Positions 1 through 64,000 of a stretch of 64,000 nucleotides of DNA are shown here, piece after piece. The notes beneath the pieces are model-generated. The model saw only the letters and a program-made list of their open reading frames with translations, ran no database searches and was not told the DNA's origin. The stretch comes from Salpingoeca rosetta (lineage: Eukaryota > Protista > Choanoflagellata): contig JAWQFM010000003.1 of the NCBI GenBank assembly GCA_033442325.1, positions 2,554,324 through 2,618,323 on the forward strand, given 5' to 3'. Within the stretch, counting starts at the first letter, position 1. The number at the start of each line of letters is the position of its first letter. The translations under genes and the position numbers were made by a program.

Positions 1-267
1 GTGTGTGCGTGTGTGAGTGTCTGTGTGACTTTCTGCGTGCATGTGTGTCTGTGTAAAATGCTCTGTGTTTGTGTCTGTGTATGCTGCACATGTGCGCAAT
101 GCGAAACAGTCTGTGCGGCCCTGCAGCTCCTAGATACAGTTGCACGCAGGCGTGATTGCTGGGTTGTTGGCGTCTTGGGCTGTTTGTGGCTTCCACCATG
201 ATCCCCCCCCCCAATCTTGGCCTGATGCACGTATTTTTCCCGCGCTGCGTTTGGTTTTCCACTGCAG

Positions 268-879
268 GGTGGCCCGGACAGCACGGCTCCTGGCCAGACG
301 CAGTATCGAATCGGCACTTATTCCTCGGCCCTCTTCAACACTGTTCCCAAGCTCATCGCGTATTACGTTGGTGGGTGCTTTGTGTACCTGTGTGTGTGTG
401 TGTATGTTTGTCTGTGTGTTTCTGTGTGTGTGTGCCTGTGTTCATCGGTGTGTATGTGTGTGTTTGTCTGTGTGTGTCTGTGTGTGTCTATGTCTCTCTG
501 TGTGTGTGCCTGTGTTCATCGGTGTGTATGTGTGTGTTTGTCTGTGTGTGTCTGTGTGTGTCTATGTCTCTCTGTGTGTGTGCCTGTGTTTATCGGTGTG
601 TATGTGTGTGTGTGTGTGTGTGTGGTAAGTTGGGTGCACACGCCGGTCCAGCCTGCTGTGTTTGCTTGGCTGCACACCAGCAATGCCAAACAAGCCATTG
701 GCGAGCCGACAGGGCACATTCCATCACTCATTCCTGTATCACCCTCCACTGTTGACTCACGCCACATTATTTTCACAGTGCACCCATATTTCGACGATGA
801 GATGCTGGCTGGCATTGTGCTGCCGGAAGAGCAGGAAGGCGGTTACAACTACATGGATGTGTGTCCCGTGCGGAAATGA
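268..879 (+). CDS. 3' end (last two exons, 268-370 and 779-879) of a probable SH2-domain protein; the gene starts upstream of the window
   Basis: The AG/GT-bounded exons splice in frame to [67 protein letters not shown]. 'YRIG...[13 protein letters not shown]' resembles the SH2 betaE-alphaB end (FxSVxELIxYY). Confidence 0.6.
425..625. repeat. ~74-bp minisatellite (about 3 copies) built from degenerate GT repeats, intronic
   Basis: The core tgtgcctgtgttcatcggtgtgtatg recurs at 431, 505 and 579 (the third copy has one mismatch). Confidence 0.85.
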
Positions 880-1462
880 GGATGGCCTGGTGTTATCGTT
901 TCATTGTGTCACCGTGCAATGGTGCCATGCACCCTTCCTCCTTCCCCCTCCTCAACTCTGGTTGCGTCTCGGCTATCATTGTGCTTCCGCTCGCTTCTCA
1001 GCTTGCTTTTTCACCTCACCACCACCACCTTTCATGCTTTCTGATTGATGATTGTTGCATTTTGACGGGTTACACATTGCCTTGGACTCATCCCCCTCCT
1101 CCTCATCATCATCTTCTTCATGCATCATCAGCACGTGCGTTAAACGGCTTTTCTTCCGTCTTGTTAAAGCCCATCCACCATAGACAACCCAAATGGGACT
1201 GACAAAACAAAAATGAATTACCATCTGTTCACGCACGAGTGGACATGCTGCCAGCTGAAAGGCTGAAGCCTTTGGATTCATGGACGTTGGTGAACAATGG
1301 AGTCACTGTTCCATAGTCGAGGGTGGCATGCGTATGGCGACACGGTGATGTGGATGCCAGTGGAACCGAAGGATTTGGTCGCAGCAAGTGTTCATTTTGG
1401 TGCAGCTGACGGTGCAAGTGAGCAGCATGAACCACGCCAAGTGCGAGCGAGAAGCCGAAGGG

Positions 1463-3413
1463 ATGGCATCGGAGGACGTCAACGGGTACCGGCGCGTACG
1501 GCTGGTGGGGTCTGGGTCGTTTGGCAAGGCGTGGCTCGTGCAGCGTAAGACATCGCTCTCGCAGTATGTGATGAAGGAGATTGCGGTGCGCTTGCTGGAC
1601 GAGGGTGCACGCAAGGCAGCCGTGAACGAGGTAATGGTGCTGCAGCAGCTGCGACACCCGTACATTGTGCGATACCGCGACGCCTTTTGCCACAACGGCA
1701 TGTTGTGCATCTGCATGGAATATGCGGCAGGTGGCGATCTTTCCGCTCGCATCGCAAAGCAGCGAGCGCAGGGCTTGTTTCCGGAGGCCAAGGTGCTGGA
1801 TTACCTCACCCAGCTCACGCTCGCGCTTGCATATCTACATCGAAAGAACATTCTGCACAGAGACCTCAAAAGCCAGGTGCGGGCACACACGACAGTCTTT
1901 GGTAACTCAAAGGCACCTTTCGTTCTGTGTATGCGTGTGTATGCGTGTGTGTGTGTGTGTCTGTGTGTGTCTGTGTGTGTCTGTGTGTGTGTGTGTGTTG
2001 TGATATGACGTGGGTTTGGTTCATGCGGCCCTCTCCCCGGTTATTCTGTCACTCGTGCCTCGTGTTCATCTCGCAGAGTGACATTATGCACCGCCTCACC
2101 ACGCCTCACCACGCCTCATCGGCCCGCTTGCACACACTATGTGCCACTGGCATGTCACTCAGAACGTGTTCTTGTCAGCGAGGGACCACGTCAAGCTGGG
2201 GGACTTTGGCATCTCAAAGGTGCTGACAGACACGCAGCAGCACGCGAGCACTCTGGTTGGCACGCCGTTCTATCTCTCGCCAGAGATTTGCATGTCCATG
2301 CCGTATGGGCAGAAGAGCGACACGTGGGCGCTGGGGTGCGTGCTGTATGAGCTGCTGACACTCAAGCACGCGTTCCGTGCACACAGCATCAGCAGCCTGA
2401 TGGTGCGCATCATGGGCGGCCACTACCCGGAGCCGAGCCTGGGCTACTCCGCGGCAACGCGGCGCCTGGTCCGCCACCTCCTCGATGTCCGGCCAGACAG
2501 CCGCTGGGACACGAGCGTCCTGCTCCAGCAGCACGTGCTGCAGCCGCATGTTCTCAAATACGTCAAGGCGTGCGACATGGACCATGTTCCCCTCGGACCC
2601 CACCTGCGCGCAGCCATCGCGGAGAAGGCCGCCGCACCACACGCCCAGCTGCGCAAGGAGCAGGTACAGGTGCAGCCGGCCCAGACGCGGCGACCGGTTC
2701 GGAAGCTACCAAGGCCGGAACCGTCATTGTCACCTTCGCCGATCAAGCGCCAGGATGTGCCCGACCGGGAGCACGAACATCAGCCAGGCCAGCCAGTGCA
2801 GAGGTCGCCCCAGCATGACCACCAGCACCAGCACCAGCACCAGCAGCAGCTTGTGGAAGATGGCCGAGCAAAAGTCACCCTTCGGACACCGCACACCGAA
2901 CGACTGACGAGCTGTGAACCCGACGACGAGGAATGGGGTGTGGAGGATGAGGAGGAAGAAGAAGAGACCACAGAGGAGAGAGGGGACGTCGAGTGCGTTG
3001 AAGAGCAAGGTGCACGCCAACACCAACAACAGCAACAGCAGCAGCACCAAGGGCATGGTCATCACCACAACAAAGACGCGAGGAATGCAAGCCGGTCAAC
3101 AGCGTCTGAGCAAGAGGAGGTGGCCAAGTTCATGCTTGGGGACGCAACGCTGCATCTGCAAGGCGTGAAGAGCGACGACAGCATGTTCACGAGGCTGGAG
3201 GCGCTTCGGCAGTTCCTGGAGCTGCGGCTTGGCGAAGACCGCCTCGCTGCCGCCTACGCAGAGGTCTACGCAACGCTGATGGATGACGACGATGACGATG
3301 ATGATGATAACGACGACGGCGATAGCTTGTGCCTGTCTGATCCCGTTGTGAACGTGTATGCGCCTTTAATCGTGCAGCTGGTGTACGCCGAGCTGTCGAC
3401 CAAGCATGACTGA
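1463..3413 (+). CDS. NEK1: NIMA-related kinase, NEK1-like (exons 1463-1876 and 2163-3413; alternative in-frame ATG at 1427)
   Basis: Kinase motifs GSGSFG, VMKEI, HRDLKSQ|NVFL, DFGISKVL and VGTPFYLSPE. The C-terminal 'FTRLEALRQFLELRLGEDRL..Y...LIVQLV' matches the conserved NEK1-type tail. Confidence 0.88.
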
Positions 3414-3681
3414 CGAACTGACCGGCAAGCTGGCAGCAGAGGACGCCCCGTGTCTGCCTGTGCCTGTGCCCGTGTCTGCCTGTGCCTGTGCCCGTGTCTG
3501 CCTGTGCATGTCACCGCCAGTGCATTTGTGTTCATGATCCGCACACTCGAGAACAAAAGGGGCCTAGAATCGCACATTTGGCGCTGTTAAGCGTGCATTA
3601 AACCCGTGTCGATGATGTCATCAAATCACATCTCATGTGCCATTCACATCATCACATCATCAAGCAGCCAAGCAAGCCGAG

Positions 3682-5294
3682 ATGACGACAACATCCTCAC
3701 CGCTGGTGGTGCTCATGCTGGCCACGGCGGCGGGGGTGGTGTTGGCTGCCCTGGTGCCTGCGGTGCACTGCATCCCAGACACACCATCTGCCAAACTGTA
3801 CGCCGACAACGACGGGAATCTGCTGGTAACAACATACGGCTTGAGCGGCGACGTGATCGTTGACGGCGTGCCCATCAAACGGAAGCTCAGTGAGCTCGAG
3901 CAGATGTACAACACCTTGGTGGAGCAAGTTGCTGGCCAGACTCAGAGCGGTACCGAAGGTGCCGGCAGCACGGGCTCAACAAACCCCGGCAGCGCAGCGA
4001 CTTGTTCCGGCTCTTACCCTGCTGGGGCATACTGCATGTTTGACACGACTGCGCTGCTCCTGAACAACCAACTCGCCTCCCGCAACCCACACATGCTGAC
4101 GCGCCTGCGGCACATTGCACAGTCAACGGCGACGCCCACGGCCTACGCATTCCACCAGACGGGGAAGAACAGTTTTGTTAACGTCGTGAACAACTTCACC
4201 ACCATCGTGTATGACAGGGAGCTGCACACGCTGCGCCCGACGCTCCCGCCAGTGTTCGACTCGAGTGCGGTGGAGCTGTACCAGTACCAGGGCCCCACGG
4301 TTGGGCACACGCAAATCGTGCACACGCTGGATGGCCGAGACTTGTTTCTTTGCTTGCTTCGGGATGAAGTCAGCGGCACGCAGCGCGTCAAGGCATTCGC
4401 TGTCACCGAGGATAGCGTCGACAGCACGCGCCTCACGCTGACGGAGGCGACAGATATCACGGCTGTTGGCCCGACCGCGTTGTGGTTTGTTGCGTCCCCC
4501 ACGCACGTTGTGGTCCCCAATACGAACAGCAAGGTGGCCATCTTCACCGTGGATTACGAAGTCACTGCCCCCGATGACTCCTTCTACTTTGACTTTGACA
4601 CAGGGAACACCCCGGAAGAGCAAGGCAAGGTGATTGTCGGGAGTGCAATCCTTCCCACCAGGGTCTATGTCGCCCTGGCAAAGAACGGCAAGGGTAGCGT
4701 GCGCGTCTTCACGCTTCCCTCGGACGGGTCAAACCCAGAGCTGCTCAACCAGAAGCTCACGTTTGATGTTGGTATTCGTGACATCTACACGCTCGGAGAG
4801 GACCGCCTTGTTGTTCGTCTCGCCGATGACAACAGCACGAACGTCGTGTACGACCTCAGCACCAACGCCTTCACCGTGAGTTGCAGGGGAGGGGGTTGTG
4901 TGTGTGTGTGCGTATGTGTGTGTGTGTGTTTGTGTTTGTGTGGAAGGGGGGGGGGTTGGGTGGTCACACATTGTACGTGCAGGTATGCGTCACGGCTGTG
5001 TTGTTTATCCGCTTTTCTTTGTCGGCCCCTCATCACTTCATCAGCACCTTGCTGCACCTCAACTCATTCATGAATCACGCATCGTGCATGCTGCCACGTT
5101 TAATGCATGTCCTCTCTCGTTTCTCCACTTCCACTGCTTGCCGTGTGTGTTCGAACAAAGAACCGTGGCTCGTTCATCTTGCCGACAGACACGACGGGCA
5201 CAACCAACTTTGACGTGAACGGCTGCCTTGCTCTCTTTTCCACTCCCAACGTACGTGCAGGCTGTGCGTGCGTGTGTATGTGCGCTGTGACAGG

Positions 5295-5373
<79 letters not shown>

Positions 5374-5648
5374 CACTGTGTTTGCTGGCACGTTGATGAC
5401 CCCCCCCCCCCTGCCTTTCAGTTCACCCGGCACATGCTCACATCACTTCACACTACTGAACACTGTCCCCTCTGTGTACATGCACATCACGACCACCACA
5501 ACAACAGGATGGCCTGCATCTTTTCAACCTGACAACAGCCGTTCCCACGAACATCCTCACCCTGCCCCACCCTGGCGGTAACCCACGCGTCGCGGCAACA
5601 GCAAATGGTTTTGCAGTCACAAACAGCACCCACCTCTTGTTCTACTGA
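3682..5648 (+). CDS. Secreted protein with a signal peptide, a 'DGNL..V.VDG' + coiled-coil N-module and a beta-strand-rich (propeller-like) body; exons 3682-4875, 5161-5250, 5508-5648
   Basis: Hydrophobic N-terminus (LVVLMLATAAGVVLAALVPAVHC), a long codon-biased ORF, and phase-0 GT-AG junctions giving a continuous frame that ends ...FAVTNSTHLLFY*. Confidence 0.75.
5294..5392. repeat. (GTT)~33 trinucleotide microsatellite in an intron
   Basis: Uninterrupted gtt repeat, seen directly. Confidence 0.95.
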
Positions 5649-5660
5649 CCGAGGTTGTGC

Positions 5661-5701
<41 letters not shown>

Positions 5702-5811
5702 TGTGTGTGTGCGGCGGGCGAGTTGATCTAATGATACGATTGTTTAGAGTCATTCACGTCAATAAAGACAAGATGCACGAAATACAACTGAAGTTATGGC
5801 ACACACAAGTA

Positions 5812-5873
<62 letters not shown>

Positions 5874-5915
5874 GCACGTGTTTCCATCAGCCTTCGCATA
5901 CGGTGCCTGCTGCCA

Positions 5916-7639
5916 TCACGCTTTCCTCGGCTTCATCACATTGCGTTGAACGGCCTCAAAGTCAATCTCAATCTCCGTTTCCGTCGGCTCAAACCGCCTG
6001 CACACACACACACACACGCACAAGCACACACACACACACAAGCACACACACACACACACACAAGCACATACACATACATGTGGGGAAGCAGCACCAAGTC
6101 AACGTGACTATGGAATGGTTGAGGTGGGATGTGACCACACATGCAAAAGCAGCTTGGGATCGAGACACGTGCATGGCAAACCGACCTGCACTTGACGCGT
6201 GCAAGCTTGAACAAGCGGCGGCTGGCCATGTACGGTGTTGCATTGTGCATCTTCAACAAAGGGAGAGGTTCGTTGCATCCGCGTGCGTGTGCGCATGCGC
6301 GCATGTGAGTTGTCAGTTGTGCTTGTATGTGTGTGCGCGTCTGCGTGCGCATGTGCATGGTAGCACAGGAGCACTTGATGGCGACCAGCAAACACACACA
6401 GCACAAGTACAGCAAACACAAGGCAGAGAGGGGTCGCTCAGCGGACCTCATCTGCGACGTAGACAACCTCCTTGATGCCGGCTTGGATGATGAGCTTGGC
6501 AGACTCGTTGTCGGGAAACTGCATCACATATCTGACGGGTGAGCGTGTATGAGTGAGTGAGTGAGTGAGTGAGTGTAGATGTGTGTGTGTGTGTGAGTGC
6601 GTGAGTGTGCATATGTGTGAGTGAGCGAGTGTGTGTGTGTGTGTTGGATGGGTTCGTGTACGCGCTTGCTGATTCGTGTGCTTCCGCCGGCCCTTCAGCC
6701 CCACAACTAGCATCCTCACCTCTCACACACATGGACACACACACACACACACACACACACGTACACACACTCAAACACAATGACAACAACCCACATGCGA
6801 CAGCCGCGAATGCTGGACGAGTTGCGGTTGAGAATGGCGTTCATCTCTGCCTGACAGACAAAGGGGTACTTTGTGTCAAGGACCGAGTCTCCTTGGCTGC
6901 GCCATGGCAGCTTGTCATCGCTACATCCGCGTGGCATCCCATTGTACCCTGGCGACGGGCGTGCACATGGAGACGACAACGACAATAATGTCAGCAGTGC
7001 TGGCTGGGTGCGACTCAGTGGTGGCACAACACCGCAAAGGCATACCACAGTTGATCGCAGCACTTGACGGATGCAACACGAGGGCAATGACACAAAGAAG
7101 CGGAGGAAGGCGCCCAGTTGCATAGCTGAAATCGACGCACCAATGCCGACGATCTTGTTCTCTGAATTGACGATGCAAGCACCAAACTGGGACCTGTCAG
7201 TCGTGATGTGTGCGTGTGTGCGTGTGTGTGTGAGAGAGAGTGTGTGTGTGTGTGTGAGAGAGAGAGAGTGTGTGTGTGTGTGTGAGTGGGTTAGAGTGAC
7301 AGTGAATGTGTGCGCGCACAAGCAGGAGAGCGAGAGAGTCACTCTCTGAGTGTGTGAGTGAGTGAGTGTGTGTGTGTGTGTGTGAGTGAGTGTACCGCAA
7401 ATCACCACCACCACCACCACCAACAACAACAAAGATGTGTTGAAAAAGCCCCTTCCTCCCCTCCCCTCTCACACTCCCACATCTCACCCTTGACTGCTTG
7501 CCCCGCTTGGCCACTCTTACTCTGGGTCCTTGCTTCGCTGGGCTGAAAGGAAGGCCACTGCCATGAAGTAATCCTCCCAGCAGATGTGCCGCTGTCGTCG
7601 CGGCTGTGGCTGCGGCTGTGGCTGTGGCGGCATTTCCAT
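5916..7639 (-). CDS. DCTD-like: dCMP deaminase homologue lacking its zinc ligands (probable pseudoenzyme); exons 7639-7521, 7193-7141, 6948-6795, 6531-6447, 6250-6186, 5997-5916
   Basis: Spliced protein: [53 protein letters not shown]...TKYPFVCQAEMNAILN...IYVMQFPDNESAKLIIQAGIKEVVY...RRFEPTETEIEIDF. It is colinear with eukaryotic DCTD, but HAE has become QAE and PCNEC has become PDNES. Confidence 0.9.
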
Positions 7640-7689
7640 CGTTGTGTTGTCCTCCTCCTCTTGTTTTCTTGGCGGCAAAAGGACTTTGC

Positions 7690-7711
7690 TGGTTTCTGCT
7701 GACTCAGCAAT
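7690..7711. promoter_or_regulatory. Candidate bZIP site containing a perfect T-MARE palindrome TGCTGACTCAGCA (7697-7709), about 60 bp upstream of the DCTD-like ATG
   Basis: The 22-mer tggtttctgctgactcagcaat is identical to 61125-61146. Confidence 0.5.
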
Positions 7712-8002
7712 ATTGCTTCGCACCAGACCGCAACTGTCGGAGTTTGCTGCCGCTGCGAGTTGTCATGTCTCACATCATCACGCAAGCTTCCGTGCGTGCC
7801 TCAAAGCGTTTAATGGTTGCACGGTTGTGTATGTTTGTGAAATACGACACGAAGGCAATGACACCCCTCCTACACCTTCCCATCCCCGCTCTCCTTCCTC
7901 GATCAATGAAACTTAGTGGCATCACATCACCAGTTCAAACTGCAAACTTGCGGTAGCGATGCGATGAGAACCCTGTTGACTATGTGCCCGTCCCAGGCGC
8001 GA

Positions 8003-9207
8003 TCACCTTCCCTTTCGTTTCCGTCCGAGCAACGACTCCCACCTGCAGTAGCGCATGCGACAATGGAGGGAGTGGAAGAGGCAACACACGCAGACAACAC
8101 ACGGAGGCAACAACATCCGCGTCAGCAATAGCAAATGTCAGCGCATACATGCGAATCTACAAGCAATGGCCACGCAAAATCCATATGCACTGACAAACGC
8201 TTCCAAACTCATATGCACACACACACAGACACACACTCAAACACAGAGACGCAAACGCGCACAGACACAGCCACACACAGCCACACACAGACACACGCGT
8301 GCACAGACACACACACGCACGCATGCGCACACAGCACGCACGAACCATCCAAAGCCCCAGAAGTGCTTGTCGGTAAACTTGGGTTTGGCGCGCGCGTCGC
8401 GTTTGGAGAGCCAGTCCCTTGCGGCCGCCGTGGCCGAGGCCGAGGGAGCAGCGTTCTCCACGTCAAAGACACCCGTGTTGCTGCCCAGCTCAAGGAACGC
8501 AGCGTCGATGCCAACCATGCCCAGTCCAGGCTGGCAACGTGGGACGCACCCACAAACACACACATGCATGGTCAGCGAAGACGAAATGGTGGCGAAAGAA
8601 ATGCGCAAAGGTAGAATGGAGAAGCAAACAGGCAACACAGATATTGACTCTGTGCGTTGTCGATGTGGGCTGTACAGTGCAATCACACCTGGTGTGGCTG
8701 CGATAGGTAGCTTGGGCTTCGCATTTCATTCAGGCGCGAGATGCACCGCTTTGATGCAAACAGCTCCTCCTCGCCCGTAAACAGCATGTTCTTGTACACA
8801 TCTGGTCCATCGCGCCCCAACTGCATCAACGTCGTTGTGGTCACGCGGTCATGTGTGTGTTCGTCAGTGCGCGCGTGTGTGAGTGTGTGTTTGAGAGACA
8901 GAGACAGAGACAGAGACAGAGACAGAGGCAGACAGACAGACAGACAGACAGACAGAGATACAGAGAGACAGACAGGCAGAGTCACTGAGCGTGTTGTTGC
9001 TTGCACGCGACTTGCTCGTGATCAACCAAGAAACATGCAGCGTGTATCGCAAAATGGAGGACCACGGCTGGATGTTGATTCGCAACACTGCACGAGTTGC
9101 ATTCAAACCAGCCGCAATCGAATACCAACGTACGTCATACATCATCTCGCCAAGCATGTCACCATGCATAATCTCAAACCGGTCGTGATCCGTGTCGTCC
9201 ACCTGTC

Positions 9208-9241
<34 letters not shown>

Positions 9242-9741
9242 CCAGTTCAGTGTCGTGGGTTGTTGTACGTGCGTGCAAGTGCCACAGAAGGCGCACAATG
9301 ACGCAACTGCTTGTACCGCTCCAAGGTATTCTCACCACCACCTGTCTCTGCACCACCACCACCACCACAATGCATCACCACCACCAGCAACAGCAGCACT
9401 TAGTCTCTTCACCACCCCCATCAATATCAGCACCACCACACCCCCATCAATATCAGCACCACCTCAAGGAAGAGGCGATCGATGGGGAGTTCGACGGCGG
9501 CGAAGAGTTTCGTGCGGCACTCGTACAGCGCATCGATGAGTGTGATGAACCGCCGCGCCTCGTTCCGCGACGACATGCGCAGCTGGTGCAGTCGTGGTGG
9601 TCATGGTGGTCGTGGTGGTGCAGTTGTGGCGTGTGTGGGTAGGCGAGTGAGCGAGCGAGCGAGCGGGTGAGTGAGTGAATTAACACTTGGATCATCCACC
9701 CACTTCTTCGCCTCCCTCGCATTTTTCCACGCTATCCATCG

Positions 9742-9829
<88 letters not shown>

Positions 9830-10327
9830 CTGGTGTACCTTTGGAATGCCTGCAAGGAAGACGGAGTGGAACTGACGGGCGATGGCAAGATAGTCGGCTG
9901 GGCCGAGCGCAGAGCCGCACAGATAGGAAAAGTCAAAGTAGGCGTGGCCCTCACGCGTGCTGTGGGGAATGCTCACGTTGCGCCCAAACACATGCACAGA
10001 CGCAGGCCGCACACGCTGTGCGTGTGTGTGTGTGTGTGTGTGAGTGAGAGGCAGTGAGACCATGGTCGTGATGTGTGCTTTGAATATGCACACAGGTGGC
10101 AAGGTGTTTACCGCAACATGTGTAACTCATGAGGCATGCACGCAAAAGCACGCAACAGCAAACCTTGTCCTCGGTGAGTGTCTCCCATGTTTCCTGCAGA
10201 ATGTCTGTTGCGTCGTCGCCAACGAAGATGGGGTCCGCAAACATGCCTGCGCGGCCAAAGATGTGTGGGAGGGGGGCGTGTTGGTGAGCAAAACGACCAC
10301 ATGTCAAATGCGCACTCGATGCGCAAG

Positions 10328-10396
<69 letters not shown>

Positions 10397-11509
10397 GCGG
10401 CTGCCTCAATCTCAACACCAACCAACCAACCAAACAAACAAACAAACAAACAAACAAACTTGCACAGCGGGGGACCTTGGTGGTCGGCGGCCTCTGGCAT
10501 GAGCTCGCGATAGTCAACATCCGAGTCGACGCGAAACACGGAGCAATTCTCCTCCACCACGCGCACAAACGGCTCAAAGAGCGCCTCCTTGAAGTGGCCC
10601 TGGTACAGGTCGCACGGCGGGCGGTTGCTGGTGGCGACAACAACAACGCCATAGTCGTGCAGGTGTGTGAAGAGGCGATAGAGAATGCCAGCGGTGCCGA
10701 CGTCTGGGATTTGCATCTCGTCAAAGCACAGCACGCGCGCCTGTGGGTGGCGGATGTGGTGAGGTGGGAAGTGGGACACGTGAGGGCGTGATGGTGGTGA
10801 GACGGCGAAGGCAATAATAGGTGGTTGCAGTGGCTGAGTGCTTTACACCTGACTACCAATGCCCAGAACCCAAAGCATGAACAAACCCACAAATGCGTCA
10901 CACACACCACAACATACGACACACACACACACGGCACACACCACACACACACCACACACACACACCACACACACATGCACACACATACACATGCATACAC
11001 ATACACACACATGCGCACACATACACATGCATACACATACACACACATGCGCACACATACACATGCATACACATACACACACATGCGCACACAACACACA
11101 ACACACGACACACACACACACGGCACACACCGCATACACGCACGCACGCACGCGCGGAAAGCGAACCTGTCGAGCGATGTTCTTGGCCACGAGATGGGTC
11201 ATGTTGTGGTCGTACTTCGCCCTGTGCTCTTCATCACAGAGGAAGGAGAGGCGGTGAAGGTGCTGCAGGGTGTCGCGCATGAAGCTGTGAAAGTGAATAC
11301 GAAGCTTCTGCTTCACAGGCAACGTGTCGTAGAAGAGGTCCATCAGCATGCTCTTGCCGCAGCCAACGCTTCCCCTGCACATGATGGTGTGCGGGGTTGC
11401 GGTCAGTTGTGGTGAGTTGCGGTGAGTTGTGGTGAGTTGTGGTGAGTTGTGGTGAGTTGTGGTGAGTTGAACGCCACGACAGAAGGCACAGCGGCGGAGC
11501 TGGGCAAGG

Positions 11510-11554
<45 letters not shown>

Positions 11555-12158
11555 ACACACAAAGACACACACACACAAAGACACACACACACAGACACAC
11601 ACACATACACACAGACACACACACACACATACACACAGATACAGACACACACCATAGATAGACGCCACGAGGGGCGGTTGTCAGCTGCGGCAAGTCGACA
11701 TTGTCCAGGTCCTCCTCAAGCACTTTCGTGTCGACCTTCAACTCCTTTGCCATCATCATGGAGCGCGAGCCAGTGTGAGCAGGCGCGGTTGTTATACATG
11801 GTGAATCGAGGCAAAGACAACAGACAGCAACGAAGCAAGACACCGGCCGGGAAAGAGGGTGCACAATACAGCGGAGAGGCTGGGCGAGAGGGTGTTTGAG
11901 CACCATGGTGGGGGCTTGCTGGCGCGCGTCGTAGCTAACCTGTGCGTGTCGCTCAAATGCCTTGTCATCCTCCGTGAAGCCATACAGCTTTCGTTGCGTG
12001 TCCTCATGTTCCCGCACAGCTTCCTTGATGCGCTCTTGCTTAATCTGCTTGTAGCGGTGGACGACGTGCTCGTCGTGTGCTTGTACCGGCGACGGGTCAA
12101 ATGCGCACAGCTCGCTGTGCAGCTTGTCCAACAGCACCAGCGCCTCCAACTGTGTGTA

Positions 12159-12218
<60 letters not shown>

Positions 12219-12334
12219 CGTGCGTGTGTGTGTGCATGCATTTGGGTGAGACGAGGTGTGTTTCCATTCACAAGGAAGTGACCTGAAGTGTGTGGCGCAC
12301 CACTCCAGCGTGGGCCCAAGATGCCGCCCCCCCC

Positions 12335-12403
<69 letters not shown>

Positions 12404-12666
12404 GCACACACAGACGCACACACAAACACACACAAACACACCTGAGCAGGGTCCATGGTGATGTCGCCTGCTGTTGTGGCACGCATGTATGCTTGCGACG
12501 GAAGCTGCCGCTGACCTGCTTGCGTATGCGCGGCAGCAACACGACCCACTCCACTGAAGGCCACACGCGCTACACCCGTTGCCACCCGCCATGCTCCACC
12601 GCCACCACCACCACCACCACCACAAGCAGCATGCCTCGCCACAGCACGCCAACACATGCACGCCAT
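8003..12666 (-). CDS. AFG1L: AFG1/LACE1 (ZapE-family) mitochondrial AAA+ ATPase, ~12 exons
   Basis: Motifs APRGVYL.GSVGCGKSMLMDLFY (Walker A), RIHFHSFM, VLCFDEMQIPDV (Walker B), VVVATSNRPP.DLY, DYLAIA, NEARRFITLIDALYE, FTGEEELFA..R.ISRL.EM. Arg/Ala-rich presequence-like N-terminus. Last exon 8042-8003 gives ...FWGFGWWESLLGRKRKGR*. Confidence 0.93.
11395..11470. repeat. 10-bp tandem repeat (GGTGAGTTGT)~7 in an AFG1L intron
   Basis: Seen directly; it reads ACAACTCACC on the transcribed strand. Confidence 0.9.
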
Positions 12667-12703
12667 TGCTGTTGTGTTGCGTCCACTTCCGAAACAACGT
12701 CAT

Positions 12704-12716
12704 TGATGACTCAGCA
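12704..12716. promoter_or_regulatory. TGATGACTCAGCA (AP-1/ARE-like bZIP site) in the 58-bp divergent gap between AFG1L and the F-box-like gene
   Basis: One mismatch from the MARE at 7697 and 61132. Confidence 0.4.
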
Positions 12717-12724
12717 CACGAAGC

Positions 12725-13610
12725 ATGACCGATGATGGCAGCTGCTGTGATGGGTGGTGGTGTGGTGGTGCTCGTGTGCACGCTGGTGCTCGTGTGAACG
12801 CTGGTGTGCAGGTCGGTGTGAGGGAAAGACGGGTGGAGGAAGGCGGCCCTGTGGATGGCAGCTGTGGTCGCGAACGGCGCAGCAGTAGGGAGGCGGTGGA
12901 GGAAGAAGAACGGTTGCAGCTGCTGCAGAGCGTGTTGTGCGGGGATCTTGGGCGCAACTGCATCGCCTGGCAACTCAGTCTGGCCGACCTCCATCAACTG
13001 TGTCTTGCGCTGGGCGCTCGACATGGCGGGAACACCATCGCCGGGTGGCTGACCCCGATTATGCACGCGTGGGACCTCTCGTTTGTCAACGCCCGCATGT
13101 TCAAGAGCAGGCCCTCCTTTGAACGGCTAATGCCCGGTGTTGCGTACATGCTGCGACATGGCCGTAAGCCCGGCAATCAGCTCGCACTGGTTCTCTATGA
13201 CTTTATCTGGACGGAGATTGCGGCTGGCGCCATCGCCTTTGGGCACCCGCGCATTGCTCTGGCCTGTGTGGATGCGGACTGCTTTCCAGCGAAGCGGCTT
13301 GCGGGCTTGTACAAGCTTGCCAAGCACTGGTGCAAGGTAAGCACGCGCGTGTATGTGTGTGTTCGAGCGTTTGTGCAATAGTGTGCGTGCGCGAATGTGT
13401 GTGTGTGTGCGTGTGTATATGTGTGAGATTGATTGGAAGCAAGCCAGTACACATCTCCTTCCTCGTCCTGCCCCTGCTCCTCTTGTTCATCTTCACAGCC
13501 CCTCACGGCCCCTTCCAACCCCTGCAACGCTGCTTGCTCAGGTCCAAGGATCGACCATGCCAGAAACAAGCCAAGACATCATGAGCCGCCATATACATCC
13601 TCATGCATGA
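12725..13610 (+). CDS. Hypothetical protein with an F-box-like segment; exon 1 is 12725-13336 (start and last exon uncertain)
   Basis: Repeat-free ORF of about 200 codons ending at a strong donor AAG|gtaagc. LLQSVLCGDLGRNCIAWQLSLADLHQLCLAL resembles the F-box pattern. The 3' exon (about 13440-13610) is tentative. Confidence 0.5.
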
Positions 13611-13914
13611 AGCCTTTGTTCGGCGCAGTTGTGTCATCACCATCACCATCAACACATATGTACATACTGTGTCTGCCCATGCATGTCACTGACTACGGTA
13701 TTGTGGCTCATGTATTGACGAACGTAAGAGGAGAGGAAATGCATTGACGAGAGACAGAGCAACAGCATCAGGCAGCAAGCAACAACAAAAGGGAAGAACA
13801 GGGGAGAAAGAAGCCTGTGGCACTGAACGCTCGCATGTGTACGCGGGTGTGTGAGAGAGAGAGAGTGTGTGTGTGTGCGTGTTGGGAAGGGAGAACAAAG
13901 GGTCGCTTCGTTTG

Positions 13915-14872
13915 TTATACGTGGAACTCCGTGAGCTTGATCTTCGCCTGGTCTCGCGGGTGCACTTGCGTAATGCCCTGCCAGTGGTTGCATGCCAGCC
14001 ATGAGAGAGGTGTACAGCTGTGCACGTACGCAAGCAAGCATACCCATGACGCACCGCGACGACAACAATCATCACCACCCCCGCACGGAGACACACGCAC
14101 ACACACACACGCACACACACACACACACACATGCACACACATGTGCACGCCGTATGAGACGCACAGCGCGTTGGAGCATTTCGAGGTAAGGCAGCCAGTG
14201 CTTGTCGTCATCAATGGCGATGTACGGATCGTGCGGGCTGGTCATGCACTGATTCATCAGCTCCTGCGAGGAGAGTGTGAATATGTATGTGTGCGTATGA
14301 GTGAGTGAGTGAGTGTATGCGTGCGTGCGTGAGTGAGTGAGAGAGTGCGTGCGTGAGTGTGAGTGAGTGTATGAGTGAGTGTGAGTGAGTGAGTATGTGA
14401 GTGAGTGAGCGAGTGAGTGAGTGAGTGAGTGAGTGAGTGTGAGTGAGTGAATGGGTGTGTGTGTGTGTGTGAATATTTCAATGTGATTTGCCAGACGGCA
14501 TGCTTCCAAATACCCCCCCCCCCTCACATAAACACACATGTACACATCCACCAGTACCGACCTGCAAGAGCTGCCGCAAGCTGATGAACGTGGTACCGCC
14601 GCTCGCAAGCTGCGCGTCTTCATCCTCATCCTCCTCATCATCGTCGTCGTACTGCGGGTGCCTGCCCCTCCCCCGCCTTGCACTGCCACCGCCACTTCCC
14701 CGCGTGTGTCCGCGCGTGCGATGAAAATACGACTCAATGGTCCTTGGGGCCTTTGTTCCCATCGGCCGGCCCGCCACATCGCCCGGGCGCGGCGACGGGA
14801 AGTGCTGGTCAAGGAACTCGCGCTGTGCATGCGTGTGTGTGCATGTGCGTGTGTGTGTATGTGTGTGTGTGT

Positions 14873-14907
<35 letters not shown>

Positions 14908-15665
14908 TGTGCGTGTGTGTGTGTGTGTGTGTGCATGTGCGTGTTGGGGGGAGGTGAGGCTTAAAGTGCTGTGAGCAAGCCCAACACACAGCACGCGCAC
15001 GCGCACACGCACACGCACGCACATGCTCATGGCACAAAACACAGGCGAATACGCGAAAACACACTGAAGCACACTTGCTGTCTCCTTTCCCCCTCGCCAC
15101 ACCGTCAACGCCACGCACCATCTTGATGAGGAGCTTCTGGTTCCATTTGCTGACGGCCTTTGCACGGTGTCTGATCTTGCGTGCAGCCTGCGATGCACGC
15201 TTCCTCCCATCGTCCCTGGTGTAACACATGTCAGTGTGTTGAGGGTAGATGAGGACAGTTGCACATGTTGGTGTTGCACAGGCATGTGCGTGTTGCAGCA
15301 GTTGAGTACTACAAACTGGTGCACAGATTGGAGCGCGCACACGCACACGCGTGAACCCACGCACACTCACGCGCGCAGACGCACGCACACGTACGATGAT
15401 GCCTCGGCCTCCTGGGCGTCGAGTTTTGCTCGCGTGTCCACCAATCGCTTTGTGAGGCCCTCACGTAGGGCAATGTGCTCAGCCAGACACGCTTGCTGAC
15501 TGTTATCACCAGTGCGCATGTGTGTGTGAAAGGCAAATGAAAGTTTGCAGGGCCGTGGACGTCGCATACACTTCCAAATGACGTTGCACACACACACACA
15601 CACACGCACACACGCACACACACGCACACACACGCACACACACACACACACACACACGCACACAC

Positions 15666-15701
<36 letters not shown>

Positions 15702-16750
15702 GCACGCACGCGCGCGCGCGTGCACCTCACCGTTTGATGGTTGCTTCAATGTCCTGGACGTCGCGCGTGACCTGAGCAATGAGAAACTGCAGCCTGCTGA
15801 CGCTGGCGTCCACGCGTGCCTCGGCCTGACTGCGGATGACTTCTTCGCTCGGCTGGGGGACTGGTAAGCATCAACACACAAGCAAGGGCGAGACAGATCG
15901 TGCCAGTGGTTGGTTTGGTCAAGGGCGCATGTGTGGACAGGTTACAGCAACGTTGTGAGACACATACAAAGCAGTGACCACAACGTCCATCATCACCACC
16001 AACAACAGCCACAACACTACTTGCAGCACCTGTGAATGGGTATGTGTGCAATGCCTCGAGTTCGCTCTCCAACAGCAACACTCTACGGGCCAGGAGACGC
16101 TGTGACATCAGCACGTGCGTGCATGTGTGTGTGTGTGTGCATGCGTGCGTGCGTGTGTGCATAAGCCGTGACCAAGCAGACGGTATTGAAATGGTGAGAG
16201 GTGGGTGATAACAAGGGTGTTTGGGAAGATACAAGCAGGGCGTGTGGCTGCAATGCCTGTTCACCTTCTCCTTGACTTCCGGAGACAACGCGGCTGTGTC
16301 CTCGGTCGCTGTGTGTCGCGCATGCTCTGCTGCATCCAGCCGTAACTGTGCATGTGTTGTGTGAGTTGTGTGTGTGTGTGTGTGTGTGGTGTGCGGCGTT
16401 GTGCGTGCGTTGTGTGCGTGCGTGTGTGCGTGTGCATGTGGTGTGTGTGCGTGCGTGCGTTGTGTGAGTGGGTGTTGGATGTACGTGCGTTGTGTGAGTG
16501 GGTGTTGGGTATCGTGTATGCATGGGTGTGTTGTGTCCATGTTGCACGCAAGACGTCAATGAGGTGGTGCAAGGAATACCCTGTTCAGTTCCTCAGAGAG
16601 TGTGTCGCATGCTGCCTGCGCTTCCTTGTCGGCCTCTCGGTGTCGATCTACCCGCGTGTCCATCAGCGCATCGCCCTCACCGCCTTCATCCAGCAGCACA
16701 TGCTGCACTGCTGCTCTGAACAGCGCCAGGCGTGCACCACCAGCCACCAT
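13915..16750 (-). CDS. CENPK: Centromere protein K (CCAN, CENP-H/I/K/M subcomplex), 9 exons
   Basis: The spliced C-terminus EFLDQHFP...[62 protein letters not shown] matches the CENP-K signature (EFL..HFP...L.E.L..L.N.....PHDPY......WPPY.E.L.R.GI...HP.D...I.L..FH). The N-terminal half is coiled-coil-like. Confidence 0.85.
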
Positions 16751-16845
16751 CACCGCTGCAGCCAAGTCCTTCTGTTGTGCAAACCGTTTTCGCCGTTACT
16801 GTCTGTTTTGCTTCTGTTCCTCTCCACTGCTGTTTGTTGTTGGAA

Positions 16846-16908
<63 letters not shown>

Positions 16909-16956
16909 CACACACACACAGACAGACACACACACACACCAGCCAGCCAGCCAGCC

Positions 16957-17031
16957 ATGGACGCAGTGGTGCCGTCGACAGCGGTGCTGAAACGATTGCA
17001 AGCAGCGAAGGAGCACGCGGAACAGAAGCAG

Positions 17032-17063
<32 letters not shown>

Positions 17064-18896
17064 ACAACAACAACAGCAACAGAAGCAGGCACAACATAGA
17101 CAGCGTGGGGCGGAAGCAGAGGAGAGAGCGCCACGCCTGTTCCCGCAGTTCTTTGCGAACGCAAAGGAAGAGAGCGTGTTCGAGGCCCTGTTCAAGAAGT
17201 GGCGGGCCACCATCGACGCGCACCCGTCATATGCGACCATCCCTCGCTTCTTCTTCGGACCGCGCACCGCCAGCTCGCAAGCCAAGCCGGTCATTCCAAC
17301 AGCGAGCAGCGCCACAAGCGGCGACAGCGAGGCTCACAAGAAGGCAGCCCATAAGAAGGAGGCCCACAAGCAGAGGCACCATGATACGCAATCCAGCGGC
17401 ACACCAACCGCGGGCGACGCTGCGCAGCGGCTGCTGAGGGAAACGGCACACAGCTACCAGCTCCTGACGCGCCACGACCGCAGCATCACAAACGACGAGC
17501 TGCAGTTTGTGTGGGGCGTGCTGCAAGAAGAGGCTGGCGACAAGGAAACGCTCACGTACGCGCAGTTCAAGCTGTGTGCACAGCGCGTGGAGGAGGCCAC
17601 GCCAAAGTTCACCGCGTTCTTCGCGCCCAACACCTTCCTTGCGCTATGCAAGGACCGGTACAACAGCGTCTCTATCAACCACTTCTTCGACCTGATCATG
17701 TACGTGGTCAACTGGAAGCAGCGCTACCTGGCACTGTGCCAGTACGCGGATGACTCTGGCGAGTTCATTGCCGAGGACGCGTTGAGTGACTTCATCGCCG
17801 ACCAGCTTGGCGACATGCCTGCGCTCGCCAACCTGGCCGACTCCTTTGTGGAGACGTACCTTGTCTATGCCAGCCGCAAGTTCGTCTTTCTGCACGACCT
17901 CAAGAACAAGAAGGTGCTTGTCTGTATGTGTGTCTGCTGTGTGCATGTGTCTGTATGTGTGTGCGTGCGTGTGTGTGTATGGGTGGAGGTGTGTGAATAT
18001 GTGTGTATATGGGTGTGTGCGTGTGCGTGCGTGCGCGTGTGTGCATATGTGCGTGTGTGTGCGTGTGCATGTATGTGTGTGGATGTGTGTGGATGTGCGA
18101 GAATGTACCATGTACGGTTCGACCACAACACCGCACCCTCACGCGCTCGCACATCCCCTCCGCCACCACCACAACACCCGCAGATGCGCGTGAAGGACAT
18201 TCTTGTATCTGAATCGATGGAGGAGTTCTTCGAGCTGCGCCAAGAGCCGCACACCATCCCTGCCCCGCGCCTGCAGAACAACTGGTTCAGCATCCCCACC
18301 GTCCGCGACATCCACGCAGAGTACATTCGCCTCGACGCCGACGAGGATGGCATGCTCTCCAAGCAGGAGATGTTGAAGTTTCGCAAAGGGTCAATCAACC
18401 CGATGGTCATTTCTCGCATCTTCGATGTGTACAAGACGTATGGCGGCAAGCTGGACTTTCGCGCCTATTTGGACTTTGTACTTGCGCACTGGAGCATCCA
18501 GACACCGCAGGTTGGTTGATGTGTGTGTATGTTGGTTGCACGTCATTGTTTGTTGTTGCACTCACGCATGGGTGTGTGTATGTGTGTGCGAATGTGCGTG
18601 CGTGCGTGCATGTGTGCATGTGTGTGTGTGTGTGTGCTTGGTGTGCGTATTTTGGTACTCCAGCAACAGTGCCCAAGTTGTTGGCAGGCAAGCACACAGA
18701 CACGCAACCACATTTCAACTCCCACTCACAACCGCAACTGCTTTTACGCGCGTGTGCGCGCGCAAACTGCAGGCCATCCGCTATTTCTTCCGCTTGTTGG
18801 ACTTGGAGCACCAGCACCGCATCACCCCAGCCAACCTCTACCACTTCTTCCAGGGCATGCAGGTGTGCGCGCGCGTGTGTGCGTGTGTGTGCGTGC

Positions 18897-18930
<34 letters not shown>

Positions 18931-19635
18931 GTACGTGTGTGCGTGTGCGTGCGTGTGTGTGTGTGTGTGTGTGCGTGTGTGTGCGTGCGTGCGTGTGTGT
19001 GTGAGAGAGAGAGAGAGTGTGTGTGTGTATGTGTGTACGTTGAGGGTCATGCGCACCTTGCTCGGTTGTTGATTGCATTTGTCAATCCTGAAACACTCGG
19101 CCTTGCCTGTCTTCACGCGCCCTTCTTGTTACCACCCCCCACCCACAAACACACACACACAGCGCCATCCTCAACTCCGGGGGTTTGAGTACGCGTCGTT
19201 TGAAGACATTCGCACAGAGATTATTGATATTGTGAGTGTTACACGCCATGTTTTGCATCTTTGTTGGTGTGCCTTCATCTGGCCTTAAGGTGTCGTTTGG
19301 AAACCGATGTGAACATGACGTACAGCTTCAGTACGCAGTCAGCCTGCTCCATGCATGCACACATCCACCCGCATACATGCACAAACACACACATGCACTC
19401 ACTCGCACACGCACACACGCAAACACACACATCTACGCGCTGGCAGGTGAAGCCGAAGAATGTTTTTGGGATCACGCTTGATGAGCTGATTGCGTGCGGA
19501 CGAGCGGACCACGTGCTGCTGATGCTTATTGACGCAAACTACATCTTTCACAACGAGAACCTCGAGGAACCACAGCCCACGGAGGGCGATGGCACCGAGG
19601 TGGAGGAAGACACGCCCCCTCTTGGCGAGGCGTGA
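16957..19635 (+). CDS. PPP2R3C: PP2A regulatory subunit B'' gamma (EF-hand protein); exons 16957-17913, 18184-18510, 18773-18862, 19163-19231, 19447-19635
   Basis: Motifs Y.TIPRFF, N.ELQ.VW, RKFVF..D, NWFS, Y..LD.D.DGMLSK.E, TY.G.LD...YLDFVLA, SFEDI..EI.D.VKPK and LID.N.....EN.E. Confidence 0.92.
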
Positions 19636-20300
19636 GTTGACGCGCACTCCCACGTGCTTGCAAGCATTTAATGAGTTATTGATGCTGCTGTTCATGTCGA
19701 TTTCCGCGCTGTAACGGATGCATGTATCATATTGTGCAAAGAAGCCACCACCTCGCTTATCGATTCCTTGTACATAACAACTGTTACACATTGGTGCCGT
19801 GTGTGTGTGTGTGTGTGTGTGTCGTAATCCCTCTGTGTCAGGATGATTCACCCCATAAATGAATCAGCAGCAGCCACGTTTGACATGTTGTATCAGCGCG
19901 GTGTGCGCGCTGGGACGATAGTGAGAAGGAAGAGAAACTGAGCGAGCAAGATGCGCGTATGTATGACACACAGGGGAAAAAGCACGGTTGTGTGGGGTGT
20001 CAAGGGTGGTTTGCTTGCAAGCATTTTGCCATGTGGAGTGAAGGGATGGGTTGGTGATGTGACACAGGCAAAGGGAAACGCACGAAAACGCAGCAATAAC
20101 AGCCTGGTAATCATTGGTATGACCCTCGCTGCTTGGGTTGCCGTGGATGCTGTCGTTGTTGTCGGTGGTGGTGGTGGTGGGAACTTGTGTGGTGACAGTG
20201 AGTTGCGGCGATATGAAGATCAGAGCGATTCAGGATGGTGCGATGACGGGAGTGGTTGTCAACGATGCGTAAAAGAGGGGGGGGGGGTGCAGTGCTGCCT

Positions 20301-23388
<3,088 letters not shown>

Positions 23389-23567
23389 CGTTGTCCTCTG
23401 TGTAGTACAATTGGCATAGAAATAGTACACTACACCCCAACGTGCGTGGGAGACAAACACCAACAGTGGTTGTTTTGTGTGTTGTGCTGCGTTGTGCTGT
23501 GGTGTGCTGGGAGACTGACCTGATCCTTCGTTGCCACCAGGCCACTGCTTCGTGACCTTTGACAGTC

Positions 23568-23645
23568 ATGCTTGAGATCAGAGCATCGGCACCAGGGAAG
23601 CTCATCCTTCATGGAGAGCACGCCGTTGTCCACGGCAAAGTCAGT

Positions 23646-23739
<94 letters not shown>

Positions 23740-26432
23740 AGTGTGTGTGTGTGTGTGCGTGTGTGTGTGTGTATGTGTGTGTGCCAAGCAGACGTCACCG
23801 AACTTATGTGACAAGCTTGGAGCAAACGACTGCATTTATCTCCCCGCTTGTGCTAACGTCTTACTCGTCCCCCCACACACAACGCCCCCTGCGACTGTAG
23901 CTGGCTGTTGCTGCGAGCCTGGATCTGCGTGCGAGTCTGGTGCTCACACTGAACGACGATGCAAAAGTCAAGCTCAGCCTGGCGGAGCTCAACATTGACA
24001 TCGACTTCCCGCTGTCGGATCTGCCCCAGGTGTCAGCTGAAGGCGCTTCCAGCACACAATTGGACCAACCCCTGTACCAGGCCATCCACACCCTCGTTGC
24101 TGCCCGCGACGAGTTGAGCGAAGGATTGGAGTCGCGCAGGTTCGCGGTGGAGGCCCTCTTGTACCTGTATTGCGGCATTGTCAAGGCCACATCCACACAG
24201 GAGCAAGACGAGCAAAGCCCTTCTGGGGTGACGATCAACGTCAAGTCCGATCTTCCCATTGGCGCTGGCCTTGGATCCTCCGCTGCGTACAGCGTCTGCC
24301 TGGCGTCATCCATGCTTGCCCTCACCCGCCCCATTGACGCCGGTCCGTCGGTAGCTTGCTGCATGCTGATGCTCTCATAGACATGCATACTTTGTGTATG
24401 TGCATGTGTGTGCTTGTGTGTCAAGTTGTGTACTTATGGATACCTTGCGCTTAGCTCGCCCACGCTTGCCTTCCTACCTACCGTTGTACCAGACGCACAC
24501 GCACACACGCACACTCACTCACTCACTCTCACTCTCTCGCTCTGTCGCTCTCTCTCTCTCCCTGCCGCTACCTGACCATCCATGTGCCTTTCTTTCTTGC
24601 CTGAATCCGTGCTGTATTTGCGTGCAGCCAATGCTGCGGACCTGGACGCCATCAACGCGTGGGCGTTCCTGTCAGAGTCCATCATCCATGGCAAGCCCAG
24701 CGGTCTCGACAACACCATCAGCTGCTTTGGTGCGTGTAATTGTGTGTGTGCGCGCATGTGTGTGTGTGTGTGCGCGCGTGCGTGCGTGTGTGTGTGTGTA
24801 TGTGTATGTGTGCGTGTGTGTGTTCGTGCGTGCGCGCGTGTGTGTATGCGTGCGTGTGTGTGCGCGTGCGTGTGCTGCTTCTGATATCACGTGACAACGC
24901 GAGCTTGAAGTTCCTCTCCCCAATCGTACCATCTCACATGAGCACTGGTCGTCCTTCGTTCGCTTTCAGGCGGTGCGGTGTCGTTTGCGTCGGGCAAATT
25001 CAATCGCGTGTCCACGTACGTGTGCATGTGTACACGTGTGCATGCGTGATGTTTGTGCAACTGTGTGTGCATGCGTGATGTTTGTGCAACGCCCTCAACG
25101 CCCACATACACGTGCACGCAAGCACCTACGCGCAAGCACACACACACACACACACATCACGCCAGCTTACACCTTCGTCGATGCATGTTGACTGTTGTGC
25201 AGGTTCCAGAGTCTTGAGGTTGTGCTGGTGGACACGGGTGTGCCGCGATCAACAAAGGCACTCGTCAGCGGCGTCAGAGAACGCAAGCACGAGGTGCACA
25301 CACGCTGCGTGTGTGTATGTGTGTGATCTGAACGTTTTGCGTTGGGTATTGTACCCGTTGTGTTGAAAAGAGGAATCGTGCTTGAAGTGTGTGCGAAATG
25401 ATTTTTGCTTGCTGTTCCCGGCCCTCCTCTCATCAACAAACCACCGCCCCCTCCACACACACACATGCACACACACACACACATCACACACACACACACA
25501 CACAAATGCACACACACACGCACACACACACGCGCACACACACACTCTTGCAGTTTCCTGCCGTGATGGATCCACTGCTCGACTCCATGGGCCATCTTTC
25601 ACAGACGTTCCTGGACATCAGCCAGCAGCTTGCAGAAACATCGGACACAGACCCGCTCTTCACCAAGCTGGAGGTCCGTTGCGAGCAGGGTTTAACTGGC
25701 ATGGCCTGTGGTGGTGGTGGTGGTGGTGGTGGTGTTATTGCAGCTGCGGTTACTTTGTGGCTATGAGAGAGAGTGTGTGTGTGTGAGTGTGTGAGTGTGT
25801 GTGTCGTTTCCTGCACGCAGACACATGTACACGCACACGTGAAGAAGCCGTCGTTTTCCCGATCCTGATCCCCTTTCTTTGGTGTGTGTGTGTGTGTGTG
25901 TGTATGTGTGTATGTGTGTGTGTGTGTGTGTAGACGCTGATGACGATGAACCACCACATGCTGAACGCCATTGGAGTTGGCCACCCGGCCCTTGACGACG
26001 TGAGTCAGCAGCACAGACGAGCACTGGTGCATTCGCACGTTCGCACATGCCAACGTCGTGTTGCAGCCTTCTCGCACACACGTGCACATACGCACACTTT
26101 TTTATCTCACTCACTAGCGCGCGCACACACACACACACGCACACACACATACCATCTCTGTTACTCACGCATGCACACGCACGCATCTGTCACACCCTTT
26201 CCTTTGCCCCCCCCCCTTTCAGGTCGTTCGCCTTGCCTCGTCGCTCGGGCTGGCTGCCAAACTCACGGGTGCTGGTGGTGGCGGCTGTGCATATGTTCTT
26301 CTTCGCCCGCACGCAAGCGAGGACGTGAAGGCAAAGCTGTTTGCTGCTCTGAAGGAGAAGGGGTTGCGGTATTGGACCACGTCGCTTGGTGGTGCTGGTG
26401 TTGCTGTTGAGCGCAGTGACGCCAACCAATAG
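23568..26432 (+). CDS. MVK: Mevalonate kinase (GHMP family)
   Basis: Motifs [61 protein letters not shown] and [10 protein letters not shown]. Confidence 0.95.
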
Positions 26433-27382
26433 CAGTGGCGTCACGCGAACAAAGTAGAAGCACGTCGCCATGTGTGTGTGTGTGTGTCTGTGTTTCATGT
26501 TGTTTGTAAACCAACCCCATCAATAGACTGCTATCGCCATTGACATGGCTTCGCACGTTGCCAACCCTCCACGTGCAATGAGTGTCGTGGCTGTGGAGAG
26601 TGCCGTTGTAGTTCAAGAGCGTCAGCCCCATGCACGTCAGCTTACCAGCCTTGCAAGTTTCGCCTCAGCCCCATGCACAAGGAAGCAATGCACACACACG
26701 TTTGATTTCGCGTCGTCACACTCCTGCGTTTTGGACGTGCGAACCTTTCCTCCTCGTGATGGTGTTCACAATGTGTCACGGGGAAGGTTCAAAGAGTGTC
26801 TATTCATGCATGTTGATGTGCAGTGAGTCGGGGGCACACCCATGCTTCGGCTCAAGATCACAAGCACCAAACACGGTGGTGGGCAAAAAGGCGAGAAAAG
26901 AAGATTAAAAGGACCAGTCACATCGGCAAGTAAAGAAGCAAGACGCAAGAAGAGTGAAAGAGGGCTGGGGAGAGCGGCTGTTACCGTAAAGAGGACAGAC
27001 AGCCAAGTGCCATTCACGAGCAGGTCAGGAGTGGTGTGTGACAGTTCGCCATTGTAACAACAAAAAGGAAGGGCTGAAAAGGAGACCAGGGTGCAAATAA
27101 TGGCACGGGAAAAGAAAACTCAGTGGCTTAAGACCCTTGATTTGCATGGGCAACAAGGATCAGAAGAAGAACACACGAGCAAGACGACAGCACGCGCATG
27201 CACAACACGAGGTACCTTTGCAACAACAACACATGGCTGACGAACATATCGCTATACACAGACGCTCACGCTGCAGCAGCAACAAGGCAACAAGGCAACA
27301 AGGCAGGAAGCACGGACACTCAAACGCAACCGATGAACAAAAGAGATCAGATACGAAGAACCTGAAGAACTGAAGAAGATTA

Positions 27383-27422
<40 letters not shown>

Positions 27423-28008
27423 GAGGAAGTGGTGGAAATTGAGGCCCTCTGGGCAAACAAAAAAAAGCAAGCAAACGCAACTGTAGCAGGAAGATCAGGC
27501 TCCAACACGTCTGAGAGCGAAGGAAGAAAGAAAAGGGTCATGTCAAAACACGAACAAACAAACAAGGGTGTGATGTAAGAGATCACACGCCCCCACTACA
27601 GCACTAGAGCACTACCACAACGCAACACAACATCCAGCGGTGGGGAGAAAACGACCGGTCTATGTTTGTGATTGGCTGCGTCACAACACACAACAAACAA
27701 ACGGCAAACTCCTCAGCGAGATGCACTCCATAACTGCACAATGGCACAGCTCTATGAGCCAGCACAACATTACTGCAACAAGTTCACAAATACAGTTCGC
27801 GTAACGGAGCGGTGACACATGACAACGGCACACCGCACACGTGTGCGTACGAATGCAGTGCCACTAGCCAAAGGCAAAGTGCTGTGGTGTGAGGTGACGT
27901 GACAACAGCAAGGACTTATCAGGAGCAGATAATAAACCACCTGTGGTTGCTTGCTTGCATGCAGGCAATGCAGGCAATGCCCGTGCAGCTGCTGAGCAAT
28001 GCTCACGC

Positions 28009-31000
28009 TCACGACTGCGCTTCTGCGGTGGCGCTCAGCTTGGCGCGCTTTGAGTTCTGCTGTTCTTCGGCAGCGCCGTCTCCATCGACGACCGCCGCTC
28101 CAACGTGGTTGGCACCGCGCTCGCTGTCCTTGGTGCTGTCCTTGGTACTGTCTTTGGTGCTGTCCTTGGATTGGGTTGGGCGGCGTGCTGCTGCTGAGGG
28201 CTTTGCTGGTTGCTGAGAAGCACGTGCACGCGTCGCATCCGCGTCCGCGCCATTGCCATTGGTAGGCTGGGCGCTGCTAGCACCACGCTTGGCCATGTCA
28301 GCAGCAACGCCAGCACCGCCGTACGCGTCCCCCACAGCCTTTTGCTCGAGTGCACCGGCATCCAACGACTCGTCGCCTTCCTCGCCGTCTTCTTCCTCGT
28401 CGTCATGCTCATTGTCCGTGCTGATGTTGCCACCATCATCGTCGTCATCACCGTCATGGCTGCTGTCGCCGCCGCCGCTCTGGTTTGCCGTCGCGCCGCG
28501 CTTTGCACTTGAAGCCGTCCTGGCATTCTTCGCAGCGAGCTCCTGTAGACGAACGCGTCGCTTCTCAAGCACTGATGAACACACACACACACACAAAGGC
28601 GGTGGGGGCGAAGTAGGGTGCGGTAAGTTGTGAGTGGTGAGTGGTTAAGGCTTTAAGGGTATGTGTGGTGGTTGCGGCGACAATGATTGATGGAGAGCCG
28701 ACAAGAAAAAAAAACTGCAGGCTTAAGCGTGGTGTTGTTGGCGCTCAATGGCAGTTGCACGTGCAGTCCTTCTTCTCAGGCACAGAGAGACTCACGGCTT
28801 TCAACGACGGACACGTCATAATCCATGACAGCAAGTGTTCGACACTGCGTGCACTTGACGTCTGTGATTGGGGAGGGGAATCAGGAAGGGAGGGAATGAT
28901 GGGCAGCCAGGTTTGGTGAGTCGAAAAATAACCGACACGCGACACAACGGTGCCCCTGCACAACGGAACACGCACGCACAAACGCACAGACATAGATACA
29001 CAGACACGTACAGACAGGCAGACAGACAGACATACACAAAACACAGACAAAAAGCTGAAAGCTTACATGATGGCACCATGTGGTGGAAGTGTTCACGAGT
29101 GCATGCGTGGTTTCGTGGACAGCCGCGCGCGAGCTTTAGCAACTCTGCAACGTCAGGCAGGCGTGGCCAATGCACAAGAAGGAAGAGAAGGAAATCAACA
29201 AGGTAAGAACTGAGGAGCATGGTTGTTGCGGGCTGTGGCTGACGACGACTCTATCAGGCCAGCGTTGGGGCGCACGACTCAAGTTGCATGCAAATCCACG
29301 AGACTACTGACTTTGTTTGAACTCCTTGGGGGTCATGGTGTGCTTGCCGAGAGTGCGATACACCTTTGCAATGTCGTTGTACACGCCGCTGGAAAAAACA
29401 CGCCGAGGACATAAGTGTTAGAAACAGCACCCAGTTGAGAGCCAACCAAATTACGGCACCGTGTGAGCACTTTGCAGAACGTATCGTTCACAGTACAGGC
29501 CGTGTGGTCCAAGCATGCACGTGCATCTGTCACACAGGTCACGACGTATCATCACATCATTGCACAAAATCTACTTCTAAAACGACGCAACGCAGCTCGC
29601 AACACACACCACTCAAGCATTGACAACCACACTTGCACAACGCGCAATCACACACACACACACACACACACACAACTTTGCGCATATTTGCAGAGTGACT
29701 ACACGTCAGCATATAGGACCACCATCACTCTTTTACATACCCGTAGCATGTGGAACAGAGCCTGTTCAAGAATGTGGTCAAGGTCAACAACCGGACAACC
29801 CACCCCGGGAGAAGAGCGCTGACGTGAGTAAATGTTGTGGAATTGTTGGTTCCCAAGAAACACGATTGCAAGGAGAACACAATCAACCCCAAGCAGCACC
29901 AAGCACAAACACGAACCCATACACAGTGCGCGAAACAAGAGAACACTGTTTATTCGCGGGAGAGCAGGACCTACTTTGATGAGGTGTGCCTGCCTGGGCC
30001 TTGGCAGATTGGACACGTTGGCCGGGGCTTGCGGCCGCGTCGTCTGGTGGGTGGCACGGCACGGTAGCCAGACTGTGCGTCCATGGCAGGTGCAGACATG
30101 GGCGTGAAGCCTCCGCCAACGGACAGCTGTGACGGCATGACGGCGGCAGACACGGGGCTTTGTTGGTATGGCATGGTGGAGGGCATAGCGCCCGTTGGAA
30201 AAGCACCTGTAGAGAACGCGTGCAATGCGGCTGGTTGGTGCTGCGAAGCAAACATCCACGGCTGCATGCTCGCGGCTGGGTTGGCGGCCATGAACCAAGG
30301 GTTGCTGGTTGGCTGCTGCTGCTGTGGTTGTTGTTGCTGTTGCTGCTGCGTTGGGTCACGGCCATCCTGTGCGGTCTGCTGTCGCAGCGGCGGCATACTG
30401 TGCTGCTGAAACATCATTTGTGGTGGAAGCATCTGGGCTACCGATGATCCAGGATACGCCCTCGCTTGCTGCTGTTGCTGTCGTGCTTGCTCAGATTGCC
30501 CAGGCTCCTGCAGTTGCGCATTCTGTTGCTGCTGCTGCTGCTGCTGGAGCTGGTTCATTGCCATCTGCAACTGCATGGCATAGAGCTGCTGTTGCTGCCA
30601 GGCGGCCAGCTGTTGAGGGTCGAATCCAGAGCCACCCATGGCTGCAGGGGTGACTCTGGCCTGTGGCTCCATGCTTGAAGGCGCACCCTGATCTGGCACC
30701 AGGGGACCGGCAGGCGGCTGTGCGCGCTGCTGCTGCTGCTGCTGCAGTAATTGCTGCACCGGCGCGGACTGGAGTTGCACGGCCCGCTTCTGCACGCCTT
30801 TGGTGTTGTTGTTGTTGTTGTTGCTGCTGCTGCTTGCGTTTGCGTTTGCGTTTGCGTTGCTGCCGCCGCTGCGCTGGGTTGGTGGCCCTGCCTCGGTGTC
30901 AGCAACAGAACGGGGCATGGCAATTGCGTTCTTATCGCCCATGAAGCTGTCCGGACCGAAGGACAGCAAGTGAGGGAGAAGGCGGACAGGGGGGGGGGGG

Positions 31001-31033
31001 GAGGCTGGAAGTTAGGCGCACGGTGCTGCTGCC

Positions 31034-31064
<31 letters not shown>

Positions 31065-32300
31065 TTGTTGTTGAAGGAAATGCTTGCCTGCAAGCAAGCA
31101 AAGTGATAAACGGAAGCAAAACAACGATAGGCGAAGACATGCAATGGCGGGTATGAGTTCAAGACTTCCACCAAACAATTCGACACACAGACAGACAAGA
31201 CAGACACACACAGACAGACACGCATATTTCATACACTCAGGATGGTTCGAACGGAAAGCGCGGCACTCACTCAGAAGCTTTGGTGTAGTGCTCGGTTGGG
31301 CTTTTGGGCGGTGGTGGCACACCTACCGTATGCAAATGGCAGTGGAACCTGGCTCGACACTGGAGCAAATGAGTGCAGATGACCGACAAAGTGCAAGCAG
31401 GAGATGGGGGTGAGGGCGATGCGTGAAAGATGCTGAGGATGCTTGAAAAAGGATGTTGCTGAATTCGATGGAATGGAATCAAGACGAAAAGGGGCAAAGC
31501 AAGCCCGGTATGATGATTGGTGTGGATATAGCAAGCAAGCGAGCGAACGCTGGATGCGATTAACAGTAGCACAAGAATTAGCAAGGAAACAAAAGGTAGA
31601 GGGAGAAGAAAAGACGAAGATGAGACAAAGGGAGGGAGAGGAAGACAGAGAGAGGGGAAAAAGAAACGGAGAAGGAAAGAGGGCCTGGAAGTACAACAAC
31701 AAGGAGACAAGGAAAAAAAAAAGCAGGAAGGAATCGCGGTGTGCGCGCAGCTTGCACGCAAGCAAGCAAGACAAACGCTCAGGGATATGGGGCTCTCAGT
31801 AGTGAGCTTGCGCTTTGCACCCCGCAAACAAAACACAGGCAAAAAGGCAGCAAACAGGAGAACATGCAAGCTTACGGTGAGTGATGTGACAACAGGCTGC
31901 TGACTGAACGAACAGCTGTGCCCACTGCTGCAATTGCGTTGCCTGCAGGCACGAACAGAAATGAGAGGGAGCGGGAGAAAGAGAAACAGGCAACGAAAAT
32001 GAACAATGGTGGGTTGGGGATATGGGTTTCGTGGTCGCCAGAAAGGGAAGACGAGTGTCGAAACACATAAGTTGACAGTCCGTTGAGCAGATACAAGAGC
32101 GGCATGGAGCAGGATCGAGGATCGAAGAAGAAGAAGGAGGAGGAAGCAGCACAAGCAGCAGCTGGGTGATGCCAGGGAAACGGCGATGTTCCTGGTGGTG
32201 ACTGGGTTTGAGGTGTTTGAGTGCACTTACCGTTGCTGTGCGCAACAGGGAGTGTAGTAGGATTGACAAGCGCTTTGCTTCTTGCGAGTTGCACCTTCAT
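28009..32300 (-). CDS. Q-rich putative transcription factor with a nuclear-receptor-like double C4 zinc finger; exons 32300-32231, 31322-31271, 31087-31022, 30946-29975, 29761-29741, 29388-29312, 29144-29067, 28861-28796, 28571-28009
   Basis: All eight junctions are GT-AG with matching phases (1,2,2,2,2,1,1,1). The spliced domain reads RRRGRKPRPTCPICQGPGRHTSSKLCSTCYGGVYNDIAKVYRTLGKHTMTPKEFKQKLLKLARGCPRNHACTREHFHHMVPSYVKCTQCRTLAVMDYDVSVVESLLEKRRVRL. The three 5' exons are less certain. Confidence 0.75.
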
Positions 32301-33662
32301 GAAGTTCAGGAAGGAGACGGACAACGATCTCTCCTTGGCTGCTTGTGGTGGCACTGTGCGGGCAGCTGCGCGAGGAAGCTGTTGCTGCTGCTGCTGCGGC
32401 GGCGGCGGCGTGGGCGGCGTGGCTGGGAAGCAAACCAACACCAAAACCAAAACAATTGCCGCAGGCGGCTTTGTGTGGAGTGGGAAACAGACAAGTGGCG
32501 GTCTTGCAAGTCTGCAAGTCGGTGGGGTGAGATTTGATCTCGCAATCTCCGACGCCTTGAGGGAGAAGCGATAGGGGCAACCATGCACACGAAAACCCGG
32601 TTGGGAATCGAGGTGGCAGTTCACAACAATGAAGTTCAAGGAAATGAGAAATGAGCGCTTGTTGCGTTGCACGCCTGCAGGCAGGCGAGAGGGCGCGTTG
32701 CTTCTGCGGCGACAATGGGCGTGTTCTGCGAGCGTGCGAAAGGTGCAAGCAAGGAGCTGAGGGAGCTGGAAAACAGCCAGGGATCGTGCGTGGAGAGCAA
32801 CCCAACGGCGACACCGCAACCCGGCAACGCACAATGGATGAGAGACCGGCTGTGGATGTTGCTGCAGGTGGCGTGCCGAACAACCAAAAGGCGAGGAGAA
32901 AGCCCACGGCTAGGCCAGCAATCCGCCAAACGGCAACAAGCCAGGCTGGTTGAAGGGGTTGAGCGCTGTGTTTTGGCAAACGTCAATCACTTCGTGCGCG
33001 TGTGGGTGCGTTGTGCTTTGAGTTGCAGTTGGTGGCGTGATGTCGCAGCGCACACGCAACTTGGAATGCCCCGGGTGTGAAAATTCGAAGCACACTCGAA
33101 CAAAGCGTTCACGGCGGGCTTGATTGCTCCGCCTTGCTTGCTTGCGGCCATTTGCTTGGCGCTGCGTGGGTGACGTGGCACGGCGGGATTGCTCGTGCTG
33201 CTGCTGCCACGAATGCTGATGATGATGGCATGCAGGGGTTGGTTGGCTGGCAAATTTATTTGGTGTGTGTGTGTGTGGGGGCGACAATCAGCACCGTTGT
33301 GTTGGCGGAAGTGGTGCACTTCCTTCTGCGTGCTTGTGCGTGCTTGTGCGTGCTTGCGAAGGGTGGGACACTTAAATCTGGACGTGGACCCTTAGAGGGA
33401 CAAATAGACGAATTCGGTGCGGTCGACATGACGAAAGCTGGCCCCGTTTGACCATTTGCACATGATTATGTCGGCTATGGAACGACAACGCAACATGCGT
33501 GGGACATGCGTGGGACAGTGCGTTCGGGTGGTTGTGAAATTTTAACCTTGGGTGGCGACGCAGTCGTAGCAGCAGCTGGGGAAAATTTGAACCGAACACG
33601 AGTGATGATGAGGGCGCGAAAGTTGGCGCGGGGTTGGATACAGCGAGGTGGAGGGGAGAGAA

Positions 33663-33728
33663 GGAAAAGGAGAACAACGTCCATGGGCAAGCAGAAAGGG
33701 GGAAAAGGAGAACAACGTCCATGGGCAA
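33663..33728. repeat. Exact 28-bp direct repeat (38-bp period) in the long region upstream of the zinc-finger gene
   Basis: ggaaaaggagaacaacgtccatgggcaa occurs at 33663-33690 and 33701-33728. Confidence 0.85.
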
Positions 33729-34099
33729 TGAGAAAAGGAACTGCATTCATAACATTGTAAACCTGAACAGAGTAGAGCGAGTGCCATGAGGACAGAAGCA
33801 CATGTGACGTAAGTTGGCTTATCAACACGTGTGAACAAGACAAAGGGAAGGTACAGCGATGCAGAGGGAATAGTAAGCGAACACTGTAACCTCACAAACA
33901 CGGACCCAGAGGGACTCAAAGAGACTGGAAGGAGGGCGGTGTGGAGAAAGTCAATAACGGGAAGGAGGGCGGTGTGGGAAGAGAGGTGAACACATGCAGA
34001 CACACAGACACCCAGACCCAGACCCAGACAGACACAGACACACAGACACACAGACACACAGACACACAGACACACACACACACACACACACACATGTGC

Positions 34100-34865
34100 T
34101 CAACAGTGGGGCTCGCCGCCACCAAGACGGTGCACGGCATTGTCGAGTGCCATCTCAATCTGACAGTGGCTCTGCAGGATGCTGAGCTTGGGCCACGTGG
34201 CCAGCTGTCCCACAAGCACGCCGTGCCGCACCCGCTCAGGCGTTGGATTCGACACCAGGCTGGACACGTGCGAGCGAGTGAGCAAGACGTGAGCAAGCGA
34301 GTGAGGGAGAATTGAAGGTGGTGATGGTGATGGGGAGTGGATTGCATGCGTACAGGAATGTAAGAACGCGCGGGAAAGTAAGAACGCGCGTACAGGAGCA
34401 AGAGAAGCCTTTGCACAAACAGGCAACACTCCGACATCATACCATACGTATCACACGCAGTTCCACACACGCTCCACGCACCCACCTCCACACTTCCCAC
34501 TTCCACAAACGCACTAGAGATAATCGTTGAGGGTGACGCGTGGGGTGACTGTGATGTCACCGCTGTAGGGCTGTGATAACAAGTGGCTGAAGTTCTTGAT
34601 CCAGTGAGGTTTGAACCCAAGCTTGAGCAGCTGTTCAAGCCGATACAGCATCTGTGCACGGGGTGTGTATGTGCGTGAGTGAGTGCATGTGTGAGAGTTG
34701 GGGCGTGTGGGAGAGTCAGCACGCGCAAAGAAATGGTTGATGGACGAGGCACAAACAAGATCAAGCGTGGCAGGACAGCACATGAAGAGACAGAAAACCG
34801 TTCGGCAGGCAGCATGACTCACACGTCACCTGACAGAAGCACAACACACACACAAACACACACAA

Positions 34866-34896
<31 letters not shown>

Positions 34897-35144
34897 CACA
34901 CAAACAAACACACACACACACACACCTCGGAGCGCACGAGCTGCAGGAGTCGACTGTTCCAGAAGGAGCGATAGCGCAGAAACGGGAGAATATGCGGATT
35001 CACCTGCAAACGGTGGTGGTTGGTTTGCAAGTTGTGGTTGCGTTCGTCGAGACACGCAGAGCGAATGAGAAATGGAGGGCATAGGTGGGTCACACTCGCG
35101 TCACACAATATACAATGTAAGTGTGTTCGAGAGAACAGTTGGTC

Positions 35145-35193
<49 letters not shown>

Positions 35194-38100
35194 GGCAGGC
35201 AGACAGACAGACAGACACACACACACACACACGCACGCACCAGCACAGACAAGCGCACAACATACTTGGCTGACGATAAAATGGTTCACATTAAAGTGCT
35301 CAGCCAGCTGTTCCATGGGCAAATCTGTCTCCATCGAGCCTGGTTGCGCGGCACAAGCGAAAGCAGGAAAGGGCAAAGGGAAAAGCGAACGAGGTGAAGC
35401 AGGTGAGGCAGATGCGACGTGCAAGGGAGGGGGAGGTGGTGAGCAACGCATGCGACTAAGACAAGAGTGGAGGCTCAATCCGAAACACATAGGCGATCAC
35501 AGTCAGGAACAACAACAAGAACAACAAGAACAACAAGAACAACAACAACAAGAACAAGAACAACAACTTAAACAACAACAACAACAAGAGCAAGAACAAC
35601 AACAACAACATGCTGGCCAAGTCAAACTATTCACATCAGGTGGTTCCAAGGGCGCTCACCCTCTCTCACGTACCGTCACTCCACACTTGTCCGCCCGGGT
35701 TCCACGCCACGCGACGCCCATGCCCAAACTCAGCCTTGATCTGTGATGTGAAACAGGTGAGTGGATGAGCAAGTCAAAGAGGAAGTGGGGAGACAAAGTG
35801 GAAGGTGAGAAGAGGAGACGGAAGCGAAGGTATGACACACTGCCAGCATCGCAATAACGAACAACACAAAGAATAAGAGCAACAAACAACAAACAAACAA
35901 ACAAACAAACAAACAAACCAATAAACAACCACATACACATACACGCACACACGCACACAAACCCACCTCGACGGTGTCAAAGAGGCCCATGAGAGCGCAG
36001 GAGGCGCACGCGGCGCTGGCGATGACGACATTCGGGGCAGTGAGGTGGTTGAGCAGGCGTGGCGACTCGCTCTGCATATTGCCGGTGGCACGCGTGCATG
36101 TGCATGCGTTAAAATCGTTTGGGTTGTTTGGGTGTGCCGTTGTGGTTGTGGTTGTGTTTGGTCAGTTGGTTGTGTTGTGTTGTGTTGTGTTGAAGACGAA
36201 GGGGAAGCGAGTGTCAGCGCAAATTTGTCACATGTACATGTGTGCAACGCAAGGTTGTGGAATGCGGAGCGATTAGTGCACAGCCACCACGCGCGTTGTT
36301 CCCAAGGCCCAGGTGCATGCAAGAACACGATGGTGACAGCAACTCACGGAATCGCGGGCGTTGATGGTGATGTTCAGCACACGGCCCGTTCGCTTGTACG
36401 CCTCCTGTCAAGCAGTGAAACGTGGGTGTTGGTCGTTGGCCATGGCATGCAAATTCTTGCTCTGTGGGCTTGTGACACGATGGCCAAAATTCAACCCCCC
36501 CCTCCCGGGAAACAACATTCACCCCTGTGGACCATCCCACGAGTACCGTAAGACAGGCGGGGCAATTGGGACGCCACAGTGGAACTCAGTTGTTGTCGCA
36601 CCTCAAACGTGATGTCACCGATGTTGTCATAGATGCACTTCTCCAGCACACGCACGTCCGCCATTGACCCGGTCCTGGGCAGCAGCGCATGCCGTGCAAG
36701 GGGGGGGGGGCCGGTGAGCAAGTAGGTGAGAATGTGAGCCTATTGAAGTGAGTCAAAGTGGGTAAAGGTCACGCACGTACGTTGGGAAGGAAATTGGCGG
36801 AGTGACCAAGGACAAATGCACACTCCACCCACTGCTCTGTCTTCCCCTTCGTTCCCGGTCACACCTGAAGAGGCGCCGAAGGAGCGACGCAAAGTCAACG
36901 TCTTCCCCGTCAGGCACCAGCAGATTCCTGTGCCACACACATTCAAATGTTGCCGAGTGCGTGAAGATGAGACAGGTGCGCGTGGAGTATTCCTGTATCC
37001 ACCTCACACCAAACACGTCCAATGCACATGTACACATGCATGCATGCATGCATGCATCATGCGCACGCGTACGCACACATACACAGACACAGGAACAGGC
37101 ACAGGCACATGCACACACACAGACAGACACTCACACACCCACACCCACACCCACATACACACATACAAACAGACATACACACCCACACAACCACAACTGA
37201 CCAGTTTTTGACGTCTGGAATCTCATTCTCGAAGAACTCGTCCAGCTCCTCGTCCGTGCGCGTGCAGATGAGACTGGCCATCAGAGAGCCTGCCGACGAC
37301 CCGGACAGAATGCGCGGCAACAGCCCTTCCTTATGCAACACACGCACAACACCGAGGTGGTAGATGCCAAAGCCGCCACCGCCACTCAGCAGCAGCGCAG
37401 AGCGGCCAAACGAGCTTCGCATTGCCTCAAACATCTGCAGCTTGTCCTCGTGCGAGAGGCCAGGGATGTTTGTGTCCGCGAGGTAGTTGATTTGGTACAC
37501 CACCTCGCTCACGTACTGCTCAATCAGGTCCTTCGTGCCGTGGTAGCACCGCTCAAACAGCTTTGGGTTGCCCATGTTGGCCAGGTTGCGGTGTAAGGTC
37601 GTGCGGAGCAGCCACGCCATGCGTGCGCGGTCGTCCTTCATGCGCGCCTGGTAAAACGCGTCCAGGTGGTCACGCAGCAGCATGTAGTCGTACAGCGTGC
37701 TCTCAAACCCCATCTTCCACGTCACGTTCCCCACCAGCTTGTCGAGCTGGATGGCCGTGTCCTTCCACTCGTCGTACGTGCGCGCATGTTTGAGCTGGTA
37801 TCGCAGCGTGGCCTTGAGGCTTGAGCGCTGCGACGGGCCCAGGCCACGCGTCAGCCAGTGCGCGGCAATCTGGTTGGCCACGTCGCACACGTCTGCAAAC
37901 AGCTCCACCACGCCCGTCACAATGCTTCGCGTGCCAGAGAGGGAGCCTGTCGTTACCCACGCAAAGCGCACCAGCACGGCACGCAGCACGTGCACTACCG
38001 TCCACACCGCCATCAGCAGCGCTGTCTTGAGGTGCAGCAGGCTGTCGCGCGCCCACCACGCCCCCTGTTGCCAATACCGCCGCCACCACGACGCTGTCCT

Positions 38101-39208
38101 CGCGCCAGCATCTGGTTCTGTGATGTGATCGTAAACGCGTACCCAGAATGATTCACAACAGCACGACGTGCATGCATGGACATGATGTACGAACGTGAGC
38201 ATGCAGGTACACGTGCGGCTGCGCGTGCAGATATTCAACGACAAGACAAAGGCAACAGGCACTTTGCAAGCGGTGAACACACACACACACACCAAAAGAA
38301 AGAAACCCCAACCATACTTACACACACACACATGCACGCGCATGCATGGACAAACAGACAGACAAACGGACAGATAGAGATAGGCAGAGAGAGAGATGCA
38401 GCCACACACACAAACAAACAAAAAAGCACACAAAAAAACACAGACACCACACATCACACACACACACACACACACATACATACACACCTGCGCTTGTTGC
38501 TGGTGCCTCGTCGTGTTGGGTACCGGGGAAGTGGAGATTGCGGTTGAAGCGACGGGAGCCTGCTGCGGCCCGTCTTCTGCTGTTCTTGTCCCTTGCAGTT
38601 GCATGTGGGTCGTTTGCAATGCCAGAGTCTTGGTGGTCTAATACACCGTCCTGTTGGGCCAAAGGTGACCTGATACGCTCGCGGCCAACGACACCGGTGC
38701 TGCTGGAGCGCAAGGAGAGACGAGCTGTGGCTGTTTTGTCAGCAGCACCGACACCATTGCCGCTGGTACTTACACTCGCTTCTTCTTTGCCTTCATCATC
38801 ATCTTCGTCTTCTGCAACACCATTTACACCATCAGCGTTCTTGTTGTCGGCGTTGTCGTCGTCGTCGTCGTCGTCGTCGTCGTCCTTGTCGTTGCTGATT
38901 CCTCGCACGTCGTCATCCTCTGATTCATCCGAGGTGGGTGCATGACTGTGGTCGTTGGGAATGGGGCTGCTCCTGATGCTGCTGACGCTGCTGTCATCCA
39001 GCATGGGTCTGGGTTGTCTATCGTGGTTCGTCGTGGTGTCAGCCAAGTGTTTGATGGTGCCATCGACACCATCCACGTGTCTGTCATGGTTGTGGTTGGA
39101 ACTGCCAAAGGTGGCCTTGAATCCTTTCCATACATTCGACAATGTCGCTGATTTCGGTGAACGAGAAGGGCTACTACTGCCCACAGCATCGCCACCCTCT
39201 GTCTCCAT
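34100..39208 (-). CDS. Patatin-domain triacylglycerol lipase (TGL3/4/5-SDP1 type), ~11 exons
   Basis: Motifs FGRSALLLSGGGGFGIYHLGVV, LLPRILSGSSAGS (GxSxG), GDITFEEAYKRTGRVLNI, PRLLNHLTAPNVVIASA..ASCA, WSDGSMETDLPM (DG), FNVNHFIVSQVNPH and Q.Y.GDIT. Confidence 0.93.
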
Positions 39209-39209
39209 G

Positions 39210-39324
<115 letters not shown>

Positions 39325-39465
39325 ACGGATGCTGTGTTTGAAGCGAAGCAAGTGCAAGCGCAGCAATGCGAGAGAGCTGCGTGGGGAGGAAGCGAAAACC
39401 AAACAAACCAAGGAAATGTGTTGGAAGTTTTCCACAAATCGCCAACAACAGAGGCAAAGTCGACA

Positions 39466-45489
<6,024 letters not shown>

Positions 45490-45752
45490 GCGCAACCTCC
45501 CACGCCCACACACAGCTGTCGTCACCAACACATGCGGACCTGCTCTTCATGATGTTATGATTGCACGCATGGCCACGTGCTGCAACTCGCCTCGCACTTT
45601 GCCCTCCCCTCCCGCCTTCTCCAAAATCTCTTGTGCTTTCCACGCGTGTTTCGTTCAAGTGGGTACAAAAGTCACCACAACTTGTACTGTGGACGGTTAC
45701 AACCAACAATGAAACAACTCAAAACAGAAAACACGACAACCACTGCAACGGC

Positions 45753-47782
<2,030 letters not shown>

Positions 47783-47988
47783 GGCTGCGTGTGTGTGGGT
47801 GTGATGGGTGCTGGGCAAGCGAGAGCGCAGGTGGGCAGCAGTTGCTCGTCTTGTCTTAGGTGTGAAAAAGGCCTCGTGTGTGTGCAGGCGAAGCAGTAGA
47901 CAGCAAGAAAAAGGCACACCCAAGCAAGAGGAAGGAGAAAGCGGTGGGTTGGCCACCAATAATTCTATCGTCGAAAATTCGTCGTATC

Positions 47989-48848
47989 ATGCCTGGATAT
48001 CGCGCAGCTGCAAGGGTGAGGGCAAGCAAGCAAGACGATGAGGACGATGGTGGTGGTGGTGGCAGTGGTGGTGGTGGCAGTGGTCGTGAAGGTCTCATGG
48101 CAGCCTGCATGCTAGCAGCTCTGTGGCTGTGCCTGGCTCGCAGTTGGATGTTGGATGGCGTCAGCCAACAGCGACGTTGTGCGCAAATCCAAACATACGC
48201 TCACGTTGGCGACATGTCGCATCACATCACACCACATCACATTCGAATGTGGCCACGTTTGCTTTCCACCAACCATTCGTGTTTGCACTTCTCCGGCTGA
48301 CGTTGTTAGGTGCTCGTTCGCTGCGCAAGCAGCAGCACCAAGAAGGCAAGCAAAGCCGCCAAGCCCACCAAGGCCGCCAAGGCCACCGCTTCCAAGAAGA
48401 GCGCCTCTTCTGCCGCCGCCAACAAGAAGACAGCTGCCGCTGGTCAGTGTTGTTGCCTCCCCCCGTGCCACTAACCGACTGTGGTGTCATGCTCACGCTT
48501 GCTTGGATGTCTGCATGAACTCCACTGCCTGCTTACACACACATACTGGCACACACTGACACACATTCACGCACACACTCACTCACAATGATGCACGCCG
48601 ACGCACGTACGCGTCCACACTCCTGACACACAACCACACAACCCCCCCCCCCCCACACACACAACCACATTCATCACTATGCAGAGAGCAAGTACAAGAC
48701 AGATGTTGCAAACGAAAAGGGCTACTATGGACGCTCTGTGCCTTACTCAAACGTGCACACGTCCCAGCTGGATGCCTACTATGACCTGACCCTAGAGATG
48801 GCAAACAAGCGGCTGCCCCAGCCAAGGCCAGCCAACTACACCAAGTAG
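47989..48848 (+). CDS. NDUFV3: NDUFV3-like (complex I 10-kDa flavoprotein subunit), 107 aa; exons 47989-48015, 48310-48442, 48685-48848
   Basis: Splices in frame to MPGYRAAARVLVRCASSSTKKASKAAKPTKAAKATASKKSASSAAANKKTAAAESKYKTDVANEKGYYGRSVPYSNVHTSQLDAYYDLTLEMANKRLPQPRPANYTK*. The C-terminal Y.N......YYDL.LEM...RLPQP matches the NDUFV3 motif (F.DL..E...R.PQP). Confidence 0.75.
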
Positions 48849-49397
48849 AGAGCAGAGAACACCAAGCGTGGTCGGCCGCCTGCGCTAACTGTGCATCCAC
48901 CACCAGTCTCTGCACGGCACCTCGTGTGGGTGCGTGTCTGTTGGACGCTGTCCACTCACATGTCTTTATGCGAACGTAGTTATTGCTTTCGTCTCATCTG
49001 TGTGAGCGCTGTGTGTGTGTGTGTGTCGTGGTGCCGTGATGTGACTGCTGTAATGATGAGGGTGAGCGGAGTGTAAGTGAGCGTGGAGAGGACAAGGCTT
49101 GTGTGTTTGCCTGTGTTGGCCGCTCATTCCATGTCAATAAAAACCACCGTGATGACTCAATCTCTTGGCTTAGTTCGTTCATTGAGGGGGGCAGGAGAGG
49201 CAGGGGTCGAGGGCACGCACAGTGTGCTGCCATGCGCGCGAATATAAGGTGCAATGTACAAAAGAACTAGACGTCATGCGTGACAGACACCACTGCTAGC
49301 GAACAGAACAACACCAAACAGCAACACCGAGGAACAACCATGTCACAACCAAACAACACTGACTGACAACAACCAATAAGGGAAAAGGCAGGCACCA

Positions 49398-50291
49398 CTA
49401 GAGCTTGTAGCTGGCCGCGCCAGACTTTGAGGACCGCTTTGCCTTCTTCTTTCTTGCGCCGGTGATGGCATCGGCCTCCTTCTCCACCTGTCGCTTGAGG
49501 CTCTGGAAGATCTTGTTCTTTGCAAGCTGCTCGTCCACGCTCACAGACCCGTCCAGGATGGTAATGTTCTGCGGTAGAGAGAGAGAGAGAGAGTGTGTGT
49601 GTGTGTGTGTGTGAATGAGTGAGTATGATGTCAGTGAGTATGATGTGAGTGGCATGACATTGTTGATTGGAGTCCTTGACCCCCTTCATTATCGCCAGCA
49701 ACTCACCGCCTCGTTCTGCTTGGCCTTGTCCTTGAGCTTTGTCAGAGCGCGCTGTTTCGCGCTTGCCGCACTTTCCGTCGCCTGTGGAGGTGGGGAGCGG
49801 TTACGGGATAACCGAGGTGAGGGCAGCACACATGGCAGATGGCAGATTGGCAGCCAGACAGACACAGAGAGACAAACAAACAAACAAACAAACAAACAAA
49901 AAAATAAACAAACAAACACACAAACAAACACACACAGCACCGCCATCACCACAGCAAGCCGACCTGTCCGCGGTCGAGCTTGTCCTCAAACTTTTCGCGG
50001 CGAATGCGGTCGTCGTGCTGCTTCTTCTTCTTCTTCCTGCGCTCGCGCTTGCGGTCCGTGTCGGTCGCCTCCTCCTCGCCAATCGCAACAAGCTCCTTCT
50101 TCGCAACTTCCTCGGGCGCCTTCTGCTCGTTCGCGCCAACAGCAGTCGGCGTCACTGTGGTGGTTTTGGGGGGGAGGGAGGAGGAGAGGGTGATGGTGGT
50201 GAAATATACGGGAGAAACAGTTGGGTCGAGCAGAGGACCGGACAGAACAAGTCAACACACACACACACCCACACCCACACACACACACCCA

Positions 50292-50334
<43 letters not shown>

Positions 50335-52982
50335 ACACCCACACACACACACATTAGCAAAGCGGCCGAGCAACCACCAAAACAAACACAGCAGTGGCAG
50401 GCAGCAATACGGACCGTCCTCCATGGTGACAACGGGAGCGGATGTGGAGATGGAGAGATCTTCCTTGGGCCGCATCGGGAGATAGTGTGCGTTGGTGAGC
50501 GCATTGAGCTCGTCCTCAATCGACATCATGAGTTGCTTCACCGCCTTGTGCTGCCGCTGCACACGCCGCTCAGCAGCGCTCGTCACAGCGCCCTGCGTCG
50601 CCTCGAGGAAGTCCTAATGGGAGTTGGTGGAGGTTGTAGGAGTGGTGGTGGTGAGTGGTGGGTAGGTGGTGGTGGACGCGAGATAGCACAATGATTGTTG
50701 GGCGCATTGTAGCTGTGGTTGTGATGCTACGCAGTCCAACAAGGCATGCACACACACACACATGCACACACACACACAGTGTCAACAACAGGGGCGGACC
50801 TGTTCGTAGACTTCGGCGAGGCTGAGCTTTGACTTCTCCTTGAGTACATCCGGCAGCTGCTTCTGCTCATTCTCCTGTTGAGAGAGAAAAGAGGGGGGGG
50901 GGGAGACACACAATCGCACGCACACGTGGAGGGGTGTCAAGCGCACGTAGCAGTGGTGATGGGTGAGAAAGCAGCCAGATGTTGATGGTGGTCACAGACA
51001 CAGACACACAGACACACAGGTAAACCCAGACACACACACACACACACACACACGCATACACCCCCCCCCGCCACCACCATGGGCCGGACCAGATCCTCCT
51101 CGAAGCGGCGCTCGACGTCGTCGAAGATGTTGTCGACAATGCGCTGCTTGATCACGTCCTCAAGCTTCTCCGTCTGCTCCTCTGTCATTGGCGGCGGCGG
51201 TGCTGTCACGTGGTCATACTCGAGAAACTCCTCAAGCAGGCTGTTCTCCGGCCGCACGCGCGCATCCGCCTCTGTTTACACACACATGTGGCAGAGGGGA
51301 GATAGGAGGTGGTGAGCCAGGTTTGCATGAACGGTTGATTGGGAGGACTGCAATGGAGGCGTTGGTGTTGTGTGAAGAACCAAAAGCCACACACACACAC
51401 ACACACCCACCCACCCACCCATCCACACCCACACCCACACACACAAAAGCGCAAAACAAACCTCCGCTCATCTGCCACGTTTTCTCTGCGACATTTTCCT
51501 GCTCGAGCTCCTGAATCTGCTTCTTGATCTCGTGCTGGTGCCGCTGGAAGCTGGTCATCTTCTTAAGGTCCTCGATCGTCAACTCCTCGTCCCCAGACAT
51601 GTCGTCGTCATCGTCGGTCATGCCCTCAAACTCGTCGTCATCATCATCGTCAAGACCGAGCGCCTTTGCATCTGTGTCGCTCTCGTGCTCATCCTCGCCG
51701 GTTCCCGCCTTATCCACGTCCTCTTCGTCACCCTCATCTTCCTCCTCATCTTCAAGGGCGGCGCCTTCGTCGTCAAACCCTTCTGCATCCTCATATGCGG
51801 CCTCGTCCTCATCGCGATCCTCCTGTTCATAGAGTGTGGCCACATCGGTGCGCGCGCTCTCAAGCTGTGTCGCCTCCAACTGTGATGACAGCATGTCGAA
51901 GATGGGCTCGTTCATCAGCTCGATTTGCGCTGCAAGAAGCGACATCGCAGGTGGCAAACATCAGCAATACAACACGCACGATGAGAAGTGTGCTCAAGAT
52001 AGGCATCACGCTCACGCAAAAAGGCCCAGCGATGTTCGCAGGGAGACTGATGATTGCAAGATCTACAACACATACACGCACGCACACGTACACATGCACA
52101 AGTACCCCAAATTTGCTCCTCATCGAAGCCATGTGTCTGTGATCACAGCCAAGCGCAACACATCAAGACACAAACACAACGTGTGAGCGGTGCATGAGCT
52201 TCGGCAACGCCACGCGTGCAGGGACAGGCGGCGCCACATACCCAATGCAGCCGTGACAATCACACTCACGGCATCCACACAGCCAACACAGGGAATCGCA
52301 CCACAGAATATCTCTCACTCTCACACTGACTGACTGTCTGTCTCTTGGGCTCCTCTCCATGTCTCACACATACCCTTTGTCTCTGTCTCTCTGTCTCTGT
52401 CTCTCTCTGTCTCTGTCTCTCTGTCTCTGTCTCTGTCTGTCTCTGTCTCTGTCTCTGTCTCTGTCTCTGTCTCTCTGTCTCTGTCTCTCTGTCTCTGTCT
52501 CTCTGTCTCTCACTCACTCACTCACACACACACACTCTCTCTGGTACGCACCATGAGTTTGTGTTGGATGGATGCCTGTCTGTTGTCGACGTGCAGCTGC
52601 TTGGCTGTGAGAGAAAACGCAGATGTCAGCGACCGCAGCGTATCCGCTGCCAATCGCTCGTCTACAACCAGGGCATTGGCCACATTGGCCGCCACCTCAT
52701 CCACACCAGACAACAGCGGCTTCATCCTCCCTTTGTGCTGCTTGCGATGTGCAATGTGAGATGTGCGATGAGTGAGGAACAAAGTCGTGCTGCTGTGGCG
52801 CTGTATTGTGTGCACACGTTGTCTTGGCACGTGGTTATGTTATTGAAAGATATTGCAAAATTTCCCAACCCGCGACCGTTCACTCGCCTGCTTGCTGCAC
52901 CAGCTCCCAAAGACACTCTCGCCACTGTCTGCTGTCGCTCACCATCCTCGTCCTCAGCAACTCTCTGGTACACCTGAACCAT
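49398..52982 (-). CDS. MPHOSPH10: U3 snoRNP protein MPP10
   Basis: [17 protein letters not shown], an acidic tract, [37 protein letters not shown]....[18 protein letters not shown] and L.ALTNAHY.P; ends ...ASYKL*. Confidence 0.93.
52380..52510. repeat. (TCTCTG)n hexamer microsatellite in an MPP10 intron
   Basis: Seen directly. Confidence 0.9.
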
Positions 52983-53116
52983 CTGTGGACAGGCCACGAG
53001 TTGAAGCAGGCGCAACTTTGTGTACGACGTGTTGTGTGAGTGTGTGTGTGTGTGTGTTGTCAAGGTTTTTGTTTGGGCACAAGCGATCAGCCTTCACTCA
53101 TCGACAAGCAAGCAAG

Positions 53117-55260
53117 ATGGCCTTCAAGTTTGGTGGCGGACAGCAGCCTCCGCAGCAGCAGCAACAGCAGCAGGCCATGCCTGCATTTGGGGCTGGACAA
53201 AAACCAGGAGGTGCGCCTGCTTTTGGCGGCGGCGGTACTGGCGGCGGCGGGTTGAAGTTTGGTGCCCCAAAAGCCGGTAATGTGGCCACACCCTCCCCTC
53301 TGTCAAAGCCTGCCACAACCGCACAACCACAACAAGGCTTCGCCTTTGGCAGCAAACCTGCACAGCCAGGCACAGGTGCACCCGCATTCGGTGCTCCACA
53401 GGCAGCGACGACAGGTGCACCCGCATTCGGTGCTCCCAAGACTGCCACTACCACTGCACCAGCGTTTGGTGCTCCCAAGACTGCCACGACCACTGCACCG
53501 GCATTTGGTGCTCCCAAGACTGCCACGACCACTGCACCGGCATTTGGTGCTCCCAAGACTGCCACTACCACTGCACCGGCGTTTGGTGCTCCCAAGACTG
53601 CCACTACCACTGCACCGGCATTTGGTGCTCCCAAGACTGCCACTACCACTGCACCGGCGTTTGGTGCTCCCAAGACTTCCACAACAACAGCAGGCGCACC
53701 CGCGTTTGGTGCTCCCAAGACTGCCACAACAACTGCACCCGCGTTTGGTGCTCCAAAGACAGCCACGACAACAGCAGATGCGGGGACAAAGTCTACTGCG
53801 CCCGCCTTTGGAGCACCAAAGACACAAGCGAGCGGCCCGGCAAGTGGTTCGTCCTCATCCACAGCTGCTGCACCCGCCAAGCCCGCCTTTGGTGCACCCA
53901 CTGCGCAAAGTGCCAAGCAGCCACCAAATGGATCAAACGCAGACCCAAACAACATGCTCTACAAGGAGCTCGACAAGGCCCTCGGCAAGGTGTGCATGTC
54001 TGTGTGTACAATTGCGTGTGGAATTGTGTGTGTGTGTGTGTGTGTGTGGGTGTGGGTGTGGGTGTGTGTGTGTGTGTGGGTGTGGGTGTGGGTGTGGGTG
54101 TGGGTGTGGGTGGGTGTGTGTCTGTGTCTGTGTCTGTGTGTGTGTCTGTGCCTGCGTTCGGTGGCCCTACGTCACTCAATTCACTGTTGTCACCACAATC
54201 ACTCATGCGCCTCCGCCCATCACGTGTCGCACCAAACGCGCCTTTCCTCTCCCGCCCCCCCCCCCGTCTGCTTTCTGCACCCAACAGTGGCAGAAGGAGA
54301 TTACAGACCAGCATGCGGCGTTCACGGAGGAGGTGACGCAGCTGCGGAAGCGCGATGGCGAGATCCTGGCCAACGCCAACCGCATCAAGTCGCTCAACGA
54401 CGAGGTGGCACACGTCGAGAAGCAGCAAAAGAAGTACGTAGCACACGGTGGTGGAGCGTGGTGGTGGCGTGGTGGCGTGGTGGTGTGATGTGTGGTGGTG
54501 TGGCATTGATGCGGGTTCGGTGGTGGTTCGTGTTGAGGGACACGGGATGCTTGACTCATTCAACCACTGCATCTACAACGACAACTGCTGGTGGTGGTGG
54601 TGGTGGTGCTGCTGCTGCTGCTGCTGCTGCTTTTTTGTTGCTCGTTGTCGTTTGTTGCATCAGGTTGAAGGGCGAACTGGAGACGCTGACGAAGGAGCAG
54701 GAGGACATCAACGGTGGGGACCAATCTTGTTGTGTGATGGCTGTGTTGGGTTGGTTTGTGTCCAAACCGATCACACAACACGCTGCTGCGGCATTCGTAT
54801 TGGGTTGGTGCAGTACACAACTGCCAGTGTACCCACACAACATACAACATACAACACACATTCATATTCATTCACACGCACGCATACAATGGCGTATGTG
54901 CATCCCGTATCTGCTTAAGGCATTCTGGATGAGCTTGAGAAGAGTGTGCAAGGCATGGACGTGTCGGGTACCGCAGACCACGAACGCCACCGCATGTACG
55001 CCTGCATTGTATTGTATTGTGTGTGTGTGTGTGTTTGAGCATGGCTGCTGTCCCTTTTCTTCTATTGTTCGATTTGCACATGTGATTTGCGCGCCAACGA
55101 CCAGCGGTACTGACGACGACGACCACCACCACCATGATGATGTGGTCACGCATGTGTGCGCAGGGCGGCGACGGCGATGCAGGTGCACGAGACCATGTCC
55201 AAGATGCAGGACGAGCTCATCAAGCTCACAACAGAGGTCAACCAAGGTGCGGACACACAC

Positions 55261-55328
<68 letters not shown>

Positions 55329-55695
55329 CACACGAGCTGACACTGCTGGGTGTTTTGGTGCACAGGAGCGCACGGGGACGAGGACGACCCGATGCGGCTG
55401 ATCACAGAGACGCTACACAACCATCTCGCCACACTCACAAACGTCGAGCGCAACATTGGTGAGCCCGCCACTGCTGCTACTGCTGCTGCTGCTGCTGCTG
55501 CTGTTGTTGTTGCCGTTGGCGTTGACTGTTTTGTCATGCTTTTGCGCAGTATCACACGCGCACACACAATCACCTGCAACGCGTTTCTCACACGTGTCAT
55601 GTGCACATGCCACGCCTTGGTGTGTGTGTGTGTGTTCACCAGACGAGCTGCAGAACAGGGTGCAGCATGTAGAGAACATTCGCGGCGGGCACTAA
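53117..55695 (+). CDS. NUP62: FG-nucleoporin Nup62/Nsp1
   Basis: N-terminal FG repeats, then the Nsp1-type coiled coil YKELDKAL.KW..E...Q...F........RD..I..N...I..L...V..VE..Q..L..EL....EQ, then DPM..I...L.NHL..L. Confidence 0.9.
53418..53770 (+). repeat. Coding 39-bp tandem repeat (APAFGAPKTATTT, about 9 copies) in NUP62
   Basis: Unit gcaccggcatttggtgctcccaagactgccacgaccact, with mostly synonymous variation between copies. Confidence 0.95.
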
Positions 55696-55723
55696 TGCAG
55701 GGCACAGCGCCATTGCACCCGCG

Positions 55724-55776
<53 letters not shown>

Positions 55777-55959
55777 CTTGGTGATTAGGGCGGTGGTTGG
55801 CTTGGTGGTGGTTATGTGACCGGTTTCAGTATGCGTGTTGTTGCAATGAAGTCAAATCAATACACAAGAACACCCACACCAATGGCATCAACGACGAACA
55901 AGTGGCTGCACAAAGGACGGGTGCAGTCTCCCTCTCTAATGTCTCCTGCGCAACTCATG

Positions 55960-56031
<72 letters not shown>

Positions 56032-56038
56032 GGCACGA

Positions 56039-57352
56039 CTACGAGGCCTGCGCTTGCTCGAGTGCTGCTGCAATACGGGAGAGCTCTATCTTGAGTTTGT
56101 CCACGCCGGCTTTGTCAGCCTCAACGTGCACGTGCTCCTGCTCAGGTAGACGTGGCATGGTGCACATGTGACAGATGTGAGCGGTGACGCGATGACGCCA
56201 CTGTGTATATGTGTGTGTGTGTGCGTGTGTGTGTGTTGGGTGTCGTACCCCGTCATTCAAGACGAATTCGAGGACGGCTGTGGGCTCGTTGACCTCGTCC
56301 TGGGCCGCTGTCTGCGTAGTCACGTCCACCCTCCAGTTGATGTCTGGTTTGGTTTGACAGTGATGTTCGTTACAGTAAACAGAAGACATCATGCACCACA
56401 AAGCCCAGGGTGCGGTTTGGTTGTTGTGCCAATGAGCAGCGCATGGGTTCAGTGGGGAGTATGTGTGCACCTGTGCGGGTGTTCGCACAAGACATACAAC
56501 GTGTCCACAAACAAACAAACACACACACACACACATACACACACACACACTAGGAAGGAGATGTGTATCATACACTGACAAGCAAACGGGCGCACCTTGA
56601 AGTTGTGTGTTCCATGCAGATGCCTGTGCAAGGGCATGGTTGATTTTGGGCTTGTACGACTTCCAGAACTTGCCAAAGCCGGCCTGTTGTTCCTCAGAGA
56701 GCGTCTGACAGCGACGTGCAACCGCATGAATGTGTGTTGGCATGAGCCCATTGGCACTCGGAAGCGTGCAAACGACGAATCAACAAACAAGCAAACACAC
56801 ACACACGCGCGCGCGCGCGCACAAATAAACAAACAAACACACACACACGCGCGCGCGCGCACGCACACAGCCCATACCAGGCCTTTGTCTTCCAGACACT
56901 CCGCCAGCTGATGGTCGCAAAAGGGTGGTGATGTGCGCGAGGAAGAGCGTTAGTGTAAAGGAGTGTGTGAGGAACGAGAGGGGAAATCAAACAGCATAAC
57001 AAGTGCCACGCCAGCGTAGGGCAGCGTCTTGACACTGTGACAACATGTGCGCGTCGGGTGCAACAATACCTGGGAAAGCTCGAGGCTGGCGTTGACGGCA
57101 TCGTCGATCAGGTTTGACGCCAGTGTCACCGTTTGCGCGAACACTTGGAGAGAGAAGGACATGAGGGGGTTGGAAGCGGTTCACGACGAGACGCGAGTGA
57201 ATACGCACAGATACATGGCTGTGAGGGGTGGCAACGCACAAAGGAAGAGCAGCAACACACCACGCAAACGCAAACGACACACAATCCCTGCCCCCCTCCC
57301 CCGCACACACACGCACACACACGCACACACACACACACACACACACGCACAC

Positions 57353-57433
<81 letters not shown>

Positions 57434-57571
57434 ATACATACACCTACCATCTGCTGTGACGTCTGGGGCAACGGCTTCGTGGATGTCGCTGTCTGCAATG
57501 TCATCTCCAAAGTACTTCCTTCGTGCCACAGCAGTGCACACCTGCTGAAACCCTTTGGCTGTGGTCGCCAT
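56039..57571 (-). CDS. COMMD1: COMM domain-containing protein 1 (Commander/CCC complex)
   Basis: [12 protein letters not shown]...S.WN..L..INWRVD...Q......EPTAVLE matches COMMD1 (KFWKSHKTKI...SRWN..L..LSWRVD). Confidence 0.88.
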
Positions 57572-57712
57572 AATCGTGCTTGCTGTCCTTCTTCCTCCCT
57601 TTCGTTGCGCTTGCTCCAAAATCACTGCTTCGGCTTATTGTTGCTCGCTCCTCGCTCGCTTTCGCTTGTTGCTCACTCGCTTGCTTGCCTTGGTGTGGTG
57701 GGTGGCTGCTGG

Positions 57713-58244
57713 ATGCTGAGTGCTGTGAGCGGGTTGCGGCTGCTCCGCATTGGTCATCGCGTCCCTGCTGTCGCCGCTGCCGTTGGTGGTACTGGTGCTC
57801 GTGCTGCTTTCAGGCTCACGACAGCCTCGCTGCTACCAACATCGCCCACGCTATCAACTGCAACTGCTACATCCACACCGCGGTTGATCGTGGCATCTCG
57901 ACTCGCCTGCACGGCAAGAACAGCAACAGCAGTCGCTGCAACAGCAAGACAGCGGGTCTTTGCTTTGGCAGCACGCAATCGCCACACGCCGTTCTCTCCT
58001 TTCCTTCGCCAACTTCACTCCACTCGACCTCACCTTCAACAACAGTACGCTCATGTGTGTGTGTGTGTCTGTATGTGTGTGTGCCTGCATGTGTGTATGT
58101 GTGTATGTGTGCCTGCATGTGTGTCTGTGTGTGTGTGTGTCTGTGTGTGTGACTGTGTCTGCCTCTGTGTGTGTGTGTGTGTTTGTCTGTCTGTCTCATC
58201 TATCTGCCTGTGTGTGTGCGTGTGCGAGGCGTTGAGCGCGTGAG

Positions 58245-58278
<34 letters not shown>

Positions 58279-58504
58279 CCCTCACCCACTCACACTAACA
58301 CGTGCGCTCACATTGCACTCTCATCAGAGGCACCAAAGTAGGCACGATGCTTCGCTCATGGATGGCTGAGCAGCCAGAGCCGGCACGGTTCAGTGGCAAG
58401 TGGTGGTTCGTGTGGATGATCCGCTTCATTGTCTTTGGCATCACCGGCTCGTCCTCCGTCAAGTTTGCTACCCCGCTCCTCGACACCCTCTTTGGCATTC
58501 AAGG

Positions 58505-58537
<33 letters not shown>

Positions 58538-59028
58538 TTGGATGTACATGTGTGTGTTTGGATGTACATGTGTGCGTGGGTGTGCATGGGCGCGCGTGTG
58601 TGTGTGCGTGTCCACCCGTTTGCTTTCCTTTTGCCATGCGAGTTACTGCCGCAACCACGAACGCCCGCTTTTGGCCATCACCGTGACACCTTGCTCACAC
58701 ACACATACACACACACACATACACACGTACGCACGCATACATACACACACATACACACGCATACACACACGCATGCACGCATACACGCACGCACATACAC
58801 GTGCGCATCTGACAAGGCTCCTGGACGGAGGGCCCGTGGTCGTTCCGTTTGGCGTCCCTCGCGTTTGTGACACCCATCTACACGGTTATCCTGCTTGTTG
58901 TGGGCACCATATTTGGGCAGCACCACTTCTTCAAGTACATGGCGCTCAAGATGTGGTCGCGCATCTTACCTGGCATTGTCAAGCGGCCGGCCAAGCCATC
59001 CGCCACCAGCACCCCAAAGAACAAATGA
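57713..59028 (+). CDS. DUF6787-like small membrane protein with a long mitochondrial-presequence-like N-terminus; exons 57713-58044, 58328-58503, 58817-59028
   Basis: In-frame splicing gives ...[45 protein letters not shown]...[33 protein letters not shown]. Exon 1 is R/A/T/L-rich and has no acidic residues. Confidence 0.75.
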
Positions 59029-59283
59029 TGCATGTGCACTGGCTCTGCTGGTGACTTTGTGTGCAGTCTTAGTTGTTCCAGCGCAGGTGTTTGCACGTCT
59101 TTGCCCTTCCTGCACCTTTCATCTCACCGCATCATCCTGGTCATCCTCCCCCCTGGCTGACTGCCTTTGTACCCTTGCTGTTGCATTGTTACAAACAACT
59201 GTGTACTCTTTGGTTTGCCGCCGTGTGCACGCACACAATATGGAAGCAACGAACGTAAACGCGCCCAACCATGCAAGCGTGCA

Positions 59284-59319
<36 letters not shown>

Positions 59320-59715
59320 AGAGGCACATGTAATGTAACACAAGAAGAATGAATGTGCTGCATACAAAAGAAGAGAATGGGTGTGTTGCATACAGACAAG
59401 GTCAGCGGTGGTCACAGATGTACATGTGCGCTTTGAACCAGGGCATGAAAGGGCGGGCTTGTTTGTTTGTACACATGATCGGTAGGATACAGTCCACACA
59501 GAGCAGAGAAAAGCGGAGCAGAATGAACACAAGTAGACAGAATAGAGTGAACGGAATGGTGGGTGATGGGTGATGGCAAGCAAGGGCTTAGGCAAGCAAG
59601 CAAGCAAGCAAGGAGGCACAGATACCATTCGCACCCACCCACACCCACACACACCCACACACACCCAGTCAAACAAGGCTGCACAGGCAGCCTGGGTGTG
59701 ATGTTCAAGCCGAGT

Positions 59716-60021
59716 TCAGCGTGACGACGCCGTCAGGGTGGCGAGGGGAACACCACGCACGTCGCTGGCGGTGCGAAGCGCCGTTTCAAAGCCCAGACAC
59801 GTCGACACGGGGATGCCTTTCCCCTTTGGAATGCTGTCCCGCCCATACAGGCCCTTGCCCGCACCCTGCTCATCAAAGCGGTGCTTGTGCGAGCCCGTGT
59901 ACAGTCGAGGGTCCGTCAACCGCCGGAACAGCGGCGGCAGCTCGTCGTCGTAGTCCGAGACAACCGTCGTGCGCGGGGCGGACGCGGTGGATGGCGCTGT
60001 GGATGGGCGGCGGCTGCGACG

Positions 60022-60052
<31 letters not shown>

Positions 60053-60681
60053 TGGCGCTTCTTCGTCTTCTGTTTCATCTCTGGCGACGACGACGACGAG
60101 GATGAGGAGGGTGAGGAGGGCGACAACGACTGCGCAAAGGACGCGACGCGCTGCACGACATCACACGTGCAGTTTGGGCGCTCGTTCAGGGCAGCGAGCG
60201 CGTTTGCAAACTGCTTGAAGGTGAGTGCGTTGTGCGAGTTCTTGAACTTGCTGAAGGCGATGTCGCAGTCAATGCGGGACAGGCCTGTCCGTTTGAGCAC
60301 CTTGGCATCGCGGCACGCCTTGATGAAGTGCCAGCCGGTCATGTGGCGGCGCACGCGCTTCCGCTGGGGCGCGTCGCCGCTGGTTGTGCTGCTGCACGGA
60401 ATGGCCTTGGAGTACGCCATGAACACAGCGCGCAACGAATCACGCTGCTCGTTCGCCGCATCCTCGTCCATCATCGCCGGTGGCGGCGGTGGCAGGTCAG
60501 ACGCTTGCATATCGTCGGTGGTGTTGTCGGTGTTGTCGTCGCAGTTGTTGGTGCTGTTGTCGTCGTCGTCGTCGTAGTCGATGTTGTTGTTGTTGTCGGC
60601 GTGGTCGTTGTAGTTGATGTGTTGTTCTGGCGGTGGTGGAGGGGTTGGAGGTGGTGGCGGTGGCGGGAGAATGTCGTCCAT
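59716..60681 (-). CDS. TPPP-like: TPPP/p25-alpha domain protein, single exon
   Basis: M.G.HFIKACRDAKV......IDCDIAFSK.K.....LTF.QF..AL..L and RLTD...YTGSHKHRFD..G.GKG..GRD. The ATG at 60681 is preferred over the ORF-track start at 60948. Confidence 0.88.
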
Positions 60682-61105
60682 TTCGAACAGGTGTTTGGCT
60701 GGTTGGCTTTCGCCTTGATTACTTCTTCGTGTTGTTGTTCCCCTTGTAGTTCTTCGTATCGCGTGTGGTTGCCCCGGAAGCTGTGTGGGTACGCACGTTG
60801 CCTGTCGCTCGGGGTTGTTGCCTATCGGCCGCCTGTGGTTGTGTTTGTTCGTATGGGATGAGGGGGGGGAGGCGAAGACGGGGAGACGAAGTATCCTTGC
60901 TTCAGTTTTTCTTCGAACCAGGGGGGAGGAGATGTAAAATGGCACCAAGAGAGGTCGATGACTGTGTTGTCATCAGGAATAGCAGCAACAAGCGTGGTTG
61001 CTGTGCCTTTGCTGTGTCATCACCTTTGGCGTGGTGTCACATCATCGCTTGGCTTGCATCGCGCAAGGCGTGGTGATGCTTGCTTGCTTGCTGTCCTTCT
61101 TGCAG

Positions 61106-61146
61106 ATGAGTCATCATCCATTTGTGGTTTCTGCTGACTCAGCAAT
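61106..61146. promoter_or_regulatory. AP-1-like ATGAGTCATCA (61106-61116) plus a perfect MARE (61132-61144) in the TPPP / glycerol kinase divergent promoter
   Basis: The 22-mer at 61125-61146 is identical to 7690-7711 and lies about 85 bp upstream of the GK ATG. Confidence 0.5.
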
Positions 61147-61227
61147 TGTGCAATCAGCAAAGAAGCCAGTGCAGCAAGCAAGAAGCCAGAAGAAGCAAAG
61201 AAGACAACAACAGCAGCAACAGCAACA

Positions 61228-62009
61228 ATGGGGAGGAAGAAGACGCAGACGCAGCACACAAGCGGCAGTGAAGATAGTGGAGGGGATGCTGGGGGAGGAG
61301 ATGCGCCACGCTTGGTAGCGGCAATCGACCAGGGCACATCCAGCACACGATGCTCGGTACTTGTGCACGTGTGTAGCGTGCGAGTTTGAGTATATTGTGT
61401 TGTGTGTTGAGTGTGTGTTGTGTGTGTTGTGTGTGTGTGTCTTGTGTGTGGTTGTCAGTGATGCTATTTGCTGTTTGCTGCCATTCGTTCTGTTTGCTGC
61501 CATTCGTTCTGTTTGCTGCCATTCGTGCTGTTTGCTGATCCCTTGCAACCCCACTGTGAACATGACCTAAACCACGCTCGCTTCAGGTGTGGAACGAGGA
61601 TGGGGAGTGCATTGCCAGCCACCAGATTGAGTTGGACGCCCACTACCCCGCTTCAGGGTCAGTGCACGGGGTACTTGTGGTGCTTGTGGTGCTTGTGGTT
61701 CTCGTGGTGCAGTGGGTGGTCGCGTGCCCCTTTGGCATGCGTGCGTCTTTGCCCTGACCACTCAACAACGCAAACGCTGGCTTATTGGCACACCGCAGAT
61801 GGATGGAACAAGACCCGCTGGAGATCTTGGAGCAGGTGCACACGTGTATCAACAAAGTCTGTGACGTGCTCAAGGGCAAAGGGTATGAGCCGTCATCCAT
61901 CAAGGGTGAGTGCATGATATTCTCTTGTGTGTGTGTGTGTGTGTGTGCATTTGTGTGTGTGTGCATTTGTGTGTGTGTGTGTGCATTTGTGTGTGTGTGT
62001 GTGTGTGCA

Positions 62010-62108
<99 letters not shown>

Positions 62109-63471
62109 GAGCACTTGGTGACACCGTGCATCCGACCCCCCCCCCCACACATACACAATTTTCCCAAAGTGATTGGCATCACCAACCAGCGTGAAACCAC
62201 CGTGGTCTGGGACAAAGGCACTGGTCAACCTTTGCACAACGCCATCGGTATGCCATGCTTGAGTGTGTGCACGTGTGTGCAACTGTGTGTGCATGTGTCA
62301 AGTGTGTGTGCATGGTTATGCTTGTGCATGTATCGAGTTTGCGTGCGCATGTGTCGCGTCATGTCAGCAGCCACGACTTGCCTCACACCGCCCCCCCCCC
62401 ATCCCGGTGCTGCTTGACGTTGGTTAGTCTGGCAGGACACGCGAACGGCACCAACCGTGGAGCGCCTCATCAACGACACGCCAACACAGGACATGAACTA
62501 CTTCCAGGTGCGTGTATGTGTGTGTGTGTGTGTGTGCATGTGTGTGTGTGTGTGATTGGGGAGGTGGAGTGGGTGTCGAGTGACAAACAAAAGCGCGAGT
62601 GCGAGTGAGACAGCGTGTGCGTGCGCGTGCGTGCGTGTGCATGCGTGCACGTCAGACCAACGCAACTGCAGTGGTGGGTTTGATCAAATCAAACCCTGTA
62701 GGCCTGCCTGCAATTACGTTTTGTTTGCTTCTCTTCGCCACCTCCCACACCCTCCCGTGTCATGTTCCGTGTCATGTTTCGTGTCCGTTCATGATGTCAT
62801 GCAACCGCGTGCGCAGAAAAAGTGCGGCCTTCCCTTCTCCACATATTTTAGTGCGCTGAAACTTCGCTGGATGCTTGACAACATCCCTCTTGTCAGGGAG
62901 GAGGTAGCTGCAGGTACGCAGCTATAATTCGCGGCGGTGCATGCGTGTGCATGCGTGTGCATCTGCATTTCGTGTGTACTTGCTGGATAATTCCACGTAT
63001 CGTGAGTCTGTTGCACTGGAAGCGTTAGATGACCTTGTGAATCATTAATTATTTGTTTGTTCGCGTGTGTGCGTGTACATGTGTGTGTGCTTCTACATGT
63101 GTCTGTATGTGTGTGTGTGTGTGTGCATGTACATGTGTGTGTGTGTGTGCATGTACATGTGCGTGTGTGTGTCTTATACAGGCCGCTGCATGTGCGGCAC
63201 CATCGATTCCTGGCTCATCTGGAACCTTACAGGTATCATCAACATCGCCACACGCACGTGCATTCCTGCGTGTTGTACCTCTCACCCCCGCGCTTGACAT
63301 GGATTCGCTCATCACCCACATCCATCACCCACGCAACACCTTGACGCGACGTCAACACCATGTTGGACCAGGCGGGCTGCGCGGCGGCGTGCATGTGACG
63401 GACGTGACCAACGCCAGCCGCACCATGCTCATGAACGTCAACACGCTCCAGTGGGACACAGACATCTGCAA
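61228..63471 (+). CDS. GK: Glycerol kinase, 5' part (8 exons seen; the rest is not identified within the window)
   Basis: Motifs [75 protein letters not shown] and [15 protein letters not shown]. Confidence 0.93.
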
Positions 63472-63592
63472 GTCAGTGCCTGCAGCGGAGCTGGATGCAT
63501 GGAAGTGTGCATGGGTAGTGTGTGTGTGCATGTGTGTGCGTGTGCGTGTGCATGTGTGTGTGTGTGTGGTTGCGTTTGAGTGGGTAGCACAT

Positions 63593-63641
<49 letters not shown>

Positions 63642-64000
63642 TCCATCTTGGTCGGGTTCAAGGTAAGGACACACGCCTGTGCGCTTGCATCAATTCTTAG
63701 GAGGCCCTGCCAAGTTTCTCTTCCATATCTGATCGTTACCGAAGTTTACGGCAGTAGATGGGCACTCACACCTCACAAACTCATTAAAAATAATTCAAAG
63801 CAACAAAAAGAGAACCCAACGCAACAACTCAATACCTGTACGAGAGAGAAATAGCAGTACACTGGAGATCATCTTGACCCCTCCGAGGCACACTCACAGA
63901 CGCGGCAGGTCAATCCACCACATGCACTGTAAAGACTCACTATGACACGACCATTTATTATCGTGAGCGTCAAGGACAGGGTCGCAGGAGGAAGGAAGGA

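Follow-up and report, generated by a model that had tools for sequence, protein, structure and literature searches.

A candidate double-C4 zinc module in an expressed, unnamed choanoflagellate gene (Salpingoeca rosetta)

Introduction

Does a choanoflagellate gene encoding eight cysteines in an order reminiscent of the nuclear receptor (NR) DNA-binding domain (DBD) specify a relative of that domain, or a zinc module of its own kind? NRs typify gene regulation in animals, and with them comes the question of where their two domains arose. The canonical DBD, with its cysteines spaced C-x2-C-x13-C-x2-C-x15-17-C-x5-C-x9-C-x2-C, folds into two treble-clef fingers in succession, with their helices crossing to form one core, and its conserved non-cysteine motifs are CEGCKGFF[KR]R, a ninth cysteine and KC..GM. 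If an NR-type zinc domain stood alone in the closest living relatives of animals, it would show the DNA-binding half before ligand control, and the role of the domain before its union with the ligand-binding domain (LBD) would be directly testable in Salpingoeca rosetta, which is amenable to transfection and editing.

The locus lies in a window of 64,000 nucleotides of contig JAWQFM010000003.1, which is the whole stretch of DNA analysed here. An earlier note, made from the letters of this window, had described an NR-like double-C4 transcription factor without an LBD in an apparently non-animal genome, and the host is indeed a non-animal, the choanoflagellate S. rosetta. The same note had taken NRs to be an animal innovation, a view in need of revision, since zf-C4 domains without an LBD were already reported in choanoflagellates (Lopez-Escardo et al. 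2019, PMC6792448; repeated in PMC8092661). An NR-type DBD outside animals would therefore be no first. The main text and one supplementary file of PMC6792448 give no species or sequences for the zf-C4-only proteins, and literature searches returned nothing relevant on AlphaFold-based NR-like domains in choanoflagellates or for the locus tags adjoining PTSG_09434.

Gene structure and transcripts

The gene is on the minus strand, where splicing at canonical GT-AG sites joins six coding exons (Table 1) into an open frame of 1773 nt (CDS 30942-28009) for a 590-aa protein. The NCBI annotation of S. rosetta contains a 590-aa product on identical DNA (GCA_000188695.1, scaffold GL832982.1), with the same start ATG (30942-30940) and no Pfam family on record; the gene is already public and annotated, but has no name.

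Every junction is borne out by spliced RNA contigs, which come from two different studies. The first contig of run X4 (2270 nt) is placed on 27900-28570, 28796-28861, 29067-29144, 29312-29388 and 29974-30793, with 20 letters unplaced between the last two pieces, and contig 5 of run X8, which belongs to a different study, has the identical 20-letter gap. Because the NCBI product has 590 aa, a microexon is needed here; four AG-N21-GT candidates occur in the intron concerned, and the covered bins and the open frame fit one of them alone, that listed in Table 1. The depth of 21 in the bin 29712-29862 equals that of a 21-nt exon at the contig depth of 158 spread over 151 nt. Skipping of this microexon would keep the reading frame and take out cysteines 3 and 4. 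As the RNA contigs reach down to 27900, the 3′ UTR extends below this position. In raw stranded RNA reads the first mate lies mostly on the plus strand, as expected for minus-strand RNA.

The gene had previously been drawn up to an ATG at 32300. This ATG, in the outermost leader exon of Table 1, opens a 57-codon upstream ORF and not the main protein, which starts at 30942: a frame spliced from it through the RNA-supported upstream exons ends in a stop codon, and the real start is preceded by an in-frame TAA (31014-31012). Positions 30943-32400 are therefore a spliced 5′ leader, and the transcript runs on upstream of 32400. We infer the acceptor at 31087 from the AG at 31089-31088 and from 42 further letters of record 3 of run X4.

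Table 1. Exons of the S. rosetta gene, in the order of transcription (positions are those of the window).
Feature	Position	Strand	Content	Evidence
5′ leader exon	32231..32400	-		X4 record 3 on 32230-32400, joins downstream
5′ leader exon, 67 nt	31876..31942	-		AG/GT borders; 66 unplaced letters and one ambiguous in X4 record 3
5′ leader exon, 89 nt	31271..31359	-		X4 record 3 on 31270-31359; AG/GT borders
Last part of leader and codons 1-322	29975..31087 (coding 30942-29975)	-	Q/P/M/A-rich region; RRRGRKPR (30022-30045); first Cys pair CPIC (30004-30015)	RNA contigs over 29974-30793; NCBI start
Coding microexon, 21 nt	29741..29761	-	(K)LCSTCYG, second Cys pair, start of presumed helix after finger 1	AG/GT borders, open frame; 20-21 unplaced letters in two RNA contigs; depth
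Coding exon	29312..29388	-	GVYNDIAKVYRTLGKHTMTPKEFKQ, the larger part of the 35-residue spacer that separates the putative zinc sites	RNA contig pieces
Coding exon	29067..29144	-	Third Cys pair CPRNHAC (C-x5-C); His-rich loop TREHFHHMVPS	RNA contig piece
Coding exon	28796..28861	-	Fourth Cys pair CTQCR and residues after it	RNA contig piece
Last coding exon	28009..28571	-	Basic stretch LLEKRRVRLQELAAKNA (28522-28571), followed by a tail rich in Asp/Glu/Ala/Gly that contains a KDST repeat and, close to the C-terminal end, SKRAKL; stop TGA 28011-28009	RNA contigs over 27900-28570

The eight-cysteine module

After splicing, the cysteines encoded over five exons, one of them the microexon, are spaced C-x2-C-x11-C-x2-C-x35-C-x5-C-x14-C-x2-C, followed by an arginine, at aa 310-388 (regular-expression match), exactly as had been read from the DNA. 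The protein has no other cysteine, and its four pairs are confined to a 79-residue stretch; were eight residues placed at random, the probability of finding every one of them inside 79 of the 590 positions would be about 5e-6. The basic motif RRRGRKPR (aa 300-307), the Gln-rich N-terminal region (22% Gln) and the acidic tail (net charge -16) named in the earlier note are all present in the translation, and the 125 residues around the cysteines (aa 296-420) have a net charge of +17. Long low-complexity regions occur in the protein as well.

Comparison with the nuclear receptor DNA-binding domain

The module and the NR DBD share eight cysteines in two C4 groups and the order of C-x2-C, C-x2-C, C-x5-C and C-x2-C-R; the C-x5-C knuckle, which is unusual, and C-x2-C-R make up the second group. 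In both, helices are expected from the second and fourth pairs, a glycine lies two residues past the fourth cysteine (here with an aliphatic/aromatic pair behind it, in the manner of CKGFF), and the overall charge is basic. The four within-pair spacings agree, whereas three of the seven spacers, namely all three loops, are non-canonical, with 11, 35 and 14 residues against 13, 15-17 and 9 in the NR DBD. FFRR, the ninth cysteine and KC..GM are missing, the positions of the NR motifs being taken by CSTCYGGVYND and CTQCRTLAVMDY, and a basic arm precedes the module, whereas the NR DBD has a C-terminal extension only. The zf-C4 profile (PF00105) was absent at E≤10 when the spliced 121-aa domain was compared with Pfam-A by hmmscan, and a profile search through every chain sequence in the PDB, likewise at E≤10, gave no solved NR chain and a single, unrelated CCCH protein (E=1). 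The Cys-anchored block score against one NR domain was -15, above the shuffled mean of -43 ± 14 (P=0.03), a value that is not significant because the blocks were freely chosen and the bait was entered by hand.

The absence of an LBD, stated in the earlier note, holds for all exons: Pfam comparison of each exon piece separately, the 186-aa C-terminal exon included, gave no family at E≤5, and the protein thus differs from a full NR, which carries that domain (Hormone_recep, PF00104). In this respect it resembles the choanoflagellate zf-C4-only proteins, which have an NR-type zinc domain alone and come from the same organism group (PMC6792448), but those proteins were found via a Pfam zf-C4 match, which the S. 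rosetta protein lacks.

These comparisons bear on the possibility that the module is a true but very divergent, pre-animal homologue of the NR DBD with an extra helix inserted between its fingers. It would then form two treble-clef fingers in one globule and belong to a choanoflagellate family that predated the fusion with the LBD and expanded in S. rosetta. The shared cysteine groups, the second-group signature, the glycine with its following pair, the block score and the published choanoflagellate zf-C4 domains argue for such an origin, whereas the deviant loops, the missing motifs and the profile and chain searches that gave no NR match argue against it, and we regard it as possible but doubtful. 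Kinship with the NR DBD is not supported by the sequence comparisons, and the one feature that would link the locus to NRs is the spacing of its cysteines. Of the transcription factor-like double-C4 domain that had been proposed, the module itself, expressed and lying in one basic region, stands; its relationship to NRs does not have the support of sequence.

Comparison with other zinc-binding domains

At E≤10 the 121-aa domain drew the Pfam models DZR_2, DnaJ_CXXCXGXG and RecR_ZnF, each below its cut-off, the double zinc ribbon match being sub-threshold at E=0.009 (16.3 bits, where the cut-off is 27); RING, PHD, MYND, ZZ, GATA, LIM, zf-A20, zf-FCS and MYM gave no match at this level. GATA fingers are spaced C-x2-C-x17-18-C-x2-C and LIM domains C-x2-C-x16-23-H-x2-C-x2-C-x2-C-x16-21-C-x2-C/H/D, spacings that the cysteines do not fit, and both classes, against which the earlier note had proposed to compare the domain, were rejected. 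We likewise rejected the idea that the HFHHMVP loop is HNH-like, since it has neither the Asn nor the usual spacing and drew no Pfam match.

Eight ligands in four pairs are also the count of a single interleaved (cross-brace) domain of the RING, PHD, MYND or ZZ kind. In cross-brace domains, however, pairs 2 and 3 are separated by 1-6 residues, against 35 in the S. rosetta protein, where these residues are mostly non-glycine and two separate sites therefore fit better than an interleaved one; with the four models unmatched, such a fold is highly improbable. Single treble-clef fingers of the A20-type and FCS/MYM-type, which bind ubiquitin, protein or RNA, come closer to finger 1. A20-type fingers (PF01754), which bind ubiquitin rather than DNA, are spaced C-x2-4-C-x11-C-x2-C, and those of the A20-type and FCS have the consensus look [hydrophobic]-C-S-x-C-[YW]. 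Finger 1, with C-x2-C-x11-C-x2-C and LCSTCY at its second pair, has this spacing and look, although PF01754, a short model of little power, was unmatched at E≤10. With the sub-threshold zinc ribbon match and the long low-complexity regions, which characterize condensate or scaffold proteins, this likeness would suit a zinc module that does not read DNA but, set in a low-complexity scaffold protein, has protein, ubiquitin or RNA as its target, after the model of A20-type, FCS/MYM-type or zinc-ribbon fingers. We consider this unlikely: a second C4 site follows finger 1, unlike in the single fingers, the zf-A20, zf-FCS and MYM models found nothing, and the charge of the region, with a basic arm before the module and a basic stretch after it, resembles that of nucleic-acid binders.

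Searches for relatives

When the 346-aa stop-free stretch of exon 1 was used in word searches, neither its region 250-346 at E≤0.01 nor its region 296-346 at E≤10 gave a match, and an exhaustive HMMER search of exon 1 (322 aa) against 1.84 billion representatives gave 0 matches. It follows from these empty searches that the 590-aa protein is itself not retrievable from the collections, although NCBI annotates it. The product of a neighbour gene, PTSG_09434, is present in them. Six ATG-started ORFs of the window had no entry in the protein collection on exact look-up. In Monosiga brevicollis, the locus surrounding the orthologous patatin gene contains no copy of the eight-cysteine domain, and neither does a Logan contig of another relative.

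Discussion

The locus is probably best explained as an expressed, unnamed gene for a nuclear transcription regulator that carries a lineage-specific double-C4 zinc module and is not demonstrably a member of the NR DBD family; no known family in Pfam or among PDB chain sequences claims the region. Most likely, to judge by the sequence, the product is a lineage-specific transcription factor-like protein that has two Cys4 zinc sites one after the other. Its layout, from the Gln-rich region through the basic arm and the zinc module to the acidic tail, has the look of a transcription factor. The four cysteine pairs would bind two zinc ions in sequence, pairs 1 and 2 the one and pairs 3 and 4 the other, and in each site a knuckle would be followed by a loop and then by a CxxC at the start of a helix. 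RRRGRKPR before the module and the basic stretch after it may help to hold nucleic acid, whereas the Gln-rich N-terminus and the acidic tail may recruit other factors. It tells against a regulator that finger 1 taken alone is spaced as in ubiquitin-binding fingers, that the basic arm does not match the Pfam AT-hook model, and that the binding of zinc, the location in the nucleus and the binding of DNA are all inferred. The double-C4 module may nonetheless work like an NR DBD.

That zf-C4 domains occur without an LBD in choanoflagellates has been in print since 2019 (PMC6792448), and the locus described here does not yet carry the weight of an argument on NR origin. What it offers is a defined, expressed and uncharacterised double-C4 protein outside any family assignment, together with its exact gene model.

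Gene model and RNA evidence

The six coding exons listed in the table, read directly from the minus strand, join into an open frame of 1773 nt that encodes a protein of 590 residues. The only Cys residues of the whole protein are eight at residues 310-388, spaced C-x2-C-x11-C-x2-C-x35-C-x5-C-x14-C-x2-C and followed by Arg, exactly as claimed in an earlier note on this DNA; the computed chance that eight randomly placed residues fall within 79 of 590 positions is about 5 in a million. The other elements claimed there are likewise present in the spliced protein, namely RRRGRKPR at residues 300-307, a Gln-rich N-terminus (22% of the N-terminal 295 residues) and an acidic tail (net charge -16 in the last 170 residues). 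The net charge over residues 296-420 is +17.

RNA reads and contigs were placed on 4501 nt of the window, and contigs of two sequencing runs from different studies, X4 and X8, follow the proposed exons. A 2270-nt X4 contig covers 27900-28570, 28796-28861, 29067-29144, 29312-29388 and 29974-30793, with 20 unplaced letters ahead of the final piece, and an identical 20-letter gap, fitting a microexon, lies between 29388 and 29974 in the X8 contig. The X4 depth of 21 in bin 29712-29862 equals 21 nt at the contig depth of 158 over 151 nt, and the depth of 41.9 in bin 29863-30013 is explained by the 40 letters that the piece from the first coding exon has in that bin (29974-30013). Of the intron's four AG-N21-GT candidates, 29761-29741 alone combines a position in the covered bin with an open frame; its product, (K)LCSTCYG, supplies the second Cys pair, and it is present in all RNA contigs examined. 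This microexon encodes Cys 3 and Cys 4 and has a length divisible by three; if it were skipped, the frame would be kept and the protein would lack the first putative zinc site. In the raw stranded reads, the depth of which is low, the first mate lies mostly on the plus strand, as expected of minus-strand RNA. Runs of (TG)n occur on the coding strand at 28572-28595, directly upstream of the acceptor of the last intron, and at 29655-29683, inside the intron after the microexon.

The protein start that the earlier note had placed at the ATG at 32300 did not hold. A second X4 contig runs from 32230-32400 through a 67-nt exon (31942-31876) into 31359-31271 and beyond, the exon borders being read from the sequence. 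Spliced through these leader exons, the frame from this ATG stops after 57 codons, and upstream of the ATG at 30942 there is a TAA in frame (31014-31012). The stretch 30943-32300 thus belongs to a spliced leader and codes for no part of this protein. Two upstream reading frames lie in the leader, one of 92 codons and another of 57 that begins at the ATG at 32300. The spliced 5′ leader (30943-32996) has three introns and is about 1 kb or more long, on the assumption that the 596 letters of the contig that lie upstream of 32400 form one uninterrupted stretch of DNA.

Features of the gene and its surroundings in the window
Feature	Position	Strand	Basis
Coding exon 1	30942-29975	minus	canonical GT-AG joining
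Coding exon 2, microexon	29761-29741	minus	canonical GT-AG joining
Coding exon 3	29388-29312	minus	canonical GT-AG joining
Coding exon 4	29144-29067	minus	canonical GT-AG joining
Coding exon 5	28861-28796	minus	canonical GT-AG joining
Coding exon 6	28571-28009	minus	canonical GT-AG joining
Protein kinase	2139-3410		Pfam on long exon
CENP-K	14075-15388		Pfam on long exon
DUF3336+patatin lipase (PTSG_09434)	37060-38619	minus	Pfam on long exon
FG-nucleoporin-like protein	52853-55459		Pfam on long exon
p25-alpha protein	59719-60948		Pfam on long exon
CAG/CTG tracts	30312-30349, 30724-30746, 32378-32400		very high read and contig depth

Nature of the Cys module

Starting from the directly observed transcription, splicing, protein sequence, Cys clustering and charge, the most economical reading is that the protein is probably a DNA-binding transcription regulator, to judge from the basic arm before the module, the basic stretch after it, the Gln-rich N-terminus and the acidic tail. 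The Cys pairs would form two sequential Cys4 sites, each consisting of a knuckle, a loop, CxxC and then helical-looking residues, a treble-clef layout like that of receptor, GATA and A20 fingers. A cross-brace domain is improbable, because pairs 2 and 3 are 35 residues apart, which favours sequential sites. A role of the zinc module other than DNA binding is a live rival, albeit a rather unlikely one.

True kinship with the nuclear-receptor DNA-binding domain (zf-C4, PF00105) we regard as possible but doubtful, since sequence comparisons lend it no support. No Pfam family reached its cut-off with the spliced 121-residue domain; the top match, to a double zinc ribbon (E = 0.009, 16.3 bits against a cut-off of 27), involves finger 1 only, and zf-C4, GATA, LIM, A20, FCS, RING, PHD and MYND gave no match at E ≤ 10. 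Sequences of solved structures gave none except a chance CCCH match (E = 1). Against one receptor domain, human RXR alpha in an approximate sequence that makes the result a lead only, a Cys-anchored ungapped comparison scored -15, and shuffles gave -43 ± 14 (P = 0.03, not significant because the blocks were freely chosen). By sequence, the module does not qualify as a member of the receptor family. The exon pieces taken singly, including the N-terminal 322 and C-terminal 186 residues, had no Pfam match at E ≤ 5, and the protein thus has no ligand-binding domain. The earlier interpretation stands for a real double-C4, transcription-factor-like protein of a non-animal, without a ligand-binding domain, and is unsupported by sequence as to receptor kinship.

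A receptor-type domain outside animals would not be new in principle, because Pfam zf-C4 alone has been reported in choanoflagellate proteins and the domain concluded to be older than animals (Lopez-Escardo et al., 2019, PMC6792448), a finding of zf-C4 alone that was repeated later (Beinsteiner et al., 2021, PMC8092661). The literature searched yielded no report of this gene or of an eight-Cys family of this kind in S. rosetta.

Annotation and genomic neighbourhood

The genome is that of a choanoflagellate, in line with the apparently non-animal character given in the earlier note: at 99% identity, the lipase exon matches PTSG_09434 of Salpingoeca rosetta, the locus of which lies on scaffold GL832982.1 of GCA_000188695.1. 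On that scaffold a gene is called with a 590-residue product lacking any Pfam hit, and over its 2934 nt (18267-21200 of the locus around PTSG_09434) it is identical in sequence to window 30942-28009. A public annotation thus already has the gene at the same length as the present model, and it is "hidden" only in being invisible in the ORF track. With exact exon-1 queries, the protein was not returned by a word-indexed protein collection or a library of 1.84 billion representatives, although the collections do contain its neighbour PTSG_09434; they may have been filtered for low-complexity sequence. Further NCBI gene calls in the locus are NAC/UBA_HYPK, DUF5054 and GHMP kinase. Synteny with Monosiga brevicollis was not found, the locus around the orthologous lipase having wholly different neighbours.

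Repeats and probable read artefacts

Large depth peaks, apparent base changes (30326 G>T and 30337 C>T) and impossible joints that run backwards (for example, "goes back 2086") are located at CAG/CTG repeats, and seem to come from transcripts of other polyglutamine genes that cross-map here rather than from this gene itself. In a leader intron, the GT/GTCT-rich stretch 31183-31216 reaches an RNA-contig depth of up to about 12,800 (X8 bin), and most of its RNA records have a one-letter deletion at 31197, which suggests a dispersed repeat transcribed elsewhere.
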